A DNA stretch of 64,000 nucleotides, taken from IMG/VR virus record IMGVR_UViG_3300037234_000386, positions 1 through 64,000 of that record. One strand, given 5' to 3'. This DNA is from a virus. The notes under the pieces are model-generated. The model saw only the letters and a program-made list of their open reading frames with translations, had not been told where the DNA came from and ran no database searches. The position numbers were made by a program, and so were the translations under genes. Shown here one piece after another: positions 1-64,000 of the stretch (its first letter is position 1; the number at the start of each line of letters is the position of its first letter).

Positions 1-151
1 CAAAAGACATTTTAAAAGAGAAGAAATTCACCGTAGAGGTAGCTTACAGCTATGGAGAAAAGATTGTAACCATCAAAACGTTGGCTAATTTAAGTGATGA
101 TTTATTTGAAGACCTTGCACCGATACTAAACAAACACCTAAAATAATTACT

Positions 152-559
152 ATGAACGCTGAAGATCAATTAGTAATACTTATTGCTATCTGTGTTATTG
201 GAATGATAGCTGTGTATATTTTTAGACAGAAACAGAGAACGAACACTATTCAACAAAAGAGCGAGAAAAGAATACCCACTTGTGTAGCAGGGGGCGAACA
301 CATGAAATACTTAGCCACCCAAACAATAACTATCAAGAAACATTATGTAATTAGATATTATACCAAAGAAGGGACGAGTGATTGTATCTTGAGATGTCCA
401 TTTTATAATGGGCGTTTTGACGAGGCTACAATAGGAAGTATTAGATGTTACATGTGCCCAGACAGAGAGCATGATGATGAATTACAGCAACAGGGATACA
501 TAGTATGCTCAAACAGTGGTTTCCGTAACTATGAAAAAGCTAGAGTACTTAAAAATTGA
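152..559 (+). CDS. hypothetical protein, N-terminal TM helix, Cys-rich C-terminus
   Basis: ORF with hydrophobic N-terminus; tightly packed + strand operon. Confidence 0.6.
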   Translation: MNAEDQLVILIAICVIGMIAVYIFRQKQRTNTIQQKSEKRIPTCVAGGEHMKYLATQTITIKKHYVIRYYTKEGTSDCILRCPFYNGRFDEATIGSIRCYMCPDREHDDELQQQGYIVCSNSGFRNYEKARVLKN

Positions 560-743
560 TGGAATGTTTACAGATATATCAAAAGAACCAAGAACTAGCA
601 AAGGATATTATATAGTATCTGGATTTGTAGGAAAAGAGAAAGTGTTGCTTATGACAGATTATTGGGATGGAAATAAATGGGATAATATTACCAGAGAGGT
701 GTGTTATATCAATATACCACCCTCCCATATAGAAAGAGACTAA
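531..743 (+). CDS. hypothetical phage protein
   Basis: ORF 516..743; internal ATG (MKKLEY) is the more plausible start. Confidence 0.5.
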   Translation: MKKLEYLKIDGMFTDISKEPRTSKGYYIVSGFVGKEKVLLMTDYWDGNKWDNITREVCYINIPPSHIERD

Positions 744-769
744 GTAAATTATCTAATAAAAACTGAACT

Positions 770-973
770 ATGAAAACTTCAGATGTAAAATGCAATAAGA
801 CCTACATGTTAGGGGATGAGATGGTCACAGTAATCGAAAGGAAACATGGTCGATACACAAACAAACCCAATATGCAATCGGGTGAAATGTTCACAGGGAT
901 GAAAAGAGAGCAAAAGAAATTTCTGTTGAGTAATGGCGAAATTGTAAAGGCTCAAAGATTAACGGAAATATAA
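770..973 (+). CDS. hypothetical phage protein
   Basis: ATG after A-rich leader, operon context. Confidence 0.6.
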   Translation: MKTSDVKCNKTYMLGDEMVTVIERKHGRYTNKPNMQSGEMFTGMKREQKKFLLSNGEIVKAQRLTEI

Positions 974-994
974 AAAACACCTAAAGCACAAGCT

Positions 995-1393
995 ATGATA
1001 CTAGGATTTTTAAAGGGCTTTAACGTCAACGGCAGACGTAAGGAAACGGATTTCGAGAATAAGATAAAGAAGGGTATAAAACTCCATACCATTCGGGTTG
1101 ATGGAAAAAACAGGTGGAGAAAGGGAATGAAGATTCATTTCGCCACAGGAAACAGAACCCCTCAGTACAATTGCTTTAAAGAGGGAGTCTGCACAGGAAC
1201 TCAAACTATTGAGATAAGGGATCATTATTCTGTGTTGATAGGAGGCAGAATGCAAACCAACGATCAAATACAAGACATTGCTATAAACGATGGTTTTGAC
1301 ACCATTGAGGACTTTTGGGCATGGTTTGACCAATACACACCATTTACAGGAAAGATTATTCACTGGACTAATATTCGTTACGATGAATTTTAA
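995..1393 (+). CDS. ASCH/PUA-like domain protein
   Basis: KxHTIR motif, GMKIHF, and C-terminal A-x-x-DGF-x-x-x-EDF-x-x-WF, typical of phage ASCH proteins. Confidence 0.65.
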   Translation: MILGFLKGFNVNGRRKETDFENKIKKGIKLHTIRVDGKNRWRKGMKIHFATGNRTPQYNCFKEGVCTGTQTIEIRDHYSVLIGGRMQTNDQIQDIAINDGFDTIEDFWAWFDQYTPFTGKIIHWTNIRYDEF

Positions 1394-1403
1394 AAGATAA
1401 GCT

Positions 1404-1616
1404 ATGCAAAAGACAGTAAATTGCAAGAATGATACCGGCAGCTATAGTTTTACGATAACGACTTATACCGAAAAAGAAGATTTTGAAAAGGCTCACAAAA
1501 AACACACTTCTTCAAAGATTGCTAAGAGTTGCTTAGGATGGGTTTTTAGAGTAACTGATGGTAAGCGTTTACTAGAACAACACCAATGGTGCTATGGACA
1601 CATAAAGAAGGGATAA
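1404..1616 (+). CDS. hypothetical phage protein
   Basis: ORF in operon. Confidence 0.55.
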   Translation: MQKTVNCKNDTGSYSFTITTYTEKEDFEKAHKKHTSSKIAKSCLGWVFRVTDGKRLLEQHQWCYGHIKKG

Positions 1617-1619
1617 ATA

Positions 1620-1883
1620 ATGGAATTAGAATTTACAATACAGGAACTAAAGGATGCAATAAAAGCTACTCATCTTATTAAAATGCAGAATACTATAGAC
1701 GAAGTTATCAAACGCCTTCGCTATATAGAGAAAGAGCACAAGGAGGGTAAAGCTAAGTTTAGTGGAATTGAACATTTAACACTTGTATTACAATCTGGAT
1801 ACATAACAATGAGTATGTATTTAAAGATGCGAGAGATTATAGAAAATCCAGAAACACCTTACGAAATAACAATAAAATCATGA
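1620..1883 (+). CDS. hypothetical phage protein
   Basis: ORF; ATGA overlap with next gene. Confidence 0.6.
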   Translation: MELEFTIQELKDAIKATHLIKMQNTIDEVIKRLRYIEKEHKEGKAKFSGIEHLTLVLQSGYITMSMYLKMREIIENPETPYEITIKS

Positions 1884-2224
1884 TAGAAGAAAGAATAGGA
1901 ATGGAAAACAATGAGATTAAGCTTATCAAGAAGAATGATGAATTAGTTTCAAAGATAATGGAGCAGCGCAAGTTATCGGAAGATAAGGCTCAGTTAGTAA
2001 AGAGCATGATGCGCTATAACATGTGGACAATGAAGCAGTTTTGTGACCTTACGGGTTACAAGGAGAGCACAGTAACCAACCTCACCAGACCATCATACAA
2101 TAAAAACAATGATGTGATTACTCAATTAGACTTTTGTTATCCTCTCAGGTCGTTAGATCGCAAGGGACCAAAATTCATTGTTAGAAACGAGAAGAGTGAA
2201 CAATTCTTACCTAAAGTAGACTAA
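1880..2224 (+). CDS. hypothetical protein, possible HTH DNA-binding
   Basis: WTMKQFCDLTGYKESTVTNL resembles an HTH. Confidence 0.55.
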   Translation: MIEERIGMENNEIKLIKKNDELVSKIMEQRKLSEDKAQLVKSMMRYNMWTMKQFCDLTGYKESTVTNLTRPSYNKNNDVITQLDFCYPLRSLDRKGPKFIVRNEKSEQFLPKVD

Positions 2225-2227
2225 AAC

Positions 2228-4255
2228 ATGCCATTAGATTTTTCAGACTTAGGGATAAAGACAAAGAATGCAAAAAGATATGCTACCACGTGTCCAGAGT
2301 GCAGTCACAATAGAAAAAAGCAATCAGCACCATGCTTAACTGTTAACGATGAACCGAACAACAGATGGTATAAGTGCTGGAATTGTGGCTTTAGTGGAAA
2401 TTTAGATGTGCAGGACAAGTACGAAGCGGTCAGAGAGAAAGCCAAGATGCCCAATCTACGGAAAGCATTCACCCAAAAAGCTAAAGCATACATTAAAACT
2501 TGGGGCATTAGTGAAAAGACATTAAAGCATTTTGAAATTTACGAAGGAGTGATATTTGGTAAATTACAACTAAACTTTCCATTTTTCATGCATCATACAT
2601 TAGTAAATGTAAAACATCTAAATGCAGAATGGAAAAAAGGAGACAACTATTCCAAATGGTATCAACTATCCCTTAAAGAAGGGGAAGAGAGAAAGATACT
2701 CCCGTTTGGAATAAACAAGATAAAAACCCACGATGAAGATGGTGTTAAAATACCTAATTTAAGGCTCTTAATTACAGAAGGAGAAAAAGATTGTGTCACA
2801 TTTTTCGAGTGTGAATACGAAAATGTAATATCAGTTCCACAAGGAGCACCTTCACTTAACGCCAAAGATTTTAAGAAAGAATTTGCATGGTTAAATGATC
2901 CATATGTAAAAACTATCTTGGATGAAGTAGAATATTTCTATTTAGCCGTAGACGCAGATGAACCGGGTAAAAAGCTTTGCCATCATCTATCTGAAATACT
3001 AGGCAAAGAAAAATGTAGAATAATTCAATACCCCACAGGATACAAAGATATTAACGAAGTATTCATGGGCGATGAAAAAAAGGGACTAAAAGCATTGGGC
3101 AAAGATGGAGTTGACGAGTGTTATAAAAACATAAAATCTATTGCTATCAAGGGAATAATTAGGATTCATGAAGTTTATGACAAGATACTTGAAATAAGAA
3201 AGAATGGATTTGTTCCAGGATTTGGAGTTGGGGATAAAGATGTAGATTATCTTTTCACGATGAAGAGAAAGCTTTTGATGGTAATTACAGGCGTACCAGG
3301 GGCGGGTAAGAGCGTTTGGGCAAGGTGGTGGATTGTTAAAATGATAATTCACAATGTTGACTTGGACTTAAAATGGGCAATGTTTACACCAGAAAACAGA
3401 CCAGTAGAGAGGGAATATGCCAAAATACTAGAAGTTTTCACAGGGCAATTGCTAAAAGAGGATTCACACAATAGCATGAGTGATGATGTGCTAAGAAAAG
3501 CTTCTAGATGGATACATAAGCACATAATGATAATAGCTCCAGACAAATACAACCACGAATCTTTTGGAGGAACGGTTAATAATGATAACCACAATACTCT
3601 TGATTCTATTCATAAATACGTAATCTATTTAAAGAAGACAGAAAATATTTTTGGTTACATGATCGATGCTTGGAATAAGATAGAACACGAACAACCAAAA
3701 AATCAAACCGAAACACAATTTATAAGCAAACAGTTAGATAAGGTTCTTTCGTTTGGGGATTATTGGGATGTAGCAACTATTATAATAGCTCATCCTACAA
3801 AAATAGAGATGGTGGGAGAAAACTTTAAAATGCCTTCTCTTTATAGCATAAAGGGATCTTCAGCATGGAAAGAAAAAACAGATATTGGTGTAATCATACA
3901 TCGTTATAAGATGAAGAAGTTATCTGCAAAAGAAGCAATGGAGAAGGGTATTGACTTAGCTTCATGCGATGATGATGAAAAATGGGAAGTTATGCCAAAG
4001 GCACCTAATATTATATTTACGGAAAAAATTAAATTTGAAGAAACTGGGCATGAGAGCAGGGTAAAGATGGAGATGAGGGGATTTGGACAGTTCTTCGTAA
4101 TAAAGAATGGAGATCAAAAATCACTACCTCCACCAGAAGAGCCTAAAAAAAACACCAATAAAAGCAAGCAGCAAAAGATTGAGCACCCTGATTCTAGAAC
4201 GGAGTCTGTAGCTAAGGTATTTGACGATGATGAATGGGATGATTTGCCTTTCTAG
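2228..4255 (+). CDS. bifunctional DNA primase-helicase (T7 gp4/Twinkle-like)
   Basis: Zn finger CPEC...CWNC, TOPRIM ITEGEKD...DAD, SF4 Walker A GVPGAGKS, IDAWN, AHP, IKGS motifs. Confidence 0.93.
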   Translation: MPLDFSDLGIKTKNAKRYATTCPECSHNRKKQSAPCLTVNDEPNNRWYKCWNCGFSGNLDVQDKYEAVREKAKMPNLRKAFTQKAKAYIKTWGISEKTLKHFEIYEGVIFGKLQLNFPFFMHHTLVNVKHLNAEWKKGDNYSKWYQLSLKEGEERKILPFGINKIKTHDEDGVKIPNLRLLITEGEKDCVTFFECEYENVISVPQGAPSLNAKDFKKEFAWLNDPYVKTILDEVEYFYLAVDADEPGKKLCHHLSEILGKEKCRIIQYPTGYKDINEVFMGDEKKGLKALGKDGVDECYKNIKSIAIKGIIRIHEVYDKILEIRKNGFVPGFGVGDKDVDYLFTMKRKLLMVITGVPGAGKSVWARWWIVKMIIHNVDLDLKWAMFTPENRPVEREYAKILEVFTGQLLKEDSHNSMSDDVLRKASRWIHKHIMIIAPDKYNHESFGGTVNNDNHNTLDSIHKYVIYLKKTENIFGYMIDAWNKIEHEQPKNQTETQFISKQLDKVLSFGDYWDVATIIIAHPTKIEMVGENFKMPSLYSIKGSSAWKEKTDIGVIIHRYKMKKLSAKEAMEKGIDLASCDDDEKWEVMPKAPNIIFTEKIKFEETGHESRVKMEMRGFGQFFVIKNGDQKSLPPPEEPKKNTNKSKQQKIEHPDSRTESVAKVFDDDEWDDLPF

Positions 4256-4307
4256 CGCAGCAATAACCGAAACTAAAGCGTTTGGCGTAGTTGAGGTAAT
4301 GGAATGT

Positions 4308-4426
4308 AACGTTTAGCTAAGAATTGAAGCGGCTAAACTCGCAGTATTTAACGAATAGAGACTAATTAAATTGATTAATACAAACCTAGGCATGCGACAA
4401 CCCCGCTTTTATTTTTAGCTGTTGTT
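4308..4426 (+). repeat. attC-like site 1
   Basis: AAC GTTT AGCTAAGAATTGAAGCGG ... CCGCTTTTATTTTTAGCT GTT GTT. Confidence 0.85.
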
Positions 4427-4448
4427 ATAGCCTGTATTTTAGAAGATT

Positions 4449-4733
4449 ATGAAAACGAAAAGAATTTGGAAATTTGAATTAGAGACTACCGACAGACAAA
4501 CTGTAGCAATGCCAGAAAATGCGGAAATACTAACAGTGCAGACGCAAAATGAAACACCTTGCATATGGGCTATAGTTGAGCCTGAAAACAAGAAAGTAAG
4601 GCGAGTGTTTGAAATATTTGGCACAGGAAACCAAGTAAATTGTAATGAAGATACCGAGCGAAACTATATAGGTACATACCAATTGAGACAAGGTAGCTTA
4701 GTGTTTCATTTATTTGAAGATACCGCAATATAG
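4449..4733 (+). CDS. cassette 1 gene, conserved small phage protein
   Basis: Flanked by GTTATAGCCTGTATT / AATATAGGCTATAAC; IWKF...ILTVQ...WA...GTG...YIGT...VFHLFE pattern. Confidence 0.8.
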   Translation: MKTKRIWKFELETTDRQTVAMPENAEILTVQTQNETPCIWAIVEPENKKVRRVFEIFGTGNQVNCNEDTERNYIGTYQLRQGSLVFHLFEDTAI

Positions 4734-4738
4734 GCTAT

Positions 4739-5230
4739 AACGTGTGCATAAACCAAGTACGCAAGTTTAGATAGAATTATAATTGAAATACTAATTAAAA
4801 ATAAAAAAGCGATGGATTTTAAAAAAGAAATTATTAAGATTATGGTAGATGCTCAAGAAAAAGTAAAGATGGGCAGCGATGGTGATTACAGCCAAGAGGT
4901 TGCAGTATTAGCCGATGATTATGATGATGTAGCGGGAAAAATATATGAAGGACTTATAAAAAAGCTACAACACCACAGAGACACTACTATTGGCTTATAT
5001 GCTACTGATAAAGAAATAGGAAAACTCCTTCATTTATTTTGGCAAAGCAGCTCAGACGCTTGCCCATTAGAATGCGGCGAGGCTGAAAAGCAAGAGATTG
5101 AATTTGAGAAATGGGTTAAGGGTATTAGTTTTAGAATTGATTAAGCGTGTAGGCTTTTATTTTTAATTGCCTAAATAACCTAAGAACTTAAATTGAAAAC
5201 AACCCTAAGTATTGGGTTTGATGCGTTGTT
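4739..5230 (+). repeat. attC-like site 2 (gene in loop)
   Basis: AAC GTGT GCATAAACCAAGTAC ... GTATTGGGTTTGATGC GTT GTT; extra G in right arm. Confidence 0.8.
4812..5144 (+). CDS. cassette 2 loop gene, hypothetical
   Basis: ORF lies wholly between the arms of site 2. Confidence 0.75.
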   Translation: MDFKKEIIKIMVDAQEKVKMGSDGDYSQEVAVLADDYDDVAGKIYEGLIKKLQHHRDTTIGLYATDKEIGKLLHLFWQSSSDACPLECGEAEKQEIEFEKWVKGISFRID

Positions 5231-5253
5231 ATAAACTTTTAAAAAATACCCTT

Positions 5254-5394
5254 ATGGAAACTAAATACAGAGTGAGAATATTTCAAGATAACACTTATGA
5301 AGTTATAGAAAAAGAAACAGGCGACAGTATGTTTCAAGGAACATTAGCTGATTGCGAAGCGTGGATTAGATTAGAAGTAGGCGGGTATTTTTAA
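5254..5394 (+). CDS. cassette 2 second gene, 46 aa hypothetical
   Basis: ATG at 5254; flanked by GTTATAAACTTTTAAAAAATACCC / GGGTATTTTTAATTGTTTTATAAT. Confidence 0.65.
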   Translation: METKYRVRIFQDNTYEVIEKETGDSMFQGTLADCEAWIRLEVGGYF

Positions 5395-5403
5395 TTGTTT
5401 TAT

Positions 5404-5524
5404 AATGGCAAGTATAAGAATAGTGGCGTAATTAATAGAATAAATTTAACTTAAAAACAAATATTGATATGAAAAAAATAAACTTTAAGAACCTAAGTAT
5501 TAGACATTATTTTTATATAGTGTT
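5404..5524 (+). repeat. attC-like site 3
   Basis: AAT GGCAA GTATAAGAATAGTG ... CATTATTTTTATAT AGT GTT. Confidence 0.8.
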
Positions 5525-5786
5525 AAAAGCTTTTATTCAATTTCAGATTAACAATGGAATGTTTAAGCATCAATATTGCTTCGAGCGGGGGCAATGGCTT
5601 AAATACAATTGGAAAGCTAAAATAATGATTGATACTGCAATTAAAGATAAGCTTCACCCGAGGCAATTTTATAGATACTTATATAAATATCCAGATAGGA
5701 ATGTGGAATTTGACAACGAAGATAGCTGCTCTGCATTTTGGGTGCGAGGGCTTTACTTTTGGGAAAAGAAACCTAATTGCTTTTAA
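5469..5786 (+). CDS. cassette 3 gene, hypothetical
   Basis: Starts in the loop of site 3; its TAA stop coincides with the junction GCTTTTAAT. Confidence 0.7.
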   Translation: MKKINFKNLSIRHYFYIVLKAFIQFQINNGMFKHQYCFERGQWLKYNWKAKIMIDTAIKDKLHPRQFYRYLYKYPDRNVEFDNEDSCSAFWVRGLYFWEKKPNCF

Positions 5787-5905
5787 TGGTAAATGTATGA
5801 AACGGTGGGATTTGAAACACGAAACCGACAAATAAAATATAAATTTAAACAAAGCTAGTGGGCTAATAATTGCACCTTAACCCCACTGTTTTATGACATA
5901 TTGTT
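5785..5905 (+). repeat. attC-like site 4
   Basis: AAT GGTAA ATGTATGAAACGGTGGG ... CCCACTGTTTTATGACAT ATT GTT; extra G. Confidence 0.85.
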
Positions 5906-5922
5906 AAGGTGCGTTATTTATT

Positions 5923-6144
5923 ATGAAAAATGCAACTGCTGAAATTCATTTGAGTATGAATGTTGAATGCCCCCATTGTGAGGATGACATAAATTTACTT
6001 GAATTAACTGAACTGACGGATGACGGATGGATTTATAATAAAACAATGCCTGATGACCGAACATGGGGTTGTGAGGATTTTAGATACAAGCTACAATGTC
6101 CAAGCTGTAAAGAAAATTTTATGATTAAGGATGTAATTTATTAA
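5923..6144 (+). CDS. cassette 4 gene, Zn-ribbon protein
   Basis: CPHC...CPSC; flanked by GTTAAGGTGCGTTA / TAATGCACCCTAAC. Confidence 0.8.
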   Translation: MKNATAEIHLSMNVECPHCEDDINLLELTELTDDGWIYNKTMPDDRTWGCEDFRYKLQCPSCKENFMIKDVIY

Positions 6145-6152
6145 TGCACCCT

Positions 6153-6204
6153 AACGATGGTTGTAAGATTTCGTTGTTTTTCACAATGAATTTTACAACG
6201 TGTT
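6153..6204 (+). repeat. attC-like site 5 (shortest, ~52 nt)
   Basis: AAC GATG GTTGTAAGATTTCGTTG ... CAATGAATTTTACAAC GT GTT. Confidence 0.88.
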
Positions 6205-6277
6205 AGCTGACTGGTGCGAATAATTTAGTACAAACTTAAATACGAAAAACAAACAAAAATATTTTAAATTTTTAGCG

Positions 6278-6862
6278 ATGGAAGAAAAAATACTGTATTG
6301 TGGGATGGCAGATGATATTCTGACACCAATGATTTTAGTCCCAAATTTTACTAATCTTTTTGTGATTGACATATTTGATATTGCTTTTGCGAAAGAAAGA
6401 ACTTGGGATGGACAGAAAAAAGATATACTACAATGTTTGAAAAATGGCAATAATGAAAAATCGCATCATAGAGAAGTTTATTTGTATTATGACAAAAGTA
6501 CACCAACATATTCAATAGATGAGAGATGCGACATAATAGAGGAAGTTGAGAATGGTAAAATTTGGAGAGTAAAATTTACATATAATGACATTGAAAGGCA
6601 GTTGATTTATTTCCATCACACAAATTTTATTGCAAATTGGGATAATGAAATTAAAGATATTTCTCATCTAATGTGTATGGGTGCAGAATTCCCAATAGAA
6701 AAAAAAGTACTCAATAAAATGATAAAGGAAAGATGCAATGAGAAATGCAAATTTTTCGACCAATTTGCAGAATTTGACAATACGATAAAGGCAAATGCAA
6801 TAGGAAGAGATATTTTTATCAATGACTTAGAAAATGTATTATGTGCGGTGGGGAAAATTTAA
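6278..6862 (+). CDS. cassette 5 gene, hypothetical (possible Rossmann-like fold)
   Basis: 194 aa ORF; segment bounded by GTTAGCTG / CAGCTAAT. Confidence 0.75.
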   Translation: MEEKILYCGMADDILTPMILVPNFTNLFVIDIFDIAFAKERTWDGQKKDILQCLKNGNNEKSHHREVYLYYDKSTPTYSIDERCDIIEEVENGKIWRVKFTYNDIERQLIYFHHTNFIANWDNEIKDISHLMCMGAEFPIEKKVLNKMIKERCNEKCKFFDQFAEFDNTIKANAIGRDIFINDLENVLCAVGKI

Positions 6863-6914
6863 AATATTTTGAACCGAAATGTTAATACGAAGAACGAACG
6901 TAGCACTTGCAGCT

Positions 6915-7103
6915 AATGGACAAGGCTAAGATTAGTTGCGTATTATTAAAAAACAAATAAAATAAGTACATATGAGTAATTTAACAGAAGACCAAATAAA
7001 TGCAGTAATTGATTGGATGAATAACTGGGAACAATTGAAAGATACTGTAATTCCGATACGTTTCAAAGAGGATTGGACTAAGCAATTAAATTTAGCTGAT
7101 GTT
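6915..7103 (+). repeat. attC-like site 6
   Basis: AAT GGACAA GGCTAAGATTAGTTGC ... GCAATTAAATTTAGCT GAT GTT. Confidence 0.82.
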
Positions 7104-7262
7104 AACCACAGTATTTTTAAACCACCATTAGGATTGAAACCTAAATTTATACACGACCAACATCGACAAAGTGAAATAATGGCTGCAATAGCAAGATATT
7201 TAGATGTAGGTAAAACACCACCTAAAGAATGGGCGATTGAATTTGCCTCATATTGTGGTTAA
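6972..7262 (+). CDS. cassette 6 gene, hypothetical
   Basis: Reads through the right arm of site 6 (KQLNLADVNHS); stop TAA lies in TGTGGTTAAC. Confidence 0.75.
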   Translation: MSNLTEDQINAVIDWMNNWEQLKDTVIPIRFKEDWTKQLNLADVNHSIFKPPLGLKPKFIHDQHRQSEIMAAIARYLDVGKTPPKEWAIEFASYCG

Positions 7263-7392
7263 CGTGTTGTATAAACTCAGTAACGTAATTAACCGCAACC
7301 GCTCAATTGAAAAACTACTGATTCCGTTTTTATTTTTTAGGGAGGGTTTTATTTTTTTTACCTTTATATTAGGATAATAAATATATTACCCT

Positions 7393-7400
7393 TATATTTG
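7393..7400 (+). promoter_or_regulatory. Bacteroidota sigma-A -7 box inside cassette 7
   Basis: TATATTTG matches TAnnTTTG, 22 nt before ATG 7423. Confidence 0.55.
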
Positions 7401-7422
7401 GGTATAATTAAAAAGCTAAAAA

Positions 7423-7623
7423 ATGAATTACGTAAAAACAATAAAGACAACACTTAGAAAAACTAACAACACTTCAGGGGCTATGGATGATTATTTTACC
7501 TCTAAAAAGGAATTGGATAAAATTGATTTAGCTTTTTATAAAAGTGGAAGTTTAATATTTATAGAAGATGAAAATCAAGTTTATAGAATACACCAAAAAG
7601 AAGTTTTAACGCTTAAAAAATAA
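7423..7623 (+). CDS. cassette 7 loop gene A, hypothetical
   Basis: ORF downstream of promoter box. Confidence 0.7.
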   Translation: MNYVKTIKTTLRKTNNTSGAMDDYFTSKKELDKIDLAFYKSGSLIFIEDENQVYRIHQKEVLTLKK

Positions 7624-7626
7624 ATA

Positions 7627-7815
7627 ATGCTTGAGTGGCTAATAAAAAACAAAGATTCGTTAAGTCTTAGAGGCATAGAACGACAATTAGACATGCCAGA
7701 TACTACGTTGGTAAAAGCTGTAAACGGTAGCCAAAACCTACCTAAAAAGTGGATTGAACCGCTAAATAAATTCCTAATGGTTTTGCAAAAACCAACGAGC
7801 GTTGGCAAAAAATAA
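7627..7815 (+). CDS. cassette 7 loop gene B, small HTH protein
   Basis: LSLRGIERQLDMPDTTLVKAVNG is an XRE/Cro-like HTH. Confidence 0.7.
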   Translation: MLEWLIKNKDSLSLRGIERQLDMPDTTLVKAVNGSQNLPKKWIEPLNKFLMVLQKPTSVGKK

Positions 7816-7915
7816 AAACATTAGCTGTGAATTTCACTATGAAAAACTTAGCAGTTATTGATTTTATACGTTGTTGTATTGAACGACTAAAAGGAGTGGC
7901 GTTTTAATGCAATAC

Positions 7916-8037
7916 AACGTTGAGTATATAGCAAATTGCTTATTAATAAATAAAACAAAAACTTTGAATATGATTACAAAATATGTAAATACTTGGAGAC
8001 TTAAAAAATGGCAAAGCAATTTGCTATATACATTGTT
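7916..8037 (+). repeat. attC-like site 8
   Basis: Perfect 18-bp stem GTATATAGCAAATTGCTT / AAGCAATTTGCTATATAC between AAC and GTT. Confidence 0.9.
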
Positions 8038-8209
8038 AGGGTTAGTTTACTCTACAAAGATTGTAAAGGGTGATAAAATTAGATGTTATGGAATAGGTTA
8101 CCCTCATTGGAAAGGCGAGGAATTTGAATGTACACTAGACTTTAAGGATGGAACAATAGGTGTAAGAAATGCAGTAAGGGTAGCCGAGAAAGATTTTAGG
8201 AAACTATAA
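7970..8209 (+). CDS. cassette 8 gene, hypothetical
   Basis: In-frame ATG 7970 after A-rich leader in the loop; segment GTTAGGGTTAGTTTA / TAAATTAACCCTAAC. Confidence 0.65.
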   Translation: MITKYVNTWRLKKWQSNLLYTLLGLVYSTKIVKGDKIRCYGIGYPHWKGEEFECTLDFKDGTIGVRNAVRVAEKDFRKL

Positions 8210-8218
8210 ATTAACCCT

Positions 8219-8496
8219 AACGTTTATTTAAGGGCAGTGCTAAATAACGAGAGAATTTAAAACGTGAATTATAAATTAACAATTTAGAAGCGATGGCAGA
8301 TAATAGAATATATGGATATTACTGGGTGAAAATAAATGAAAAGTGGGAACCCGCATTATGGAATAGTAAAAAGCAGTGGATATTGATCGGATTTGAAAAA
8401 CCTGCTTTAGTGGATGAGGTTGGTGAACTTATTATGCGTGATGGCAAAAAGCCAACAAGCGAGCCTGATACTCAGGCATTGCCTTTAAATGTTGTT
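8219..8496 (+). repeat. attC-like site 9
   Basis: AAC GTTT ATTTAAGGGCAGTGCT ... GGCATTGCCTTTAAAT GTT GTT. Confidence 0.85.
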
Positions 8497-8691
8497 AGCT
8501 TTAACGAAGCCTGTGAATGTGATAACACCGAAGTTTGCGGTATATGCTTTCGTAAAAAAGGATATGAAATAATTGATAACGAACTAAAATTCACAGGCGT
8601 AGAGGAGGTTTGCGATAAATGCGAAGAACCATTTAGCTACAAGGGAGAATATAGGAACATTTGCTTTAAATGCGAAGATGATTTTATTTAG
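8293..8691 (+). CDS. cassette 9 gene: small beta domain plus Cys-rich Zn-binding domain
   Basis: GYYWVK N-terminal domain, linker encoded by the hairpin arm (QALPLNVVS), then CEC/CGIC/CDKC/CFKC. Confidence 0.75.
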   Translation: MADNRIYGYYWVKINEKWEPALWNSKKQWILIGFEKPALVDEVGELIMRDGKKPTSEPDTQALPLNVVSFNEACECDNTEVCGICFRKKGYEIIDNELKFTGVEEVCDKCEEPFSYKGEYRNICFKCEDDFI

Positions 8692-8704
8692 CAAACTTAA
8701 AGCT

Positions 8705-9168
8705 AACGGAAATAATAAGAAGCGTACGGAATAACCTGAGAATTTAAAACGAGTAATAATTTAAAATAAAAAAAAGCGATGGAAAATTTTGGAAAATTTA
8801 TGACACTAGTAATGGCTATGATTATTAGCCCGATTGTAAGCGGTTTTGTAACTATGAAGTTATGGTTTTGGTTTATGGTTCCAATATTTGGAATGAACCC
8901 ACTTAGATTAGTTGAAGCGATTGGATTAATGTTTTTAATTAATTACCTGAAGTTTAGAAAAACAAAGCCTACGGATAAGGATAAGTTTTGGCTTGAATTT
9001 ACAGAAAGTATAATTACTGTGATACTTATAGCTGCTGTGGCTTTGTTTAGCGGTTGGATAGTACAGAAGTTTATGTAAAGTGTGCGTAGGCTTTTTATTT
9101 TAAATTGCCTCAGTTTACACGAATGAAGCCACGAGCTACGGCACTAAGTATGCTTTTTATTTAGTGTT
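8705..9168 (+). repeat. attC-like site 10 (gene in loop)
   Basis: AAC GGAAAT AATAAGAAGCGTAC ... GTATGCTTTTTATTT AGT GTT; followed by gene-less segment GTTGTACGC...GCGTACAAC. Confidence 0.8.
8779..9078 (+). CDS. cassette 10 loop gene, membrane protein
   Basis: Three hydrophobic segments, LWFWFMVPIFG motif. Confidence 0.8.
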   Translation: MENFGKFMTLVMAMIISPIVSGFVTMKLWFWFMVPIFGMNPLRLVEAIGLMFLINYLKFRKTKPTDKDKFWLEFTESIITVILIAAVALFSGWIVQKFM

Positions 9169-9243
9169 GTACGCTGTGCTTTTTATAAGATGCTGAGAGG
9201 GTAATTATTAAGAACCAATAAAAACCTTTTTAGCATTGCGTAC

Positions 9244-9450
9244 AACGTGGATGGGCTATGAGTAGTATTTTTAACGAATTTGAAACACTAAACTAAAATT
9301 ATACATAATGATAACAGATGCTAAGATAAAACAAGGAATGGAGAAAGCTTATAAAAAAGCAGGACATAATACCTACTTCAGCAATGGTTTTGAAGCGGGG
9401 GTAAGGTTTGCACTAGAACAAGTTAAAAATATTACTTATGAGCCTGTGTT
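9244..9450 (+). repeat. attC-like site 11
   Basis: AAC GTGG ATGGGCTATGAGTAGTATTTTTAAC ... GTTAAAAATATTACTTATGAGCCTGT GTT; extra G. Confidence 0.9.
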
Positions 9451-9592
9451 AAGCGTTGTTGATTCAGATGCAAAAGAAGAGAAAGAAAAAATAATAACAG
9501 CAATACTTTATGAGCACATGGATCATCACAGCGGAAAAGTTTCAGAATTAGATTTTGATGCAGTTGTTGCAGACGTAATTAAACATACGTAA
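9308..9592 (+). CDS. cassette 11 gene, hypothetical
   Basis: Reads through right arm (VKNITYEPVLSVV); segment GTTAAGCGTTGTT / AATAACGCTTAAC. Confidence 0.75.
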   Translation: MITDAKIKQGMEKAYKKAGHNTYFSNGFEAGVRFALEQVKNITYEPVLSVVDSDAKEEKEKIITAILYEHMDHHSGKVSELDFDAVVADVIKHT

Positions 9593-9593
9593 T

Positions 9594-9631
9594 AACGCTT
9601 AACATATATTATCCTTAATGTAGTTAATCAA
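9594..9631 (-). other. putative attI-like primary recombination site
   Basis: Last AAC (9601-9603) is not followed by a hairpin. The minus strand reads GATA-ATATAT-GTT, the same xWTA-N6-GTT geometry as the hairpin arms, and sits next to the recombinase start. Confidence 0.6.
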
Positions 9632-10465
9632 TTGACACAAAAATACTTAAAAATGGAATTGACAGAGTTATTAAAAAAATATGACAACAACTTAAACCTT
9701 AAATATGATTCTAAAAATACTAAAGATGGTTATAGGAATGCGATCAATAGATATATAAAGGACAATGATAGGGTTTACAGAATGTCTACCGACAATATAA
9801 AGCAATATATGTCTAATTTTAGAAAAATATACTCTAACTCTTATTTTAATATTATGGGATCATCATTAATTTTACTTTACCGAGATGTGTTAAATCAACC
9901 ATTAAAAATGAAGTGGTTTAAGTCTATAAAAACAGAACGAAAGTTTCATCGGATAATAACTAATGATGAATTTATTCAGATGATGAAAAATGCTAAAAAT
10001 TTAAAACATAAGGTGATTTTAATAATACTTTATTCGACAGGAATAAGAGAAACTGAGTTAATAAACATTAAACTCTCAGATATTGATTTTAACTCTAAGA
10101 GAATTTTTATCAAATCGTTAAAGAATGGTAAAAACAGATATTCTCCACTAAAAGAATTAACTGAGCGTTACATTAAAGCATATATCAGAGGATGGAGCCC
10201 TAAAGAGTATCTTTTGAATGGTCAAAATACATTAAAATACTCCACAAGCAGTGTATTTCAAATGATAAAAAAGGTTTCTGAAGGTAAAGTTAATCCTCAC
10301 TTATTTCGTCATACTTTCGCCACACTTATGATTGAACATGAAGATGTGTTTTACACACAAGAATTATTAGGGCAAAGAAATCTTAATAGTACATTACATT
10401 ACAATCACATTTCTCAAGAAAGATTAATTAAATCATTTAATCCACTAGACAAAATAGCAAGTTAA
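9632..10465 (+). CDS. tyrosine recombinase (integron-integrase-related, lacks IntI-specific insertion)
   Basis: YSTGIR, KNGKNR, HLFRHTFAT, ELLGQ, catalytic Y in TLHYNH, C-terminal NPLD; alternative start ATG 9653. Confidence 0.93.
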   Translation: MTQKYLKMELTELLKKYDNNLNLKYDSKNTKDGYRNAINRYIKDNDRVYRMSTDNIKQYMSNFRKIYSNSYFNIMGSSLILLYRDVLNQPLKMKWFKSIKTERKFHRIITNDEFIQMMKNAKNLKHKVILIILYSTGIRETELINIKLSDIDFNSKRIFIKSLKNGKNRYSPLKELTERYIKAYIRGWSPKEYLLNGQNTLKYSTSSVFQMIKKVSEGKVNPHLFRHTFATLMIEHEDVFYTQELLGQRNLNSTLHYNHISQERLIKSFNPLDKIAS

Positions 10466-10467
10466 TT

Positions 10468-10737
10468 ATGAAAACACAGGGAAACGAAATTTTAATATTA
10501 CCGGATGAAAATCCAGCAGAAACGAAAACAGGTATCATCATACCTAAAACAGCTAGTAAATTAAAGCCATCTGGAATAGTTATTGGCTGTGGAGATGGTT
10601 GCAAAACGGCTTACAAGGGAGCTAGAGTACTTTATAGTCCTAAAAATGGAAGTATAATGGATATTGAAGGTAAAGAACACCATGTCATTAGAGAAGAGCA
10701 ATTATACTATGTTTATGGGAAAGAAACAGATAGTTAA
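10468..10737 (+). CDS. GroES/Cpn10-like co-chaperonin
   Basis: ETKTGIIIP mobile loop, GIVIGCGDG, GARVLY, IREEQL. Confidence 0.85.
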   Translation: MKTQGNEILILPDENPAETKTGIIIPKTASKLKPSGIVIGCGDGCKTAYKGARVLYSPKNGSIMDIEGKEHHVIREEQLYYVYGKETDS

Positions 10738-11149
10738 TAACTACAGGTGTACGAAAGTTGCTCGTAAATTCATGTATCGTTACTTAATGCCTTTAAACAA
10801 AAGGGTTGAAGAGGCAAGGGTTATTATGTCTGATGAGAATAGAACTTGGGAGCATGGGCAAAAAGAGAGATCTCAGAATAAATTTATCCTGATGGATACT
10901 GAGAACATTGATATGCATTCTTTTTATCATGAAACCATGAAATTAGCAGAACAGCATGAGAATATAGTGACTGAACTGACGGAAATATACTCAAAATGGT
11001 ACAATAAAATATCTTCAAAAGGCAAGCAGCCAAAAGAGATGATGAGTATGCAAGCAGCAGAGTTACAATCTATTTTTACAAAAATATATGAAGCCATTGA
11101 ACCATTAAAACTTGAACTTAAACCACCCGAAGGGTATAAAACAAAATAG
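10664..11149 (+). CDS. hypothetical helical protein (true start probably downstream)
   Basis: ORF fills the gap between GroES and YqaJ. Confidence 0.6.
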   Translation: MKVKNTMSLEKSNYTMFMGKKQIVNNYRCTKVARKFMYRYLMPLNKRVEEARVIMSDENRTWEHGQKERSQNKFILMDTENIDMHSFYHETMKLAEQHENIVTELTEIYSKWYNKISSKGKQPKEMMSMQAAELQSIFTKIYEAIEPLKLELKPPEGYKTK

Positions 11150-11151
11150 CT

Positions 11152-12261
11152 ATGAAAAAACATTTAAAAGTTTATCACATGAAAGAACATTCTCCAGAGT
11201 GGTATGCTTTTAGAGAGAATGGAATCGGAGGTTCGGAGTGTGCTAATGCAATAGGAATGGGGCATCCTAAATATAGTTGTCCAGCAGTATTATATCATGA
11301 AAAAGTAGGAACACATCCTCCTATTCAAAAAGACAATGAGAGAATGTTTTGGGGACGAAAGAACGAGGATAATATTGCTGAGGTATGGAAATACTACGAC
11401 AATACTACTGATGGATATATTGAAAATTACAAAAACAAAACTATTGTTCGCAATTGTCGCAACGTAAATGGATATGTTGTTAATCCTAATTATCCTTGGT
11501 TATTTGCCTCATTAGATCGAGTGATGAACAAAGAAGGCGGCATTAATTTCATTACAGCAGAGCCATTGGAACAAGAAGCTATTTTGGAATGTAAAAATGT
11601 AGGTCAATATGCTGCAAACACTTGGGAAGATGGCATACCAATGTATTTCCTTATTCAAGTACACGAATACATGATAGTATTAGAAACTGATTATGCAGAA
11701 GTAGCAATGCTTGTTGATGGTGGAAGACTTGAAGTCGTTAAGCTAAATCGAGACGATAAGCTTTGTGAACAGATTATACGAATGACAAAATCATTTTGGT
11801 ACGATAGGGTTGTTCCTGCAAAAGAAGCCTTTGCAAAACAACAAGAAGCTGACAAGGCAGGGAACATGAATGAGTCTGAAAAACATGAAGCTATTATACA
11901 GCATTTGGAGCCAGAACCAAATGATTCCGAAGCTTACAACGCCTTTATGAATGAAAAGTTTGTTAAGGAAAGAGAATCGGTTCAAGGCAACATGGATCTA
12001 CTCAAGTTGGGAAGAAAATACCACTTGTTAAATAAGATCATTAAAAAGCTGGATGCCGAAAAACAACTTATAAAGAATGTTTTTGCTAAATTTTTAACAG
12101 TTAATGGCTCTGAATCAGTAGATTTTGGTAGTAGTGGTCGGATTAATTGGTCCTCAAGAAAAGGATCTAGCAGCAGAACATTTGGTAATAAACTTAAAGA
12201 AAAACCTTCTGACGATATTGTAGAAGATGAAGTGAGTAAACTAGATCTGGATTGTTTTTAA
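11152..12261 (+). CDS. YqaJ/lambda-exonuclease family nuclease
   Basis: EWxxxRxxGIGGSE, WGxxNE, ASLDR, LECK, Y-x-x-QV-x-x-YM. Confidence 0.92.
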   Translation: MKKHLKVYHMKEHSPEWYAFRENGIGGSECANAIGMGHPKYSCPAVLYHEKVGTHPPIQKDNERMFWGRKNEDNIAEVWKYYDNTTDGYIENYKNKTIVRNCRNVNGYVVNPNYPWLFASLDRVMNKEGGINFITAEPLEQEAILECKNVGQYAANTWEDGIPMYFLIQVHEYMIVLETDYAEVAMLVDGGRLEVVKLNRDDKLCEQIIRMTKSFWYDRVVPAKEAFAKQQEADKAGNMNESEKHEAIIQHLEPEPNDSEAYNAFMNEKFVKERESVQGNMDLLKLGRKYHLLNKIIKKLDAEKQLIKNVFAKFLTVNGSESVDFGSSGRINWSSRKGSSSRTFGNKLKEKPSDDIVEDEVSKLDLDCF

Positions 12262-12274
12262 ACTAACAAGAGCT

Positions 12275-12583
12275 ATGGACCAATCAGAAGCCGTTAAGAA
12301 AATATTGAGCGAGATGAAGGCAAATGGGATTGTATCTCCCGCCTTCACTCACAAAGCCACTATATTTTTATCAATGCTTTATGGTATTGGATATGACAAG
12401 GGAATAGCTCATAAATCTCATTCAAAGAGGGTTGGAAGATATGACAAATATGGTAATTGCACAGCAACTTATGATAGTGCTGAACAGGCTGGCAGAAAGA
12501 ATGATTGTGATGCAAGCACGATTGCTAAGGCAGCAAGAGGAGTAATTACGAGCGCAAAGGGAAATTTTTACAAATACATATAA
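12275..12583 (+). CDS. NUMOD1-like DNA-binding protein
   Basis: YDKYGN...YDSAEQAGR...STIAKAARG...SAKG.FYKY. Confidence 0.65.
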   Translation: MDQSEAVKKILSEMKANGIVSPAFTHKATIFLSMLYGIGYDKGIAHKSHSKRVGRYDKYGNCTATYDSAEQAGRKNDCDASTIAKAARGVITSAKGNFYKYI

Positions 12584-12586
12584 GCT

Positions 12587-12895
12587 ATGGCAATAAAGAC
12601 AGTAGTAGAGGTTATGAAGCCTGTTTATAACGAAAAGGAACAGCAATTGGATGTTGATGGTGAGGTTTGGGACGAAAGTTCGGAAAAGGAGCCTCAAATG
12701 GAGCCACAAACATTTTATCTTCTCCATTTCGGATTGCAACCTAACTTCGTTTACGATAAAGACGGAAAAGTTATCCCATATTCGGAAACAATGGGAATTT
12801 GTCAACACATGGAATCAGGGCATATACAATTAATACACCCTACACAGCTAAGGGTGCTGGGAGTTGCTGAAATACAAAAGAGAGGACTTGTTTAA
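12587..12895 (+). CDS. hypothetical protein
   Basis: ORF coupled (TAATG) to RusA gene. Confidence 0.65.
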   Translation: MAIKTVVEVMKPVYNEKEQQLDVDGEVWDESSEKEPQMEPQTFYLLHFGLQPNFVYDKDGKVIPYSETMGICQHMESGHIQLIHPTQLRVLGVAEIQKRGLV

Positions 12896-13335
12896 TGTGT
12901 GAAAATAAAAAAATAGTACTAACTGTTTATGGTGTTCCTCAGGCTTTAAAAAGGCATAGACACAAAGCAATAGGTAAATTTGTCCAAACCTACGATCCTT
13001 CATGTGAGGATAAGGAAAATTTTCTTTGGAAGGCTATCTCTGAGAATAAACCAGATGCACCAATGATAGGAGCAATTGAACTAAATATAATATTCTACAT
13101 GCCCAGACCAAAAAGTCACTATGGAAGTGGTAAGAATGAAACTGTTTTGAAAAAGAGTGCACCTAAATATCATACAAAAAAGCCGGATCTTGATAACATG
13201 ATTAAATTCGTCAAGGATGCTTTGAATGGCGTTTATTGGAAAGATGATTGTCAGATTTATAAGCTAGACGATACACAGAAAGTCTATACATTAATGACTC
13301 CGCGAATAGAAATTGTGATAGAAGAAATAAATTAA
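12895..13335 (+). CDS. rusA: RusA-family Holliday junction resolvase
   Basis: KPDLDNMIKFVKDALNGVYWKDDCQI signature. Confidence 0.92.
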   Translation: MCENKKIVLTVYGVPQALKRHRHKAIGKFVQTYDPSCEDKENFLWKAISENKPDAPMIGAIELNIIFYMPRPKSHYGSGKNETVLKKSAPKYHTKKPDLDNMIKFVKDALNGVYWKDDCQIYKLDDTQKVYTLMTPRIEIVIEEIN

Positions 13336-13356
13336 TTTACAAAAACCAATAAAATT

Positions 13357-13659
13357 ATGTCAAAAAAACAGAACAACATGTTCTTCATATCTGGAAGAGT
13401 GATTGAAGTGATTATGCCCACGCGTTATTCAGAGAAGTTCAGCAAATCAGGAATAGTACTTGAGGTATTTGCCAACGGGCGCAGAAACGAAGTATTGATT
13501 GATTTCATAAATTCAAATATGGGAATCACTCTAGGAATAAATGCTGGGATGTGGGTTAATATTGATTTTATGATAGGTGGAAAAAAACACGTTAACGACA
13601 GTGGTATTGCAAAATTTTATCCATCTCTAGAAGGAATCAGCTGCACCAAGGAGGATTAA
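13357..13659 (+). CDS. DUF3127-like OB-fold single-stranded DNA-binding protein
   Basis: ISGRVIEV...FSK..IVLE...DF...G..V.IDF.I.G...FY.SL.G pattern. Confidence 0.65.
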   Translation: MSKKQNNMFFISGRVIEVIMPTRYSEKFSKSGIVLEVFANGRRNEVLIDFINSNMGITLGINAGMWVNIDFMIGGKKHVNDSGIAKFYPSLEGISCTKED

Positions 13660-13661
13660 CC

Positions 13662-14243
13662 ATGAAAAATGCTAAAGTAAAAATATCGTTTCAAAAGGCT
13701 ATAGGTGTGGCTAGGAGATTTTTAGCATTGATTGAACCTTGTATTGAGAAAGCTGAAATTGCCGGATCCTTGCGCAGGCAGTGCAAACACGTATCTGAAA
13801 TAGTGATAGTATGCGTAGAAAACAGGGAAAATGAGTTAAGTAATCTATTTCACAAGGATTACCCGGGAATGATCGTTAATGGAAAAAAGCTCAAGCGTTT
13901 TGAGTATCCAAAAGACAGCATCCAGATTGAATTACATATAGTGGCCGCCTCTGATTACGGGAGAATGTTGGCGATACGTACAGGCAGTTCCGCTTTTATG
14001 CATATAAAACTGAGCATCACATGGAATCGTTTAGGCTTTTGTAGCACTGAGCATGGACTACGCAGAAAAAAAGAATGTGAAAAGAAAGGGAAAAAATGGG
14101 TAGTCAAGGCAGAATATATTGGCAAGGAGACGAAACCGGTAGCATTCAAAACCGAATACGACTTCTTTAATTTCCTTGGCATTGAATACACGCTCCCAAA
14201 CGAAAGAAATTGGACTAGCGTGAGAGGAGAATTGAACTATTAA
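13662..14243 (+). CDS. family X polymerase/nucleotidyltransferase-like protein with degenerate active site
   Basis: IAGSLRR, RTGS, TEYDFF..LG.EY..P.ER thumb motif. Confidence 0.8.
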   Translation: MKNAKVKISFQKAIGVARRFLALIEPCIEKAEIAGSLRRQCKHVSEIVIVCVENRENELSNLFHKDYPGMIVNGKKLKRFEYPKDSIQIELHIVAASDYGRMLAIRTGSSAFMHIKLSITWNRLGFCSTEHGLRRKKECEKKGKKWVVKAEYIGKETKPVAFKTEYDFFNFLGIEYTLPNERNWTSVRGELNY

Positions 14244-14396
14244 ATTTTTTTCGTATATTGCAGATGCTTAATTAATCTATCTAAAATGAAACACCATCGT
14301 AAAATATAAATCAGTCCCCACGCAAAGGTAATTCCCTTCTCTTTAGAATAGAATTAATTAAGCAACCTTTGTGTCGGGGATTTTATTTTTATTATT

Positions 14397-15083
14397 ATGT
14401 GCAGGAGGATCGAATATTTATCAGGAAAAATTATTGGAGAAAATAACATTGTCTACATAAAACCAGCTCCATATTATTTTTTTAAAGGAGGCAAAATGAG
14501 ACAGGATGAGTTCCTTTGTTTTTGTGGAAATAAATTTATTTCATCGCCATCAAAAGTTAAAAGTGGACATACTAGTTGTTGTGGATGCTTGGGAAAAGAA
14601 CGTTTTAAAAATAGGTTTTTAAAACACGGACTATCAGGAAGCCGACTTTACAAAAGATGGATAGATATAAAAAAGAGAACCAATAACCCAAATCACAAAC
14701 ACTACGGACATTATGGAGGACGGGGTATCAAGATGTGTGATGAGTGGATTAATGATCCCAAGGCATTTATTGACTACTGCAAAACCTTGGAGGGATGTAA
14801 TGATAAAACATTAAGTTTAGATAGGAAAGTTAATGATGGAAACTATGAACCTGGTAATATTAGGTTTACGAGTGCAAAGATACAAGCATTAAATAGGCGA
14901 GTGGCGAAAAACAACACAGCAAAAAAATCAGGAGTTCATTATAATAAAAACAGTAAAAAATGGAATGCCTGTATATATGTTGACGGAAAATGCAAGAATC
15001 TTTATTACGGTGATTCCAAAGAAGAAGCAATTGCAGCAAGAGTAGAATTTGAAAAAGTATATTTTAAAGAACTAGGAGTATAA
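14397..15083 (+). CDS. HNH-type homing endonuclease with AP2-like C-terminus
   Basis: SCCGC, RLYKRW, YGGRGIKMCDEW, SLDRKVNDGNYEPGNIRF, GVHY...KWNACI. Confidence 0.85.
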   Translation: MCRRIEYLSGKIIGENNIVYIKPAPYYFFKGGKMRQDEFLCFCGNKFISSPSKVKSGHTSCCGCLGKERFKNRFLKHGLSGSRLYKRWIDIKKRTNNPNHKHYGHYGGRGIKMCDEWINDPKAFIDYCKTLEGCNDKTLSLDRKVNDGNYEPGNIRFTSAKIQALNRRVAKNNTAKKSGVHYNKNSKKWNACIYVDGKCKNLYYGDSKEEAIAARVEFEKVYFKELGV

Positions 15084-15103
15084 ATTTAAAACAAGTAAAT
15101 ATT

Positions 15104-16621
15104 ATGGAAACAGGATTAGTAAAATCATCATTTAACCTTCCTAAATTTGTGGAAGACGCGTATTCAACTATCGAAAAAATGAATCAATTTGCTGATATAT
15201 TATTAGAGAGTAAATTAGTTCCTGATCATTTTTTTGAAAAGGGATCTGATAGAAAACCTGATTATAACAAAGGAAAAAGAGCCTCTGTTGTAATTGTTTT
15301 ATTACAATCTCAACAATTAGGGATTCCTCCATTGACGGGACTTCAGCAAATAATACCAGTTAATGGATTATTGTCTCTAAAAGGTGATCTATGTAAAACT
15401 ATGATATTCTCCTCTGGAAAGTTAAAACAAGATTCTTGGATAGAATCTGAATCTGGAGACATTGAATCAGGCACTTTAAAAATGACTATCACAGCGGCAA
15501 GGTCTGATAATGGTATGGCTTTAACTAGATCGTTTTCTATTGATGATGCAAAAAGAGCCGGTTTATGGGTTACTGATGATGATCTTAAAGGAAATGATGG
15601 TTGGAAGAAAAAGAAGTCGGCTTGGTATCGTCACCCTAAGCGTATGCTATTATACAGATGTCTAGGTTTTATATCTCGTGATTTATTTACAGATATTATT
15701 TTTAATATGTACACCACCGAAGAGGCAATGGACATTCCACAGGATGAAACTTTAATCATAGAGAACTCCAATGGAACACAAGTGACAATTCCTGATAAAG
15801 AGTTTAGCCAAGAACGCAGCCAACAATTGACAGGCAAGGCAGCGGACAAGATTGCAAAGGAAGAAGCTAAAATAGTCCCTCCGGAAGAAGCCGTGGTGGT
15901 AACAGAGGAAGCCCCAATTAATCAGTCTGAGATGGACTTTGAAAATCAGGTTGGTACTGGTACTGGCAAAATAGAAGAATCTAAGACGGTTGAGAATACA
16001 ACAGGACCTCAGCCTCATAAGTACACCGAAGATGTATTAATGGCGATGGATATTGGTGATGTAAGAAAGATCATAAGTTCGGATGTTGCCATGTTTGAAG
16101 CACAAGATAAACTACCTGGTACTAACACGAATAAGAAACTTCGATTAATCATTCTTAACAACCAGAAAGGCGAATTGAATGCTTATTGCAAGGCTAACGG
16201 TGTTGAATTGGAAGCTTTTGCTACAGAAGTTGAAGAACCTCAAAAGGATGTTCCTGAAGAAAAAGTACCTGAGCAAAGAGTATCTGACAAATTACCACAA
16301 CCTACACCAACACCAGAAAAGAAAGAGGTAGCTCCAGAAGACCACAAGATACCAGAGAAACCTACACAGGACTTTCCTTTAGGAGAAAATAAGTTTGGGA
16401 TAACAGTAGTGGAAATTCCAGAAGGAGATGAAGCGCGTTCTTTTGATGATGGAAAAACCCTATATGAAGAATTGGAGTCTATTGCGGGATTGGATAACAA
16501 AAGGTATGCTCATCTTATTGGGACTACTTTTACGTTTTTAGCAAAATATACTGATAGGGAGCAGTTGTGCTTTAAAGCCAGCAAGGCACAAATAAATAGT
16601 TTGCTAAATAGCATGAAATAG
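15104..16621 (+). CDS. RecT/Red-beta-like single-strand annealing protein with long acidic tail
   Basis: GIPPLTGLQQI, FSIDDAKRAGL, W-x-x-HPKRMLLYR, MYTTEE. Confidence 0.78.
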   Translation: METGLVKSSFNLPKFVEDAYSTIEKMNQFADILLESKLVPDHFFEKGSDRKPDYNKGKRASVVIVLLQSQQLGIPPLTGLQQIIPVNGLLSLKGDLCKTMIFSSGKLKQDSWIESESGDIESGTLKMTITAARSDNGMALTRSFSIDDAKRAGLWVTDDDLKGNDGWKKKKSAWYRHPKRMLLYRCLGFISRDLFTDIIFNMYTTEEAMDIPQDETLIIENSNGTQVTIPDKEFSQERSQQLTGKAADKIAKEEAKIVPPEEAVVVTEEAPINQSEMDFENQVGTGTGKIEESKTVENTTGPQPHKYTEDVLMAMDIGDVRKIISSDVAMFEAQDKLPGTNTNKKLRLIILNNQKGELNAYCKANGVELEAFATEVEEPQKDVPEEKVPEQRVSDKLPQPTPTPEKKEVAPEDHKIPEKPTQDFPLGENKFGITVVEIPEGDEARSFDDGKTLYEELESIAGLDNKRYAHLIGTTFTFLAKYTDREQLCFKASKAQINSLLNSMK

Positions 16622-16660
16622 TTATCTTTGTTTAAGTAAAACTCTTACTTACTCTAAACG

Positions 16661-16699
16661 AGGGTAGCTTTTCCGAGATGGATTGGCTACCCTTTTTTT
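16661..16699 (+). terminator. intrinsic terminator
   Basis: AGGGTAGC / GCTACCCT stem plus T run. Confidence 0.65.
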
Positions 16700-16719
16700 A
16701 TTCACTTAACACAAGTATT

Positions 16720-17190
16720 ATGGAAGAAACAGGTTATCATTGTTGGGTAAAACTATATGAAGATTGGGTTATTGCCCAATACATAGGAGGTGGAAAATGG
16801 TTAATATTAGCCAGAGAGAATTTAATAGATGAAAAAGACCTTACCATAGGTGATCTCATATTAGGACAAGGAGAACGTTCAGAAGCTTTCCTAATGGTTA
16901 TGAAAGAGCGTAAGAGGCAAATACAAGTAGAAGGACATACTCTTGAGCATGATGATGAATGGGTTGATGGAGAGCTGTCGGAAGCGGGGGCTTGTTATGC
17001 AGGGTTTGAGAAGAAGATCCGCACCATTGATGGAGGTAAAGGAAATATTTCTATAGATAGAACTTGGAGGTGGCCATGGAATATGAAATGGTGGAAGCCT
17101 TCACCAGAAGACAGAGTAAAAGAACTCACTAAGGCTGCGGCTTTGATTATTGCTGATATTGAAAGAATTTTACGAATAAAGAAAGGGTAG
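16720..17190 (+). CDS. two-domain phage protein with conserved ERxRQ...HDD...WPW...AAALIIA.IER domain
   Basis: Widespread phage motif; ATG 16720 preferred because the longer ORF overlaps the terminator. Confidence 0.75.
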   Translation: MEETGYHCWVKLYEDWVIAQYIGGGKWLILARENLIDEKDLTIGDLILGQGERSEAFLMVMKERKRQIQVEGHTLEHDDEWVDGELSEAGACYAGFEKKIRTIDGGKGNISIDRTWRWPWNMKWWKPSPEDRVKELTKAAALIIADIERILRIKKG

Positions 17191-17195
17191 TAACG

Positions 17196-17516
17196 ATGGG
17201 AAGTATAAAGTTAGAAGATGTCGCAAAAGAGAAGGCAAAGCTATATTTCAAAGACAATGCGCAGGGTGGTACAGTAGATACAATGGCATCTGCCATGATT
17301 GATTTTTTGAGAACAGTTTTGAAACCTTCGAAATTAGCTGAATTAGAGGAAGTTGCACCTCCTGCAAAACAATACCAATTATGTCCAAAGTGTATTGGGC
17401 AAGGAATAGTAAGTAAACCTCCTTATGTTGCAGGTGATGTAAACGAGTGGCTAAGTTCAGAATCATTATATACGTGTAACGTTTGCAATGGAGATAAAAT
17501 AATACCAACGCCATGA
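17196..17516 (+). CDS. hypothetical protein with DnaJ-like Zn motifs
   Basis: CPKCIGQG...CNVCNGDK. Confidence 0.7.
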   Translation: MGSIKLEDVAKEKAKLYFKDNAQGGTVDTMASAMIDFLRTVLKPSKLAELEEVAPPAKQYQLCPKCIGQGIVSKPPYVAGDVNEWLSSESLYTCNVCNGDKIIPTP

Positions 17517-17989
17517 GTAAAATCATCCACAGGGGATCAGGAGCGGCTTTAACCGAAATGGCTATATTTAAGCAGGTTTGGATGAGAAGCAACAAGAGAT
17601 CGTTTATAAGCGGTCTGCATTTACGAGGATTAGAAGGAACAGAGCTATTTATAAGCTGTTTTGCGCATGTTCTTGCCAAGGGACTGAATAAGTATCCGTT
17701 TTTTCGCTTTTATGCTAAAAACCTAGCTCTATTGGAGCCAAAAGAACATCATTTGTTCGATAATGGTACTGAAGAAATGAGAATCCATTACGCATTGGAT
17801 ATAGAAGAGAAGGGTGGCACCTGCGATTGGAAAAAGCTTTATGACTTGCGCGATGAGCTTGAAAAGGAGTATAAGAAACACTTTCCTTCAACATTCATGG
17901 GCATCCTCAACTATAAATATGATCCTGAGGAGGTATTTAAGAAGGTAGGCAAGCTTAACCAGGAGTATTTTAAATCGTTGGAGGGTTAG
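17513..17989 (+). CDS. HNH-like nuclease-fold protein
   Basis: FAHVL...NL.LL...EHH.FD pattern. Confidence 0.55.
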   Translation: MSKIIHRGSGAALTEMAIFKQVWMRSNKRSFISGLHLRGLEGTELFISCFAHVLAKGLNKYPFFRFYAKNLALLEPKEHHLFDNGTEEMRIHYALDIEEKGGTCDWKKLYDLRDELEKEYKKHFPSTFMGILNYKYDPEEVFKKVGKLNQEYFKSLEG

Positions 17990-17992
17990 GTT

Positions 17993-18118
17993 ATGGCAGG
18001 AAAGAAAAAGAAGAAGATTGAGAATCCTGAGCCTGTGTATATCGTATGTACAGGGTGCAGTGATTACTTTATAAACTACAAGGGATCCGATGGGTTTTGT
18101 AGGAAGTGTAAAAAATAG
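17993..18118 (+). CDS. 41 aa Zn-finger microprotein
   Basis: MAGKKKKK...CTGC...CRKC; read manually, below the ORF-track cutoff. Confidence 0.5.
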   Translation: MAGKKKKKIENPEPVYIVCTGCSDYFINYKGSDGFCRKCKK

Positions 18119-18127
18119 CTTAAAAGG

Positions 18128-18156
18128 AAAGGGGACCAGTAATGATCCCCTTTTTT
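18128..18156. terminator. bidirectional terminator between convergent operons
   Basis: AAAGGGGA / TCCCCTTT with flanking A and T runs. Confidence 0.7.
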
Positions 18157-18550
18157 ATGTTGTAGAGTAATTGATTTTAAACGTAGAGTTGTGTTTTTCT
18201 AAAAGCATCAATATTGCCTTAACATGATCTTGGTGCTCTTCTGTGGTTACTACGGTAAGAAGCTTTTCGAAATGTTTTATTAGAAAAGGTATTGATGGTG
18301 CAATTAATAAAGCATGATTATCATCCTTATGAGCTTTCCAAAAAGCATCTGGTTTATACATAAAAATAATAGTAGCCAGACCGTTTTTGCCAATAAGATA
18401 CTTTGGTTTGTCTTGCTTATACACCTTTGTCAAACATTTATTTAGCTTCACTTCACCCATGTCGAACAATACATTCATAGCATCTTCGTATGATCCCCTG
18501 TGAACAATCACCTCTCTTATTGGTAATGGATATTTCCCTAGTGTTTTCAT
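18155..18550 (-). CDS. hypothetical protein
   Basis: Minus-strand operon ORF. Confidence 0.65.
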   Translation of the reverse strand: MKTLGKYPLPIREVIVHRGSYEDAMNVLFDMGEVKLNKCLTKVYKQDKPKYLIGKNGLATIIFMYKPDAFWKAHKDDNHALLIAPSIPFLIKHFEKLLTVVTTEEHQDHVKAILMLLEKHNSTFKINYSTT

Positions 18551-18553
18551 GAT

Positions 18554-18748
18554 TTACAAGTTAGATATTAAATAAAAAAGGGCTTCTACTGGCAAAGTAT
18601 GAGTACTCTTGCCGTTCTCGATGGTAAATAAGGCGATGTGTTGAGAATCGTCAATAACAATTCTCTTATCATCAATAACAATATCAGTCCAATCAGTCTC
18701 CTTGCTGACCGTCACTCTTTTCTTGCTCGTCTGTCTGCGTACCCTCAT
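18554..18748 (-). CDS. hypothetical protein
   Basis: Minus-strand operon ORF. Confidence 0.55.
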   Translation of the reverse strand: MRVRRQTSKKRVTVSKETDWTDIVIDDKRIVIDDSQHIALFTIENGKSTHTLPVEALFYLISNL

Positions 18749-18947
18749 CTGATTCCGTTTTAAGTTTTCTAAAGATAGTTACAACTGCATAAATATCTTC
18801 AGCAATTCTTATTGTTCCTCTAGAAGTGCTGATTAATTCAGTCTTACCAGTTGTAGATGGTCCAATCGTTCTCGTTAAATTAGCTCTAAAAAGAACCATC
18901 TTGCCCTGTATTTTAAATTTTAGATTCTTAGCGTCAAATCGTGCCAT
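18693..18947 (-). CDS. small conserved protein (GPSxTGKTxLIxTSRG motif)
   Basis: Recognisable motif of a small beta-rich putative nucleic-acid-binding family. Confidence 0.65.
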   Translation of the reverse strand: MARFDAKNLKFKIQGKMVLFRANLTRTIGPSTTGKTELISTSRGTIRIAEDIYAVVTIFRKLKTESDEGTQTDEQEKSDGQQGD

Positions 18948-18951
18948 TGTA

Positions 18952-19131
18952 CTAAGAGTTTGTTAATTGGTTCTTAAAAGCAATAGCTTCTTTGCTCTCA
19001 ATATGGAATACAACCTTGTTTTCGGGCAAATAGAGACATGCATCGCCTCTCTTTATGGTTTTACCCGTTTCAGCACAAGTGCTTTCGAATTTAGACTTCG
19101 TGAGTCTTCCTGATCTAGTTGCTCGTGTCAT
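18952..19131 (-). CDS. small phage protein (SKFESTCAETGKTIKRGD motif)
   Basis: ATG 19131 lies downstream of the minus-strand promoter. Confidence 0.65.
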   Translation of the reverse strand: MTRATRSGRLTKSKFESTCAETGKTIKRGDACLYLPENKVVFHIESKEAIAFKNQLTNS

Positions 19132-19158
19132 AATCTTATATGTATTGGTTTGTGTGTG

Positions 19159-19190
19159 CAATATTACAACGAATAAACGAATAAAACAAA
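19159..19190 (-). promoter_or_regulatory. leftward host-type promoter
   Basis: TTTG-N19-GTAATATTG on the minus strand. Confidence 0.65.
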
Positions 19191-19220
19191 TACATATCAC
19201 AAAAAATAATCACAAAAAGA

Positions 19221-19252
19221 TTTGTTTATATGGAATAGATGTCGTAATATTG
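19221..19252 (+). promoter_or_regulatory. rightward host-type promoter
   Basis: TTTG-N19-GTAATATTG. Confidence 0.65.
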
Positions 19253-19278
19253 TGGTGTATTAACTAAACTATAAAACA

Positions 19279-19689
19279 ATGATAAGTCAGATTTACCGAG
19301 TGCACTACATGAAAGACAGGTTTTCTTATGTAGGATTACTTAGAAACGAAAAGAAGTTTAGCATTAACGACAAGGTGTTTTTCTCTATTAACAACCACGA
19401 TATAGCTTTTGGGCGTATTGTAGGTGTAGAATTACCACCAGCAGAAAATCCAGAATATAGATATAAGATTGAGTTACCTGAAAAACTTATACTCCAAAGA
19501 ATGGAGCATAAGGATTTTTACGCAGGTAAAGATATTGACAAGGTAGATCTTAATTGTGATAAGATTTTTAGCACAATTGAAGAGGCTAAAGAATCTGCAA
19601 TAAAAAATCTTGAGCGCATGGCTGAATTACAACGAGTAGAGATTGATAGATATTTTTACGCACTACAATCAAGCAGTTCTAAAGGTTAG
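19279..19689 (+). CDS. hypothetical protein (SH3/KOW-like)
   Basis: KFSINDKVFF...GRIVGV...YKI pattern. Confidence 0.7.
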   Translation: MISQIYRVHYMKDRFSYVGLLRNEKKFSINDKVFFSINNHDIAFGRIVGVELPPAENPEYRYKIELPEKLILQRMEHKDFYAGKDIDKVDLNCDKIFSTIEEAKESAIKNLERMAELQRVEIDRYFYALQSSSSKG

Positions 19690-19705
19690 TTAGTATTGGA
19701 TAATT

Positions 19706-20146
19706 ATGGTTTATAGCTCGGTTTATGCTTGTCCGGGCTTTTTACACCTTCTAAAAATGAATTATATGGGACATACAAAAAGGAATTGCGACTATTGCGA
19801 AAAAGAGTATATGGCAGACAACCGAAATTTAAAGCGAGGTTGGGGGTTATGTTGTTCTAAGAGGTGTGCAGCAAATAAACGAGAAAAGAGTAGACCTAAC
19901 TATGATCCAAAGCGAGTTGCTGCTAATAATATTAAAAGAGTTAGTTTTCAAGAACAGGCTTACGAGCGTGGATCAAATGCATTTGCAAGACGTAGAGGCT
20001 ACCCAACATATGCAGAAATGCAAGACAGTCAAGCTATGGAAGATGGCAGTTGGGATGCTCATGGAGGTGTTGAATTGTCGATATGTAATATCTGTAATTT
20101 AAGAGCTAACTATTGCAGATGCGGTGAAGGATGTGATGATTATTAA
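19706..20146 (+). CDS. Cys-rich hypothetical protein (start likely internal)
   Basis: CDYC...RGWGLCCSKRCA motif. Confidence 0.65.
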   Translation: MVYSSVYACPGFLHLLKMNYMGHTKRNCDYCEKEYMADNRNLKRGWGLCCSKRCAANKREKSRPNYDPKRVAANNIKRVSFQEQAYERGSNAFARRRGYPTYAEMQDSQAMEDGSWDAHGGVELSICNICNLRANYCRCGEGCDDY

Positions 20147-20157
20147 AATTTTGAAAT

Positions 20158-20643
20158 ATGGAATTTACTTTTAAAAATAAGACTTACGAACTCGTAAAAG
20201 GGAATGGCTGGAATTGTGTTGAATGCGACCTGCATGACATGCAAGGGTGTGCTATTTCAATAGCCAACGCTCCTTTTGAGATAGCTAAAAACACTCATGA
20301 ATGCGAAGATGGTGGTTATGTGTGGAAAGAGAATAGGAATAAAAGTATTGATAGGCTACATGAAGATGCGACACGTGCTGCAAGTGGTGTGATCGAGCGC
20401 ATTAATGATGCCCGTATTGCATCAGCAGCCACCCGCATAGGAGAATTCGATAACCTTCACATAACAGCACACATGGATATTGACAGAACAGTAGAGTCTT
20501 TAAGACCTATCCTAGCGTACAAAAAGAAAGCAGCTACGGAAATACTTAGGTTTGGTGATGTGGATGAGGAGCAGGTTGTAGTATTGAACGCCATACTTAA
20601 ACATGCAGATAATATGATAAATCAGGTACTTAGAATATCATGA
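20158..20643 (+). CDS. hypothetical protein
   Basis: Operon ORF. Confidence 0.65.
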   Translation: MEFTFKNKTYELVKGNGWNCVECDLHDMQGCAISIANAPFEIAKNTHECEDGGYVWKENRNKSIDRLHEDATRAASGVIERINDARIASAATRIGEFDNLHITAHMDIDRTVESLRPILAYKKKAATEILRFGDVDEEQVVVLNAILKHADNMINQVLRIS

Positions 20644-20927
20644 GTAAAGGATGCAGACATATAAAAATAGGAGATGCCACAGCTATATTGTGTGGAGGCG
20701 AGCCAACAGATCATGAGTGCAATGATAAAGGCCCCGTAATGTACACGTTCTCGGATGGAGATTCTTGTAGCTTATTTGACAAGGCTAGGAAAGAGCGCAT
20801 GAATCTTAACATGTGCGATGCAGACAAGCTTCACTTCATCCGTGAGAAAGGAATCGATATAAGGGGAGGTAGTGTGTCCTGCTCCATATGTAAGAGGCTG
20901 GCATCAGCAGACATGTACTATTTATAA
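20640..20927 (+). CDS. Cys-rich hypothetical protein
   Basis: ATGA overlap with previous gene. Confidence 0.65.
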   Translation: MSKGCRHIKIGDATAILCGGEPTDHECNDKGPVMYTFSDGDSCSLFDKARKERMNLNMCDADKLHFIREKGIDIRGGSVSCSICKRLASADMYYL

Positions 20928-20952
20928 TTTATAAACCAAAAACAGAGTAAAT

Positions 20953-21171
20953 ATGAAAATTAAAGAAATTGTTTCTCAGTCTCGAAGAGATTTTTGGGCA
21001 GACATGGAGTGTGAACATTGTGGTCATATAGAGAAAAAAGTATCTGGTTATGATGATACTAATTATCACAATAACGTAATACCAGACATGAAGTGTAAGG
21101 AATGCGGAAAGAAGGGTAGCGAAGAGCATCGCCCACTAGCTCCTAAATATCCTGAAGGAATGCAATTGTAG
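20953..21171 (+). CDS. Zn-ribbon protein
   Basis: RRDF...CEHCG...GYDD...IPDMKCKECG. Confidence 0.75.
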   Translation: MKIKEIVSQSRRDFWADMECEHCGHIEKKVSGYDDTNYHNNVIPDMKCKECGKKGSEEHRPLAPKYPEGMQL

Positions 21172-21185
21172 AAATAACAAGGCAC

Positions 21186-21225
21186 AAAAAAACCCTAGCA
21201 CAAACGAATGTACTAGGGTTTTTTT
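21186..21225. terminator. bidirectional terminator
   Basis: A7-CCCTAG ... CTAGGG-T7 between convergent genes. Confidence 0.8.
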
Positions 21226-21763
21226 ATTCTTCATCTAAGAACCAATCAAAACCTTTTTCTTCTTTATAAACAGCATTCATGTTGTCTTCAAGAGCAGCCT
21301 TATTCACTTTTCTCAACACTCTTTTAAAAAAAGCAATTCCTGCTGGTGTAAACAATATAAATGTTTTTTGCATACAGTTTCTATGAGGATACACAGCATC
21401 GAAAGTTTGGCGAGAAAAAAAACCTAAGTCTTTTAGCGTATGTATTCTAATCCTCTCCTGGTGGCAAATATTATGGTTCCTGCTATCAATAGTTACCGTT
21501 CCTCCTTTGGTTAGAAACCACAGCTTGCACATAATGAACCAATGATAAAGACCTACTTTAGGCTCAGTCTCTTCCAAAACTTTTATTATTGGATATATGA
21601 GTGCTATCCCATCAAGCATAGAGAATGGAAATAGATAATTCCATATTGCTTTGTATAGGATTTTGAATAGGTTGATTTTTTTACCCTCTAATTTTATGTA
21701 GATGTTTTTTATCGAGGGATCAAGCTCGTATAGTTCGGGTGGTGCTGGCGTGTTATTTTGCAT
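21224..21763 (-). CDS. hypothetical protein, possible winged helix
   Basis: IHTLKDLGFFSR...ILFTPAG resembles a MarR-like wHTH. Confidence 0.55.
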   Translation of the reverse strand: MQNNTPAPPELYELDPSIKNIYIKLEGKKINLFKILYKAIWNYLFPFSMLDGIALIYPIIKVLEETEPKVGLYHWFIMCKLWFLTKGGTVTIDSRNHNICHQERIRIHTLKDLGFFSRQTFDAVYPHRNCMQKTFILFTPAGIAFFKRVLRKVNKAALEDNMNAVYKEEKGFDWFLDEE

Positions 21764-21962
21764 GGCCTTCTGTATTAAATCCGTACTTTTCCATTACTGG
21801 AAGGATCTTTGCCCTGTGAACTGGCTCTATTGTATCGCTCTTCGTCTTGTAGTTGAGATAATTGCGGCCAAGTGTGCACTCCTTTAGAAATATCGCAACC
21901 TTAATGGCTTGATGCCCTTTTAGAAAGGCTTTTAAGTCCTTTTTTGTTAGTTTTTGCTTCAT
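21753..21962 (-). CDS. small putative DNA-binding protein
   Basis: Minus-strand operon ORF. Confidence 0.6.
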   Translation of the reverse strand: MKQKLTKKDLKAFLKGHQAIKVAIFLKECTLGRNYLNYKTKSDTIEPVHRAKILPVMEKYGFNTEGHAK

Positions 21963-22165
21963 TATGCTAGTGTTAGTTTAATAAATACGTTTTGATACCT
22001 TAGACATCGCCTCAAATCATCACTGTTTAAAATAGGATGCTTTGAATAAGTTTCGCCTTCCTTGTTAAGCTCAAAAATTTCTACTGTATCGCTTAAAAAC
22101 AAGTTGCTTGCAATTTCAAAAACATTGACATAAACAATATTTTTGACAAATATATATTTTTCCAT
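21962..22165 (-). CDS. hypothetical protein
   Basis: TAATG coupling. Confidence 0.6.
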   Translation of the reverse strand: MEKYIFVKNIVYVNVFEIASNLFLSDTVEIFELNKEGETYSKHPILNSDDLRRCLRYQNVFIKLTLA

Positions 22166-22245
22166 AATAAAAAATATTAGTTAATAAAAATGTCTTTACG
22201 ACTTGGAACCCCAAACCAGAACAATCTGGTGAGGGGTTTAATAAA

Positions 22246-22428
22246 TTAATTAATCACTACTAAATTAGAAAGAAAACCTATTACATAATGATTTGAGTTA
22301 AAAAAATCCAGATAAACCAAATCATATTTTTTATTTACATTACTTTTTCTAATTTCTGAAATTGTACCAATATAAGAACAGTGTTCTTTTTGTGGCAATC
22401 CTCCTATTTTACCTATTAATTCATTCAT
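22246..22428 (-). CDS. hypothetical protein
   Basis: ORF with A-rich leader. Confidence 0.5.
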   Translation of the reverse strand: MNELIGKIGGLPQKEHCSYIGTISEIRKSNVNKKYDLVYLDFFNSNHYVIGFLSNLVVIN

Positions 22429-22486
22429 GATTTTAATTGTTTAGTTACAAAATATATATTCATTCCTAGATTTTCAAAAAATACCA

Positions 22487-23194
22487 TTATCTTAAAATAT
22501 CAAATGAAATATAATATTTATTACCTGTTTGACGTAAACAATAATAAACGGTTTCGCCTGCGTCTGTGTGTGTGTAAGCTTCGGAACAATAAAAACAACC
22601 TTTACCATAAATAGGAGGTAAGCATTCTAAAAAATGCCAGTAAATGGGCTTTAAAACTTCAAACTCTTGCCCTAGTCTTTTACTAGACATTTTCTTTTTA
22701 ACCTCTTCAAAGTGTTTCCATGCAACGCGCTCTAAATCATTGCGCTCTACTTGTTCTGCTAGTCGTTTGGCGTACTCTTCAAAATAATATATTATAAGAT
22801 TTAATTTATCATCAAAAAAAGTATTTTCTTCTTGGCTTACTGCGTTGTTTCTGTTTCCATTGTAACCAACGACACCACCACAAAAAGAGAAATCAAAATA
22901 TTTACCTATTTGTACTAAATCAATAACTAAGACACGTATTTTGTTATATTCTCTAATTTGCGGAGTATATCCATCTATAGAAGCTGCGTTTTTTGCAGAT
23001 TCAAAGCTGTGCATGTTTAATTTATTTTTATCAAACCATGTGCTTAATGGGTGCACATCACAAGCAAAAACATATTTACAATTAAACATTATTTTTAAAT
23101 ATTCACTAACCTTGTTAAATCGTTCAATTGCCTGATTTTGGTTAGATATATTTACAAAATCGTTTCCTGGTAATTTATTGAAGTTTGGTATCAT
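22487..23194 (-). CDS. hypothetical protein (C-terminal YWHFLECLPP...F..SEA motif)
   Basis: Motif typical of early/anti-restriction-associated phage and plasmid proteins. Confidence 0.7.
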   Translation of the reverse strand: MIPNFNKLPGNDFVNISNQNQAIERFNKVSEYLKIMFNCKYVFACDVHPLSTWFDKNKLNMHSFESAKNAASIDGYTPQIREYNKIRVLVIDLVQIGKYFDFSFCGGVVGYNGNRNNAVSQEENTFFDDKLNLIIYYFEEYAKRLAEQVERNDLERVAWKHFEEVKKKMSSKRLGQEFEVLKPIYWHFLECLPPIYGKGCFYCSEAYTHTDAGETVYYCLRQTGNKYYISFDILR

Positions 23195-23272
23195 AATATA
23201 AAGTTTAGATTAATACTATTACTGTCTCCTTTGCGGAGTAGAACCGAAAGCAGGTGCGAACCTGCAAACGGT

Positions 23273-23497
23273 TTATTTTTCATGTCTTTCTATACAATAG
23301 TTAGTTAACCATGCAGAATACAAGTTGTACTGCTTTTCGCTTATCCTTTCCTGTAGACGTTCCCTGTCTAGGCTTCTAAGCTCATTATCTAAGGTATCGT
23401 TCAAATATTGTCTTCTATAGGGTTTATCTGTCCCCTTTTCGCTGTCTGCATGTGCTTTCAAGCGTTCTTTGTATGCTTTGTAAATTGAATTATCCAT
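23273..23497 (-). CDS. hypothetical protein
   Basis: Minus-strand operon ORF. Confidence 0.65.
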   Translation of the reverse strand: MDNSIYKAYKERLKAHADSEKGTDKPYRRQYLNDTLDNELRSLDRERLQERISEKQYNLYSAWLTNYCIERHEK

Positions 23498-23499
23498 TT

Positions 23500-23715
23500 T
23501 TAAGCCTCCACTGCTTCAATTAATTCTTCTAAACTGTTTATTGGTTCACTCCATGTAAAAACATCATAATCTGCAACAATCTCAACATTTACACCATCCT
23601 GTAAAATGTCCTGTGTTCTATTCACATTTACACTACCTTCAACACAATACCAACCATTATGAGCAAATACTGTACAAGGTGTATTTTCACTTCCGTAAAA
23701 TCCTGTTAAAATCAT
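23500..23715 (-). CDS. acidic hypothetical protein
   Basis: WYCVEGSVNVN motif; A-rich leader. Confidence 0.7.
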   Translation of the reverse strand: MILTGFYGSENTPCTVFAHNGWYCVEGSVNVNRTQDILQDGVNVEIVADYDVFTWSEPINSLEELIEAVEA

Positions 23716-24057
23716 ATTGTAAAATTTAAGTTAAATTAATAAATAGTTGCCTTTGCGGCATGGGTGGGCAGTGCAGGAGCAACCCACACAGCCCAAAAAT
23801 TAGTTAATACTTGCATTTAGTAGCATAAAAAAGACCCAAGCCAAGAACACCACTAAAAACACTATAAAATTCACATCTTTGCGTTTAATAGACATAATAT
23901 AAAATTTAGTCTTCATTTATAATTTCGTTAATGCTTCTATTGTCGTGAGGTAAAACTTCATTGATGTAAAATATTTCAATCTCGTCTTGTGTTGGCTCGG
24001 TTGCTAAAAAAGCTTCAATTGTTTGTTTCATAATACAATACTTAGTTAATAGTTAAT

Positions 24058-24336
24058 TTACTTCCCTAATGTTTGTTTTACTATGTTTTTATAGTCGTAT
24101 TTTGGAACATTAGCATAAAATAGTTTGTCAAAAAATGAAAAGGTGTAAGCTCGTTCAAACGTTTTTTCTCTCTGTTTCTCAGCTTCTTTTTTGTCTGTAA
24201 ACAAAACCCCAATGCCTTTAATCCACAGATCACCATCAATATAACTATGTTGAACACTAGGAGCATTCGTAAACTGTTTTTCAATTCCTATTATTCTGCC
24301 TTTAGTTGTTTTTTCATAACCTACTATAGTTTTCAT
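24058..24336 (-). CDS. hypothetical protein, first gene of leftward operon
   Basis: ATG with A-rich leader. Confidence 0.65.
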   Translation of the reverse strand: MKTIVGYEKTTKGRIIGIEKQFTNAPSVQHSYIDGDLWIKGIGVLFTDKKEAEKQREKTFERAYTFSFFDKLFYANVPKYDYKNIVKQTLGK

Positions 24337-24339
24337 AAT

Positions 24340-26010
24340 TTAAGATTTAGTTAATGATTGTCTTTGCGACATTGCACCACACCACCCAACCAAGGGAAGT
24401 GAGGAGAGAGAGAAGAGAACTAAACAGAGTAGCCAAGAAACAATTGTAAAGTATGGACCTTGCAGTCTGTTAAGTTGGTGCGCTCAATAGATTGAGTCTT
24501 TGTATTGTCGTTGTAAACGGTTTCAAAGGCGATTAATTTACCGTTAATAATTTCGTGCTCTACATCGTGAGCATCTAATATTTTAGTTATCCAGCACATA
24601 AGCTATCTTTTATAAATTATAAATAAACCTATTGTAAACATGCAAGCCAGAGAGATAAAACAACATATACTCTGCATTTCCTCACACTCACAACCAAAAT
24701 AAAAGCTTGCAACCATAACAAGCAATAAGAACAATATTTTAACAATTTTCATAGCTGTAATTTATTGGTTAGTCCCTTACATGTTATCAAAAACACACAA
24801 TCTACTGTTGTAGTAAGGGTTTGTAGCTTTCTAGCGTTCAAATTGTCACTGGTTATAACCCATTTTACTTGCATTCTCGAAAACTCAGGAAATAAAGAAC
24901 TTGTTTGTGATTTGATGAAACAAAGTAAAGCAATAAAGTAACACCGTGCACTATCGCATTGCATGTTATAGAACACAAACGCACGGCATAACCTCACAAC
25001 ACCAGTAAACACACTGCACAACACCACTAAATAAAAAACAAACAATTATAATAACTATACAGAGAACAAGAGAGAGGAGCCAGAGAGAGGAGAACAACAC
25101 CACAGTAAAAACTCATATAAGCTCATTTAAGCACATTACAGTACATCAGTGCACCACAACACCACAATTACAGACATAACACCACCACACACAAGAGAAT
25201 ACCGAACACACCAGACACAACACCATAACAAAGAAAAGAAAGAGAGAGTACAGAGAGGAGAGAGAGTAAAAGAATAATAGCAGGGTGTTTGTTCGTTTGT
25301 TATGTCTTAATTACCTAATTTATTGCTTTTGTGTAGATTTAACGAGTGATTACTGTGTTTAACCCATTGTCAAAGACATGGAAAGGCAGCATTAACAATG
25401 GGTTCAGCGTGTTTTATTACTCTCTGTGTGTGTATTATTTTGGACTGCTCAAAGTGACTGATAATTATAATTGTGTTAAATAGGCCATATTGACATATGA
25501 ATTAGTAAGCCTCTCCCCTACCCTATCAATAGGACATTAGAACGCTTTATTGCAGCCTAGAATGAACCGCTTTTAAGTGTTGGTATGCTGTGAGCCAGTG
25601 AGAACACAAAAGAGGGGGTACGGTTCGGAAAAATCGTTTGGGGATCCAGATCGGAGACCGGTTTTACATACATAGACCCCCGTGACAGATACACTCAGGA
25701 TATTTTTTTTGGGGCAGTGGTAGTGGGGTTTATAGGGGAAGCTTGTTCTGTGTGGAGAGTGGGGTTCTCTGTGTGTGCAGAGATGGGTATTGGGTTACAC
25801 AGAGAGAATAATGGACAATACGCACGTGTAGGACTAGTGGTACAATGTAATATTATACAAAAAAAATTTCGAGATATTAGGGTTTTTGTTTGGTTGTTAG
25901 GAATAAAGGTAGTAATATTGCTAAAGTAATTTTACGGAATTTACATTATAGCGTTGATGGTATGACCGCTGAGAAAACCATTGGGGCATTAAAAAGGGTT
26001 AAAATAGAGG
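24340..26010. other. large non-coding strand-switch region
   Basis: No convincing ORFs; AC/AG-rich low-complexity tracts then GT-rich tracts; genes diverge on either side. Confidence 0.65.
25889..25920 (+). promoter_or_regulatory. rightward host-type promoter
   Basis: TTTG-N19-GTAATATTG, third copy. Confidence 0.65.
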
Positions 26011-26014
26011 TATT

Positions 26015-26320
26015 ATGGAAGTATTTAGGGAAATATTGGAAAATGTACATGGATTAATAGAAAATGGTAATGGAGCTACGGAATCGGATTTGAGGGGACT
26101 GTGGAATGATTTGTCAAATGCTATTAGTGACCACGAAAAAAAATCCGAGAGAGTGGGGCTGAATTTTTGGACTTGTAAGAGGTGTGGTTGTATTACCATT
26201 ATTCCTGGCATTGTCTGTATAAATAAATATACAGCTGGAGGGGGTAATCTCTGTGGTGGAAGCTTTAGGAAATCTACAGATGAAGAATTAACTAATAACC
26301 CTAATTGGGAAAATAAATAA
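26015..26320 (+). CDS. hypothetical protein
   Basis: First ORF after promoter. Confidence 0.6.
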   Translation: MEVFREILENVHGLIENGNGATESDLRGLWNDLSNAISDHEKKSERVGLNFWTCKRCGCITIIPGIVCINKYTAGGGNLCGGSFRKSTDEELTNNPNWENK

Positions 26321-26324
26321 GGAC

Positions 26325-26603
26325 ATGAAATATTATTACACATTACATTACAAGGAGTTTGGAGGAAAGGGAACTGCTGTAATATTCACGAATCTATCAG
26401 GCTTGGCAAAATTTGTTTGTGGCAAAGATAGTCATGAGAAGTTTTACAACGAGGTGCTGAATCATTTTAGCAGGAAGAAGCTGCAGTGGTATGAGGATCC
26501 TTATATTGGGGTAAGTATTATAAAGAGCTTGCAGTTAGTAAAGGGCAACCAGCGAGTTGTAAGTAAGGCAGGTAGTCATAGTAGGAATTTTAAGAGCAAG
26601 TAG
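26325..26603 (+). CDS. hypothetical protein
   Basis: Operon ORF. Confidence 0.6.
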   Translation: MKYYYTLHYKEFGGKGTAVIFTNLSGLAKFVCGKDSHEKFYNEVLNHFSRKKLQWYEDPYIGVSIIKSLQLVKGNQRVVSKAGSHSRNFKSK

Positions 26604-26605
26604 GT

Positions 26606-26806
26606 ATGGAAGGAAAATGTAGTAAGGCGTGTTGCTGTTGCAATTGTAATAGCCAAATGGAGTTAACAGAACCTCCTAAAAAGAATGTTGTGAGTAAGCA
26701 CTTGGGATATGTTTGCACAGTATGTTTAGAATTAACTAGCTGCAGACAGGCTTATTTTTTTGAGGGAAAGCATGGTTTGTGTGAGCTGTGGAATAAAAGA
26801 AAGTAA
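26606..26806 (+). CDS. Cys-rich hypothetical protein
   Basis: CCCCNC...HGLCE. Confidence 0.6.
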   Translation: MEGKCSKACCCCNCNSQMELTEPPKKNVVSKHLGYVCTVCLELTSCRQAYFFEGKHGLCELWNKRK

Positions 26807-26828
26807 TTAATATTAAAACCTGAACAGG

Positions 26829-27083
26829 ATGAGATTTTCATTGAGAAACCAAAAAAAGATATCAGGAAAGCTGGGACAAAAGTATTTGGATATATTACTA
26901 ACCTCGTTGGTAATGCATTTTACCAGCACAAATGAGATTGAGGAGCACACTTATGAAGGTGAGGATTTTAAGGTAATCCATGTTCCCAATGCACAACCAA
27001 AGACCGATAGTGTTTTTGAATTTTATGTAATAAGTAAAACCTTTGATGTATATAACCTTGCTTACAAGAGCACAATTGGATAG
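26829..27083 (+). CDS. hypothetical protein
   Basis: Operon ORF. Confidence 0.65.
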   Translation: MRFSLRNQKKISGKLGQKYLDILLTSLVMHFTSTNEIEEHTYEGEDFKVIHVPNAQPKTDSVFEFYVISKTFDVYNLAYKSTIG

Positions 27084-27086
27084 ATT

Positions 27087-27467
27087 ATGGAAGCAACAGA
27101 ATTAAGAATAGGAAATCTAATAATAGATAAAGAATTTCCTTCATTAACATCTACAATTGAAGAAATAGGATTTAATTGGATAACCGCAAGTTATGACGAC
27201 GGTCAGGATGTTAGTTGTTTTGAACCAATACCACTAACCGAAAATTGGCTGACTAAATTTGGGTTTAATTCTAAATATAAATCAGTGCACACTCATTGGA
27301 ACATAAAATGGTTTGGATTAGACCAAAAAGCGGATGAGGATGATGAGGGAAACAGGGTAGAGTTGGAAGAGGTCTTTTATTACGATTACAGATTAGAAGT
27401 AAAATATGTCCACCAATTACAAAACCTATATTTTGCATTAACAGGAGAGGAGTTGAAATATGAATAA
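27087..27467 (+). CDS. conserved Bacteroidota phage protein
   Basis: ELRIGN...PIPLTE.WL.KFGF...KYVHQLQNLYFALTGEEL. Confidence 0.8.
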   Translation: MEATELRIGNLIIDKEFPSLTSTIEEIGFNWITASYDDGQDVSCFEPIPLTENWLTKFGFNSKYKSVHTHWNIKWFGLDQKADEDDEGNRVELEEVFYYDYRLEVKYVHQLQNLYFALTGEELKYE

Positions 27468-27616
27468 CTACATTGAGATATTGGATGAAGAGGAGATGCT
27501 TCACATTGAAGAATACGAATAAAGCATTCCGGGATGGATTTAATATAGGGAGGTTGCCGCCAGCTTTTAATGAACGAAAAATTAACCTCTCTTTTCACAA
27601 ATAAAAGACTTGAACT

Positions 27617-28417
27617 ATGAGTAAAATAGAATGGACTGACGAAACGTGGAATCCGATAATAGGATGTTCAAAGATAAGCGAAGGTTGCAAAGAGTGTTAT
27701 GCTGAAAAGATGGCTAATAGATTGGCTTCAATGTCAAGTACGGACTATTATCAATCAGTTACTTTAAAACATGCACATGCATTACCTTCTGGATGGAATG
27801 GTAGGACATCATTTATAGAGCACCAATTAGAAAAACCTTTTAAGTGGAAAAAACCACGAATGATATTTGTTTGTTCAATGGGTGATTTGTTTCATGAATC
27901 GGTGCCTTTTGAATGGATTGATAAAATTATTGATGTTATTCGATGGAATAAGCAACATACATTCCAGATACTTACAAAAAGACCTGAGAGAATGAAGGGA
28001 TATTTCACAGAGCACGTTCCAGATAAATACTACATGGAAAATGGCAATTACCTTGATAATTTATGGCTCGGAGTAACATCCGAAAATCAGGAGCAAGCCA
28101 ATAAACGCATTCCTATCTTGTTGTTAATTCCTGCGGTAAAGAGATTTGTAAGCTGTGAACCATTGCTTTCTGAAATTGATTTTCACCAGAAGCATAACAA
28201 TTATTTTCAAGGAGTTGTGACAGAAAATAATGGAGAGATAGAATTTTATGGAGCTGCTATTCATTGGGTTATTGCTGGTCCCGAAACAGGACATAATGCT
28301 AGGCCAATGCAAAAGGAATGGATAAAAGGATTACAAGAGCAATGTAAGAGTGCTAAGGTCCCTTTCTTCGACAAGAAAAATACATTAGGATTAAATTTAA
28401 CTCAAATACCTGAATAG
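27617..28417 (+). CDS. phage Gp37/Gp68 (DUF5131) family radical-SAM-like protein
   Basis: IEWTDETWNP..GCSKISEGCKECYAE, FVCSMGDLFH, FQILTKRPER, SCEPLL. Confidence 0.9.
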   Translation: MSKIEWTDETWNPIIGCSKISEGCKECYAEKMANRLASMSSTDYYQSVTLKHAHALPSGWNGRTSFIEHQLEKPFKWKKPRMIFVCSMGDLFHESVPFEWIDKIIDVIRWNKQHTFQILTKRPERMKGYFTEHVPDKYYMENGNYLDNLWLGVTSENQEQANKRIPILLLIPAVKRFVSCEPLLSEIDFHQKHNNYFQGVVTENNGEIEFYGAAIHWVIAGPETGHNARPMQKEWIKGLQEQCKSAKVPFFDKKNTLGLNLTQIPE

Positions 28418-28419
28418 CT

Positions 28420-29019
28420 ATGAAAGAATTATTCACAAGCATAAAAATTTGGGCAAAAGATTTTTTTAAAACAGAAGATCCTATTTCGGAATCTTTGGCC
28501 ATCATAAAAGAGGAGTTGGACAAAATAGAAACTATTGAAAGAAATTTCAAAGATGTTCCTGGTTCAAAACTTTCTCTTAGAAAACTTCATGCAGCAAAAT
28601 TGCAGATAATGCTGTTTGCATATTACAATGCCGCGGGTATTACGTTTGATTCGTTAATCGATAATATGGAGGAAGAGCAGTCCAGAAACATTACTTTAGC
28701 ATGGATATATAAAAAGGGTGTTGGAGCAGAAGAAGAAGAAACGTATCGATTCACGTGTAACAGAGATCGCTCTTCTAAAAACCCAAAATTCTTTTTTATG
28801 ATTTCATCTGAAGGCATGAATTGCTCTATTGAAGAGTTTAAAGAGTTTTTGGAATTACAAACAGTAACGGATTGGCATTTTAAAGTACATTGCTCATCAA
28901 ATCATTATATTTTTTGGACATTCGATGTTACCGATGCAGATAGAATAAATTTTGATTTAAAATTAAAGTTTATTCCCCATCCAAATAGATTTATAACCAA
29001 AACAATTCAGGAGGACTAA
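28420..29019 (+). CDS. hypothetical protein (N-terminus possibly MazG-like helical)
   Basis: Operon ORF. Confidence 0.6.
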   Translation: MKELFTSIKIWAKDFFKTEDPISESLAIIKEELDKIETIERNFKDVPGSKLSLRKLHAAKLQIMLFAYYNAAGITFDSLIDNMEEEQSRNITLAWIYKKGVGAEEEETYRFTCNRDRSSKNPKFFFMISSEGMNCSIEEFKEFLELQTVTDWHFKVHCSSNHYIFWTFDVTDADRINFDLKLKFIPHPNRFITKTIQED

Positions 29020-29021
29020 TT

Positions 29022-29468
29022 ATGACTAAGAACGAAATTATTAATAAGATATGTGAGAAGCATTATCCTCAACCAGAAAGAGGTTCTGAGTCTATTAAAA
29101 CGACCAATGCTAGGTGTGGGTTAAAGCTGTTGTTAGAGCAAAAGTGGGTAGTGTTCCCTTTGTGTTTAGAGGACATTACTAAGATAATTAAAGCACACTA
29201 TCCTAATAAAGTAACAACTTCACATACCGAAGTTGTTGCACTAGGTAAAAATATTATGAAACTTATTGGGGATATAAAAGAAGTTAACGAAGAGATTAAG
29301 GCACATAATGCTACAAGCGGAGACTTACCGCTACACGAGTCTCATATGTGCTATAAAGATGGCCACGCTATGTTACCGGTATATTCTTTTCAGCACGAAA
29401 AGCTTGCTCATGGACTAAATAAGTGTTACAGGTGTGGATGGGAAGAGGAGTGGCAGTATGACTTCTAA
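29022..29468 (+). CDS. hypothetical protein
   Basis: Operon ORF. Confidence 0.6.
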   Translation: MTKNEIINKICEKHYPQPERGSESIKTTNARCGLKLLLEQKWVVFPLCLEDITKIIKAHYPNKVTTSHTEVVALGKNIMKLIGDIKEVNEEIKAHNATSGDLPLHESHMCYKDGHAMLPVYSFQHEKLAHGLNKCYRCGWEEEWQYDF

Positions 29469-29673
29469 AAGGTGCAAAAAGGTTGAGTATGATTCATTGA
29501 ATTTGGCTAAACGTAAGGTGCAAAGCATTAATACTTACAACAAGTCTCACAATATTGAGGAAAGGTTTTATGCATACAAATGTCCTCATTGCAAATCATG
29601 CCACATCACCCACATGAAGAAGTCGGAATACAAAACAAAGAAGAAAAATAAATTTGCCAATAAAAATAAATAG
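29458..29673 (+). CDS. small Zn-binding protein
   Basis: CKK..Y...A....YAYKCPHCKSCHITH. Confidence 0.65.
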   Translation: MTSKRCKKVEYDSLNLAKRKVQSINTYNKSHNIEERFYAYKCPHCKSCHITHMKKSEYKTKKKNKFANKNK

Positions 29674-29726
29674 CAATAAATTAGTAATCAATTAATATTA
29701 GTATAAATCTAAAAACAAAAAAGCGT

Positions 29727-30308
29727 ATGAAAAGGGTAATTTTATCTTTAAGCTTTGTGTTGCTAATGATTACGGCATTGTCCGTAATGGATGTTGGACC
29801 GCCAATTATCCACAATGCAGCACAGCAAGAAATGGTGATGGATTGTCAACTGGATGTTGATATGAATATTATCACACAAATCGAAGCACAGCCGGTATTC
29901 CTTATTAATGAAGCGGAGGTTGAGATATCCTTCGGTGATTTATATGGCTTGACTCTAATTGATAATGAAGCCAATAAATGCAATAGTGCAATGTTCACCA
30001 ATACAACTTACGATAGTTCTGGTGGTGCTAACATGATTAAAGGAATTAACACAGATTATCTAAAGAAAGCAGGGATCGAAGTCACCCATAGCTATAATAA
30101 TGGAGACTCGCAGTCTAGCTTATATGAGGATAACGGATGCTTACAGCACTTGAAGAAAGGCGGGTCGGTAATCTACTCAGTTTCTACAAGCGATATATAT
30201 AATACTGCTAACCTAATGGGACTTTTTCCGATACTTTCATATAAGTATAAGGATAACAATTTTAAATGCGATTTCGACTTCAGCATGAATAAACTATTAG
30301 TCATGTAG
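29727..30308 (+). CDS. secreted or membrane-anchored hypothetical protein
   Basis: Signal-peptide-like N-terminus. Confidence 0.55.
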   Translation: MKRVILSLSFVLLMITALSVMDVGPPIIHNAAQQEMVMDCQLDVDMNIITQIEAQPVFLINEAEVEISFGDLYGLTLIDNEANKCNSAMFTNTTYDSSGGANMIKGINTDYLKKAGIEVTHSYNNGDSQSSLYEDNGCLQHLKKGGSVIYSVSTSDIYNTANLMGLFPILSYKYKDNNFKCDFDFSMNKLLVM

Positions 30309-30375
30309 TTGACTCGCTAGAATAGAACCAAAAGTAATAATACAAAATAATTATACTTTTATTTGAATTTTTCAG

Positions 30376-30412
30376 AAAAGCTCCTTTGTGATATCCAGAG
30401 GAGCTTTTTTTT
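30376..30412 (+). terminator. intrinsic terminator
   Basis: AAAAGCTCCT / AGGAGCTTTT plus T run. Confidence 0.75.
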
Positions 30413-30695
30413 GTTACAATAACACAAAAAATAGAGTACTACTTCAAAAGTGTGCCTTGTGACAAGCGGAATTAAGCACATTTCAAGCCACTCGCACGAA
30501 CACCACCTCAACACTACAGTATTGTAACATGCTGATTAATAAAACCATCCATCGAATATACCAAGGCAACCAAACCTGTTAATAACTTCCAAAAACGACC
30601 GTTCTATTTATACAGAATCAATATTACTCTTTATTTTAGATAAGATATTTTGTACCTTGCATTGATTTAACGTTAAAACATTTAAAAGAATTATC

Positions 30696-31376
30696 ATGGG
30701 AAAAACAACCGAAGTAAGAGCCAAGGCTGAACTAAAAGTATCATTCTCTCACGTGATACCAGCAAAGAAGAAGGGTGAGAAAACAAGAGGTTCTGGAGTA
30801 AAGGGATCTGGTAAGGTGATAAGGTATATTCAGATTGAACCTCTGGAGAGTGAAGTTTTGAAGGAGCGCATCAAGGCTGCTGAATCTATTTTAAAAAATG
30901 GAGCAGGAAAAGGGCTGTCTAAAAGCGAGAAAGCTAAAATCGTTAAGAAGATAACTGTTGATTTAAAAGCTGAACTTGATGATGCACACAAGGATGCTAT
31001 TGATGTGCTAACGCAGAATCACGAGGAGGAGATTGTTAAGCTTAAAGATGAAATCACTCGATTAACGACACCGCCAGAAGGTGGGCCAACAGAAATTATA
31101 GAAGAAGAGGTTGTAGAGGAAGAAATTATTTCCACCCCTTCTGTAATAGCAAAGTTCGAATGTACTTATAATGAACAGCTAGAAAGTGATGAAGAGCACA
31201 ACGAAGTAAACTTAACCGCTGTAATTGAAGGAAGCGAAGAAAACAAGTCTTTCTCAAAATTCACACCAGCTGCAAATGTTTACATGGTTATTTCGAAAGA
31301 AACTCCTGCTCATGAATTTTTCGAAAAAGGAGTGGAATATTTTGCAAGCTTCACGAAGGCAGAAAAGAAAAAATAA
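30696..31376 (+). CDS. hypothetical protein with conserved C-terminal EENKSFSKFTP domain
   Basis: Basic N-terminus, coiled coil, conserved small phage domain. Confidence 0.75.
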   Translation: MGKTTEVRAKAELKVSFSHVIPAKKKGEKTRGSGVKGSGKVIRYIQIEPLESEVLKERIKAAESILKNGAGKGLSKSEKAKIVKKITVDLKAELDDAHKDAIDVLTQNHEEEIVKLKDEITRLTTPPEGGPTEIIEEEVVEEEIISTPSVIAKFECTYNEQLESDEEHNEVNLTAVIEGSEENKSFSKFTPAANVYMVISKETPAHEFFEKGVEYFASFTKAEKKK

Positions 31377-31424
31377 CTATATTTACACCATCACTGATCC
31401 CTAACAGTGGTATGTTCAGGTCAG

Positions 31425-31457
31425 AAACCAGTCTTTTCTCAAGAGGCTGGTTTTTTT
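31425..31457 (+). terminator. intrinsic terminator
   Basis: AAACCAGTC / GGCTGGTTT plus T run. Confidence 0.7.
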
Positions 31458-32186
31458 ATTCCAAAAACTTGTGCTAATTTTATCCCAATAATTTTTCACA
31501 GCTGATTGGTACCAGCTTAATAGTAAGACAACAATGAACAAGATATTTAAAGACATACCTTTATACCTGAAAACCGCCTGCGCCCCCGTTGTCTGGGAGT
31601 ACCAACAGGTGGTTTTTGCATTTAGCTCAAATTATAGCCAGTATCAGAATCTCATTCCTAATGACTGGAATGGTAAAACGTGCAGCCCACCATAGCAGCC
31701 TTACGGCAAGTCAAGAGTGCTACGTAATACAATCACTTTAAACTTACTAGAAGCCGAACAAAGGTGTAATTTAAGCTTGTTTAATTCTAACGAAGTTTTC
31801 TGGTTACTTGTGTTACTGGTTAGAGCCTCACTTAATTCCTCGATTGTTTATACTGATGAATGTGGTACGCATGTAACTCTTTATCTGGGGGTAGGGGGTT
31901 ACTTGTTTTTGTACCTACTTTTCAAACCTCTTCATGTTTACCTGATAAATAAAAAGCTAGTTAACTATTCCTCTTCACAGAGAAGGAAAAGAAAAACTCT
32001 TAATTTTTTTATACCTTTGAAACAATTAGCCGATGCCGAACGGTTGATATGCTTTCTTGTTTCATAGCAAGTGCACTCCTTTGTTTTTACATTGGAGTGT
32101 TTTTGGTTTATGGATATATTTCTTAATTTTGTTGTATATTTACGTAGAAATGATATAAGAGTCTTTTAAAACCTAAAATATTTATC

Positions 32187-32510
32187 ATGAGAAACTTTGG
32201 ACAAATGTTATTAGATGCGCTTGGAAACGCAATACCAGCATTAGGATTAGATACTGCCCTAACAACAGGATCACAAACATTAGATGGCAGTGCGGCAAGT
32301 GCATCCTCAACAGTGTTCGACTCCAAACATCATAGAGTAATAAGAGTTGCCTGTGTAGATGATACGTGGTTAAAAGTAGGCACAGCCCCAACAGCTGTAT
32401 TAGAAGAAGGAGCATTCTTTCCAGGAGGATCGGTGGAGTATGTAAATGTTCACAAGAATGAAAAGATAGCCGTTATCGGAGGAATAGTTAGTGTAACTAA
32501 AACGAAATAG
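32187..32510 (+). CDS. small beta-rich virion protein (putative)
   Basis: Start of late block; decoration-protein-like composition. Confidence 0.6.
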   Translation: MRNFGQMLLDALGNAIPALGLDTALTTGSQTLDGSAASASSTVFDSKHHRVIRVACVDDTWLKVGTAPTAVLEEGAFFPGGSVEYVNVHKNEKIAVIGGIVSVTKTK

Positions 32511-32512
32511 TC

Positions 32513-33946
32513 ATGTTGTTAAGCGTTGGACTAAAGAGATTAATGGGATCTGGTGGTGGTTTATTTTATAAGCTAAAGAAGTACTATCAGTATGTAATAA
32601 CAGGCAAAGCCAACGAAATTTATGAGCGTGATGGTAAGTGGTGGTATCCTAATTTCGGTACAGGTTTAGTTCCTGTAGACCTACAGATTACAGATACTCA
32701 GATAGCTACATTTGATGGAGATTCTTATTTACAGGCAGAGATTGGATCATTAGCTGGATTATCAATAGTTGATTATATTGGAAGTTGTATTATTTCGTTA
32801 GATTTAGTTAACGATAGAATATTGTTCACCAAAGGGAATGCTATTTATTTAAGACTTTCAAATGGGCTAGAAATTTGGTTTAAAGAATCTAATGGAGAGT
32901 TTATATACACAACGAATGGAGCAAACCCAAGTTTAATTATTATTCAAAATGTGCTTAATTCAATACCTGTAAAAATAGACGATGATTATGTATTTACAGA
33001 TAAAAGTAATAATAATAATAAAGTTAAAATAACAAATACTGGATGTATAAAGTTTGATGGGACTCCAAAAAAGATAATTTGTGATTACTTAACAGGTGGC
33101 GATAGTTATTATATTAAATCAATTAACTACGGGTTTGATACTGTTAATGATAACAGGATACTTATACATAGTTCTGGGGGAAGCTCAGATTCTGCTAAAG
33201 GTATATTAATAATGATATTAAGAATTTCAGGAACTACATATTTAAGAGTATGGTTTTCGAATGGAACAACACGAGCATTAAACACAATTGTACTAACTAC
33301 AGAAATACAAGAGGATAACGAAGTTGAGTTTATTTGGGATGGTATCACTGGCAACGCAGCAACCGTATTGTTAAATGGAAACACGATAAATATTCCCAAT
33401 ACACTTTCGTGGGTTGGCAATTCAGATACTAAATCTTACATAGGCGGTAGTGTTGATTTTACAAATCTTCTTTATTATAAATTAGTATCTGAATCATATA
33501 CAACTGAGCAGGTATTTCAAGAAACAAATGAAACTATATGTTATGATATAAGCGGAAATGATAATAATGTTTCTTTAGATGATATAATTCTAAGGAGTAC
33601 TACTGATTACATCCCTTATGCATTAGCTTTAGGTTGTACTATTTATCAGAGACAATCAAATGATAAGTATATAGTGATATGTTATAATAAAACTGAATCT
33701 ATTGTTGATTTTGATAGGATTGGATATTTTCCACCTGGTAGTGGGGTTTTGATAGCATTAGGCTATTTATATACGTGGCCTGATAATGAACAATTAAAAG
33801 AAATACTAACAATCGAGGGTTTATATGATATGAATGGTGAAGCAATACCAGTACCTTTTGAAACAATAAAAGCAATAACACCAAGTCAAAGTATTATTAA
33901 GCAAGAAACAGTAAACACAGTAAATTTAATGGAGGTAAAATTATGA
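32513..33946 (+). CDS. putative virion/fibre protein with LamG/ConA-like domain
   Basis: FDG repeats, YIGG, YDISGNDN motifs. Confidence 0.55.
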   Translation: MLLSVGLKRLMGSGGGLFYKLKKYYQYVITGKANEIYERDGKWWYPNFGTGLVPVDLQITDTQIATFDGDSYLQAEIGSLAGLSIVDYIGSCIISLDLVNDRILFTKGNAIYLRLSNGLEIWFKESNGEFIYTTNGANPSLIIIQNVLNSIPVKIDDDYVFTDKSNNNNKVKITNTGCIKFDGTPKKIICDYLTGGDSYYIKSINYGFDTVNDNRILIHSSGGSSDSAKGILIMILRISGTTYLRVWFSNGTTRALNTIVLTTEIQEDNEVEFIWDGITGNAATVLLNGNTINIPNTLSWVGNSDTKSYIGGSVDFTNLLYYKLVSESYTTEQVFQETNETICYDISGNDNNVSLDDIILRSTTDYIPYALALGCTIYQRQSNDKYIVICYNKTESIVDFDRIGYFPPGSGVLIALGYLYTWPDNEQLKEILTIEGLYDMNGEAIPVPFETIKAITPSQSIIKQETVNTVNLMEVKL

Positions 33947-34980
33947 TAAACCCAACTAAAATAAAAATAATAAGTCCTGAAACTATACATGCCGTAAATG
34001 GGTTTGAACTAAATGTGTATAAAAATAATTTTATTAGGTCTTTAGCTGAGTTATATAATGATAATATAGAGTTGTTTTCTACTGGTTTGGAATCTGAAAT
34101 GAAATCAAGACGAGAATCGGCAAAAATAAATTCAACGAGTGCAAGAAACGAGATAATAACAGCTAAATTATTTAATAATTACGGCTTAGAAATACAATCA
34201 AAAGATATTACGCTTGAAATATTAGCAGCTACGGGGTTGGGAGTAACTAAAAATATATTAATGGTTGGAGATTCAATTACTGCAAACAGTCAAATAACAA
34301 CAGCAGTAAGAAATAATTTTGTAACGCTTGGAGGAACTACCCCTACATTTGTAGGAACAGAAGGGATTGCACCAAACAACCATGAAGGTATAAGTGGCTA
34401 TTCGTGGACTTCTTTTAATTCAAGTTCTTCACCTTTTTGGTCAGGTAGTGCAATAGATTTTGATTGGTACGCAACAAATCAACTAGGAGGTATAACGATA
34501 GACTGCATTTCATTTCAATTGGGTGTTAATGATTCATTTGTAGTATTAAAAACTGATGCAGAAATAGAGGCAGTTGTGCAAAATGCAAAGGATTTAATTA
34601 ATGCCTTTATAAGTTATAATGCAAGCGGTAAAATAGTAGTTATATTACCTTCGTGCGCAGTAAATAGTGCTGATGGATGGGCGGATTCTTATGGCTCAAA
34701 TTATAGAAGAAATGACTATGTAAGTAATATCTATAATTTACAAGCAAAATTAATTGAAACATTTGACGAAGGAGTGTATAATTCTAATGTATTTGTAAAC
34801 GTAGGGGGTTTTTGTCTTGATAGAACGGACGGCATAGCAAAAGACCCCGCAGAAAATAAAAATAGCAGAATACCTGTTCAATATGAGTTTTATAACCAAG
34901 CATTACACCCATATGCAACAGGGGGGCATCAAACTATAGCTGACGGTATTTTTCCAACATTTTTAAAAGTACTAACATGA
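33943..34980 (+). CDS. SGNH/GDSL hydrolase-domain protein (putative capsule deacetylase/esterase)
   Basis: VGDSIT, EGISG, LGVND, ALHP blocks. Confidence 0.85.
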   Translation: MINPTKIKIISPETIHAVNGFELNVYKNNFIRSLAELYNDNIELFSTGLESEMKSRRESAKINSTSARNEIITAKLFNNYGLEIQSKDITLEILAATGLGVTKNILMVGDSITANSQITTAVRNNFVTLGGTTPTFVGTEGIAPNNHEGISGYSWTSFNSSSSPFWSGSAIDFDWYATNQLGGITIDCISFQLGVNDSFVVLKTDAEIEAVVQNAKDLINAFISYNASGKIVVILPSCAVNSADGWADSYGSNYRRNDYVSNIYNLQAKLIETFDEGVYNSNVFVNVGGFCLDRTDGIAKDPAENKNSRIPVQYEFYNQALHPYATGGHQTIADGIFPTFLKVLT

Positions 34981-35465
34981 AACTAACGATAATAAATCAA
35001 AACACAGATTTTTGGGATGCTGTATCAGATACAGCGGAACCTGTATTATTGAATAGATTTGGGTATACTCTATTTCAACAGATAGCAGATCCTACAGAAT
35101 TTATAAGGGTAGTTCACGCAAATGGATTACCTCAGAAAACTACTATATCTGGGTATACTAACGAAGGAGAAAGATATGCTAATAAAGGATTTAGTAATAG
35201 TGGTAATGAACTATTGAATGAAGATGATGAGGTGTTGAATGATTTATTTGCCGAATATGCAGCATTAAATGGGTTGGCTTATCCAAATAGGATAACACAT
35301 GATTTTCTAAAAGGAATCGACACAGCAGGAATACCAGAAGAATATTTTAGAATAGAAAACGATACAGATTATATTAAAAATATGGCTAGTAATTCGTTAC
35401 CAATAGTTGTATTGCATTTAGGTATAGTGGTAACCCATTTAGGAGAAATTGTAACACATATATAA
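34977..35465 (+). CDS. hypothetical virion-associated protein
   Basis: ATGA coupling. Confidence 0.6.
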   Translation: MKLTIINQNTDFWDAVSDTAEPVLLNRFGYTLFQQIADPTEFIRVVHANGLPQKTTISGYTNEGERYANKGFSNSGNELLNEDDEVLNDLFAEYAALNGLAYPNRITHDFLKGIDTAGIPEEYFRIENDTDYIKNMASNSLPIVVLHLGIVVTHLGEIVTHI

Positions 35466-35483
35466 CCTTTAAACCACAAAATC

Positions 35484-37184
35484 ATGTCAGAATTAAAAGA
35501 TATATTACTTAGCGGAGATATAGAAAGCATATTGCTTAAACTTAGCGATGCACAGCTTTATGGTGTGAATACTTTAGGAGTCAATGTATTTAATATTTAC
35601 TCGGAGGCTGATTTTCCAACACCCGTTGGTGGAGTTAGCACATTAGTAAGTGGTAAATATATTATTAAAAAACCAATTACAATATCTACTATTAACGAAT
35701 TTAAATGTGCTGTAAATTCTATTATAGAATGGACTAGCGAAGACAAAGAAAACCACATTCTTACAAGTAGCCATAGCGACAAAACTCTTTTCAATCTAAT
35801 ATTAGGAAAAAGATTCAAGTGCACACATGCATCTTTCTTGTTAAATGGAGATAATGCTAAATTTATAAATATAACTGGTGCTGGATTTAATTCTAAATTC
35901 AATGATTTTAGAGTTACCTTTACTGGAACAGGAACTACTATTGGTGGAACAACAAATACCTTTGATGGAACAAATGAGTTTCTTGATGGAACAATTGCTG
36001 GATTTAAAGATGGATTAACCATTAATAATACTGGTGGAACTCAGGTTATAGGTGTATTATTTATTTCAGACTTTACCGGTACAGATGCAATATTAAAAGC
36101 AATTAATGTTCCTGCACTAGCCGTAAACTTTAATACAAATGTATTTATTGGAGGAGCATCACAATCGAACTATTACATTGATCCAACGATTACGGTTCCC
36201 ATGCAAGTTCAGGGCAACATCACAGGAGGACCAACATCATTCTTTAAATCGGGAAGCACTGGAATATTTACAGCAGTTGCGGATGCCTCTATAGGAGCTA
36301 CTGCCATAACAAGTGTAACAGATTCGAGTGGGGTAGCTAGATTTCATTTTACAGGACCAACAGTTTATGAAAATCAAGAAGTAGTTGTTTCTGGATTTAT
36401 TACAAACACTGATTACAATGGGGCTTGTATTGTAACAGCTACAGATGGAACAAGTTATTTTGAAATAGCCTGTGCTCCATTTGGAAGTAATGAAACGGGA
36501 AGCTTTTTAAGTAACTCAGTTACATTAACAGAGGTAGGAACGGCATTAACAGAAGGTGAGACTGTTTTATTGGATACTACACTAAGCACAATGTATGACG
36601 GAGGAACTTATGTTTATAACAAACAAACTAATAGCGTTCAGGTAAATAAAACATGGGATTCTACTATTACTGGCACATGGGATTCTGGCTCGTTAACTGA
36701 AGATAGTAAATATGTAAATTCAGTTGGAAACGGAGCTCAGCCAGATAGCTCTAGTAATGCAAGTGTATTTGTTTCAGGTAATGCTGTTACATTTGACACT
36801 ACAGGTTCGGGCACATGGGATCCAATGGATTTAGGCACAGCATTAGAAGGTCAGTCAAATAGTAGATTCAAATTAATTGATCCAGCAACAGGAGAAATGG
36901 AATACACTGGACTAACTCCAATTAATGTAGGATTAGCGGGTTCAATATCTGCGTTAAAGGCGGCTGCTTCTGTTGTGAACCATAAATTTAGAGTAAATAA
37001 AACACAAGGTAGTGAGCCTTTCGATGCTATTGAACCAGAAAGAGGACTGAGTACTGCAGCTGCATCAATTGCATTAGTATCTTCAATACACCTTAATCCT
37101 GGAGATAGGTTTAGACCTGAAATAGCATCTCAAACGTCAGCTACAACTGTAACTATAACAGATTTATCAATAACAACAGGATAA
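35484..37184 (+). CDS. putative fibre/spike protein
   Basis: G/T/S-rich beta-solenoid-like sequence. Confidence 0.6.
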   Translation: MSELKDILLSGDIESILLKLSDAQLYGVNTLGVNVFNIYSEADFPTPVGGVSTLVSGKYIIKKPITISTINEFKCAVNSIIEWTSEDKENHILTSSHSDKTLFNLILGKRFKCTHASFLLNGDNAKFINITGAGFNSKFNDFRVTFTGTGTTIGGTTNTFDGTNEFLDGTIAGFKDGLTINNTGGTQVIGVLFISDFTGTDAILKAINVPALAVNFNTNVFIGGASQSNYYIDPTITVPMQVQGNITGGPTSFFKSGSTGIFTAVADASIGATAITSVTDSSGVARFHFTGPTVYENQEVVVSGFITNTDYNGACIVTATDGTSYFEIACAPFGSNETGSFLSNSVTLTEVGTALTEGETVLLDTTLSTMYDGGTYVYNKQTNSVQVNKTWDSTITGTWDSGSLTEDSKYVNSVGNGAQPDSSSNASVFVSGNAVTFDTTGSGTWDPMDLGTALEGQSNSRFKLIDPATGEMEYTGLTPINVGLAGSISALKAAASVVNHKFRVNKTQGSEPFDAIEPERGLSTAAASIALVSSIHLNPGDRFRPEIASQTSATTVTITDLSITTG

Positions 37185-37244
37185 TACAAAAGTTTAGTAC
37201 CTTTAGAAAATAATTAAATTTTATATAAACAAATACATTTTATC

Positions 37245-37757
37245 ATGGAAGATTTTAAATTCATAACCGAAGTGAAGGTTACTGTAATACCAGTAACGCC
37301 CAAGACAGGGATAGAGCAAAGAGGGCCTTATGAAAGAAACAAATCCATTGTTGTAGAAAAAGGTGTTTCTACCTATTACGGAGACAAGGGAGATGTGGCT
37401 ACATTGGCTGCTAACGCTTTAAAAACGATAACAAGACAGTGGGGACTTTTAGCCTCAGAACCAGCAACAGGTTACGTAACGGCAGCAACTCCAGTAGCTG
37501 ATGTCACCGCAACACTAAATGGTAAGGCTCACGATCATGGAACAAGTACAGTTGTTACATTTGAATATGGAACCACTATGGCACTTGGAACAAGTACAGC
37601 AGCAGCAGAAAGTCCATTGACAGGAGATGCATTACAAGCGGTTTCTCTTGACATATCTAGCTTAACGGCAGAAACTCAGTATTATTTTAGATTAAAAATG
37701 GTTTCTGGTGGTATAACTGTTTATACTACAGTAGGAACATTCGTAACAAGCGCATAA
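37245..37757 (+). CDS. FN3-like domain virion protein
   Basis: ATLNG...FEYGT...ISSLTAETQYYFRL. Confidence 0.75.
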   Translation: MEDFKFITEVKVTVIPVTPKTGIEQRGPYERNKSIVVEKGVSTYYGDKGDVATLAANALKTITRQWGLLASEPATGYVTAATPVADVTATLNGKAHDHGTSTVVTFEYGTTMALGTSTAAAESPLTGDALQAVSLDISSLTAETQYYFRLKMVSGGITVYTTVGTFVTSA

Positions 37758-37761
37758 TATT

Positions 37762-38076
37762 ATGATTAGAAAAGCAATCAATTTAGTTCGGCAACTATTG
37801 GCTTTCCTCAAAAAATGGCTTTATCCTAAAAAAGAACTTCTAAAAGCCACGGATGTACTTGACCAATTTTCATGCTTCAAATATAATGGACAGTGGATAA
37901 ACATGCACGCCTCAGAATTGCCTGAGTGGAAAGCTTCCGATAGAAAAAAACGCAGAAAGACAGCAATGCGATTTAAGCAGATGCAAAAAAAAGGAAAAAT
38001 AAGATTTGAAAAAATTAACGGCAAAATGAGCTGTATAAAAAATAAAGACTATGGGAATACCGAGAGTAGGGAATAA
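37762..38076 (+). CDS. basic hypothetical protein
   Basis: Operon ORF. Confidence 0.6.
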   Translation: MIRKAINLVRQLLAFLKKWLYPKKELLKATDVLDQFSCFKYNGQWINMHASELPEWKASDRKKRRKTAMRFKQMQKKGKIRFEKINGKMSCIKNKDYGNTESRE

Positions 38077-38749
38077 AGTAATAGTAGAACTTGATCCAGA
38101 AAATTCGCTTATCGAAACTAAGTCTGGATTTAAACTTCAAATAGACACCTCATACGAACCCGAAAAACATGTTGTAAGAATGGGAACGGTAAAAGAGGTT
38201 CCAGAAAAAATTCTGTTTTCCAAAAGCGATAGGAATATAATGCCATGGGACACCGACATGGAGCTTAAAGTGGGTGACAGGGTGATAATGTACTATTTAG
38301 CAGTGATAAACTGCATATCGCCAGAAAAACGCTGGTTTTACGTAGAAAATGGAAAGATAATAATCTTCATTACATACAACAACATATATGCAGCAATCAG
38401 GGATGGTGAAATTATTCCTATAAATGGATATGTCCTTGTAGAACCAATGGAAGATCCTGAGTGGGTTAGTATGCAAGAAAGAATAAAGCAGGGTGGATTA
38501 CTTGTTCCTGACATGCGAAAGCTTAGTAATAAAAACGTAGTTTACGGAAAGATAGCTTATTTAGCATCTCCAATAAGGACTTATTATGACGAACACAAAT
38601 CCGATGAAAATATTAATGTAAAAGTTGGAGATGAAATCGTCATGAAAAAAGTGAGAGATATTCCAATGGAGTATGAGTACCACACAAAGGTAGATGGAGG
38701 AAGAAAACTTTACCGCTGCCAGAGGCATGACATTATTGGAACCCTTTGA
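38051..38749 (+). CDS. tandem GroES-like domain protein
   Basis: Two repeats: ETKSG...GTV...ELKVGDRV and PINGYVLVEP...YGKIAY...VKVGDEI. Confidence 0.75.
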   Translation: MGIPRVGNKVIVELDPENSLIETKSGFKLQIDTSYEPEKHVVRMGTVKEVPEKILFSKSDRNIMPWDTDMELKVGDRVIMYYLAVINCISPEKRWFYVENGKIIIFITYNNIYAAIRDGEIIPINGYVLVEPMEDPEWVSMQERIKQGGLLVPDMRKLSNKNVVYGKIAYLASPIRTYYDEHKSDENINVKVGDEIVMKKVRDIPMEYEYHTKVDGGRKLYRCQRHDIIGTL

Positions 38750-38769
38750 TATATTTAAAGTTAATTTTG

Positions 38770-38777
38770 TACATTTG
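38770..38777 (+). promoter_or_regulatory. Bacteroidota -7 box upstream of HNH gene
   Basis: TACATTTG. Confidence 0.5.
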
Positions 38778-38868
38778 TAATGTAGTCAAGACTTAGCGGT
38801 TTTGTTCAATGAGGTTCACGTTCCTACTACATTATTTATAACAACGTGAATAAAAAAAACGTAAAATC

Positions 38869-39603
38869 ATGCAAGCAGAAGAAATTTGGAAAGACATACC
38901 TGAATACGAGGGATTATATCAGGTTAGTAACTTGGGTAGAGTAAAGAGCTTAGAAAGAACTGTAATAAAGTTTGGAAAAACAAAGCAGATTATTAAAGAC
39001 CGCATTTTAAAAGAAGGCTACAATCCCAAAAGATATTACAATGTAACCCTTTGTAAAAAAGGGACAAAGAAATCGTTCCTTATACACCTATTAGTAGCTA
39101 GAACCTTTAAAAATCACATACCAAACGGTTATAAATTAGTTGTAGACCATAAGGATTTTGACAAGCTTAATAATAGAGAAGATAATCTTAGGATTATAAC
39201 ACAAAGAGAAAATGCTAATCGAAAACATCTAAAAAGCAGTTCGAAATATACGGGAGTAGGGTGGAATAAAAAAATGAAGAAGTGGATGGCTAGAATAGCC
39301 TTAGATGGCAAAGATATATATTTAGGATCTTTTATTGATGAACACAAGGCTCACTTGGCTTACGAAGAAGCTCTATTATTGATAAATCAAAATAAAAGTA
39401 TTCAGCCAGTGATTAATAAATATAAACATAAGTTTATTTCAGAATACAAAGGAGTAACGTGGCTTAAATTAAAACAAAGATGGATATCTCGAATATATAT
39501 AAATAATAAAGTAAAGCATTTGGGAAGCTTTAAAAATGAAATAGATGCCCATTTAGCATATCAAACAGCACTTAAACAAAAAGAATATGAACTGGCAATT
39601 TAG
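38869..39603 (+). CDS. NUMOD4-HNH homing endonuclease with two AP2-like domains
   Basis: EIWKDIPEYEGLYQVSNLGRVKS, IHLLVA..F, VDHKD.DKLNN...NL, SKYTGV and SEYKGV repeats. Confidence 0.92.
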   Translation: MQAEEIWKDIPEYEGLYQVSNLGRVKSLERTVIKFGKTKQIIKDRILKEGYNPKRYYNVTLCKKGTKKSFLIHLLVARTFKNHIPNGYKLVVDHKDFDKLNNREDNLRIITQRENANRKHLKSSSKYTGVGWNKKMKKWMARIALDGKDIYLGSFIDEHKAHLAYEEALLLINQNKSIQPVINKYKHKFISEYKGVTWLKLKQRWISRIYINNKVKHLGSFKNEIDAHLAYQTALKQKEYELAI

Positions 39604-40225
39604 CAACATGGAGTTCCGAAAAATGTTATTTAATCCTACAAAAGTTGTAGAAGGGAAATCTGTATTAAAAATATTTCCTGAACTTTCTAAGCATAAAATA
39701 TTCAGAACATCGCCCGGTCCAGAAATAGATAATAATTTAGTTTTATTATTTATAATGTGCATATATGACAAGGGCACTCCATATCGAGGAAAGTATTCAG
39801 ACGTTTTAAAAAGAAAGGCTGAAGTAGCTAATGATGTAGGATTTAAGCATGATGAAGAAGGTAATTTTGAAACACCAATAGAAGACATGCTTAAAGGCAA
39901 TAATGAAGTTGTGAACAGAAAGATTGTTGAATATGTAAGAATACATCGAAACATCAAGTACACATATTTTGTAGCAATGGAACAAGCTTATTATGATTTA
40001 ATGCTTGAAAGCTTATCTGATCCAAAGGCAAAAAGCATGGAGAAGTTTAAAGAAATGCAGATAGAGTTGGAGGATACCATGAGTGATCTTCTTAATGATG
40101 ATGAAAATCCATATTTAAAAGATAGAGTGCTTCGTTACATTGCAGAAGTTAGACTAGGACTTCGCCCTGAAGATATTGCTAAAAAAATTAAAAATGGTGA
40201 AACGCCTGTGAAACTAATAAAATAA
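39587..40225 (+). CDS. hypothetical protein, candidate terminase small subunit
   Basis: Position directly before terminase; helical. Confidence 0.45.
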   Translation: MNWQFSNMEFRKMLFNPTKVVEGKSVLKIFPELSKHKIFRTSPGPEIDNNLVLLFIMCIYDKGTPYRGKYSDVLKRKAEVANDVGFKHDEEGNFETPIEDMLKGNNEVVNRKIVEYVRIHRNIKYTYFVAMEQAYYDLMLESLSDPKAKSMEKFKEMQIELEDTMSDLLNDDENPYLKDRVLRYIAEVRLGLRPEDIAKKIKNGETPVKLIK

Positions 40226-40230
40226 AATCC

Positions 40231-42483
40231 GTGAGCAGCCTATCCTTAATAAAAAACTATAGTGATACTGTAGATCCAAGAATACTGATGCAGTACAAAA
40301 GTGCGGATAGATTTCTATTTGTAAATACTGACGATAAAGATCTTGAGCCAATAAGGATAGACTTACCAAGTCCTCCGGAATACCATGAAATAGATGGATT
40401 TGGATTACCTGCAAAAGATCAAATATTCACCCCTCCCAAAGTACCAAGAAGATTAAAGGAGCTCCAAAAAAAGCTTAATACAATTGATGAAATTTGGGAA
40501 GTATTAGAAAACAACCAAGATATTTATGAAGACGAAATTAAATTCATAAACGATGCATGGTTCCATCGATTATATGGATATTGGTTTTTCAACAACGGAA
40601 AGCCAACATATATTGATGGATGGCATTATTTCTTTTGTTCGTGGTGGTCTATTGACGTAGGGCTTCCAGAATACAGATCTAGAGATAGAAAGTTTTTCTT
40701 GTTCGCAAGAATGACCTATAACGAAACCCATACATTTAAAGATATAGATAAAAAAGGGAATGCTATTATTTCAGAAGAAACAGGTTATTATGATTTCCTA
40801 GATACTGGAAGCAGAGTGCTATATGGATTTAACTACCCTAAGCACAGGCGCGAAGGAGCCACGTATAAAGCACAATGTATTGGTTATGAAATTCTTAGCA
40901 GAACAGAAAATGCTAGTGGTGGTATTCAAAGCCAGAATGATAATCAAGCTAAGGATTGTTTTCTAAAACACCTTATAGCACCATGGAAGAAACTACCATT
41001 TTTCTTCAAACCAACTTACGAAGGCTCTACATCTCCAAAAACAGAATTATCATTTTCACCACCAGCAAAAAGACTTTCTTCAAAAGGATCACTAGCTAAA
41101 TCAGAAGAAGGTTTAGGATCAAAAATAGATTTTACAAATGCAGAAGCAGGAGCTTATGATGGTTGGAAAATGTACTACCATCATGATGATGAAGTAGGAA
41201 AATTAAAAGGAGGAATATCGTGTTGGGCAAGACATTTAGTTGTAAAAGAATGTCTACAACAAGGTGCAGGTAAAAACATAATCGGATTCACCATAAAAAC
41301 ATCTACAGTAGGAGAGATGGAAAGAGGAGGTGGTAAGGCTTTTCAAACTCAATGTGAATTAAGTGATTATTTTATAAGAACACCCAATGGTCAAACGGTA
41401 TCAGGATTAGCTACACTGTTCATTCCTGCATATGATGGACTAGAGGGATTTATAGATAGATATGGCAATTCTGTAATCGACACACCGACAAAAGAACAAT
41501 CGGCATACATAAACTCAAAGATTGGAGCAAAAGAACACCTATTAAACAACAGAAAAGGATTTATTGACTCTGCAAACTACGAGGGACTATCTGAAGAAAC
41601 GAGAAAATATCCAATGAGCTTTACCGAGTGTTTTAGAACATCGGCAAAAGACTCTGGATTTAACATGCAAAAATTAGAAACATATATTGACGAGCTTAGG
41701 TTTAATCGAAGTTCAGCACCAGTTGAAGGTGATTTTAGATGGATAAATAACGCAAAAGACACGAAGGTTGAGTTTATTGCACGAAAGGGAGGTAAATTCA
41801 AAGTATCACACCAACTAAACGAAGGTGAAAGTAACAGAAAGTTTTGGGATGAAGAAACTTTCTCTTGGAAACCGGGAAACACCAGTTGGGGAGTAGCAGG
41901 AGCAGACCCGTTCAAGTTTAACAAAACCGCAGGAAACAGGAAGTCAAAAGGAGGTGGATCTGTTGTTAGGAAAGGTAAGATGAAGGATGGTGATTTTTCT
42001 ATGAAAAGAAAATTTGTTTGCACCTATTCTCATAGAACATACGACAAAGCTTTATATGCTGAGGATATGTTAATGATGAGTGTTTATTATGGAGTACAAA
42101 TGTTTCCTGAAATAAACGTTGATTTAATATGGGATTATTTTGAGCAAAGAGGATATTCAGCATTTTTACTTTACAGAGTAGACCCGAAAACTTTTCAACA
42201 AAACAAAACTCCAGGTGCAAACACCAACGAAAAACTTAAACAAGACATATTTACAGAGTTCATGGGATTCATAGAATCAGAAGCCGATGAAGAGAATCAT
42301 ATTGAGCTATTAGAGGAATGCAGGGATATTGCAGGGATTGAAGAAATGACAAATTACGACCTTTTTACAGCAGCAGGATATGCTTTATTAGGTACAGCGG
42401 GAATATACAATGAGATAGAAGAATTGGACAAACAGGAGATTGATTTGGGAGCTTTCTACAAAAAAAGAACTTATAAAAGATAA
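40231..42483 (+). CDS. terL: terminase large subunit
   Basis: KHRREGAT Walker A variant as in crAss-like terminases, HDDEVGK Walker B, TSTV, GADP nuclease motif. Confidence 0.88.
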   Translation: MSSLSLIKNYSDTVDPRILMQYKSADRFLFVNTDDKDLEPIRIDLPSPPEYHEIDGFGLPAKDQIFTPPKVPRRLKELQKKLNTIDEIWEVLENNQDIYEDEIKFINDAWFHRLYGYWFFNNGKPTYIDGWHYFFCSWWSIDVGLPEYRSRDRKFFLFARMTYNETHTFKDIDKKGNAIISEETGYYDFLDTGSRVLYGFNYPKHRREGATYKAQCIGYEILSRTENASGGIQSQNDNQAKDCFLKHLIAPWKKLPFFFKPTYEGSTSPKTELSFSPPAKRLSSKGSLAKSEEGLGSKIDFTNAEAGAYDGWKMYYHHDDEVGKLKGGISCWARHLVVKECLQQGAGKNIIGFTIKTSTVGEMERGGGKAFQTQCELSDYFIRTPNGQTVSGLATLFIPAYDGLEGFIDRYGNSVIDTPTKEQSAYINSKIGAKEHLLNNRKGFIDSANYEGLSEETRKYPMSFTECFRTSAKDSGFNMQKLETYIDELRFNRSSAPVEGDFRWINNAKDTKVEFIARKGGKFKVSHQLNEGESNRKFWDEETFSWKPGNTSWGVAGADPFKFNKTAGNRKSKGGGSVVRKGKMKDGDFSMKRKFVCTYSHRTYDKALYAEDMLMMSVYYGVQMFPEINVDLIWDYFEQRGYSAFLLYRVDPKTFQQNKTPGANTNEKLKQDIFTEFMGFIESEADEENHIELLEECRDIAGIEEMTNYDLFTAAGYALLGTAGIYNEIEELDKQEIDLGAFYKKRTYKR

Positions 42484-42514
42484 TTTTTATTTAACTTAGT
42501 AAAAAAAATAGGAA

Positions 42515-44845
42515 ATGAGTTTGTCGTTAATTACAACAGGGGGTTATCAGAAAGGAGCATATGCATTTCCGGAAAATGAGATTCCTACAAACGAAAAGAA
42601 TGGAGAATGGTGCCGACAATGGTGTGAAGCTATTTATGCCACATGGGTTTCTGATCGTGCGGGACTACTTTATTCTACAAACGAACAATTTCAAGAACTA
42701 AGAAGATATGGTGCGGGAAAACAGAGCATCCATAAATATCAAGACATACTACTTGATGAATCCGAAGAAAATGATGGAGAGATAAAAGGTTATTTAAACA
42801 TTAACTGGGAAATATTCTCTATAATGCCAAAATTCAAACACGTTATCCGTGGAATATTTGAAGACCAAGACCACTCCATAATCGCAACAGCCGTTGATCC
42901 ATCAAGCATAGAAGATAAAGAAACCGCAAAACTAAAAAAATGGTTTAATGCAAAATACAAACCCGTTTTAGATCAGGTTAGATCAATGACAGGAGAGCGA
43001 CCACAACCAGAATGGTTGCCAGAAACAGCCGACGAATTAGAATACTACCAATCAATAGGTGGATTCAAAATGGCTAAGGAAACGGAGATTGAAGAAGCAT
43101 TGCAATATACTTTCTATCTAAGCGATTGGAAAGAAACAAAAAGAAAAATAATTGATGATTTCGCAGATATAAATTGTGCTGCAGTAAAAGATTTTACCGA
43201 CACTTATACAAAAAAAGCAAAAATAAGATATGTTGATCCTGCCAGATTTATAATTCAATATTCTAAACATTGGGATCATAGAAACTCAGAATACGCAGGA
43301 GAACTTATTCAAGAATCGATTTCCAACATACGTAAAAACACTGATTTATCAGAAGATCAATTACGTGATTTAGCCCATTTATACAACGGTAGATATGCAA
43401 ATGGAACATTAGATTCTTGGTCAGGAGATGATTTAGGAAACCTCGATGGTAATGGATGGCGTTATGATGATTTTATGATTGACGTAATGGATGCAGAATG
43501 GTTCACCATCAATCAAAAGAATTTTACCACAAGGATAAACGAACGAGGAGAGACACGTAGGTATGAAGAGGAGTCTGGTAAAATTCACAATAGCAAAAAG
43601 AAAAAAACAGAAACCACTAAATACAAGACAGTATATAGGGGTAAATGGATTATAGGTACTGAATATATTTATGATTATGGGTTACAGTATGATATTCCTC
43701 GCCCAGGAAAAAAAGAAGTAGAATTGTCATATAAATTTTACAAATTACCAGGCAGATCATTAGTAGACTTATGTGTTCCTAATTTAGATGCAATGCAATT
43801 AACATGGTTAAAACTTCAAAATGCGATTGCAATGTCCTCAAACTCTGGTATAGCGGTAGAATTTACATCTCTTTCAAATATGTCTCTTGCTGGTAAAAAA
43901 TTAGATCCAATGGAGATTCTTTCTATAAGAAGAGATACTGGTGATTTAATTTATAAGACCACTACTCATAAGGGAGTTCCGAACGTTCCGGGAGGACGTA
44001 ATCCAATACAACAACTAGTTGGAGGTATTGGACCGCAGTTAGGAGAATTTGTAACATTATTTGAATTAAACCTTAATTTTATAAGAGAATTTACAGGGAT
44101 AAACGAAATAGTTAGTGCAAGCAACCCTAATCCAGAACAAAGCGTGGGAGGATCCGAAATAGCAGTGGCAGCATCTAACAATGCGTTAAAGCCTCTTTAT
44201 TCAGGATACCTTAGATTAAAAGAATTATCGGCAAGAAGCGCAGCTCTTAGAATACAATTATTACTTCGTCACGATAAGGAAGCGTACAATGGATATATTC
44301 CTGTAGTTGGTGGAGTTGGTGTAAAAGTGCTTGCAACAAGTACCGATGTTCTTGATGTAGATTATAGCATAATGATTCAAGCCAGACCTACTAAACAAAG
44401 AGTACAGGCTATAATGCAAGCCGCTACAATTGCCATGCAGCCAGATAAAGATGGTAATAGTGGTATTGAATTAAAAGACTTCTTGAAGATTGAACAAATG
44501 TTAGAGAATGGTAATGAGAAAATGGCTGAGACTTATCTTAACCATGAATCTAAGAAAAACAAGAAACGCCAGCTACAGGTTCAGCAAGAAAACATGCAAT
44601 TAAACAGTAAAAACGAGCAACAAACCGCAGCTGTTAAAGCCAAGTTAGAACAAGAGGGAAAAACTTTTGTATCGAAACTTAAAATACAAGAAGAAACGGC
44701 AAAAGCAGATTTAGAAGATCGCAATGCAGCCAGAGAGTTTGAAAGGGAAAAAGAACTTGAAGGAATGAGACTCGTTTATGAAAAACAACAGTCATTGAGA
44801 CAAGAAAATAATTCACAAGAAAAGCAAACTTTAAAAACGGCATAA
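42515..44845 (+). CDS. portal protein
   Basis: 776 aa directly after terL, coiled-coil C-terminus, IREFTGINE; crAss-like synteny. Confidence 0.8.
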   Translation: MSLSLITTGGYQKGAYAFPENEIPTNEKNGEWCRQWCEAIYATWVSDRAGLLYSTNEQFQELRRYGAGKQSIHKYQDILLDESEENDGEIKGYLNINWEIFSIMPKFKHVIRGIFEDQDHSIIATAVDPSSIEDKETAKLKKWFNAKYKPVLDQVRSMTGERPQPEWLPETADELEYYQSIGGFKMAKETEIEEALQYTFYLSDWKETKRKIIDDFADINCAAVKDFTDTYTKKAKIRYVDPARFIIQYSKHWDHRNSEYAGELIQESISNIRKNTDLSEDQLRDLAHLYNGRYANGTLDSWSGDDLGNLDGNGWRYDDFMIDVMDAEWFTINQKNFTTRINERGETRRYEEESGKIHNSKKKKTETTKYKTVYRGKWIIGTEYIYDYGLQYDIPRPGKKEVELSYKFYKLPGRSLVDLCVPNLDAMQLTWLKLQNAIAMSSNSGIAVEFTSLSNMSLAGKKLDPMEILSIRRDTGDLIYKTTTHKGVPNVPGGRNPIQQLVGGIGPQLGEFVTLFELNLNFIREFTGINEIVSASNPNPEQSVGGSEIAVAASNNALKPLYSGYLRLKELSARSAALRIQLLLRHDKEAYNGYIPVVGGVGVKVLATSTDVLDVDYSIMIQARPTKQRVQAIMQAATIAMQPDKDGNSGIELKDFLKIEQMLENGNEKMAETYLNHESKKNKKRQLQVQQENMQLNSKNEQQTAAVKAKLEQEGKTFVSKLKIQEETAKADLEDRNAAREFEREKELEGMRLVYEKQQSLRQENNSQEKQTLKTA

Positions 44846-44847
44846 TC

Positions 44848-46071
44848 ATGGCACTAAAAACAAAAGAATTTGAAAAAGACCCTGCTTTCCAAGCTTTATT
44901 GGAAATAGAAGGAGCTGATGTTGACGGTTTAAAAAAACAAGCTGGAATGGAAGTAGACACTCCTCCATCAGCAGATACAATTCCACCGGTGGAAAATACC
45001 GTTCCACCAGTAGACACTCCTCCACCAGCAGATACAATTCCACCAGCTGAGAGTCCTACAGATACGGTTCCACCAGTGGAAAAACCCAAGAATGACCAAC
45101 AGCCTCCAAATCAGGATGGCGCATTTCTGAAAGAGATTTTTGGAGATCGTTACAAAACGATAGAAGAGGCTAAGGATGCAAATATATCCGGTATTTTCGA
45201 TGAAGCTGAAACTTTGCGCAAAGACAATGCTGAATTGAAAACGAAACTTGAAGCGAAGCCCAAAACAAATTTCGCAAATGACGAAATGGCTTTATATAAC
45301 GAGTTTGTGAAAGAAACTGGACAGTCAAATTATGGTTTGTTTGAAAAGATTAACAGTACTGAACTTGCGACCATGGATCCTATGGAAGCTCTTGTGGCGA
45401 AGTACATTCTTGATAATCCAAACCAAGCAGGACAGGAAGATATGGTAAGAAAGTTTTTCGTAAAGAAATACGACATGGATCCTGACCATGATGAGGAAAC
45501 TTTAAGCCTCAACAAATTTAGCATGGAGGCAGATGGAGCCACCGCAAAGAAAAGCTTACAAGAGATTAAGGAAAAGTTAAAAATTCCTGAACCATCCAAA
45601 GAACCAGCTCAACCAAAGGTTAAAACACCCGAGGAAATAGCTACATTGGAAAAAGGATGGAATGATTTTGGAACTAAAGCTGCTACTCATTTATCAAAGC
45701 TTCAAATCCCAATTAAAGATGGCAAGGAGTCTCTTTTGGACTATGAAATTTCAGAATCCGAAAAGAAAGAGGTTGCTGATTATATTACCAATTTCGCAGC
45801 TAAGAACCAAATGGAACTTACAAAAGAAAATGCTGATATTTTAGGCAAAGATGCTTATCAGAAATTGATGATTAGAAAGCTACCAGAAATCGTGCATTCC
45901 GTTTTTGAGAAAGCACGAGAAATGACAGAAGCAGAAGTCCATAACTTGTATTCTAATCCATCACCATTAAACAACAAAGACACTCCTCCACCAACATCTG
46001 ACACAACACAGTCGGATTATGAGAAGAGGATAGCCGAAGCCGCAGAAAAAACAAAGGCGAAGCTAGGTTAA
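44848..46071 (+). CDS. putative scaffolding protein
   Basis: Acidic/Pro-rich N-terminus; between portal and capsid genes. Confidence 0.65.
   Translation: MALKTKEFEKDPAFQALLEIEGADVDGLKKQAGMEVDTPPSADTIPPVENTVPPVDTPPPADTIPPAESPTDTVPPVEKPKNDQQPPNQDGAFLKEIFGDRYKTIEEAKDANISGIFDEAETLRKDNAELKTKLEAKPKTNFANDEMALYNEFVKETGQSNYGLFEKINSTELATMDPMEALVAKYILDNPNQAGQEDMVRKFFVKKYDMDPDHDEETLSLNKFSMEADGATAKKSLQEIKEKLKIPEPSKEPAQPKVKTPEEIATLEKGWNDFGTKAATHLSKLQIPIKDGKESLLDYEISESEKKEVADYITNFAAKNQMELTKENADILGKDAYQKLMIRKLPEIVHSVFEKAREMTEAEVHNLYSNPSPLNNKDTPPPTSDTTQSDYEKRIAEAAEKTKAKLG
44952..45085 (+). repeat. in-frame tandem repeat (DTPP.ADTIPP)
   Basis: GTAGACACTCCTCCA-CAGCAGATACAATTCCACC repeated. Confidence 0.8.
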
Positions 46072-46122
46072 AAAACGAGTAAGAAAGAGGTGAATATATT
46101 GTTAAACTTAAAAAATTGAATT

Positions 46123-47499
46123 ATGAATCCAGATGCAGTCGCGCAGATATATGCCTCAGATATTGTTTCAGGCTTTGATATTTACAAGCCGCAAGTAATG
46201 AATGAACTTTTCTCCAGATATAACGATCAGGGTGCTAGTTATTTTCAGTTATTGAGATCACTAGGTTTTGAGTCGGAAGTCGCAGGAGATACCTATAAGC
46301 ACTATGAAGAAAATCGTATTCACGAAGTAATCATAGTAGATGCTATCGTTGCACAACCAGCTATTGGAGCTGATATTGTGTTTGTTATTGATGCAGATTC
46401 ACTAGATGCCAGTAATAACTTCTATTTAAGAGTATGGGATCAAATCCTGTTTAAAAATGAAGTTCCGGGATCAGTGATGGCTATTGACGTATCAACGCCA
46501 ACAGCACCGTCAGTTACGGTGCGATTAAATGACAGTACCGACCAATTTCCAGCATTAACAGAAGGAGAAGAGTTGGTTATCTTTTCTGGTGCCCATTCAG
46601 AAGGTTCAGATCAGCCTGATTCTGCTATTCGCGGAACATGGGAGTATGAGAATGATGCTCAAATAATCAAGGAATCAATTGGCTATACTGGTTCTGAAAT
46701 GGTTAATCAAGATTGGTTTGATGTTACCACATTGGGAACTAAAATCAAAGCTTACTATAATTTAGGACAGCAAGTAGATATTGATTATCGCACTTCTCTA
46801 AAAATAGACGGAGCGTTACTTTGGGGAAAGAGAACGGCAAATTCAGCCCTTATTGATCCAGTAACAGGAAGACCTATTAAAACTACAGAAGGTATTTTTC
46901 CTTACACAAGACGAGTTGGAAATGAACAAACATATGTTCCTGGTGCTTTTACTGTAAGTGAATTTGACGAAATGGACTTAACCTTAGACCGAGAGGGAGC
47001 AGGTAAATACATTTGTGGTTTATTGGGTATTAAATTACACCAAGACATTGAAAACACGCTTAAAACTTACTTTACAGATACAAATATTCAATTTGCTGCG
47101 AAAGCAACTAATGATGCTTTGTTCCATAAAGATGAGTCTTTAGCTGCCTCAGTAAACTTTAAGTATCTTACTAAAAGTGAACGTACTTTCTTATTTAAGC
47201 GCATGAATAACTTGAACAACCCTAAAACATATGGAGCGACAGGTTATACAGCAAATCAACTTGGTCTTTTTATGCCAATTAATAAGAAGAAAGATCCAGT
47301 AAGCGGAAACATGGTTCCATCTATCGGTACTCGTTACCGTGGATTAGGTGACTATAAGAGAAGAATGGAAGTTTGGGAAGTTGGTGGAGCTGGTACTGGT
47401 TTGAAAGTGAACGGCATTGATAAAAGAAACACTTATCAGCGTTGTCATGTAGGAGCTCATTTCAGAGGAGGAAACCAATTTGTTTTAATGGAGCCTTAG
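46123..47499 (+). CDS. major capsid protein
   Basis: 458 aa after scaffold, QIIKE, ALLWG, TEG motifs; followed by a terminator. Confidence 0.78.
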   Translation: MNPDAVAQIYASDIVSGFDIYKPQVMNELFSRYNDQGASYFQLLRSLGFESEVAGDTYKHYEENRIHEVIIVDAIVAQPAIGADIVFVIDADSLDASNNFYLRVWDQILFKNEVPGSVMAIDVSTPTAPSVTVRLNDSTDQFPALTEGEELVIFSGAHSEGSDQPDSAIRGTWEYENDAQIIKESIGYTGSEMVNQDWFDVTTLGTKIKAYYNLGQQVDIDYRTSLKIDGALLWGKRTANSALIDPVTGRPIKTTEGIFPYTRRVGNEQTYVPGAFTVSEFDEMDLTLDREGAGKYICGLLGIKLHQDIENTLKTYFTDTNIQFAAKATNDALFHKDESLAASVNFKYLTKSERTFLFKRMNNLNNPKTYGATGYTANQLGLFMPINKKKDPVSGNMVPSIGTRYRGLGDYKRRMEVWEVGGAGTGLKVNGIDKRNTYQRCHVGAHFRGGNQFVLMEP

Positions 47500-47509
47500 A
47501 GATATATTA

Positions 47510-47547
47510 AATAGAAGGGGTGAAAAAGTCCCTTCTATTATTTTTTT
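47510..47547 (+). terminator. intrinsic terminator after MCP
   Basis: AATAGAAGGG / CCCTTCTATT plus T run. Confidence 0.7.
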
Positions 47548-47566
47548 AATAATTAAATTTACAGCT

Positions 47567-48496
47567 ATGTTATACAAGAACGATGAACCTTACAAATTAT
47601 CAGCGGCAGAACATGGGAAACTTGCAAGAATGTTTCCAAAATTAAAAGGAACAGCTAGTAAAGCAGGAATGCCTCTTAAATTAGTTTATCCTAAAAGCAG
47701 GATAAAAGCGAGTAGGAGTGCGCACAACCTCAAACCAGACAAACCAGCTTCAATAGCATTTCCATTGGTAGCAACAAGAAGAACCGATACGGGAACAGAG
47801 CAGTGGAGATATGCTGATAACAGAGTACATGGTACGAATGGTTCGTTTGTATATTCGCCTGTGATGTTAACTTTTACGGGTAACAAAGTACTTGAACAAT
47901 CAGACATTGAATTAATTTACTGGTTAACCGAAATATGCCCATGGTTAGAGGGTGGTACGAATTGGAATGGAAGAACACCTAAATGCGTTATTGAAAATCT
48001 TATTGCTGAAGCAGATGTTAAAGCTGAAAAACAAAGAGTTTTAGCTGATTTAAAAGCATTGATTTATTCAGACGTAGTGGGATTGAAAGAAGATAAGTTA
48101 AGACTTGTATCTAAAGCTTATTTTATTCGCAACGTAGATGATATGTCATTAGCGCAAGTTCAATTATCATTAGAATTTGAGGTAATGAGAGACAAAACAA
48201 AAGGAATTGCAAATTTCCTTGAACTAGTTGATGCCGAACAGGTATTGATAGTAAAATCAAACATCCAAGTGGCTATTGACAATAGGATTATTTCTTTTGT
48301 TAAAAATCAGAATACATGGTCATGGGTTACTGAGCAGGGGAAGAAAAATGAAGAAATTGTAAAAACGATACCAACGGCAGAACCAAACGAAGCTTTATTT
48401 GATTACTATAATGGGAATCAGGCTTTTGCAGAGCAATTAACAGCAGCATTAAAGGCGGCTAAATTATATACTGGAAAAGACGAGAACGAAGAATAA
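47567..48496 (+). CDS. conserved post-capsid protein of crAss-like gene block
   Basis: Position and size. Confidence 0.55.
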   Translation: MLYKNDEPYKLSAAEHGKLARMFPKLKGTASKAGMPLKLVYPKSRIKASRSAHNLKPDKPASIAFPLVATRRTDTGTEQWRYADNRVHGTNGSFVYSPVMLTFTGNKVLEQSDIELIYWLTEICPWLEGGTNWNGRTPKCVIENLIAEADVKAEKQRVLADLKALIYSDVVGLKEDKLRLVSKAYFIRNVDDMSLAQVQLSLEFEVMRDKTKGIANFLELVDAEQVLIVKSNIQVAIDNRIISFVKNQNTWSWVTEQGKKNEEIVKTIPTAEPNEALFDYYNGNQAFAEQLTAALKAAKLYTGKDENEE

Positions 48497-48520
48497 AAAA
48501 GGCTTTGTGAAAATATATTT

Positions 48521-48555
48521 AACGTGCCGTATTTCTAGTAGGATACGGCACGTTT
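48521..48555 (+). terminator. hairpin/terminator
   Basis: AACGTGCCGTAT / ATACGGCACGTT. Confidence 0.6.
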
Positions 48556-48573
48556 GCTTAAAAAACTAAAGTT

Positions 48574-51500
48574 ATGGCAGATGCTATTTTAACATTTGAT
48601 TTAAACCAACAACCAAAGCGCATTATAGTTGAGGACAACCTTGATTATGGAGCACAGGGTTGGGATATTAATGATGTAGTTGCCGTAATTACATTTACAG
48701 GAACAGAAGGGGTAATTTATGAAAACACAGATTTCAACAGTCCAGATATAGTTCCTGCTACTAGTTTATTAATGACTACAGTAGTACCATTGCCATTAGA
48801 CCCATTAACCGATTATACAGAAGTATTAAAAGGAAATTATACGCTAAAAGTTACGTGGTACAATAGCGTACTGGATGAAGAATATGAGTTTTTAGACACC
48901 TATCAATATGATTTTGAATTACCTGTTATTGCAAACGTAGCAGTATCGGGGCCATATTCAGGAACACTTACCTCAACAGATACGACTGTTTATGGCAGCA
49001 ATGTATATCAGCTTACACGCGAACATAGAATAAAATACCCAACACAACTACCAGGACCACCAGCAGATATTGTTAGCTCAAATGCCGAAATAGTTGTCAC
49101 ACCAATATATACCAATAAGTGGACTATTGAAATAACCTCATCTGTAGAATATAGTAATCCAGATGAATTAAGGATTTTATGGGATGGTTATGGTGAGTTT
49201 TTCGAATGTGTATATGGTAGTTGTATTTCGGCAATGTACGATGCAATCAACACCATGCTAATAGGATATTACGAAGATTTAGCATGTCAATCATACAACC
49301 AAGAAGCTTATCAAAAAAGGCTTGTAATAGTCAACACAGCATGGCATTTATTAAATATAGCCTATATCGCAGGAGATGTTGATGAAGCCGATGCACAAAG
49401 CTATGTTATCCAAGAACAAGTAGAATGGACAGGTTCAGGAACATGTGATGGAACGACTTCTATATTGGTAATTCCATGTCCTCCTTATAGTGGTGGTGGT
49501 GGAAGTGGTGATTATGTCTTTGAAAATGGATTGACACAATCAGGATCACCAATTCCATTAGTTCATCTTGGAGGAACATTAATAGAAGCTACCACGATAG
49601 GAGTAGGTGCCTTTGATTTAATCGTTGCTGGAACAGGTGGTGGTAATGTAGTTTCAAATAGAGTTAGTGCAGCTACGGGTGTTACAAGCACTCATTCTGA
49701 CGGAACAAATGAAGGAAGAGTTTATGTTGCAGCAGATAAAGTTACCTTAGAACGTGCTGATTTAGGAACACCAGCAAATACAAGAGGATATGAAATAGTA
49801 GCTGCGGGTATTGTTGAAAAAGCGGATTATACAGCAGGATATGGAGCAAGAAATCTTGTTGCAAAAAGCTATGTAGATGATACATTTCTTTTAAAAGCAG
49901 CAGGTTCATTTCATGCTTATCCAGCAAAGGGGACTCCAATAGGAGCTGATATTGTGCTTATCGAGGATAGTGCAGATGGATATGCTAAAAAAGAAGTTTT
50001 ATTATCAAATTTAATAAGCGCATCAACATTTATATCATTAACAGATACTATTGACAATTATACAAATCAAGCAAACTTTGCATTAGTTGTAAACGCAACA
50101 GCAGATGCCGTTGCTTCATACGATTTAACACAAACATACATCCACACTACAACAGCAGGACAAATAAATGGATTAACAGGAAAAGCAACTCCCGTAGGTG
50201 CAGACGTTATATTGATTGAGGATAGTGAGGACTCTTTTAATAAAAAACAAATACCATTAAGTGCCATTCCAAGTGCTTCTCAAACTTATTTAGATTTAAC
50301 TGACACAGACAATGATTATACTGGTTTTGGTGGTTATTTATTGCAAGTAAAAGGAACAGAAGACGGAATCGAATTTGCAACTTCTTCAGGATGGGTTCCG
50401 GTAACGGGAGGTTCGTTTACGGGTGTTGTTTCTTTTGTAACATCAAACGACAGACCTATAATTTTAAAACAAACAGGAACGGGTGGAACACCGGGAATAC
50501 CGCAAGGAGGAAATAACTATATCTCTTTCCAAGATGGAGATGGTGATGAGCAGGGGTTCATGGGAATCGATAGTTCTGGAAATATTTATTTAAAAACATC
50601 AGTAACGGGTCAGAAGGTTTATGTAGACAATTCCTTATTTGTAAATGGAGATGGTGCTGTTACTGGTAGTTTAGCTGTTGGTAAAAGTACAGCAACCTCT
50701 GTATTAGATGTAGAAGGAGATGTGAAAATAATATATTCAGGAGCCAATCCCAGTTTATCTATAACTAACGATAGCGCAAGCGACACTCTATATTTGATAA
50801 AAACAACATCTCAAGGCACAGACAGATTTAACATTACTTCAAGTGGAATAGGGTTTTTAGAGAAACAATTAGGAATAGGTATAGAAACCTCTATAAGTAA
50901 ATTACACGTTTACCAAAATGACACTACAACAGATGCTACCACAGGAATAACAATAGAACAAGATGGCACAGGAGATGCTGCTCTACAATACTTATTAACA
51001 GGAGGACAAAGATGGGTTGTTGGGATTGATAATTCCGATGGAGATAAATACAAAATAGCTTCAAGCGCAGACTTGAATACTGATGCGAGAATAACAATTG
51101 ATCCTAGCAGTGGATATTTCGGTATTGGGAAAGACCCATCATCACAATTAGATGTCAATGGAGATGTTTCTATAAAAGGGAAAGGAATGTTAAAAACAGG
51201 AACTAGATCTGGAGATGTACATGTTTTTATTGGAGATTACGATGGATATGCATTTGATTCAATTGGTTTGTATGTAGATAATGAAGAGGCATTAACTTTA
51301 TACGGTGGACATAGAGCTGGATTTGGAATCATTGATCCTAATTACAACATACATGCTTATCAAGATACCAATGGGAGTGTATATGTAGCCGCTGAAAACA
51401 TAAGCACAGGAGGTTCTGCTTTGGCTGGAACAATATACAAGAACGCCACAAGCGAATTTAAATCATATATCGCAGGAGTAAACTACTCCATAGAATCTAG

Positions 51501-53145
51501 TTATGCCGACACCGTTGTAATAAGCACAGATGCTACAGGAGGAATAGTATTACAAGGCGATGAAATTAAAATGGAGAATACGGCTGGTGATATTGTTTTT
51601 AGAATGAAAGATGATAGTCTTGTTGTAGGTAGCGATTGGGCTAATTTAGGATATGACCTTGGTGTGGTAAAAAATTCTGGTACAGGAGCTACGTGGGCAG
51701 GTGTTCAAAACTTAGCAGGTAATGGCACAGCAAGACTAGAGGCTTCTGTCCAAGGAGCCGGTTATACTTGGTTAGAACACTATGGGTATGTTGGGGGTGA
51801 ACAACCATTTACGCTATTGTTTGGTTCTCATGATGTTCGCATATTTACCCAATCAAAAATCATGTTAGAAAACACTTTTAATAATCCTATAATAACCATA
51901 GAAAACGATTTATTAAAATTACAAGGAATACCAGAAGATGCGTTTACATTACCTGCATTAGTATGGGATTCGTCAACAGGGCAAGTAAGATGGAGAAATG
52001 TGGCAGCAGGAAGCGCAGGAGAGGCTAATACGGCATCAAACGTAGGTTCTGGAGCAGGATTAATTTACAAACAAAAAGTAGGAGTTAATTTAGAACTGAA
52101 AACATTATTAGCAGGAGCAGGAGTAACTATTACTAATAACACAAGCGATATTACAATAACAGCTGTTTCTAGTGCAGTAACGTGGGGGGACATTACAGGG
52201 AAACCCACAACAATAGCTGGATATGCGATAACCAATGCTTACACGAAGACAGAAACAGATGGTAGATATGTAAGAAAAGATGTTTATACTGAGGATAATT
52301 CCTTTTCAGGAGACTATTTGGTATGGAACTACAGTGGTTCTTCAAATGTTGATTATATAGCATACAACGATACATCAAACACTTTCTTTTTTAGTGCAGA
52401 TGCTTCTATCGGGAACACAATTGCAAACGCAAACGTACAGGCATCAAGTTTTGTAAAACAAGGAGGAACATCTTCACAGTTCTTAAAAGCAAATGGAACC
52501 GTTGATTCAAACACTTATCTGACTTCATATAGTGAGACTGACACATTATCAAGCGTGGTTGCTAGAGGAAATTCAACATCTTCAAGCATTTCAGTAGGAG
52601 CTATAACGGGAACTTCTTTTTTGAATTTAACTAGCAATGGTTCTTATGTTAATATGAGAAGTAGTGCTGGGGATATTAGATCGTTATTCATAGAAAATGG
52701 CGGAAGGCTTTTGTATAGCGGTGTGGTGGTTGCAATGTTTCCATCAACAATATCTGGAGGAAGTCCAAATTCTTCTGGTTCTACAACCCATACTCACGCT
52801 ATAAGTTTAACCCCTAATTATGTAATATTCCCATTTGATCTTGAAGCAATTTCAGGAACATACAATTGGGATGTTTTAGCGAAGCCAAATATTAGAGATG
52901 CGACAATTGGATCGGGTACTGTAACTATAAATGTGACAAGTACTGGAACTAGTGGAATGAGTGGAATGTGTCGATTTACAAGTGGTGCATCTGCAACAAC
53001 ATTAGTGTTAAAATACAACGGATTTACTACAGGAGTGTGGGTTGATGTGGGAGCTAAGTTAACTTTAGATCCGTCAACTAAATATTTTTTAACATTTGTA
53101 AATTCAGATGGAACTTATATTTTTAATTTAGCTAAATACGTATAA
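48574..53145 (+). CDS. large tail/head fibre protein
   Basis: 1523 aa, G/T/S-rich, repeated TPxGADxxLIEDS, GIG...P...LDV fibre repeats, WGDITGKPTT and SQFLKANG fibre motifs. Confidence 0.8.
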   Translation: MADAILTFDLNQQPKRIIVEDNLDYGAQGWDINDVVAVITFTGTEGVIYENTDFNSPDIVPATSLLMTTVVPLPLDPLTDYTEVLKGNYTLKVTWYNSVLDEEYEFLDTYQYDFELPVIANVAVSGPYSGTLTSTDTTVYGSNVYQLTREHRIKYPTQLPGPPADIVSSNAEIVVTPIYTNKWTIEITSSVEYSNPDELRILWDGYGEFFECVYGSCISAMYDAINTMLIGYYEDLACQSYNQEAYQKRLVIVNTAWHLLNIAYIAGDVDEADAQSYVIQEQVEWTGSGTCDGTTSILVIPCPPYSGGGGSGDYVFENGLTQSGSPIPLVHLGGTLIEATTIGVGAFDLIVAGTGGGNVVSNRVSAATGVTSTHSDGTNEGRVYVAADKVTLERADLGTPANTRGYEIVAAGIVEKADYTAGYGARNLVAKSYVDDTFLLKAAGSFHAYPAKGTPIGADIVLIEDSADGYAKKEVLLSNLISASTFISLTDTIDNYTNQANFALVVNATADAVASYDLTQTYIHTTTAGQINGLTGKATPVGADVILIEDSEDSFNKKQIPLSAIPSASQTYLDLTDTDNDYTGFGGYLLQVKGTEDGIEFATSSGWVPVTGGSFTGVVSFVTSNDRPIILKQTGTGGTPGIPQGGNNYISFQDGDGDEQGFMGIDSSGNIYLKTSVTGQKVYVDNSLFVNGDGAVTGSLAVGKSTATSVLDVEGDVKIIYSGANPSLSITNDSASDTLYLIKTTSQGTDRFNITSSGIGFLEKQLGIGIETSISKLHVYQNDTTTDATTGITIEQDGTGDAALQYLLTGGQRWVVGIDNSDGDKYKIASSADLNTDARITIDPSSGYFGIGKDPSSQLDVNGDVSIKGKGMLKTGTRSGDVHVFIGDYDGYAFDSIGLYVDNEEALTLYGGHRAGFGIIDPNYNIHAYQDTNGSVYVAAENISTGGSALAGTIYKNATSEFKSYIAGVNYSIESSYADTVVISTDATGGIVLQGDEIKMENTAGDIVFRMKDDSLVVGSDWANLGYDLGVVKNSGTGATWAGVQNLAGNGTARLEASVQGAGYTWLEHYGYVGGEQPFTLLFGSHDVRIFTQSKIMLENTFNNPIITIENDLLKLQGIPEDAFTLPALVWDSSTGQVRWRNVAAGSAGEANTASNVGSGAGLIYKQKVGVNLELKTLLAGAGVTITNNTSDITITAVSSAVTWGDITGKPTTIAGYAITNAYTKTETDGRYVRKDVYTEDNSFSGDYLVWNYSGSSNVDYIAYNDTSNTFFFSADASIGNTIANANVQASSFVKQGGTSSQFLKANGTVDSNTYLTSYSETDTLSSVVARGNSTSSSISVGAITGTSFLNLTSNGSYVNMRSSAGDIRSLFIENGGRLLYSGVVVAMFPSTISGGSPNSSGSTTHTHAISLTPNYVIFPFDLEAISGTYNWDVLAKPNIRDATIGSGTVTINVTSTGTSGMSGMCRFTSGASATTLVLKYNGFTTGVWVDVGAKLTLDPSTKYFLTFVNSDGTYIFNLAKYV

Positions 53146-53150
53146 CAATT

Positions 53151-53825
53151 ATGTTTATACCACTAGTACACGGACAGAATAGAAATGGTGCAAAAAAAGA
53201 GTATGGCTCTTTATATAATTGGTTTGTGGTAGAAAATGATTCATTAAATTTAATTACAGGATTGCACGTTCCAGATATTGACGAAACACATACTTTAGCA
53301 TCTTATTTAGGAGGAATTTCAATTGCTGGTGGTAAATTGAAAGAAATAGGATTTTATAATTGGCTAAGTCCAAATACAGGAGCAACTAATGAAGTTAACT
53401 TTACTGCGCTACCTGGAGGATTCAGATCTAAACATGGAACGTTTGAGGGGGTAGGAGAGGTTTTTAACTTTTGGACTACTACTAGAGAGCCGCTAATAGA
53501 ACTTGCTGATAATCGAAGAATTTACGATAATTCTGCTGAATTAGATTGGTGGGGTGATGAATTTGAGTTAGGATATAATATTAGATGTATGAGAGAATTA
53601 ACAGCAGGAGAGCAATCGTCATATTCAGATGGAGATATTGTAGAATATAAATTAGATTATGACGATAACTTTTACGCCATTATTAAAATAGGAACACAAG
53701 GATGGATTCATATGAATTTAAAAACAACCCATTATTTAAATGGTATTGCAATTCCAAATATAACAAATGATACGATATGGCAAAACATACGAGCACCAGC
53801 CAGATGCACATATAACAATGAGTAA
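53151..53825 (+). CDS. FISUMP/Fib_succ_major-domain protein, circularly permuted
   Basis: YGSLYNW, LHVP, AGGKLKE, NTGATNEVNFTALPGGFR, GYNIRC, then KIGTQGW...NLKTTHY. Confidence 0.85.
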   Translation: MFIPLVHGQNRNGAKKEYGSLYNWFVVENDSLNLITGLHVPDIDETHTLASYLGGISIAGGKLKEIGFYNWLSPNTGATNEVNFTALPGGFRSKHGTFEGVGEVFNFWTTTREPLIELADNRRIYDNSAELDWWGDEFELGYNIRCMRELTAGEQSSYSDGDIVEYKLDYDDNFYAIIKIGTQGWIHMNLKTTHYLNGIAIPNITNDTIWQNIRAPARCTYNNE

Positions 53826-53856
53826 GAAAACAATGTTTAACTTAACACATACAATA

Positions 53857-53943
53857 ATGAATAAATCACAGCCGATTAAACCGACAACACCAAAAACGAA
53901 GAAGACAACAACTAGTACTAAGCCAAAAACAAAAAAGAAGTAA
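53857..53943 (+). CDS. 28 aa Lys/Thr-rich micro-ORF
   Basis: MNKSQPIKPTTPKTKKTTTSTKPKTKKK; TAATG coupling to the next gene. Confidence 0.45.
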   Translation: MNKSQPIKPTTPKTKKTTTSTKPKTKKK

Positions 53944-54392
53944 TGGATAGGTTTAGTAAAATACTAAGGGTAATGCCTGTCGTTCTATTTATTATAGGGC
54001 GATGGGTATTTGATGCTTTTTCTCCTAGCATTAGTGATTTTGCTGAAATAACATTAATCAACAATTCTCCAATGATAACTAGCTGGCAAGTGTTTTATTA
54101 CATAACGCTAGATCTATCATGGTTACTTCACTTATTGAATTTGAGATTAAAAGAAAATGTGGATAACTACAAATCTTTTTACAGCATATTAGGATTGTCT
54201 TTTTTAATAGACATTTATTTTAATATTTCCAAAATAGGGATGGATTTTGATGAATATGTAGTCTCGATAACGAATTACGAACAAAATATTTTGACAGCAG
54301 GATTAATATGTGCTTTACTGTTAATTTTGCTAGTAAAAATATTAAGTCAATTAAAATCATTAACTTGGTTAAAAATAAAAAACCATGCCTAA
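53943..54392 (+). CDS. multi-pass membrane protein (holin candidate)
   Basis: About 4 hydrophobic segments. Confidence 0.5.
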   Translation: MDRFSKILRVMPVVLFIIGRWVFDAFSPSISDFAEITLINNSPMITSWQVFYYITLDLSWLLHLLNLRLKENVDNYKSFYSILGLSFLIDIYFNISKIGMDFDEYVVSITNYEQNILTAGLICALLLILLVKILSQLKSLTWLKIKNHA

Positions 54393-54714
54393 AACAGTCA
54401 TTGAAAAAATAATAATAGCAGTAGTCTCGCTGCTTATAGGCGCAGGATGCCTTTCTTTAGCGACAAACGCTATTAATGCAGCTTCAACAGATGATCTTAA
54501 AGATGCTGTCGTTAGTATGGAGGATTACACCAATACTGCCATGAAAAATCATGAAGAAAAAGAGTCTGTTAAATATGATAATATGGTAGAAAAACTTAAT
54601 ACTGTATATAACAGGCAAGAATGGATGTTTTTGAGAGAACTAAAAAAAGCCGACAAGGCTGCTTATATAAAGGAACTAGAGGAAATTGAACAGCGTAAAA
54701 TAAAGCGTAATTGA
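54385..54714 (+). CDS. single-TM coiled-coil protein (lysis-related candidate)
   Basis: N-terminal TM followed by helical domain. Confidence 0.5.
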   Translation: MPKTVIEKIIIAVVSLLIGAGCLSLATNAINAASTDDLKDAVVSMEDYTNTAMKNHEEKESVKYDNMVEKLNTVYNRQEWMFLRELKKADKAAYIKELEEIEQRKIKRN

Positions 54715-54765
54715 TTAATAGCTAATAATTTCATAACTTTATAAAAAATTAAATCACACAATACT

Positions 54766-55263
54766 ATGAAAAAGAAAGAGATATATGACTTTAGTAAAGG
54801 GCTAGACGAATCGGCATTTGAACACCCTAGTATTACTTACATAGTGAATGTAAACAAGCGTGAGGTAAAGGAGCGCATAGAAGACATGGAGAAGTGTGTT
54901 GAACCGGATGAGGAAATGAAAAAATTCACTGAGGAGAGAAGGGTTTTGGCTGAGAAACACGCTAAGAAAAATGAAGACGGTAGTTCTAAAACGATTAATA
55001 TAGAAGGACAACTTCCATATTACGACATAGAAGGGCAATTTGACACCAATAGCTCATATAGCAAAGAGTTTGTTAAATTGCAGAAGAAATACAAGGCTAC
55101 TACCGACAAACACGATGCTAAGGTAAAAGCTTTCAACGAGGTACTAATGGAAGAGGAATCTGATTTTAAACCAAAAATGTTATTGCTCAGTGTTTTGGTG
55201 AAACACGAAAAATGTCCTCAATCGGTAATGGATAAAATATTTTATATGATCGATCCATCTTAA
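54766..55263 (+). CDS. helical hypothetical protein (fibre-chaperone-like)
   Basis: Charged helical ORF. Confidence 0.55.
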   Translation: MKKKEIYDFSKGLDESAFEHPSITYIVNVNKREVKERIEDMEKCVEPDEEMKKFTEERRVLAEKHAKKNEDGSSKTINIEGQLPYYDIEGQFDTNSSYSKEFVKLQKKYKATTDKHDAKVKAFNEVLMEEESDFKPKMLLLSVLVKHEKCPQSVMDKIFYMIDPS

Positions 55264-55274
55264 AAATTATAATA

Positions 55275-55985
55275 ATGGCATACTTAACGCTTTTTAAACA
55301 ATGGGAACTGGTAGAATACATCGCCAACAAAGATTATCAGGGTAATGTAATTGAACCGGATAGATTTGCTCAGTTGGTAAAAGTTGTTAATATGGACTTG
55401 TTTAAAGTAAAAATGGGTCTTCCAGAAGATTTTAAGATAGGAATGCCATTATCAAGACAATATTTGGATGCCAATCAGACTTTTACAGACGAAACAAAAT
55501 TCCTTAAAGAAAGAGTTCCTGCACAAGTTGTTACCACGGGAGTAATTGCGTATCCTTCCGATTATTTTAGGTTTGATGCAATGACATACGGTTATCAAAG
55601 AAATATTGACGGAACTCCAACAGTTATTCCAAAGATAGTAAACATGCTAACCGTAGCAGATTACTCGGATAGGGCAGGTAATTACACAAAACAACCAACA
55701 ATAAAGAATCCAGTATGTGTTACTAGAAACGATGGTATCTATGTTTATCCAATAACAATAGTAGCCGTAGATTTTAATTACATAAAATATCCAGTAGAAC
55801 CTGTTTTCGCATACAATCAAGAAGCGGGATACATAACAGAAGATGCTGGGGGTTCAACTCAATATGAATGGCCCGAAATATTACTGATGGATTTGACACG
55901 AAGAATACTGTCATACATAGGTATTAACCTGAGAGAGAAGGAGCTACAGCAATATGCAGAAGTTCATAAAGCAATGGGAGACTAA
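55275..55985 (+). CDS. tail ring/head-tail adaptor protein
   Basis: IANK.YQG...P..F, YP.DY, IYVYP, NYIKYP..P, ILSYIGINL; crAss-like ring protein pattern. Confidence 0.7.
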   Translation: MAYLTLFKQWELVEYIANKDYQGNVIEPDRFAQLVKVVNMDLFKVKMGLPEDFKIGMPLSRQYLDANQTFTDETKFLKERVPAQVVTTGVIAYPSDYFRFDAMTYGYQRNIDGTPTVIPKIVNMLTVADYSDRAGNYTKQPTIKNPVCVTRNDGIYVYPITIVAVDFNYIKYPVEPVFAYNQEAGYITEDAGGSTQYEWPEILLMDLTRRILSYIGINLREKELQQYAEVHKAMGD

Positions 55986-56000
55986 TTAATATACATTATC

Positions 56001-56108
56001 ATGAAAAAAGGTGGAGCAAAAAAGACGGTTAAAAAGACCACAAGTAGCAATGGTAAGAAGACAGTAACGAAAACGACTTCTAGAGCGAAGCCAATACGTA
56101 GGTACTAA
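56001..56108 (+). CDS. 35 aa Lys/Thr-rich micro-ORF
   Basis: MKKGGAKKTVKKTTSSNGKKTVTKTTSRAKPIRRY; TAATG coupling. Confidence 0.5.
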   Translation: MKKGGAKKTVKKTTSSNGKKTVTKTTSRAKPIRRY

Positions 56109-56749
56109 TGAGGAAAATTGAGCTACAGGAACTTGTATTAGATTATTTATCGGGAGGTGATGCGCCTTCCGATGTAAGAGGTAAATATCACTCTGAGATT
56201 ATTAACAATCATGTTAATTTAGCTTACAACGGTGTTGTTTTCAAGATATACATGGAGGGCAAATCTTATAGTGACTATAGTATGCTCGATGCATGGGCTA
56301 GAAACTACACGATCACTATTACAGATATAGATGAACCCAAAGGAAACGTATTATTACCCTATCCACCAGTACAATTGCCTAATAACATGGGAATATTACA
56401 ATTAACTCCTTCAGATGATTTAGTGAATGCTTTTGCTTATAGAGAAACGAATGCCAACGCTGTGTTTGCAGCATTAGAAGTCGCTGCAGTAAGCACAAGG
56501 CCTACGTTTTACATGGAGCAGAACACAGGATCGGGAGTAAACACCCATGTATTAAAGTTAGACAAGATACCAAGTGGATGCACAGAAGTCTTTTTAAAAC
56601 TAATTGTCCCATTGGAACAGGTTGATGATTATGACACCATTGCAATACCAGCAGGGAATGAAGAAAAAATAATAGGGTTTGTAATAGACCTATTAAGAGG
56701 CAAGCGAGATCAAGACACTGTTAACGATGGAATAGCTAATCAGAAATAA
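56108..56749 (+). CDS. tail ring protein
   Basis: Synteny; C-terminal D.VNDG. Confidence 0.6.
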   Translation: MRKIELQELVLDYLSGGDAPSDVRGKYHSEIINNHVNLAYNGVVFKIYMEGKSYSDYSMLDAWARNYTITITDIDEPKGNVLLPYPPVQLPNNMGILQLTPSDDLVNAFAYRETNANAVFAALEVAAVSTRPTFYMEQNTGSGVNTHVLKLDKIPSGCTEVFLKLIVPLEQVDDYDTIAIPAGNEEKIIGFVIDLLRGKRDQDTVNDGIANQK

Positions 56750-56759
56750 AAATTGAATT

Positions 56760-57518
56760 ATGTCTTTGACGAATCCGAAATCAGCAGGAACTACTACAAT
56801 AAATTATGTTGTAATGAGTATTTTAAACAGGCTCAAACAGTATTCTATGCGTAATTATTCTTACTTAGAGCAGATTCTAATTGAAGGTTACACAGATTTG
56901 AACATGTGGCATTTGAATAATATTGAGGTTGTTTATTTACGAATGTCAGAAGCTAAGACGGTGACGTTGCCATGCGATTTTATTGACTACTGCAAGATTG
57001 GAATCCCAATAAACGGTAAGATCAGAGTACTTACTAATGATGAAAATATATTATTTCCAAGAAAATTTGCCGATGGAGAAGATGTTGGAAACGTAGGGGA
57101 TAATGTGAATTCAAATTTATATTTCACTAATCATTATTGTGGCAGCAACTATGTAAATAGTCTATATGGTCTATCAGGAGGTGTTGATGGTGCCAAATAT
57201 AGGGTTGATAAAGAAAAAAGGACAATAATATTTTCTGGTTCCGTTCCAAGAGCAGAAATTGTTTTAGAATACATTTCATCTGGAGTAAGTTTACAGGGAA
57301 CAACAGTTATTCCAAGAGAAGCGGTTTCCACACTAAGAGCTTATTTATTGTGGCAAATCATTGAGAACGATAGGAAGGTATCCATGAATGAAAAGGAGCG
57401 AAAAAAAGCACAATACGAAGAAGAGGTTGCTGCAATGAGGTTCTTCCAACTTGCACCAACAGCAGACGAATACAGACGAAATCTTTATAAGAGTATTAAA
57501 CAGTCTATTAAAAGATAA
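56760..57518 (+). CDS. tail tubular/ring protein
   Basis: LPCDFIDYCKI, IVLEYIS.G, IP...AL.AY. Confidence 0.7.
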   Translation: MSLTNPKSAGTTTINYVVMSILNRLKQYSMRNYSYLEQILIEGYTDLNMWHLNNIEVVYLRMSEAKTVTLPCDFIDYCKIGIPINGKIRVLTNDENILFPRKFADGEDVGNVGDNVNSNLYFTNHYCGSNYVNSLYGLSGGVDGAKYRVDKEKRTIIFSGSVPRAEIVLEYISSGVSLQGTTVIPREAVSTLRAYLLWQIIENDRKVSMNEKERKKAQYEEEVAAMRFFQLAPTADEYRRNLYKSIKQSIKR

Positions 57519-60500
57519 TGCAGAATAAAGACAACATATTGCCAGTAGGAGGGATGAATGCAGATGATGATCCTAGATTCTTTGAGAAAGGGGATTATCT
57601 TGAAGCTGGAAATATTCAGATTGGTTCAAATCAAGACCAGGGGGACTTTGGATTGGTTCAAACACTAAGATCAACCAAGGATACTTCATTTCCTAGTCTT
57701 TCTACAGAAAATTGGACTTATGCTGTAGAAGAATTAGGTAAGGCTGTAGATAAAAAAAATAATAAGGTATATGTGTTATCCTACATAAAAGATATTTATA
57801 ATTTTGACGAACAAGGAGTTGAGCCTGATTTATTTGTTATATACAAACACGATTTAGTAACAGGTGTAATCAGCGTAATATTCCAACAACGAGCTAGCGC
57901 GTGGAATCTTAGTAAATGGGATTCATCTATGACTAAATTTTACAATCCGGTTATCGTCGATAATAATTTGATTTGGACTGATAATGTCAATGACATTAGA
58001 ATGATAGATGTTAATAGGATGGAAGTTAGCTACGGTACAGGTATAACTACAGCTGTATTTTGGGATGGTAACGTTGCTTATATCAATGGCTATAATCAAG
58101 GAGACTATATATATTATCAAGAAAAAGTTTATCTTGTATTACAAAATACATCGGGAGTAGATATTGTTCCAATAGAAGATCCTGCTTATTATGAATATAA
58201 GTGTTTAATTTTAGACTGTTATTTAGACGTAAGCGATCCAAATAATTTTGTATTAGCAGCACTTCCTCCATTAATAGCAGCAACGCCTATTTATGGAACA
58301 GATCCTTTTAGGGCAATTAATCAACTTAGAGGTAGAGTTTTCCAGTTTTCCTACAGATACATTTATATTGATTGGAGGAAAAGCACATTTGCACCTCCTA
58401 GTATAATTGCGCCACCTAATAACGAAGAAAACACATCTGGAGTACCAGATCCTAACACTGCTTTAAACAACCTCATAAACATAACAATTAACACAGGTAA
58501 CGAAGAGGTAAGGGCTATTGAAATAATAGTTAGAGATTCTGATGATATATCCGTGTGGTATCAGATAAATAAAATAAATTTATTTAATGAAAATGGGTGG
58601 AGATTATATTCTGCTCATAATAATATTACGTTTCCTTTTTATAATGATTTTTCTAAAATAGCAATTGACAGAACACTTGTCTACACTTTATTTTCATATG
58701 TGCCAATAAAAGCAAAGCACATGGAACTAATAGAGGGAAATAGGCTTGTTTTTGGCAATATTACAGAGGGTTATGGTAATATTTATAACAACGTAACATT
58801 AAGCTTATCTTGGGTTGATTTGGGATTTATTGGTGTTTCTAAAACAAATTTCCTTTTTGAATTTGAAAGAGAACCAAGCCAAACAATGCCGGCAGGATGG
58901 GAAGATTGGCAAATAAGAATAACAATACCTACATTCACGCCACAAACGAACGGGTCTTTTGTTTTAAGATTTAAGCTATCAACAGATAACGATTGGAGGC
59001 AGATTTCGCACGACTACATTGTAGGAGATGCCTATCCGTCTTCTGTAAAGTCAGCTTTAGTTACTTTATTTATTGCAGAATGGGGTGTTGATAATACAGA
59101 CGTTTGTTACCGACCAACAGATTATTCATCATGTGTATTCCCCAGAACAAGATATCGACTTAACGCATATAGTGTTTATGCAGATATGGAGTGGGATGGC
59201 TATTTCATTACAAGTGGAGCTGATACTGTTGAAAAATATCCAGTGCTTAAAGTAGGGTCAAACCATAGTTGGGGCATCGTATATCGGGATAAGGTTGGAA
59301 GAATATCACCAATTGTCGGCGGTGGTGAAATTGTAAAATACATTCCTTTTTATACGGAAGATAATGCTATTGAATCAAGCTTCCTGCCAGTAATAGATAT
59401 CAATATAAACCACACTCCTCCATCATGGTCAGAGAGTTATGAAATAGTTTATGCTGGAAACAAATCAATTTCATGGTTCTTATCATTATTTGGTTATGAA
59501 ATGACATATGGAAAAATAGACCATGACGATCCAGATGATGAAGGTAGCGAAGGATCTCAGTCTTATCGAATAAAAATAGCAGAGTCACAGCAAAATGCTC
59601 GTAATTTTTGGGACAATTGGTCTGTAGAGGAATACGTTTGGGAAAAAGGAGATCGTATTAGAATCATAGGAAGATACTCTTCCAATAATTTAATAGAATT
59701 AGAAGGTGGAATTTGGGACACCGAAATAGCTGGTGTTTACACTGATACTGATTGGGAAAATTGGGATAGTGAAACCGAAGAAATTCTTCAAACATGGGTA
59801 TATTTTAAAACATCTTCAGCTATTGATTTATCTTCATATATTTCGGCAAAAGAAAGTATATATTTTGAAATTTATAGGCCAGCAAAAGAACTATCTACCG
59901 AATTATTTTTTACAACAGGAATGACTTTTGAGATAGAAACAGATCTGTATGGGAATAAGTATCATAAGGGAAACACTAATCAAGTGTTAAATACATCGGG
60001 GAGTTCAATTTCTCCAGCTATAGTTAGAAACACAGCACATGATGCGTGGAAATACATAAGAAATTTTAGGAATGATGAAGGTGCTGAGTCTGTTGCTTTT
60101 TGGGCAGAAAGCCAATATGCAAGCGACTGGTATATAACACAGAAATTAACTTCATCAGGAACCCCTATTCCAGATTTAGACAGCTTACAGCAAAATATAT
60201 TGACTAAAAGATACAGGCATGGAGGACAAGTAAGTATTGGCTCTCAAACAAATAACATTGCTAAGTTTGACTTTGATGATTTTGATGATCTAAAAGATGA
60301 ACATGGAGATATTGAAGGATTAAGGATGATTGGATTTGTTTTAAAAACAATACAGCAATCAAAAGTTTCCAGTGTATTTATAAATAGACAAGAATCATAT
60401 AATGCAGCGGGGGATTCAGACTATCAACTTATAAACAAAGTATTCGGTAGTGTTCGTCCAAGTTTAGAAAATTGGGGAACAGATCATCCAGACAGTGTTG

Positions 60501-61270
60501 AGGTCAACGATAGACATTTATATTTTTGGGATCAATCAGAAGGTATTGTAGTAAGAGATGCACCGAATGGAGCTATTGCCATTAGCAATAAGAAAATGAA
60601 GCGTTATTTCACAGATTTAGCGAAAACGTTAGATTCAGAAGATACCGAAAACCAAAGAGTTGTTTTTTCGTATTCAAAAGAAACGGATGAGTTGTTTTGT
60701 TTGTTTGGAAACAGCGATGCTTCAAAACAAATAATAACATTTTCGGAAAAGAACACCAGATGGAGAAGAACAATAGACTTAGCCTTTCAGCTTGGAGTAT
60801 TTTATTGGATAGGGAAGCGTTTATTTCATGCGAACAACAATAAATTATCTGAATGGTGGAGAGGCACTGATTATCAAAAAATAGGTGGAACAGAGAGAGA
60901 GGGAGTCTTAACTCTTTATAGCAACACTGATCCAGCAAAAGTAAAAACATTTGATTCAATAATTGTTTATCAAACAGGAGCAAGACCAAAATTTACATCT
61001 ATTGAAATACCAGAAAAGGCATCGGCAGTATCTTCATTAATGAAAACGTATATTTACGATGTTAATATTAAAGAAAAAGAAGGTGTGTTTTATTGTCAAA
61101 TTCTTAGAGATATAAATGATCCTAGACCATTGACTGATAACCAGAAACTAATGAACGGTAGAAGGTTAAGAGGTTTATATGCAAAAGTATCATTAAAATT
61201 CACAGGAACGGATAAAATCACCTTATCAAATATAATAGTGTTATCAACACCTAGCGAAAGAAGTCAATAA
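57518..61270 (+). CDS. tail muzzle/stabilisation protein (P22 gp10-like position)
   Basis: GGMNADDD...GDYLEA.NI N-terminus, LIWTDN, FQFSYRY, KEG.FY, GRRLRG C-terminus. Confidence 0.8.
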   Translation: MQNKDNILPVGGMNADDDPRFFEKGDYLEAGNIQIGSNQDQGDFGLVQTLRSTKDTSFPSLSTENWTYAVEELGKAVDKKNNKVYVLSYIKDIYNFDEQGVEPDLFVIYKHDLVTGVISVIFQQRASAWNLSKWDSSMTKFYNPVIVDNNLIWTDNVNDIRMIDVNRMEVSYGTGITTAVFWDGNVAYINGYNQGDYIYYQEKVYLVLQNTSGVDIVPIEDPAYYEYKCLILDCYLDVSDPNNFVLAALPPLIAATPIYGTDPFRAINQLRGRVFQFSYRYIYIDWRKSTFAPPSIIAPPNNEENTSGVPDPNTALNNLINITINTGNEEVRAIEIIVRDSDDISVWYQINKINLFNENGWRLYSAHNNITFPFYNDFSKIAIDRTLVYTLFSYVPIKAKHMELIEGNRLVFGNITEGYGNIYNNVTLSLSWVDLGFIGVSKTNFLFEFEREPSQTMPAGWEDWQIRITIPTFTPQTNGSFVLRFKLSTDNDWRQISHDYIVGDAYPSSVKSALVTLFIAEWGVDNTDVCYRPTDYSSCVFPRTRYRLNAYSVYADMEWDGYFITSGADTVEKYPVLKVGSNHSWGIVYRDKVGRISPIVGGGEIVKYIPFYTEDNAIESSFLPVIDININHTPPSWSESYEIVYAGNKSISWFLSLFGYEMTYGKIDHDDPDDEGSEGSQSYRIKIAESQQNARNFWDNWSVEEYVWEKGDRIRIIGRYSSNNLIELEGGIWDTEIAGVYTDTDWENWDSETEEILQTWVYFKTSSAIDLSSYISAKESIYFEIYRPAKELSTELFFTTGMTFEIETDLYGNKYHKGNTNQVLNTSGSSISPAIVRNTAHDAWKYIRNFRNDEGAESVAFWAESQYASDWYITQKLTSSGTPIPDLDSLQQNILTKRYRHGGQVSIGSQTNNIAKFDFDDFDDLKDEHGDIEGLRMIGFVLKTIQQSKVSSVFINRQESYNAAGDSDYQLINKVFGSVRPSLENWGTDHPDSVEVNDRHLYFWDQSEGIVVRDAPNGAIAISNKKMKRYFTDLAKTLDSEDTENQRVVFSYSKETDELFCLFGNSDASKQIITFSEKNTRWRRTIDLAFQLGVFYWIGKRLFHANNNKLSEWWRGTDYQKIGGTEREGVLTLYSNTDPAKVKTFDSIIVYQTGARPKFTSIEIPEKASAVSSLMKTYIYDVNIKEKEGVFYCQILRDINDPRPLTDNQKLMNGRRLRGLYAKVSLKFTGTDKITLSNIIVLSTPSERSQ

Positions 61271-61285
61271 TTTAAAATATATATT

Positions 61286-61984
61286 ATGAGTTTTTGGGCA
61301 AGTTTATTATCTTCTGATGAAGAAGAGGGCAGCAGTAAAAGTGGAGATAGTGGAGATAGTGGTAGCTGGTGGAGTAGTAGCGACACTTCTGACAGCGGTT
61401 CTATTGGTAGTGCTTTAGAAGCAGCAGACCTTGCTGGAAACTTAATTGGTGGAATTCAAGGAGCCAAAATGGGTAGAGAACAGGAGCAAAGGGGAAAGGA
61501 TTTGAGAGCAGAAGCAGCTGCATTATCAGCACAATACGAAAGACCTGAATTCAATACTCCAGAAGCTATTAACCTTATGATGCAAGGTATTCAAGGTAGA
61601 CAATACCAAAACATGCCTGGATATAACATTGCACAAGGTCAATTAGGACAATCGACAGCACAAGGAGCAACTGCTATTGGTGAAATGGGAGCTGGTGCTG
61701 AGAGTATTGGAGCAATGGCTAATCTATATTCTAATCAAATGGGAGCGCAGAGTAATTTAGCAATGCAAAACGCTCAATATAGAGATAAGGGGCAAATGGA
61801 ATATTTGGGTGCTTTAGAAGGACAGGCAGAATGGCAACAAAAAGAGTGGGAATGGAACGAAGCAGATCCTTATATTCAAGCACAACAAAAAGCAGCCCAA
61901 TTAGATATGATGGGAAGACAGATGGAATGGGGAGGTGTTGATACGAGAATGGGATCTTGGCAAGAGGCTTTGAGTGGAGTATAG
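61286..61984 (+). CDS. putative ejection/cargo protein
   Basis: G/A/Q-rich; follows muzzle gene. Confidence 0.6.
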   Translation: MSFWASLLSSDEEEGSSKSGDSGDSGSWWSSSDTSDSGSIGSALEAADLAGNLIGGIQGAKMGREQEQRGKDLRAEAAALSAQYERPEFNTPEAINLMMQGIQGRQYQNMPGYNIAQGQLGQSTAQGATAIGEMGAGAESIGAMANLYSNQMGAQSNLAMQNAQYRDKGQMEYLGALEGQAEWQQKEWEWNEADPYIQAQQKAAQLDMMGRQMEWGGVDTRMGSWQEALSGV

Positions 61985-62016
61985 TAAAATTTTAAATAAG
62001 AATAATACAGACAACC

Positions 62017-63576
62017 ATGGCAACAAAAGGAACAGATCCGATGGGTATAGGTGTACCGACTAGTTATACACCTGTTCATAATCCTATGGAAACAATTAGG
62101 AGATCATGGGAAACGACTAGGCAAAATAGGTTAATTAAGCAAGAGAATAAGCGACAGGACTATAAGGAAAAGCGAGAGGCGTTGCCTACTTTTGAAGCTG
62201 TCAACCAGAAGGTTGGTGGTGTTTTAAATGAAATGACCGAAGATTTAAGAAATTATTATCTAGAAGAATCTAAGAAAGGTGATTTTGAAGCATTTACTGA
62301 TAATCTAACGAAAAAAGGCAGAGCTGTCCAAGCTAGGATGAATGAGAAAGAAAGACAAATAATTGAGCATGGAAAAGCTTATAGTGCTATGGTTCCGAAA
62401 TACAAAGCAGCTTATGACTTCACAACCAATCCTAAGAATTACGAAAACATAGATTGGGAAACTACTCAAGAAAGAATGAACTCGTTTGAAACGGGGGATT
62501 TACAAAGCATGACAAATGCTGTTTCTGAAGGATTAGTGGAAATGAAAGCTACTCCTGTAGATATTCAAAAATGGAAGAGAGACAATATTGAAATGTATAT
62601 TCCGGAAGAGACTGTTGAAATTTCTAGCGAAAAAATAGATGAGACAACAGGTAAAATTAGAATTGAAGATATTAAATATAAAGATCCGAAAGAAGCTGCT
62701 AGACAGATGAGATTAATGTATAATGATGCTCCTGAAAAGATTCAAAAGTATCTTCAAAAAGAATATGAAGCTGCACCAGAGGCAGAAAAAACAACTAAAG
62801 ATGGTCTTGTAATAGGTGTTGATGATTGGTTCGTATCAAAACACATGCCTTCATATGGAAAACAGATTGGAGTAAAATATTACGCAGGAAAACCAACAGG
62901 AAGAGGAGGATTCTCTTTGAACTTTCCGGGAAGAAACGACAAAGGAGTTTATGATTTTAAGGAGTCTGCTCAAACAAAAGTATTAGGAACACCGGCTTAT
63001 ACGTCAGATGGAGAAACGCCAACAGCAAATTATACATCGGCAGCAACTATTAATTTACAAGGAGCATATAAAAAACCTATTATAATGGGTGATTCACCAG
63101 GTAACGTAGATACTCAAACAGGTGAAAGAGCTAAGGCAGGAGCAGCAGCATCGAATGTTCCAGTAGATGTTTCGTTCCATCCTGTAGCAACATCCGAAAT
63201 AACGGTGTCAATGCCAAATGGAAAAGAAGCTACCTTTGCTGCAGGAGAACGCATACCAGATGATGCTATTGCTAAAATGACACCAGAAGACAGGGCAAAA
63301 ACCCAATACGGTGCATTCTTAACATCACTCACAGGATATAAAAAAGCAACGGAATCTTGGGAAAAGGGAGTAGCAGGGATAGATTATGATCCTGCATCGT
63401 ATAGCCAAACAACAATAAGACCATGGAATGAGTCTAAAGGAGCTTTAAAATCGGTATCTGATTCAGATGGCAATTTCAAGTTTGATGAATTGAATACTAA
63501 TGTTAACGAAATGCTAAAACAGCTTAATGCTAACACGGCAGACGATACAGATGAGTTATTTGAAGATCTTTTTTAA
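62017..63576 (+). CDS. putative ejection/cargo protein
   Basis: Synteny, charged helical N-terminus. Confidence 0.55.
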   Translation: MATKGTDPMGIGVPTSYTPVHNPMETIRRSWETTRQNRLIKQENKRQDYKEKREALPTFEAVNQKVGGVLNEMTEDLRNYYLEESKKGDFEAFTDNLTKKGRAVQARMNEKERQIIEHGKAYSAMVPKYKAAYDFTTNPKNYENIDWETTQERMNSFETGDLQSMTNAVSEGLVEMKATPVDIQKWKRDNIEMYIPEETVEISSEKIDETTGKIRIEDIKYKDPKEAARQMRLMYNDAPEKIQKYLQKEYEAAPEAEKTTKDGLVIGVDDWFVSKHMPSYGKQIGVKYYAGKPTGRGGFSLNFPGRNDKGVYDFKESAQTKVLGTPAYTSDGETPTANYTSAATINLQGAYKKPIIMGDSPGNVDTQTGERAKAGAAASNVPVDVSFHPVATSEITVSMPNGKEATFAAGERIPDDAIAKMTPEDRAKTQYGAFLTSLTGYKKATESWEKGVAGIDYDPASYSQTTIRPWNESKGALKSVSDSDGNFKFDELNTNVNEMLKQLNANTADDTDELFEDLF

Positions 63577-63589
63577 AAAAAGCAATCGC

Positions 63590-64000
63590 ATGAGTACAGG
63601 AAAAGAAAATAACAGTAAGAAAATCGCAGATGTATCTACAAAAGAGGCATTTAAAAACCTTAGCGACAAATTTATTAGTAGTCCTCGTTTTCAGGAACTA
63701 GATGAAAAAAAGAAAGTAGAATCTTTAAATAAATTTTACGATAAGTTTGGTGACGATTATGTAACCCAACAGGGAGTAAAAGATCCTATCAAAAAGCAGA
63801 ACCTAAGAGACAAGTGGATAACAACCAATACTCCTGCACCTTCAAAAAAAAAAGATTTGGCTATGCCAGATTTTGGAAAAGCTTTTTTACAAGAACCTGT
63901 CCACACTGCGGATGCGACACGCGTAGCACCAACAAAAGACATTGATATTGAAAGAAAGTTAACGAGCACCTTTACAAATCCAACAAAAGATCCTAAAATA
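63590..64000 (+). CDS. 5' part of a large putative cargo protein (truncated by window)
   Basis: ATG 63590, frame open to the window end (MSTGKENNSKK...). Confidence 0.6.
   Translation, partial: MSTGKENNSKKIADVSTKEAFKNLSDKFISSPRFQELDEKKKVESLNKFYDKFGDDYVTQQGVKDPIKKQNLRDKWITTNTPAPSKKKDLAMPDFGKAFLQEPVHTADATRVAPTKDIDIERKLTSTFTNPTKDPKI

What the first reader, a model, noticed from the sequence alone, without database searches (positions are those of the whole stretch)
4308..10465. Phage-encoded integron-like gene-cassette system: 11 cassettes, attI-like site and a non-IntI tyrosine recombinase
Seen: between the primase-helicase and a tyrosine recombinase lie 11 units, each an imperfect hairpin AAC/AAT...GTT followed by a segment. 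Each segment's first bases are the reverse complement of its last, e.g. GTTATAGCCT/AGGCTATAAC, GTTAAAAGC/GCTTTTAAT, GTTAACCACA/TGTGGTTAAC, GTTGTATTG/CAATACAAC, GTTAGGGTTA/TAACCCTAAC, GTTAGCTTTAA/TTAAAGCTAAC, GTTGTACGC/GCGTACAAC, GTTAAGCGTT/AACGCTTAAC. The sequences differ between units, but the structure is conserved. Established: this is the logic of integron cassettes, whose R''/R' boxes are complementary only in the excised circle. Inference: a crAss-like Bacteroidota phage uses its own recombinase to capture, excise and reorder small accessory genes, possibly anti-defence or host-takeover genes. I am not aware of a description of this architecture in such phages, but a literature check is needed.
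Basis: partly seen in the sequence, partly recalled or inferred. Interest (0 to 1): 0.96.

Follow-up and report, generated by a model that had tools for sequence, protein, structure and literature searches.

The report
Phage gene-cassette array with own recombinase
A marine phage carries a row of about twelve small swappable gene units, each ending in the same three letters and folding in the same way, next to a dedicated DNA-cutting-and-joining enzyme, so it looks like a phage version of the bacterial integron made with a different enzyme.

Summary
All eight quoted GTT-X…X'-AAC pairs exist. I count 12 units bounded by AAC/AAT between 4310 and 9603, followed by a Xer-like tyrosine recombinase (9653-10465).

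Each junction has an attC-like layout on the coding strand: X'-AAC, a 2-6 nt spacer, a 14-23 pair stem with conserved G·T pairs, a long loop holding the gene start, a 1-3 nt spacer, then GTT-X.

The recombinase belongs to a clade of about 41 proteins, 42-81% identical. None of the 185,579 bacterial and archaeal species genomes scanned gave a match above 40% identity. It lacks the IntI insertion. All six other IMG/VR loci of the clade carry such arrays directly upstream. In 11 of 11 loci an AAC lies 49-51 nt before the recombinase start.

Two phage contigs, 98.6-99.8% identical elsewhere, differ in the array by 7.0-kb and 2.5-kb blocks of cassettes, and all four breakpoints fall at AAC.

Caveats:
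- There is no evidence for circles or for catalysis.
- Three complete or near-complete phages, including the cultured Polaribacter phage P12002L, have the sites but no recombinase.
- The window's enzyme has Gln at one catalytic-pocket His.

My literature searches found only classical attC clusters in phages (Qi 2023) and the PeSL cassettes of T4-type phages. The scan's earlier notes concern this same stretch only.

The parts
4301..4310 (+). Distal end of the array: the first ...TAAC junction, which has no partner arm upstream
   Evidence: followed by a complete site (stem 4315-4332/4403-4420, GTT at 4424)
4311..4741 (+). Cassette 1. L stem 4315-4332/4403-4420; R arms 4424-4433/4732-4741; ORF 4449-4733 (94 aa, DUF7352)
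   Evidence: L stem 15 Watson-Crick + 2 G.T of 18; R arms 10 of 10
4742..5406 (+). Cassette 2, possibly composite. ORF 4812-5144 lies between the AT-rich leader/trailer stem 4793-4806/5155-5168. ORF 5254-5394 lies inside R arms 5228-5235/5399-5406 (AAT end)
   Evidence: The L stem is weak (8 pairs). A homologue of the 4812 gene with the same flanks is in L067
5407..5787 (+). Cassette 3. L stem 5411-5425/5505-5519; R arms 5522-5530/5779-5787 (AAT end); ORF 5469-5786 runs through the L 3' arm and the R 5' arm
5788..6155 (+). Cassette 4. L stem 5795-5809/5882-5896; R arms 5903-5912/6146-6155 (9 of 10); ORF 5923-6144
6156..6199 (+). Cassette 5: a hairpin without ORF, R arms 6160-6171/6188-6199 (10 Watson-Crick + 2 G.T of 12)
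   Evidence: 80% identical to a stretch in L063
6200..6917 (+). Cassette 6. R arms 6202-6209/6910-6917 (AAT end); AT-rich stem 6256-6272/6854-6870 (17 of 17) around ORF 6278-6862 (194 aa)
   Evidence: The homologue in a jumbo phage has no such flanks
6918..7263 (+). Cassette 7. L stem 6924-6939/7082-7097; R arms 7101-7110/7254-7263; ORF 6972-7262
7264..7918 (+). Cassette 8. L stem 7268-7284/7854-7870 encloses ORFs 7423-7623 and 7627-7815 and a TATATTTG promoter-like box at 7393. Short R hairpin 7873-7881/7910-7918
7919..8221 (+). Cassette 9. L stem 7924-7941/8014-8031 (18 of 18); R arms 8035-8044/8212-8221; ORF 7970-8209 (79 aa)
   Evidence: The match to Cellulophaga phage phi18:1 gp30 (87.5%) ends exactly at 8221
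8222..8707 (+). Cassette 10. L stem 8224-8241/8475-8492; R arms 8494-8504/8697-8707 (11 of 11); ORF 8293-8691 with a Cys-rich C-terminal part after the R 5' arm
   Evidence: The same arms close an empty 29-nt hairpin in L058
8708..9246 (+). Cassette 11. L stem 8713-8727/9148-9162; AT-rich stem 8758-8772/9092-9106 around ORF 8779-9078 (membrane protein, phrog_2169); R hairpin 9166-9174/9238-9246
   Evidence: The same leader, trailer and R hairpin flank an unrelated ORF in L060
9247..9603 (+). Cassette 12, next to the recombinase. L stem 9253-9275/9422-9444; R arms 9448-9457/9594-9603; ORF 9308-9592
9601..9652 (+). attI-like junction: the last AAC, followed by ATATATTAT... with no L stem and no G; 49 nt to the recombinase ATG
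   Evidence: AAC at 49-51 nt in 11 of 11 clade loci, followed by an A/T-rich word of the form wTAwATTAwA
9653..10465 (+). Tyrosine recombinase, 270 aa, Xer-like, co-oriented with the array and downstream of it

Best explanation
The stretch 4310-10465 is an integron-like gene-capture platform carried by a phage. It was built with a recombinase that is not an integron integrase.

The cassette. A cassette runs from the base after one AAC (or AAT) to the next AAC. Read on the coding strand, it starts with a short spacer and the 5' arm of a 14-23 pair 'L' stem. Then comes a long loop that holds a promoter-like A/T-rich region and the start codon (in some cassettes the whole ORF). Then come the 3' arm of the L stem, 1-3 nt, GTT-X, the rest of the ORF, and finally X'-AAC just after the stop codon.

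The site. In an excised circle, X'-AAC would meet the cassette's own start. The coding strand could then fold into one site made of an R stem (X'-AAC with GTT-X, about 10 bp, often followed by a G.T at position 11), an unpaired spacer, the L stem, and a variable loop. This is the layout of an attC bottom strand. In the array only AAC/GTT, and often GCTAAC/GTTAGC, can pair across a junction.

The reaction. I propose that the recombinase encoded 49 nt after the last AAC binds such folded single strands, cuts in or just after AAC, exchanges strands between two sites to excise a cassette, or between a circle and the recombinase-proximal AAC|wTAwATTAwA site to insert one. The product would be resolved by replication.

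Shown by comparison: the site structure with covariation, its strand bias, the link between arrays and the recombinase clade, and cassette gain, loss or reordering with breakpoints at AAC.

Inferred: that this enzyme does it, that the substrate is single-stranded DNA, that circles exist, and that new cassettes enter at the recombinase-proximal site.

Cargo is mostly ORFans. In related arrays several cassettes are orphan DNA methyltransferases, so counter-defence is a likely use.
For: Site structure
- The L stem has a median of 16 pairs in 48 junctions, against 4 (maximum 10) in 300 controls.
- In an alignment of 15 sites of about 116 nt from six arrays, RNAalifold predicts 16 pairs. 13 of them show compensatory double changes. 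Two G.U pairs are conserved, in 10 of 15 and 14 of 15 sequences.
- Spacers: the 5' spacer is mostly 5 nt (13 of 24 stems); the 3' spacer is 1-3 nt in 23 of 24.
- R stems: 24 of 56 have a G.T at exactly position 11.

Strand bias
- Non-Watson-Crick pairs inside L stems: 40 G.T/T.G against 3 A.C/C.A. Inside R stems: 31 G.T against 1 A.C. The coding strand is therefore the strand that folds.

Recombinase
- Pfam Phage_integrase plus SAM_4.
- R, K, H, R and Y are invariant in 21 of 21 aligned clade members.
- A clade of 41 proteins at 42-81% identity, then a gap to 36% or less.
- In one genome for each of 185,579 species, the best match is 35-40% identical.

Co-occurrence
- Strict GTT[AG]-X6...X'6-AA[CT]G wraps: 38 in 52.6 kb upstream of seven clade recombinases, against 2 in 56 kb downstream.
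- Background is 0.031 per kb in 42 unrelated phage loci and 0.020 per kb in 79 bacterial loci with outgroup recombinases.
- An AAC lies 49-51 nt before the ATG in 11 of 11 loci.
- A second, 32%-identical recombinase sits in the same position at the end of another array (L022).

Turnover
-, as described in the summary. The three other differences between those two genomes, outside the array, have other kinds of boundaries.
- Between unrelated loci, shared modules start exactly at AAC/AAT+GG after unlike X' sequences. The phi18:1 match ends at AAC.

Absence in relatives
- The two relatives of this phage (primase 58% identical) have primase followed by GroES within 240-480 nt, and no PF00589.

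Cargo
- Three N6_N4 methyltransferase cassettes in L065 and one in L022.

Outside support
- Qi et al. 2023 (section 3.4 and passages read) report that one predicted attC of Polaribacter phage P12002L was recombined into attI1 by IntI1. That phage carries sites of this kind. I could not check whether theirs is one of them, because supplements were closed.
Against: - No circle, no junction read and no biochemical evidence. The only sequencing run that holds the stretch is kept as contigs and may be the source sample.
- Only one near-identical genome pair was available, and both members are metagenome assemblies. At one of the two indels the flanks share about 16 nt, so homology-driven exchange is possible there.
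- Sites and cassettes occur in phages without any PF00589 protein: G004 (100% complete), G015 (92%) and P12002L (complete record). The structure does not need the enzyme in cis and may have another primary role.
- G.T pairs on the coding strand fit an RNA structure as well as single-stranded DNA.
- The window's enzyme has Gln where 19 of 21 clade members have the pocket His, so this copy may be weakened.
- 10 of 48 junctions have no L stem above the control range. Cassettes 2 and 8 hold two ORFs each.
- By the strict count, L063 has 0 wraps upstream and L067 has 1, although both end in a cassette at AAC|TAT.
Confidence: 0.72

Rival explanations
1. The stems are mainly RNA structures of the early or accessory transcripts. 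In this reading, pairing between 5' and 3' parts wraps each gene, insulates it from read-through, and sets stability or translation. The DNA breakpoints at AAC then reflect module boundaries kept by selection, and the recombinase is a passenger or exploits these sites secondarily.
For: - The wobble bias lies entirely on the sense strand.
- Stems enclose start regions, and the 3' arm always sits within about 10 nt of the stop codon (46 nt in cassette 6).
- The A-rich leader pairs with a T-rich trailer, and the pair covaries between genes.
- The sites are present in three phages without a recombinase.
Against: - Rfam gave no match.
- The 5' arm of the L stem lies upstream of the promoter-like boxes in the loop, so transcripts from a cassette's own promoter would lack it.
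- It does not explain the fixed AAC 49-51 nt before the recombinase gene, the 20-fold enrichment upstream of one recombinase clade, or breakpoints that share only 4 nt.
Confidence: 0.13
2. A PeSL-like system. Conserved promoter/terminator modules between small ORFs act as short homologies, and the phage's general recombination functions (YqaJ exonuclease with an annealing protein) shuffle genes without any site-specific enzyme.
For: - Modules of about 80 nt, running from AAC+GG to the ATG, are 80-94% identical between unrelated loci and precede unlike ORFs.
- The same leader and trailer flank different ORFs in the window and in L060.
- In co-occurring contigs there is a joint 4814->5149.
- A YqaJ gene lies at 11152-12261.
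- PeSL mini-circles are described in T4-type phages (PMC2839356; abstract and section 14 read).
Against: - At the recombinase-proximal junction the two forms share only TAAC.
- Homology of shared modules starts sharply at AAC after unlike X' sequences.
- The R and L stems covary with fixed geometry, which homology-driven exchange does not require.
- This mechanism probably does operate as a second layer, swapping ORFs inside fixed leaders and trailers.
Confidence: 0.1
3. The recombinase is an ordinary lysogeny integrase or dimer resolvase, and its position beside the array is a coincidence of a variable region.
For: PHROGs files it with integrases. NCBIfam ranks Xer models first.
Against: - The same arrangement and spacing occur in 11 of 11 clade loci, on phage backbones that lack the window's primase (0 of 5 records tested).
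- No member of the clade was found in 185,579 species genomes, so there is no sign of prophages.
Confidence: 0.05

Closest known systems
Classical integrons (IntI, attI, attC cassettes)
   Same: - An array of small cassettes beside a tyrosine recombinase of the Xer/IntI group.
- Sites are defined by structure more than by sequence: an R box ending in AAC and pairing with GTT, an unpaired spacer, an L stem and a variable loop.
- The breakpoint is at AAC.
- The first bases of a cassette pair with its last bases.
- There is a distinct site without a hairpin next to the recombinase gene.
- Arrays without the enzyme exist.
   Different: - The enzyme fails the IntI model cut-off (96.5 against 265 bits) and lacks the IntI insertion.
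- The folding strand is the coding strand.
- ORFs start inside the site's loop and are translated through its arms.
- Cassettes carry their own promoter-like regions.
- The recombinase lies downstream of the array and points the same way.
- Conserved G.T pairs stand where attC has extrahelical bases.
- The R box is about 10 bp and specific to each cassette.
- It is found only on phage contigs so far.
attC clusters without integrase (CALINs) in virulent phages, Qi et al. 2023, PMC9892861
   Same: Hairpin sites with GTT/AAC cores beside methyltransferase genes in phages, including Polaribacter phage P12002L. By my scan that phage carries at least seven wraps and junctions of this kind. The authors showed recombination by IntI1 for one P12002L site (section 3.4 read).
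   Different: - They treated the sites as ordinary compact attC sites borrowed from bacteria, and found only two in that phage.
- They describe no dedicated phage recombinase, no attI-like site, no gene-containing sites and no coding-strand polarity.
- Their site coordinates are in supplements that I could not open.
PeSL mobile regulatory cassettes of T4-type phages (PMC2839356, PMC4122927)
   Same: Hyperplastic regions of small ORFans, each preceded by a conserved promoter plus stem-loop. The modules mediate insertion, deletion and replacement of genes, and mini-circles are reported.
   Different: PeSL exchange is homologous recombination between similar modules. There is no recombinase, no invariant core triplet, no gene-spanning complementary arms and no fixed site geometry.
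Xer recombinases acting on folded single-stranded phage DNA (CTX phage integration at dif; recalled, not checked here)
   Same: A Xer-type enzyme uses a hairpin formed by one DNA strand as its substrate.
   Different: That system uses host enzymes, a single site and whole-genome integration. It has no cassette array.

Membership tests
Integron integrase (IntI) | Scores above the curated cut-off of the integron-integrase model TIGR02249 | tested here: not met
   96.5 bits against a cut-off of 265, matched in two stretches. XerA_Arch scores higher (135.7, also below its cut-off of 220)
Integron integrase (IntI) | IntI-specific insertion in the catalytic domain (the extra helix that contacts extrahelical bases) | tested here: not met
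   residues 171-209 of the query (39 aa) stand opposite residues 174-260 (87 aa) of VchIntIA, 2a3v
Tyrosine recombinases | Catalytic R-K-H-R-(H/W)-Y | tested here: met
   R132, K157, H216, R219 and Y250 are invariant in 21 of 21. Position 241 is His in 19 and Gln in 2, the window's protein among them
Integron (system) | attC-type site: R box with an AAC/GTT core, unpaired spacer, L box, variable loop, conserved in structure rather than sequence | tested here: met
   The layout is met on the coding strand. Conserved G.T pairs are seen instead of extrahelical bases
Integron (system) | Cassette boundaries and rearrangements at the AAC/GTT core | tested here: met
   four of four array breakpoints at ...TAAC|. 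Shared modules begin at AAC. The exact phosphate cannot be placed
Integron (system) | Promoterless cassettes, with the ORF outside the attC on the strand opposite to the recombinogenic one, and the integrase upstream and divergent with attI and Pc | tested here: not met
   ORFs start inside the site and run through it on the folding strand. The recombinase is downstream and co-oriented
Integron (system) | Circular cassette intermediates and integrase-dependent recombination of folded single strands | not testable with these tools
   Only contigs of one run were available
PeSL regulatory cassettes | Exchange by homologous recombination between similar promoter/stem-loop modules | tested here: inconclusive
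   Similar modules exist, and ORF swaps inside the same leader and trailer are seen. The recombinase-proximal breakpoint, however, shares only 4 nt
Xer chromosome-dimer resolvases | Scores above the XerC, XerD or XerA equivalog cut-offs | tested here: not met
   96.8 against 335, 88.3 against 330, and 135.7 against 220

The most novel reading that the evidence does not exclude
Phages of marine Flavobacteriia (the host is inferred) own an independent integron analogue. A phage-restricted Xer-like recombinase clade, lacking the IntI insertion, recombines folded coding-strand sites whose loops carry promoters and gene starts. This would let virulent phages capture, stockpile, reorder and trade self-expressing accessory genes such as orphan methyltransferases. 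The many recombinase-less arrays in other phages, P12002L included, would be a shared cassette pool mobilised in trans during co-infection. If so, single-strand cassette recombination arose at least twice, or predates IntI, and it offers a compact enzyme and site pair for engineering.
Probability: 0.55. Interest if true: 0.93.

Novelty: new variant of a known kind. Interest (0 to 1): 0.88.

Why it matters
- Integrons are known as bacterial devices that depend on one enzyme family with a special insertion. A phage-borne system with the same logic, but with another recombinase, the opposite strand polarity and genes inside the sites, would show that cassette capture through folded single strands is a more general solution. 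It would also bear on the open question of where attC sites and IntI came from.
- It gives a concrete mechanism for the fast turnover of small accessory and counter-defence genes in virulent phages, and a route for exchange between unrelated phages.
- It explains why attC-like sites turn up in phages.
- It is directly testable, because a cultured phage (Polaribacter phage P12002L) carries the sites, and the enzyme and site are small.

Tried and rejected
- I first read the units with classical integron polarity (cassette from GTT to the next GTT). That put ORFs across cassette borders and clashed with the phi18:1 match at 7951-8221. I dropped it for AAC-to-AAC units once the L065/L066 breakpoints were seen.
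- Inversion (shufflon-like) between the inverted arms: rejected. The arms are unique to each unit, and no inverted form was seen in any related locus.
- Ribozyme or other known RNA family: no Rfam match at E up to 1 in 3500-11500.
- Ordinary host promoters in every spacer: only 7393 (TATATTTG) fits TAnnTTTG well. The others end in A. The motif AATTKAAAMMC is not enriched in the window (3 matches against 1.4 expected).
- Close relatives of the whole phage: none in the phage collection (no match). IMG/VR gave two relatives at 58% primase identity. The recombinase alone found nothing in IMG/VR; its clade alignment did.
- Sequencing runs: one DNA run kept as contigs, possibly the source. No RNA holder was listed. 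The laid contigs break at 4785-4814, 5149-5178, 5437-5466 and 9422-9450, and give joints 4814->5149, 7933->8025 (+22 nt) and 7817->9267 (+30 nt), with sides of only 24-33 nt at a likeness threshold of 85%. I read these as other arrays in the sample that share modules, not as excision products.
- crAss-likeness: Pfam and PHROGs on large ORFs gave almost nothing, and tblastn of one conserved protein gave only 27-30% hits to Salinibacter and Komagataeibacter phages. There is no basis for the label.
- Cargo function in the window: only DUF7352/phrog_3848, a membrane protein (phrog_2169) and weak hits. 9 of 13 ORFs had no family.
- I did not run IntegronFinder or HattCI (not available), built no covariance model, and made no fold or complex prediction.
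- Literature searches found no description of a phage recombinase clade with such arrays. Subscription journals and supplements were not searchable.

Full report
**What is in the window**

The window is bases 1-64000 of a 72,323-bp virus record with direct terminal repeats. Genes are tightly packed up to the Toprim primase-helicase (2228-4255) and again from a GroES-like gene (10468) and a YqaJ exonuclease (11152) onward. Between them lie 13 small ORFs separated by 60-229 nt, followed by a tyrosine recombinase. Two IMG/VR relatives, with 58% primase identity, go from primase to GroES within 240-480 nt. Neither has any PF00589 protein, so the whole 6.2-kb stretch is an accessory island.

**The observation**

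- They are not chance. 9 of the 11 GTT-initiated 9-nt inverted pairs in 64 kb lie at 4.4-9.6 kb.
- Exact GC-containing inverted pairs number 22 in the array, against 6.1 +/- 3.4 in shuffles.
- The 3' arm always overlaps the stop codon or follows it within about 10 nt (46 nt in one case), and it ends in AAC, or in AAT in three cases.
- The 5' arm begins with GTTA or GTTG. It may lie before the start codon or deep inside the ORF.

**What a unit is**

Reading the units as GTT-to-GTT cassettes fails, because ORFs would cross borders. One ORF (7970-8209) has an 87.5% identical homologue in Cellulophaga phage phi18:1. That match runs from upstream of the ATG to exactly the AAC at 8221.

The comparison of two IMG/VR contigs settled the matter. 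L065 and L066, extended with L069 and L070, are 98.6-99.8% identical over about 25 kb, including the recombinase and everything after it. Upstream of the recombinase they differ in two ways. One has 7,014 nt of extra cassettes. The other has 2,526 nt of different cassettes between a shared 411-nt cassette and the recombinase.

All four breakpoints read ...TAAC|. At the recombinase-proximal one the alternative forms share only TAAC. The three other differences between these genomes, outside the array, have unrelated boundaries.

Shared modules between unrelated loci likewise begin at AAC/AAT+GG after unlike preceding bases. A unit therefore runs from the base after one AAC to the next AAC. With that definition every ORF of the window lies within one unit, and there are 12 units (ends at 4741, 5406, 5787, 6155, 6199, 6917, 7263, 7918, 8221, 8707, 9246 and 9603).

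**Site anatomy**

After X'-AAC comes a spacer, mostly 5 nt. Then comes the 5' arm of a stem whose 3' arm ends 1-3 nt before the next GTT-X.

- In 48 junctions from six arrays the stem has a median of 16 pairs. In 300 random segments the median is 4 and the maximum 10, and 38 of the 48 exceed that maximum.
- Fifteen junctions share a length of about 116 nt. Their alignment gives 16 consensus pairs, 13 with compensatory double changes, and two G.U pairs kept in 10 and 14 of the 15 sequences.
- The 5' arm tends to read GGTATGnTTAGTG. The 3' arm tends to read ATTnnTTATACC.
- When the 3' arm lies in a reading frame it yields recurrent peptide words such as LNIPVVS.
- The R stem (GTT-X with X'-AAC) is usually 9-11 bp. 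In 24 of 56 cases a G.T follows at position 11, and then 3-7 more pairs.
- Non-Watson-Crick pairs are G.T on the coding strand in 71 cases, against 4 A.C or C.A. The coding strand is therefore the one selected to fold.
- The loop of the stem holds A/T-rich promoter-like boxes and the start codon. In some units it holds the whole ORF, which is then also bracketed by a perfect 14-17 bp A-rich leader/T-rich trailer pair that covaries between units.
- Empty units exist. One is a 40-nt hairpin in the window. There are also 29-nt hairpins with the same 11-nt loop but three different stems in other loci. One of those has the same arms as the window's unit 10.

**Comparison with attC**

Read on the coding strand, X'-AAC / spacer / L stem / loop / spacer / GTT-X is the order of an attC bottom strand.

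**The recombinase**

- It has the SAM-like and catalytic domains. R, K, H, R and Y are invariant in the clade. The window's copy has Gln where 19 of 21 have His.
- NCBIfam ranks archaeal XerA first (135.7 bits, cut-off 220). The integron-integrase model reaches 96.5 bits against a cut-off of 265.
- Against VchIntIA, 39 residues stand where IntI has 87, so the IntI insertion is missing.
- In 5.8 billion proteins there are 41 relatives at 42-81% identity, then a drop to 36% or less.
- One genome for each of 185,579 species gave nothing above 35-40%.

**Co-occurrence of recombinase and arrays**

- Six further IMG/VR loci carry clade members. The five of their records that I tested hold no match to the window's primase.
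- All six have arrays of the same wraps directly upstream, on the same strand.
- By a strict definition there are 38 wraps in 52.6 kb upstream and 2 in 56 kb downstream. Background is 0.02-0.03 per kb. Two loci (L063, L067) contribute only 0 and 1 to the strict count, though both end in a cassette.
- In all seven loci, and in four short metagenome contigs, an AAC lies 49-51 nt before the start codon. It is followed by an A/T-rich word and no stem.
- A 32%-identical recombinase outside the clade sits in the same place after another array.

**Arrays without the enzyme**

Cassettes with complete sites also occur where no tyrosine recombinase is present. These are G004 (100% complete), G015 (92%), and the complete genome of the cultured Polaribacter phage P12002L. 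That phage has at least seven wraps around methyltransferase, Mom-like and small genes, and junctions of the same build.

This is the pattern of integrase-less attC clusters in bacteria. It also leaves room for a primary role of the structure in RNA.

**Cargo**

In the window the cargo is mostly ORFans. In L065 three cassettes, and in L022 one, encode N6/N4 DNA methyltransferases.

**Literature**

- Qi et al. 2023 (abstract, section 3.4 and passages read) found 17 attC clusters without integrase in 10,705 phage genomes. One was in P12002L with two methyltransferase genes, and they showed IntI1-dependent recombination of one P12002L site. They describe no phage recombinase and no gene-containing sites. 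Their coordinates are in supplements that I could not open.
- PeSL cassettes of T4-type phages (two papers; abstracts and one section read) share the idea of mobile regulatory modules and mini-circles, but work by homology.
- Six searches found nothing closer.

**Verdict**

The finding stands. It is best read as a phage integron analogue with a distinct recombinase clade and inverted polarity.

Shown here: the structure, covariation, strand bias, co-occurrence and AAC-bounded turnover.

Inferred: catalysis by this enzyme, a single-stranded DNA substrate, circles, and the direction of insertion.

An RNA role for the stems, and a second layer of homology-driven ORF swapping inside fixed leaders and trailers, are not excluded and may coexist.

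Noticed in passing
window 4785-4814 and 5149-5178; 8758-8790 and 9079-9106; L060 8515-8588 and 8880-8920: The same A-rich leader (ending ...AGCGATGG) and the same T-rich trailer (a small covarying stem that presents the T-rich run) flank unrelated ORFs. This is seen in the window, in L060, L058 and L022, and in co-occurring contigs. It suggests that ORFs are swapped inside fixed expression frames.
   Followed up: partly
L022 1541-1569 and 3267-3295 (- strand); L058 2003-2031; L229 about 30900 and 30050: 29-nt 'empty' hairpins of the form GTT-X6, an 11-nt loop TCGTTTTAATG, then X'6-AAC. The loop is identical and the stems differ. The loop contains TAA followed by TG, the same word that precedes many 3' arms after real stop codons.
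   Followed up: partly
window 8470-8500, 7085-7105, 9425-9460; L024 9280-9300, 9870-9890, 10150-10175: Where the 3' arm of the L stem and the GTT arm lie inside ORFs, they are translated into similar peptide words (ALNIPVVS, ALPLNVVS, LLAIPIVS, LNLPDVIKS). These words often lie between an N-terminal part and a C-terminal Cys-rich or other domain, so the site may double as a linker.
   Followed up: no
window 24964-25783: An 818-nt stretch without ORFs of 40 aa or more. It is the second-richest place in the genome for GC-containing inverted pairs (11 in the 24-26 kb bin). These are not of the GTT/AAC kind.
   Followed up: no
L229 (Polaribacter phage P12002L) 29180-29237 and 37200-37263, - strand: The same sequence of about 60 nt follows the terminal AAC of two different cassettes 8 kb apart. 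It may mark the ends of two sub-arrays.
   Followed up: no
window 10373-10375 (codon 241 of the recombinase): Gln replaces the His found in 19 of 21 clade members at the third pocket position. The window's enzyme may be less active than its relatives.
   Followed up: partly
window 6278-6862; L002 2001-2561: The 194-aa cassette protein has a 68.5% identical (DNA level) homologue in a 462-kb uncultured jumbo phage. There it is tightly packed between other genes and has no flanking arms.
   Followed up: partly
L065 449-465 and 7480-7496: A near-identical 17-nt word (...CATTACyGCTAACGGT) stands at both ends of the 7-kb block that is extra in L065. Many cassettes share GCTAAC/GTTAGC, so neighbouring sites can pair over 6 bp.
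   Followed up: partly

Follow-up and report, generated by a model that had tools for sequence, protein, structure and literature searches.

A marine phage genome carries an integron-like array of small swappable cassettes with its own recombinase, but the array is built in reverse orientation. We consider it probable that the phage carries a cassette platform functioning like an integron, in which the recombinase cuts a folded + strand at AA^C. No experiment supports this, and the single-stranded DNA substrate is inferred. Observed are the anatomy of the array, its conservation in relatives, cassette differences bounded by AAC, covariation between the site arms and a strand bias. The window analysed here is a stretch of 64,000 nucleotides of the phage genome. 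In the published literature no phage-native platform of such kind was found, with the reservation that Table S1 of PMC9892861 (17 CALINs) was not covered and could include relatives.

Layout of the cassette array

Eleven cassettes lie within positions 4308–9603, and left-arm and right-arm sites are in strict alternation along the array. Each cassette has AAY-G at its start and a matching T-GTT arm. All features given below are on the + strand. Site 1 (4308–4426, 119 nt) forms the distal array end, and the box preceding its AAC has no upstream GTT partner; cassette 1 (4310–4740) contains a DUF7352 ORF (4449–4733). Site 2 (4739–5230, 492 nt) has an ORF between its arms (4812–5144) and an extra G in the right arm, and an additional ORF (5254–5394) is present in cassette 2 (4741–5405). 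Sites 3 (5404–5524) and 4 (5785–5905) are both 121 nt long with an AAT junction. In cassette 3 (5406–5786) the ORF (5469–5786) starts in the loop and spans the right arm. Site 4 carries a single bulged G, and its cassette (5787–6154) contains ORF 5923–6144. Site 5 (6153–6204, 52 nt) is the most compact of the 11 and belongs to cassette 5 (6155–6916; ORF 6278–6862).

Site 6 (6915–7103, 189 nt) has the third AAT junction. The ORF of cassette 6 (6917–7262) spans the right arm (6972–7262), and the AA of the next AAC belongs to its TAA stop. Two ORFs (7423–7623 and 7627–7815) are situated between the arms of site 7 (7261–7875, 615 nt; cassette 7, 7263–7917). Site 8 (7916–8037, 122 nt) has perfect arms of 18 nt. 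Right arms are spanned by the ORFs of cassette 8 (7918–8220; ORF 7970–8209) and of cassette 9 (8221–8706; ORF 8293–8691), the latter with site 9 at 8219–8496 (278 nt). Site 10 (8705–9168, 464 nt; cassette 10, 8707–9245) has an ORF for a membrane protein (phrog_2169, 8779–9078) between its arms. Site 11 (9244–9450, 207 nt) has a single bulged G, and the ORF of cassette 11 (9246–9602) again spans the right arm (9308–9592). The attI-like site follows at 9601–9652. It consists of AAC and then A/T-rich sequence without a hairpin partner, 49 nt 5' of the ATG of a tyrosine recombinase gene (9653–10465) that encodes a 270-aa Xer/IntI-like protein without the IntI-specific domain.

Site lengths range from 52 to 615 nt, five of the 11 being 52–122 nt and six 189–615 nt. 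In a wider set of 42 sites from seven loci, which was picked with motif filters, 18 are 150 nt or shorter. A site precedes or overlaps its ORF, or the ORF sits inside the site. Five of the 11 right arms (R3, R6, R8, R9 and R11) are inside ORFs. None of the left sites is, two of them merely sharing the AA of a TAA stop.

Site geometry

The arm motifs described in the initial annotation hold throughout. In the right arms, given as TWT(G)A-N6-GTT, T is directly 5' of GTT and A is 7 nt before G in 11/11 cases, with GTT ending at 4426, 5230, 5524, 5905, 6204, 7103, 7875, 8037, 8496, 9168 and 9450. Left arms are AAY-G in all 11 sites, AAC in eight and AAT at 5404, 5785 and 6915. A twelfth AAC, as AAC-A, is found at 9601–9603, beyond the 11 left arms, and T is present 8 nt upstream of AAY in 12/12 cases. 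Two further claims of the annotation need correction. A TAW motif was said to follow the AAY by 7–10 nt and to create an asymmetric unpaired spacer; the asymmetry is real, but the distance reads as 5–10 nt. One unpaired G was placed at the same position in the 3' arm of sites 2, 4 and 11. In dimer folds sites 4 and 11 each have one unpaired G, located 8 nt upstream of the GTT guanine, but in site 2 it is unpaired jointly with the adjacent T. A bulged right-arm G is present in 3/11 window sites and in 3/42 sites of the wider set.

When both strands of the 72,323-nt genome were searched with the pattern T[TA]T[TG]?A-N5-TGTT[AG], 11 distinct sites were found on the + strand, all within 4413–9450, with no further match on the rest of that strand; the − strand had four distinct sites. 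GTT..AAY boxes with at least 9 of 10 pairs and all four signature bases occur eight times on the + strand, always in the array, and once on the − strand. Since the right-arm pattern was built from the same 11 sites, the independent test is taken from related loci, in which perfect 10-bp boxes occur 44 times upstream of the recombinase gene and 4 times downstream. In 8/8 long viral loci, right-arm motif matches are also concentrated on the + strand, 5' of the gene for the recombinase homologue.

Hairpin folding and strand preference

Bases 3' of each GTT pair with bases 5' of the next AAY over 8–14 bp (11/11 cases). With the left arm of their own site the same bases form 3–6 bp only, i.e. the array form has a short outer box. 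In the modelled structures the outer box and the inner stem are a continuous hairpin only after the AA^C cut and circularisation. The summed energy of the modelled excised forms is −217.7 kcal/mol for the + strand and −186.0 kcal/mol for the − strand, as compared to −149.8 kcal/mol for the array form. True arm partners pair with a mean energy of −12.6 kcal/mol, mismatched partners with −6.5 kcal/mol.

Covariation was assessed in 13 sites about 120 nt long; of the 18 predicted pairs, 14 have compensatory changes. Paired cells amount to 91.4% in this set, compared to 63.4% after shuffling (0/500 shuffles reach the observed value) and 31–49% when the arms are slid. Within the inner stem, two columns are G.U, one in 11/13 and one in 12/13 sites. 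Opposite the T of the outer-box wobble, G is found in 40 of 60 units and A in just 4. The conserved G.T wobbles may be stand-ins for extrahelical bases. An Rfam search matched no family to the hairpin sites, and no promoter-like or terminator-like excess was found at the array. Classical attC sites are roughly 57–141 nt long. Six of the 11 sites are far longer than this, so that long-range folding as single-stranded DNA is less likely for the sites of 189–615 nt, which have ORFs between or across the arms, than for classical attC.

The initial annotation inferred that the + (coding) strand acts as the folded, bottom-like strand. Every computational test run supports this, although there is no experiment. 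The + strand folds better in 10/11 window sites, in 11/11 modelled excised forms and in 38 of the 42 sites of the wider set. The initial annotation also noted that most stem mismatches are G-T on the + strand and would be A-C on the − strand, and with the conserved ends removed there are 57 G.T pairs on the + strand versus 4 on the − strand. The crossover maps to the left-arm AAY, that is, to AA^C on the + strand, where AAC is in the 5' arm and the extra G, in the three sites that have one, in the 3' arm. The order cassettes, AAC, attI-like site, recombinase gene corresponds to the bottom-strand view of a classical integron, and only the ORFs are flipped. Because folding and coding strand coincide, the genes of the cassettes point to attI and the recombinase gene, and all 13 cassette ORFs have this orientation.

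GC skew is positive over the whole genome, and the + strand is G- and A-rich throughout. A strand-biased mutation pattern could be an extra contributor to the G.T excess; nearly equal G × T and A × C frequencies speak against such an account. It is important to keep in mind that the + strand is also transcribed, and therefore an RNA structure would explain covariation and G.U pairs just as well. Folding in DNA, and not in the mRNA of the same strand, is inferred and has not been shown.

Relatives and cassette turnover

Eight related viral contigs have the same layout. The array, the attI-like site and the recombinase co-occur in all eight long loci, with recombinase identity of 42–57%. The attI-like site is similar in sequence and has the same position in the relatives. 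The distance from AAC to ATG is 49 nt in the window and in L003, L004, L006, L007 and L008, and 50 nt in L009; in L005 the AAC is 59 nt before the start of the tblastn match. Perfect 10-bp GTT..AAC boxes are found 44 times upstream and 4 times downstream of the recombinase gene in the relatives, and 18/44 upstream boxes versus 0/4 downstream ones have all five signature bases.

Cassette turnover can be followed by comparing L007 and L008, which are 99.4–100% identical outside whole-cassette differences. A 472-nt cassette that lies at the attI-like site in L007 is 2.5 kb away from that site in L008. L008 lacks a 7-kb block of L007, and an L008-only cassette block lies between an older cassette and the attI-like site. 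In both contigs cassettes abut the attI-like site directly after AAC. One of the L007/L008 junctions immediately follows ...TAAC, and the other is located in 17 nt of sequence that include AAC. Four more homology edges at AAC come from the pairs L006/L008, L006/L007 and L007/L009. Window positions 7951–8221 share 87.5% identity with gp30 of Cellulophaga phage phi18:1, a match that stops at the C of the following AAC. In total, eight edges of homology between arrays coincide with AAC. The cassette boundaries are thus at AAC, resolved to the shared TAAC; the exact bond within it can only be inferred from the sequences. The evidence is limited to contigs of one metagenome run, without raw reads and without an excised circle.

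The recombinase

The catalytic fold of the 270-aa recombinase is recognised by Pfam PF00589. Its structural model (pLDDT 88.2) matches XerA best and then VchIntIA, to which (2a3v) it aligns in two pieces, with 39 residues where IntIA has 87. In the alignment P0093 and P0057 have the IntI insertion, and three phage-family proteins are without it. Scores against the curated integron-integrase and Xer models are all below the cut-offs: 96.5 bits versus 265 for TIGR02249, 49.6 versus 435 for NF011946, 135.7 versus 220 for NF040815, 96.8 versus 335 for XerC and 88.3 versus 330 for XerD. In a quick tree the phage family is monophyletic and falls on that side of a 99% split where a domain-bearing integron integrase is also found. 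This tree rests on a quick search and has long branches; the careful search is unfinished.

The IntI-specific domain of integron integrases holds the extrahelical bases and, according to PMC4889954, is required for activity. Its absence from the phage protein counts against an integron-like function. That the neighbouring recombinase is the enzyme cutting the cassette sites is inferred, without experimental data. In one genome for each of 185,579 prokaryote species, no relative closer than 37% identity and no prophage-like copy of the recombinase family was found. The lack of a prokaryote relative above 37% identity argues against a lysogeny integrase.

Proposed mechanism and alternative explanations

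In the mechanism that we propose, a cassette unit begins at the C of an AAY and stops with the AA of the following one, its recombination site coming first. In the folded site, N7-AAC would pair with GTT-N7' to form the outer box, which has two conserved G.T wobbles at its sides. Inside it would lie a small internal loop with a longer 5' side, followed by an inner stem, variable in sequence but paired, and a variable loop. Because the outer box is complete only on joining a cassette end to its own start, the full site would be that of the excised circle. The recombinase would cut the folded + strand at AA^C, within its 5' arm. Excision would be strand exchange between two cassette sites; for insertion, a cassette site would exchange strands with the attI-like site, 49 nt upstream of the recombinase gene. 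The single-strand exchange would need to be resolved by replication, as in integrons. Expression of the cassette genes would depend on transcription of the phage genome from further upstream. Their transcription as part of the phage operon is inferred only from gene orientation and the lack of promoter-like excess; there are no RNA data.

Folding would be unnecessary if ordinary double-stranded recombination took place at the left-arm AAC and the inverted repeats were by-products or had another purpose. Such recombination would suit a plain Xer-type enzyme without the integron-specific domain. Conserved bases beside AAC (T at −8, G at +1) are readable in duplex DNA, and the sites of 189–615 nt are hard to fold. 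We nevertheless regard it as improbable: the arms vary yet stay complementary (14/18 pairs compensatory, 0/500 shuffles), G.T exceeds A.C by 57 to 4, conserved wobbles bring no gain to a duplex reader, and the outer box forms across cassette ends only. A duplex model accounts for none of the covariation, the G.T excess, the wobbles or the cross-end box. The hairpins could instead be RNA structures in the long + transcript, involved in processing, stability or control of translation, with cassette-sized differences produced by homologous recombination at the short conserved boxes and an unrelated recombinase. The folding strand is the transcribed one, G.U pairs and covariation are typical of RNA structures, and the five right arms in coding sequence are close to gene starts. 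However, arm positions relative to start codons are inconsistent, and neither an Rfam match nor a terminator-like excess was obtained. Breakpoints coincide with the AAC, also at the attI-like site, whose only common sequence with cassette ends is TAAC. The outer box and inner stem form one helix solely in the circularised cassette, and the array always adjoins the recombinase gene at the fixed distance of 49 nt. An RNA function alone is thus equally improbable in our judgement.

The sites could also be an attC cluster on which the integron integrase of a host acts in trans, while the phage enzyme is a bystander with a role in lysogeny or dimer resolution. There is precedent for this, as integrase-less attC clusters are reported in phages and, according to PMC9892861, some are recombined by IntI1 in E. 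coli. Moreover, Polaribacter phage P12002L has 14 motif matches on the coding strand and no annotated integrase. Against a bystander role, the array, the attI-like site and the recombinase are kept together at fixed spacing in 8/8 long loci, and new cassettes abut the site beside the recombinase gene. Nor did the survey of one genome per species reveal a prophage-like recombinase copy, the best match being 37%. We hold service in trans to be the least probable of the explanations considered, and our preferred reading remains a platform with a dedicated recombinase acting on the folded + strand.

Comparison with known systems

The array resembles classical integrons (IntI/attI/attC; class 1 and the Vibrio cholerae IntIA/VCR system) in many respects. 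Cassettes are bounded at AA^C. The sites have an outer AAC/GTT box, an unpaired spacer, an inner box and a variable loop, the structure being kept and the sequence varying. An attI-type site lies beside the recombinase gene, and cassettes, attI and recombinase are in the order of the bottom-strand view. In the classical attC bottom strand, as described in PMC5027507, AAC is in the cleaved arm, extrahelical bases are on the opposite arm and G:T mispairs are more frequent (1.24 on the favoured strand versus 0.39 on the other). The phage sites likewise have a favoured strand with more G.T pairs and, in 3/11 window sites, an extra base on the arm opposite AAC. There are also clear differences. The phage recombinase lacks the IntI-specific domain and does not reach the TIGR02249 cut-off. 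The phage genes are on the folding strand, the site comes before the gene, genes point toward attI and there is no Pc-type arrangement, whereas classical ORFs are expressed from a Pc promoter and read away from attI with attC downstream. The phage outer box is 10–14 bp long and specific to each cassette, with conserved G.T wobbles on either side; just 3/11 sites have a bulged base, 6/11 sites are 189–615 nt long with ORFs inside or across them, and the carrier is a phage genome.

CALINs (attC clusters without an integrase) with attC-like sites between small genes have been described in virulent marine phages, including a Polaribacter (Flavobacteriia) phage (Qi et al. 2023, PMC9892861); on the coding strand of this phage the right-arm motif of the window also clusters. 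No integrase is reported in that paper for virulent phages, and the sites were tested with the bacterial IntI1. The window array differs in having a dedicated recombinase and a conserved attI-like site, despite which it would count as a CALIN under the strict IntI definition, which asks for two or more attC sites without an integron integrase close by. Integrons with an inverted integrase (Treponema and others) similarly have a non-classical relative orientation of integrase and cassettes. In those, according to PMC4889954, the integrase gene is flipped and the IntI domain kept; in the window the integrase has the classical orientation to the sites, and it is the ORFs of the cassettes that are inverted.

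Archaeal XerA and bacterial XerC/D are the best sequence and fold matches of the phage recombinase (NF040815; PDB 4a8e and 5hxy), and they share its size of about 270–290 aa without an extra domain. Xer differs in resolving dimers at one duplex dif site, and the phage score is under the NF040815 cut-off. With the CTX phage, XerCD is known to use folded single-stranded substrates.

A chromosomal locus in a Bacteroidales MAG (L038) has conserved repeats of about 130 nt with an AAC-G start and a T-GTT end, and 12 matches to the same right-arm motif, beside a recombinase that is 37% identical to the phage one and also without the IntI insertion. Unlike in the phage array, there is hardly any sequence difference among these repeats, a feature of sedentary integrons. 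The recombinase gene has its 3' end on the side of the array, and its product is extended at the N-terminus by about 250 aa.

Array architecture and genome setting

The viral record is 72,323 bases long and carries direct terminal repeats (exact repeat 127 nt); the window is its first 64,000 bases. Nearly all long ORFs of the whole genome lie on the + strand. The array is bordered on one side by a Toprim-domain primase/helicase-like gene (2228-4255). Four genes lie downstream of it, among them those for a tyrosine recombinase of 270 aa (ATG at 9653, end at 10465) and, after it, a Cpn10 (GroES-like) protein (10468-10737) and a YqaJ-type nuclease (11152-12261). Among 50,697 phage records, DNA of the array is matched by a single small gene, from Cellulophaga phages phi18:1/phi18:2, a link that suggests hosts in Cellulophaga and its relatives. 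Pfam and PHROGs assign cassette ORFs to DUF7352, to a membrane-protein family and, weakly, to zinc ribbons; the remaining cassette ORFs have no match in either database. GC skew stays positive over the entire genome, and nearly all genes are on the + strand; composition cannot reveal which strand is the lagging-strand template. The sole long minus-strand ORFs of the window are found at 21224-23194, where the skew is briefly negative.

The initial annotation had described eleven recombination sites of strict geometry, and this description largely stands. All eleven right arms are present, ending at 4426, 5230, 5524, 5905, 6204, 7103, 7875, 8037, 8496, 9168 and 9450. A T precedes GTT in 11/11, and an A is located seven bases before the G, also in 11/11, with TWT or TWTG preceding it. 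Left arms of the form AAY-G begin at 4308, 4739, 5404, 5785, 6153, 6915, 7261, 7916, 8219, 8705 and 9244, and three of them have the AAT junction, as had been claimed. The TAW motif following AAY is there too, but at a distance of 5-10 bases and not 7-10. T is found eight bases 5' of AAY in 12/12 cases. Left and right arms alternate strictly along the array and the series is closed by a twelfth AAC at 9601-9603, with A as the next base. The right-arm pattern T[TA]T[TG]?A-N5-TGTT[AG] occurs at eleven distinct places on the + strand, all within the array; it is absent from the other 67 kb of that strand and has four places on the - strand. GTT..AAY boxes with the full signature occur eight times on the + strand, always within the array, and once on the - strand. 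Box searches permitting G.T pairs were overwhelmed by chance matches in AT-rich DNA, and stricter rules were used instead.

Bases following GTT are complementary to the bases ahead of the next AAY (8-14 pairs, 11/11), whereas with the bases ahead of the AAY of their own site they form just 3-6 pairs. Thus each AAY-to-AAY stretch bears two halves of an outer box, one at each end. Joining a cassette's end to its own start at AA|C in silico brings the outer box into a stack with the inner stem, and the excised form is then a single long imperfect hairpin; its internal loop is small and leaves 2-4 bases unpaired 5' and 0-2 unpaired 3'. Completion of the hairpin by end-to-start joining is the logic of integron cassettes. 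The GTT-to-AAY stretches 7875-7916 (41 nt) and 9168-9244 (76 nt) are free of ORFs, and in cassettes 7 and 10 the coding sequence is located entirely between the site arms.

The coding strand as the probable folding strand

Inverted site polarity, with the + (coding) strand acting as the bottom-like folding strand, had been inferred in the initial annotation, and comparison of both strands with DNA folding parameters supports it. The arms are more stable on the + strand in ten of the eleven window sites, with one tie (summed arm energy -143.0 kcal/mol on + versus -125.1 kcal/mol on -), and the modelled excised forms fold better on + in 11/11. Of 42 distinct sites drawn from seven loci, 38 favour the + strand and 3 the - strand, with one tie. 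AAYG and TGTT had been fixed by site selection and were therefore taken out; the + strand is still better in 38/42 and G.T pairs are 57 in + folds versus 4 in - folds. True arm partners give -12.6 kcal/mol as compared to -6.5 kcal/mol for mismatched partners. Applied to thirteen sites of about 120 nt, RNAalifold predicts a helix of 18 pairs, of which 14 have compensatory changes; two helix columns are G.U in 11/13 and 12/13 sites. Paired cells reach 91.4%, as against 63.4% in shuffles (0/500) and 31-49% with the partner slid. The G after AAY is opposite the T before GTT, and at the far end of the outer box an invariant T is opposite G in 40/60 units and opposite A in just 4. Taken together, the G.T data indicate conserved wobble pairs that are carried by the site and exist on the + strand only. 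Columns 17/150 and 22/145 of the site alignment A3 are the two wobbles of the conserved inner stem (e.g. 5785-5905, 7916-8037). It is possible that these fixed G.T wobbles serve as recognition marks.

As far as the available text of PMC5027507 goes, the bottom strand of classical attC is cut between A and C of AAC, its extrahelical bases are on the arm opposite AAC, and G:T mispairs are more frequent on the bottom (1.24) than on the top strand (0.39). Within that limit, the cut site, the arm with extrahelical bases and the G:T excess all map onto the + strand here. That folding takes place in DNA rather than in RNA is inferred, without any experiment. It should be kept in mind that the site set was chosen with filters, that six window sites are 189-615 nt long with ORFs inside or across them, that a bulged G is seen in just three sites and that the outer boxes are short in the array form. 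We cannot dismiss a contribution of the genome-wide purine excess of the + strand to the G.T bias.

Crossover position and cassette turnover

A cut at the GTT of the right arm would yield the same outer-box pattern as a cut at AAY, so two further tests were needed to place the crossover. The first concerns the position of ORFs. Right arms are inside ORFs in five of eleven cases (5469-5786, 6972-7262, 7970-8209, 8293-8691 and 9308-9592) and left arms in none; in two cassettes the AA of AAY is the end of a TAA stop codon. The second concerns edges of homology. Homology with phi18:1 spans 7951-8221 and ends at the C of AAC 8219-8221. Two viral contigs from different metagenomes, L007 and L008, are 99.4-100% identical across 10.6 kb around the recombinase gene. 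A 472-nt cassette adjoins the attI-like site in L007 and is followed by 2.5 kb of other cassettes in L008, while a 7-kb block is found in L007 only. At one junction ...TAAC is followed either by attI-like sequence or by G and a new left arm; the other is inside a 17-nt stretch that holds AAC and is bracketed by one single-base difference. Four more homology edges at AAC are seen among L006, L007, L008 and L009; at one of them L006 and L008 share a cassette end, after which L006 has another cassette and L008 the attI-like site. The absence of left arms from ORFs and the homology edges at AAC place the cassettes from AAY to AAY, with the site at the upstream end. The one DNA sequencing run, probably the source metagenome, was examined as contigs, which are unable to reveal circles or rare junctions.

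At window 7933-8025, one contig of this metagenome has both arms of site 8 with 22 other letters replacing the 91-nt loop, which contains the start of ORF 7970-8209; its depth is 8.9 and the side 24. Site 8 thus exists elsewhere in the community in a compact form. Two ORFs located wholly between arms, 4812-5144 and 8779-9078, have similar upstream sequences (4776-4815 and 8736-8782) ending in AGCGATGG, and a similar downstream element (5145-5176 and 9079-9112) with a short GGC/GCC stem and a T-rich loop. Both elements are found also in the viral contig L010, and a metagenome contig of lower depth joins 4814 to 5149, skipping ORF 4812-5144. The elements could reflect an additional level at which modules are exchanged, or else the decayed sites of cassettes that have fused.

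The recombinase and its relatives

Pfam finds a catalytic domain and a SAM-like N-terminal domain in the recombinase. Its best NCBIfam model is archaeal XerA/integron-integrase with 135.7 bits (cut-off 220), followed by XerC (96.8) and the integron-integrase model (96.5 in two stretches, cut-off 265). Among solved structures XerA aligns end to end and Vibrio cholerae IntIA in two pieces, the recombinase having 39 residues where IntIA has 87. In a protein alignment (A2) the IntI insertion is present in two domain-bearing integron integrases and absent from three phage-family proteins, the recombinase of a Bacteroidales MAG (L038) and two other relatives. The AlphaFold model (pLDDT 88.2) matches XerA best, then IntIA. 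In a quick tree of 100 proteins the phage family is one clade with support 100, and a 99% split separates this family, the domain-bearing integrase P0093 and the L038 protein from 77 XerC/D-like proteins. The tree is a quick search with long branches and a midpoint root, and for that reason only the grouping is taken from it.

The family comprises about 33 proteins of 268-278 aa with 49-81% identity, every member being metagenomic. Scanning viral contigs with a single protein gave no relative; an alignment-based scan found eight contigs with flanks, and a metagenome scan returned two large contigs already found plus short ones. A search of 185,579 species, with one genome for each, gave no family member (best match 37% identical), which speaks against a role in lysogeny.

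Site and enzyme are found together in the relatives. In 8/8 viral contigs the right-arm motif forms a + strand cluster upstream of the recombinase gene. L006 has eleven upstream and none downstream; downstream matches are one in L004 and four in L010. The distance from AAC to ATG is 49 nt in the window, L003, L004, L006, L007 and L008 and 50 nt in L009, with a similar A/T-rich sequence after that AAC, as is also the case in six shorter contigs. A motif-free search for perfect 10-bp GTT..AAC boxes gives 44 in 59.6 kb upstream versus 4 in 68.1 kb downstream. Among the 44, A at -7 is found in 30, T at -1 in 35, G after AAC in 32, T at -8 in 38 and G at +8 in 31; all five signature bases together occur in 18/44 upstream boxes and in 0/4 downstream. 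The contents of the arrays are almost wholly different between contigs, and the few ORFs common to several contigs differ in distance from the recombinase gene.

Discussion

Two features define integrons: an integrase whose special domain is considered necessary for handling folded attC, and cassettes read from a promoter at attI. In the anatomy of its sites, the crossover point, the strand bias and the position of attI the phage array resembles an integron; it differs in that its recombinase fails the defining protein test of the family. With genes on the folding strand, the site precedes the gene, and genes are read toward attI and the recombinase gene. The observation behind the initial annotation is confirmed, and its inference that the + strand acts as the bottom strand is supported. 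We read the feature as an integron variant carried by phages. Our confidence is slightly better than even that all parts of the following hold jointly: marine Bacteroidota phages run their own integron, whose recombinase is related to integrases, either lost the IntI-specific domain or never possessed it, and takes up and reshuffles early accessory genes in the form of cassettes; the hairpins that it uses form on the coding strand, with conserved G.T wobbles and not extrahelical bases as their marks; and the same enzyme and site type occur also in chromosomal Bacteroidales arrays (L038).

Transcription of the array from the upstream operon, which had been proposed as well, remains an inference that rests only on gene orientation and on the lack of a promoter-like excess. 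Sigma-70-type promoter-like sites are not enriched (30 found, 32.9 expected), terminator-like sites are 4 with 2.4 expected, and TANNTTTG, a Bacteroidota -7 motif, has just two occurrences on the + strand of the array. Rfam gave no family at E up to 1 except one chance-level match. Shuffling by promoter-stem-loops occurs in T4-type phages; here it was set aside, as there is no promoter signal and a recombinase and an attI-like site are present. Shufflon-type inversion was set aside too: no ORF lies on the opposite strand, and the conserved positions distinguish left arms from right arms.

If the reading of a phage-run integron is true, integron-style recombination would predate the IntI clade and extend beyond it, with no requirement for the extra domain. 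Capture of cassettes as folded single strands would then need no IntI-specific domain, wobble pairs could encode strand choice, and the rule of gene orientation would be set by the source of transcription and not by recombination chemistry. Phages would gain a built-in trade of small early genes, a class that often holds counter-defence functions. Bacterial integrons have recently been reported to store anti-phage defences; phage trade of counter-defence genes would mirror these stores. Lysogeny should not be inferred from the presence of a tyrosine recombinase in such phages, and integron finders that depend on the IntI domain would class such arrays as orphan attC clusters.

The portion of PMC4889954 at hand reports integrases without the IntI-specific domain only beside fewer than three sites; in contrast, such an enzyme here accompanies 11 sites in the window, and the relatives have still more. 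Clusters of attC without integrase in virulent phages, including Polaribacter phage P12002L, are described in the accessible text of Qi et al. (PMC9892861). Our search of full-text literature, which does not cover supplementary tables, found no description of a platform native to phages that has a recombinase and an attI site of its own. P12002L has 14 strict right-arm motif matches on the coding strand in its early region (L051 29600-45300, minus strand), so that, on sequence grounds, its site type is probably the same as that of the window. The matches surround methyltransferase genes, the cluster without integrase of Qi et al., and no integrase is annotated there.

The Bacteroidales MAG chromosome bears 12 or more repeats (L038:8650-16696, minus strand), each about 130 nt long and almost identical in sequence, which start with AAC-G, end with T-GTT and have the same right-arm motif as the window. 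The adjoining recombinase gene (L038:7116-8705) has its 3' end facing the array; the protein is 37% identical to the phage one, is without the IntI insertion, passes NF040815 (232.5, cut-off 220) and misses the integron-integrase model (214.9, cut-off 265). Phage phi18:1 was not among the matches listed in a tblastn search with the recombinase. In this phage the gp30 homologue of cassette 8 is followed by a perfect hairpin that starts with AAC and ends with GTT (L001:8260-8330), and a direct repeat of about 60 nt is located ahead of several small genes (L001:7935-7999, 8390-8455, 8600-8635).

Follow-up and report, generated by a model that had tools for sequence, protein, structure and literature searches.

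In integrons, an array of gene cassettes adjoins the gene for a tyrosine recombinase, and a site lacking a partner lies next to that gene. An attC site is an imperfect inverted repeat built on AAC/GTT cores, with inner and outer box pairs and unequal, unpaired spacers; the outer boxes match within a cassette but not those of the neighbour, and cassette boundaries fall at the core. An attC site measures only about 57-141 nt and is non-coding, with the genes pointing away from a divergent integrase and the bottom strand being recombined. Shufflons (Rci, pilV of plasmid R64) and the invertible tail-fibre segments of phages Mu and P1 have their site-specific recombination sites inside the coding region, where a constant N-terminal part is completed in frame by one of several alternative C-terminal parts, and they invert a fixed local set of segments via short, inversely oriented duplex repeats. 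XerCD, a Xer-type enzyme without the IntI insertion, acts on attP of the CTX phage as a folded single-strand hairpin, so such chemistry does not need IntI; the substrate there is one integration site for the whole phage genome, not a cassette array. In T4-type phages, modular shuffling is mediated by promoter stem-loop repeats, which lie between small early genes where exchanged modules meet. These repeats are conserved, however, and depend on homologous recombination, without a dedicated recombinase or co-varying boxes.

Clusters of attC-like sites without an integrase (CALINs; at least two sites called by attC covariance models, no integrase being nearby) have been reported from virulent phages including Polaribacter phage P12002L, with methyltransferase cassettes, and one P12002L site recombined with IntI1 in an assay (Qi et al., 2023; PMC9892861). 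The accessible part of that paper handles them as short attC sites of the classical kind, with no enzyme, and makes no mention of a phage recombinase, gene-bearing loops or read-through ORFs. A scan of the P12002L genome finds arms of the type described below; their match to the two published sites is not established. The CALIN label would not fit the present locus, in which a recombinase gene is adjacent.

The window, a 64,000-nt stretch from a marine phage (IMGVR_UViG_3300037234_000386), contains at 4308-9603 an array of 11 cassettes upstream of the gene for a 270-aa Xer-type tyrosine recombinase (Table 1). Twelve AAC/AAT junctions, three of them AAT, and 11 GTT arms delimit the cassettes, each of which spans the interval between two successive AAC junctions. 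The box at each GTT pairs with the box at the next AAC, enclosing a stretch termed the segment. A second, inner stem joins the start of the cassette to the bases ahead of its GTT and encloses a loop of 46-609 nt, matching the predicted AAC-to-GTT spans of 52 nt (site 5) to 615 nt (site 7) once the cores are counted. The outer pairs 5229/5407 and 6202/6916 are weak and were identified by eye only.

Table 1. Cassette array and recombinase gene of the window; each cassette ends on the last base of its closing junction.
Feature	Position	Strand	Closing junction	Loop (nt)	GTT arm start	Segment (nt)	Genes and ORFs	Inner stem (kcal/mol; rank) and other remarks
First AAC junction	4308..4310	+	AAC					Left end of array
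Cassette 1	4311..4741	+	AAC	113	4424	318	Gene 4449-4733 (DUF7352) in segment	
Cassette 2	4742..5407	+	AAT	487	5229	179	Whole gene 4812-5144 in loop; small ORF 5254-5394 in segment	-9.0; rank 7; outer pair weak
Cassette 3	5408..5787	+	AAT	114	5522	266	ORF 5469-5786 through arm, 17 aa ahead of it; stop is junction TAA	Weak; rank 22
Cassette 4	5788..6155	+	AAC	115	5903	253	Gene 5923-6144 in segment	Rank 1
Cassette 5	6156..6916	+	AAT	46 (shortest)	6202	715	Gene 6278-6862 in segment	Rank 1; outer pair weak, by-eye reading
Cassette 6	6917..7263	+	AAC	184	7101	163	ORF 6972-7262 through arm, 43 aa ahead of it; GTT is a codon; stop is TAA of TAAC	
Cassette 7	7264..7918	+	AAC	609 (longest)	7873	46	Genes 7423-7623 and 7627-7815 in loop; segment geneless	-10.3; rank 2
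Cassette 8	7919..8221	+	AAC	116	8035	187	ORF 7970-8209 through arm, 21 aa ahead of it	-20.5; rank 1; 18-nt perfect inverted repeat closes loop
Cassette 9	8222..8707	+	AAC	272	8494	214	ORF 8293-8691 through arm, 67 aa ahead of it	Rank 1
Cassette 10	8708..9246	+	AAC	458	9166	81	Membrane-protein gene 8779-9078 (phrog_2169) in loop; segment geneless	-9.7; rank 2
Cassette 11	9247..9603	+	AAC	201	9448	156	ORF 9308-9592 through arm, 46 aa ahead of it	Rank 1
A/T-rich stretch past last AAC	9604..9652	+						No partner arm; attI-like by position
Tyrosine recombinase	9632..10465	+					Start TTG 9632, or ATG 9653 giving 270 aa	Xer-type

Homologs of the recombinase occur in eight viral contigs (42-57% identity), and all eight have such an array directly upstream. 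In these loci the last AAC precedes the start of the recombinase match by 49-59 nt, and in the window it precedes ATG 9653 by 49 nt; past it, a similar partner-less A/T-rich motif occupies the same position. Two relatives without the recombinase (L002 and L003) also lack the entire block 4256-10467. The best family for the enzyme is XerA (135.7 bits, cut-off 220). An integrase of the IntI subfamily, with its catalytic-domain insertion, was considered and rejected: the protein has only 270 aa, scores 96.5 bits against the integron-integrase model TIGR02249 (cut-off 265), and aligns to IntI4 in the PDB (2a3v) over residues 14-170 only, the best chain being a XerC-like protein.

The locus shares with integrons the cassette array beside a tyrosine recombinase gene, a partner-less stretch whose placement fits a primary recombination site, the imperfect inverted repeats and the cassette-specific outer boxes, the last being a signature of exchange at the core. 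It has attC-type sites, with two nested box pairs, AAC...GTT cores and unpaired spacers (4-6 nt versus 2-3 nt, in a by-eye reading), and discrete mobile cassettes bounded at the core, at the resolution of TAAC and not of the exact bond. However, the sites are neither short nor outside coding sequence: loops are up to 609 nt long here and span 40-1256 nt when relatives are included, they bear genes, and in half of the genes the reading frame continues across one arm. The enzyme is of Xer type, the host is a phage, and all genes lie on the + strand with the recombinase gene and point towards it, the coding strand being the one that folds better. Inversion as in shufflons does not apply either, as all arms have the same orientation and related arrays show no inversion; the parts are carried in horizontally exchanged cassettes, and N- and C-terminal parts both vary. 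A literature search found no description of such a system.

Alignment of related arrays shows that whole cassettes move, with boundaries lying in or next to AAC. These arrays differ by the presence, absence and position of units. A 458-nt cassette adjoins the recombinase gene in L012 and stands mid-array in L013; the comparison narrows its right end to the 4 nt TAAC and its left end to a 17-nt stretch around AAC. For the cassette of ORF 6972 the neighbours differ between the window, L037 and L039 (both sides aligned) and L040 (left flank only), and identity begins and stops at AAC. Cassette 8 is 87.5% identical to gp30 of Cellulophaga phage phi18:1, the identity stopping at AAC 8221. A crossover at AA|C, as first proposed, is thus supported by the 458-nt and ORF 6972 cassettes as to its place, at or next to AAC; the exact bond remains unresolved.

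Within cassettes, genes are arranged around the arms as the original prediction described. Four whole genes lie in the loops of sites 2, 7 and 10, and the outside segments of cassettes 7 and 10 contain no ORF. Five ORFs begin in a loop and translate the GTT arm as a short peptide (RHYFYIVL in ORF 5469, KQLNLADV in 6972, SNLLYTLL in 7970, QALPLNVV in 8293 and KNITYEPVL in 9308), and the junction TAA serves as the stop codon at both 5786 and 7262 (stop-to-AAC distance 1). The statement that no plausible ORF crosses an AAC holds with one caveat, as the longest ATG frame of ORF 7970 starts at 7907 and would cross the AAC at 7918 by four codons. The same layout is found in a wider census of 69 non-redundant ORFs of at least 70 aa from 79 sites in nine arrays: 31 cross the GTT arm, 22 lie in segments, 14 in loops and 2 cross AAC (binomial p 1.3e-7). 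Of the 31 arm-crossing ORFs, 23 share one reading phase in which GTT forms a codon, and the arm then encodes a linker of the form x-L-x-L/I-x-x-V-S/N. In 19 of the 72 stop-to-junction distances measured, the stop is the TAA of TAAC. The Pfam domain of two methylase cassettes begins past the arm. The proposal that each cassette offers two cargo slots, loop and segment, is supported as anatomy by these 79 sites.

Halves of the read-through ORFs have different partners in related sequences, as had been anticipated. All three ORFs tested had database homologs of one half only, with the break at the arm-coded linker. Every homolog of ORF 9308 (5/5) matches the N half alone and has a different C half, 7 of the 29 homologs of ORF 6972 match one half (21 are full length), and representatives P0158, P0159 and P0160 do so for ORF 8293. 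The other half is in each case complete, unrelated, 30-107 aa long and provided with its own start or stop. DNA context covers two chimeras only. In L043 the loop is the same as far as the R' box and is followed by an unrelated segment that terminates in its own matching box and TAAC, and in L042 the N part is unrelated (a 107-aa frame) and identity begins 7 nt before GTT. Contigs probably from the source sample diverge from the window 13 nt past GTT 8035 and join it 27 nt before GTT 9448. From these comparisons, loops and segments are seen to re-assort at the L'/R' arm, yielding in-frame chimeric small proteins. Other architectures, in which no arm was seen, likewise include the N domains of ORFs 6972 and 9308 (L044-L048, L033-L036). 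In L032 a GTTA stretch follows the domain; a partner box for it is not established.

Exchange at AAC alone always leaves a loop attached to its segment. Separating the two calls for a second exchange point in the L'/R' arm, and what acts there can be read in more than one way. It is possible, but on balance unlikely, that the recombinase moves whole cassettes at AAC only and that chimeras arise by homologous recombination or template switching between similar 20-30-nt arms during co-infection. Phage mosaicism via short homologies is well established, the arms have a common consensus across cassettes, the R' boxes of L037 and L043 are alike at 11 of 12 positions, enough for microhomology, and the armless fusions of the same N domains would also suit this mechanism. 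However, no observed breakpoint lies more than about 20 nt from GTT, and the bias of phase across the arm is expected if exchange there is frequent enough for selection. Neither observation excludes homology-driven exchange.

Far less probable is an origin of the two-part genes as ancestral single genes, with the arm arising in or invading a flexible linker and the half-only homologs being products of decay or miscalled ORFs. The full-length majority among the ORF 6972 homologs is consistent with it, as are L038 and L041, which are full length without recognisable boxes, and phi18:1 gp30, full length with a degenerate arm; many database proteins, moreover, derive from contigs of about 1 kb. 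It is opposed by the completeness of the unrelated halves, the box and TAAC that end the new segment of L043, the 107-aa frame of L042 and the consistent replacement of the C half in ORF 9308 homologs.

The repeats themselves could be RNA-level or regulatory elements, such as terminators or processing sites, that mark mosaic boundaries in the manner of the T4-type promoter stem-loops, beside an unrelated ordinary integrase, a reading that is barely tenable. The coding strand folds better than the opposite strand in 61 of 65 cassettes via G-T pairs, which would suit RNA too, and the genes are small early-region genes with repeats between them. The boxes, however, differ between cassettes and co-vary within pairs, and so are not a conserved regulatory sequence. 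Neither terminator-like sites (4 versus 2.1 +/- 1.3 in shuffles) nor promoter-like sites (25 versus 27.1 +/- 5.0) are enriched, and an Rfam search gave no match. Half of the arms are inside ORFs, and the arrays always adjoin the recombinase gene with constant spacing and are missing from relatives that lack this gene.

The pairing is independently supported at both stems. Perfect 9-nt GTT...AAC box pairs number nine in 4200-9700 (seven serial sites and two A/T-rich extras), against two in the remaining 58.5 kb of the window, and two more outer pairs have one mismatch each. In 500 Markov shuffles of the region the mean is 0.83 and the maximum 6. Inner stems played no part in finding the sites; in the window a cassette's own partner ranks first of 64 in six of ten sites and first or second in eight, the gene-bearing loops having the weakest stems (Table 1). 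L''/L' duplexes average -14.1 kcal/mol when matched and -6.5 when mismatched. Across all arrays, 41 of 64 cassettes have their own partner at the top of the 64. Among the 21 loops of at least 300 nt this holds for only 8, and decay or misparsing of some long-loop sites is therefore possible. Chance matches, conceivable because the window is A/T-rich and two of the nine perfect pairs are A/T-rich extras, are refuted by the shuffles, the inner-stem test and the same architecture in eight other contigs.

We therefore favour, with moderate confidence, an integron-like cassette array inferred to be run by the phage's own Xer-type recombinase, with halves that re-assort at the arm. The recombination site would be split in two strands. 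Strand 1, which would carry the crossover, comprises the end box of one cassette, AAC and the start box L'' of the next; strand 2, located 40 to about 1250 nt downstream, comprises L', 2-3 nt, GTT and the box R' and would remain uncut during whole-cassette movement. In the folded coding strand, the stem would pinch the cassette into two lobes, loop and segment. Because strand 2 stays intact, a gene may end ahead of it, start past it or run through it; the last is the commonest case, with strand 2 translated as a short linker. By inference, the recombinase acts like IntI, using folded single-stranded DNA as the substrate for exchange at AAC, and exchange at the arm may be either one more strand exchange, involving two folded sites (a hairpin-tip swap), or an event on the opposite strand. 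The enzyme's activity, single-strand folding and the cleaved bond are inferences without experiment, and structure models are of low confidence. Loop cargo is, on this reading, also replaced at a second, nested A/T-rich inverted repeat, which bounds whole loop genes. Gene 4812-5144 with its flanks is 79% identical to L015 7255-7640, and a contig of the probable source sample has a joint 4814>5149 at this cassette 2 loop gene. As the front and back halves of proteins are joined to other partners exactly at the site in relatives, the system appears to reassort not only whole genes but also parts of proteins.

The stretch covers the initial 64 kb of a virus record that spans 72.3 kb and carries terminal repeats, and parts of it are similar to Cellulophaga phages. 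Two related viral contigs without an array, L002 and L003, carry a primase 58% identical to that of the window, followed by one or two small genes and then by homologs of window genes 10468, 10664 and 11152. Because this order runs directly from the primase to the 10468 homolog, block 4256-10467 (array and recombinase) has no counterpart there; with flanks conserved in both contigs, it behaves as a single insertion or hypervariable region. The array contains 12 junctions ending in AAC (AAT in three) and 11 arms beginning with GTT. Each GTT box, 9-11 nt long, is reverse-complementary to the AAC box that follows it, and the pair closes the segment between them. The loop is closed by pairing of the bases just after AAC with those just before the next GTT, across unequal spacers (4-6 nt after AAC versus 2-3 nt before GTT). 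The wide range of loop lengths in the original prediction is borne out (46 to 609 nt in the window), as is the presence of whole genes inside three loops (sites 2, 7 and 10) and of short, gene-free segments in cassettes 7 and 10 (46 and 81 nt). Five window ORFs (5469, 6972, 7970, 8293 and 9308) begin in the loop and cross the GTT arm, encoding the expected arm peptides, and two stops are indeed the TAA of the junction. The one window ORF that would cross AAC is 7907-8209, and an alternative start exists at 7970, leaving 21 residues ahead of the arm and resembling other ORFs in 114-117-nt loops.

Coordinates of features in the window and in related viral loci
Feature	Locus	Position	Remark
Primase-helicase gene	window	2228-4255	upstream of small genes
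14 small genes	window	between primase-helicase gene and recombinase gene	+ strand
Tyrosine recombinase gene	window	9632-10465	Pfam Phage_integrase and SAM-like N domain
Second A/T-rich inverted repeat around loop genes	window	4789-5171, 8760-9106	
Second A/T-rich inverted repeat around loop genes	L015	7255-7640	
Second A/T-rich inverted repeat around loop genes	L011 vs L013	2845-3277 vs 9346-9800	
Methyltransferase/SpoU/RtcB-type cargo	L008	5385-7644	
Methyltransferase/SpoU/RtcB-type cargo	L010	6720-7418	
Methyltransferase/SpoU/RtcB-type cargo	L012	5266-7110, 8704-9492	
Methyltransferase/SpoU/RtcB-type cargo	L013	9330-9785	
Methyltransferase/SpoU/RtcB-type cargo	L014	2955-3881	
Window-type arms	L049 (P12002L)	30952-31120, 29237-30011, 14622-15197	cultured phage

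The recombinase has ~40 close metagenomic homologs, each of ~270 aa. As a lone query it matched no viral locus, and an alignment of the homologs was needed to reach viral contigs. Eight were matched in this way (L008-L015, 42-57% identity); a metagenome scan returned only short contigs and two duplicates of known loci. All eight contain serial GTT...AAC box pairs immediately 5' of the recombinase gene. In L011, 17 of the 18 perfect pairs fall within 245-6949, with the recombinase gene beginning at 6999. In related loci the last AAC lies 49-59 nt upstream of the start of the recombinase match, and a similar A/T-rich motif comes after it. Loop lengths fall into repeated classes of ~47, 80, 116, 190, 268, 340 and 600 nt. 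Gene-free segments of ~80 nt also recur (window 9166-9246; L010 5811-5890, 6506-6585 and 7711-7790; L011 2307-2387 and 3349-3428). In the five from L010 and L011, a core bearing a one-sided bulge and an inner stem is conserved; window 9166-9246 lacks this core. Such segments may be filler hairpins or binding sites. At 7600-8230 of the viral locus L042, a purine-rich, ribosome-binding-like stretch directly follows the TAAC junctions in place of the inner arm (L''), which may represent a variant site layout or a decayed array.

Gene positions were counted over 79 curated sites and 69 non-redundant ATG ORFs of at least 70 aa. Thirty-one ORFs run across the GTT arm, 22 lie in segments and 14 in loops, and two cross AAC (binomial p 1.3e-7). 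Of the 31 ORFs crossing the arm, 23 read GTT as a codon, six have its G as third codon base, and two use the other phase; this reading phase makes the arm encode a recurring peptide (e.g., ..GLHLAC-VSGS, ..ALPLNV-VSF, ..LYT-LL). Among 72 measured stop-to-junction distances, 19 correspond to a stop formed by the TAA of TAAC itself and eight to a stop 13 nt before AAC. Arm read-through is the commonest gene layout among the window and related arrays and no oddity of the window phage, and the location of genes in, or their translation through, the hairpins is real and general across arrays of this recombinase's relatives. None of the five window read-through ORFs has a match in Pfam or PHROGs. 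Structure models of ORF 6972 (pLDDT 64, <50 at residues 42-52) and ORF 8293 (pLDDT 55, <50 at 52-85) place the arm-coded stretch in predicted low-confidence linkers, too weak a result to count as evidence.

A chance origin of the box pairs can be rejected: 4200-9700 contains nine perfect 9-nt GTT...AAC pairs (seven real sites and two A/T-rich extras), where 500 Markov shuffles of the region averaged 0.83 and never exceeded 6; the remaining 58.5 kb of the window contain two. The inner stems provide an independent test, since they played no part in site finding. When the 28 nt after AAC were paired with the 28 nt before GTT in 64 non-redundant cassettes from nine arrays, true partners averaged -14.1 kcal/mol and wrong partners -6.5, the true partner ranking first of 64 in 41 cassettes. 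Loops of at least 300 nt are weaker (true partner first in 8 of 21), and the three gene-bearing loops of the window fall at the weak end (-9.0, -10.3 and -9.7; ranks 7, 2 and 2). Some long loops have very strong inner stems (588 nt at -20.2, 612 nt at -19.1, 1256 nt at -14.3). Stems of the coding strand are more stable than those of the opposite strand in 61 of 65 cassettes. An Rfam search gave no match. The idea that the arms are plain terminators was dropped, because neither terminator-like nor promoter-like sites are enriched.

The boundaries of the mobile unit emerge from comparisons of related phages. L012 and L013 are near-identical, and a unit of a 47-nt loop and a 411-nt segment stands beside the recombinase gene in the former and mid-array in the latter; on the right this unit is delimited to TAAC, and on the left to 17 nt ending 3 nt past AAC. 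The ORF 6972 cassette is present in the window and in the viral loci L037, L039 and L040. In the alignments of the first three, neighbors on both sides are unrelated and identity starts right after AAC and stops at TAAC; in L040, where only the left flank is seen, that flank differs. Window 7951-8221 matches gp30 of Cellulophaga phage phi18:1 at 87.5% identity, with the match stopping at AAC 8221. These three comparisons define a unit that moves from AAC to AAC, loop and segment jointly. The predicted crossover at AA|C therefore holds as to the boundaries at AAC, but the exact bond is not resolved. In phi18:1 itself, gp30 (the ORF 7970 homolog) and its downstream hairpin are flanked by a ~60-nt direct repeat (3938-3998 and 4389-4450), a copy of the 3' end of the preceding VRR-NUC gene, which suggests insertion by a different, homology-based route.

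Searching the halves of the read-through ORFs separately, a check proposed with the prediction of in-frame loop/segment chimeras, revealed different partners with the break at the arm for all three ORFs searched (9308, 6972 and 8293; ORFs 5469 and 7970 were outside the large protein database searches). All five homologs of ORF 9308 match only its first ~46 residues (65-80% identity), to the arm-coded ..EQVKNxxxxPV, and continue into unrelated C parts of differing length. Among 29 homologs of ORF 6972, 21 cover at least 89% and one record is truncated; five match the N half to KQLNLAxV and then diverge, and in two an unrelated N part leads into ..AIVSHS and the C half of ORF 6972. For ORF 8293, an exhaustive search of cluster representatives found two C-half-only matches, beginning a few residues before the arm, one N-half-only match and no full-length match besides itself. 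At the DNA level, L043, a further viral locus, has the same sequence as L037 from AAC to the end of the GTT box (R'), loop included, and is unrelated thereafter; a matching box of its own terminates the segment. The N part of L042 (107 residues) is unrelated, and identity to L037 runs from 7 nt before GTT to CTAAC. These two alignments reject the view that loops and segments never separate and, together with the half-only homologs, support the chimeras. N parts and C parts of 35 read-through ORFs from the collected arrays have almost no cross-similarity; this comparison was initially read as no support for chimeras, a reading overturned by the half-homolog searches.

The window stretch was found in only one sequencing run, its probable source, as assembled contigs. 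Among the matches listed, which leave out 14 further loose ends, one contig diverges from the window 13 nt after GTT 8035 and another joins it 27 nt before GTT 9448; coming from the same sample, these joints give hints through co-occurring relatives and do not count as independent support. Another contig from this sample (window 7933-8025) keeps the arms of site 8, with the 91-nt loop interior, including start codon 7970, replaced by 22 other nucleotides. The two halves often remain together, as in the 21 near-complete homologs of ORF 6972, in L038 and L041, where full-length homologs lack recognizable boxes, and in phi18:1 gp30, where GTT reads ATT and the L'' arm is absent. The N domains of ORFs 6972 and 9308 are found in other architectures too, where no arm was seen (L044-L048, L033-L036); in L032 the N domain is followed by a GTTA stretch whose partner box is unchecked.

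The two predicted cargo slots per cassette, loop and segment, stand as anatomy, but the loop slot apparently has its own borders. Gene 4812-5144, together with the 23 nt that precede and the 27 nt that follow it, shows 79% identity to L015 7255-7640, a copy placed between other inner and outer arms, and an A/T-rich inverted repeat bounds the common unit. A source-sample contig joins 4814 to 5149 and lacks the body of this gene. Similarly, L011 2760-3428 and L013 9259-9951 agree in their first ~95 nt after AAC and in their final 150 nt, which contain an 80-nt segment; the cargo between their A/T-rich inverted repeats is unrelated (two small ORFs versus a SpoU methylase). This second repeat closely flanks whole loop genes, immediately ahead of the start codon and immediately behind the stop; these genes look like a further, nested level. 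According to Pfam, ten large cassette proteins of the relatives comprise six DNA methyltransferases, one SpoU methylase, one RtcB ligase and two unmatched proteins. Two of the methylases take their start and ~20 leader residues from the loop, as the Pfam domain begins after the arm. The cargo fits an array of counter-defence and host-takeover genes, functions being inferred, and given the DNA methyltransferases, RNA methylase and RtcB ligase in these cassettes, the array is probably a counter-defence toolbox.

The array follows integron logic and shares the box geometry and the cassette units that define integrons; the last AAC beside the recombinase gene has the layout of a primary site, a role suggested by position alone. 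Integron sites are regarded as short, non-coding hairpins whose recognition needs an IntI-specific insertion. In contrast, the enzyme of the window array is not an IntI, the sites are neither short nor non-coding, and gene orientation and folding strand are inverted. attC clusters without an integrase have been reported in virulent phages, including Polaribacter phage P12002L (Qi et al., 2023; PMC9892861). P12002L has no annotated recombinase and carries arms of the window type, one pair within gp37 and one around a methylase gene; their correspondence to the published sites is not established. A further pair encloses the lone opposite-strand gene gp24, mid structural module. A literature search of titles and abstracts found no description of a phage array with an Xer-type recombinase and nothing on gene-bearing or translated recombination hairpins.

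The inferences of an AAC crossover, two cargo slots and in-frame chimeras are thus supported, while the enzymology is inferred and activity of long-loop sites is undemonstrated. As exchange at AAC alone never parts loop from segment, a second exchange point is required in the arm formed by the inner stem before GTT (L') and R'. The favored explanation would be either a further strand exchange in which two folded sites take part (in single-stranded DNA, a simple swap of hairpin tips) or events on the other strand. Homology-driven exchange at similar arms would also make chimeras and is a serious rival, and the data decide neither way. We put forward, as a possibility that we would not yet call probable, that the phage system is a natural protein-part shuffler: the same Xer-type enzyme would move cassettes at AAC and swap hairpin tips at the L'/R' arm, recombining N and C modules of small early (probably counter-defence) proteins in frame and in a common phase, with a third, nested level replacing loop genes.

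Integron-type logic is found here in phages with a plain Xer-type enzyme, gene-carrying loops of up to ~1.2 kb and one arm read as protein, and the loop length that a folded recombination site tolerates is now a directly testable question. If the exchange at the arm is enzymatic, phages would have a mechanism dedicated to assembling new proteins from parts, which would also explain the quick diversification of small early phage proteins. Should the shuffling of N and C modules prove true, it would be the prokaryotic counterpart to exon shuffling among phase-compatible exons.
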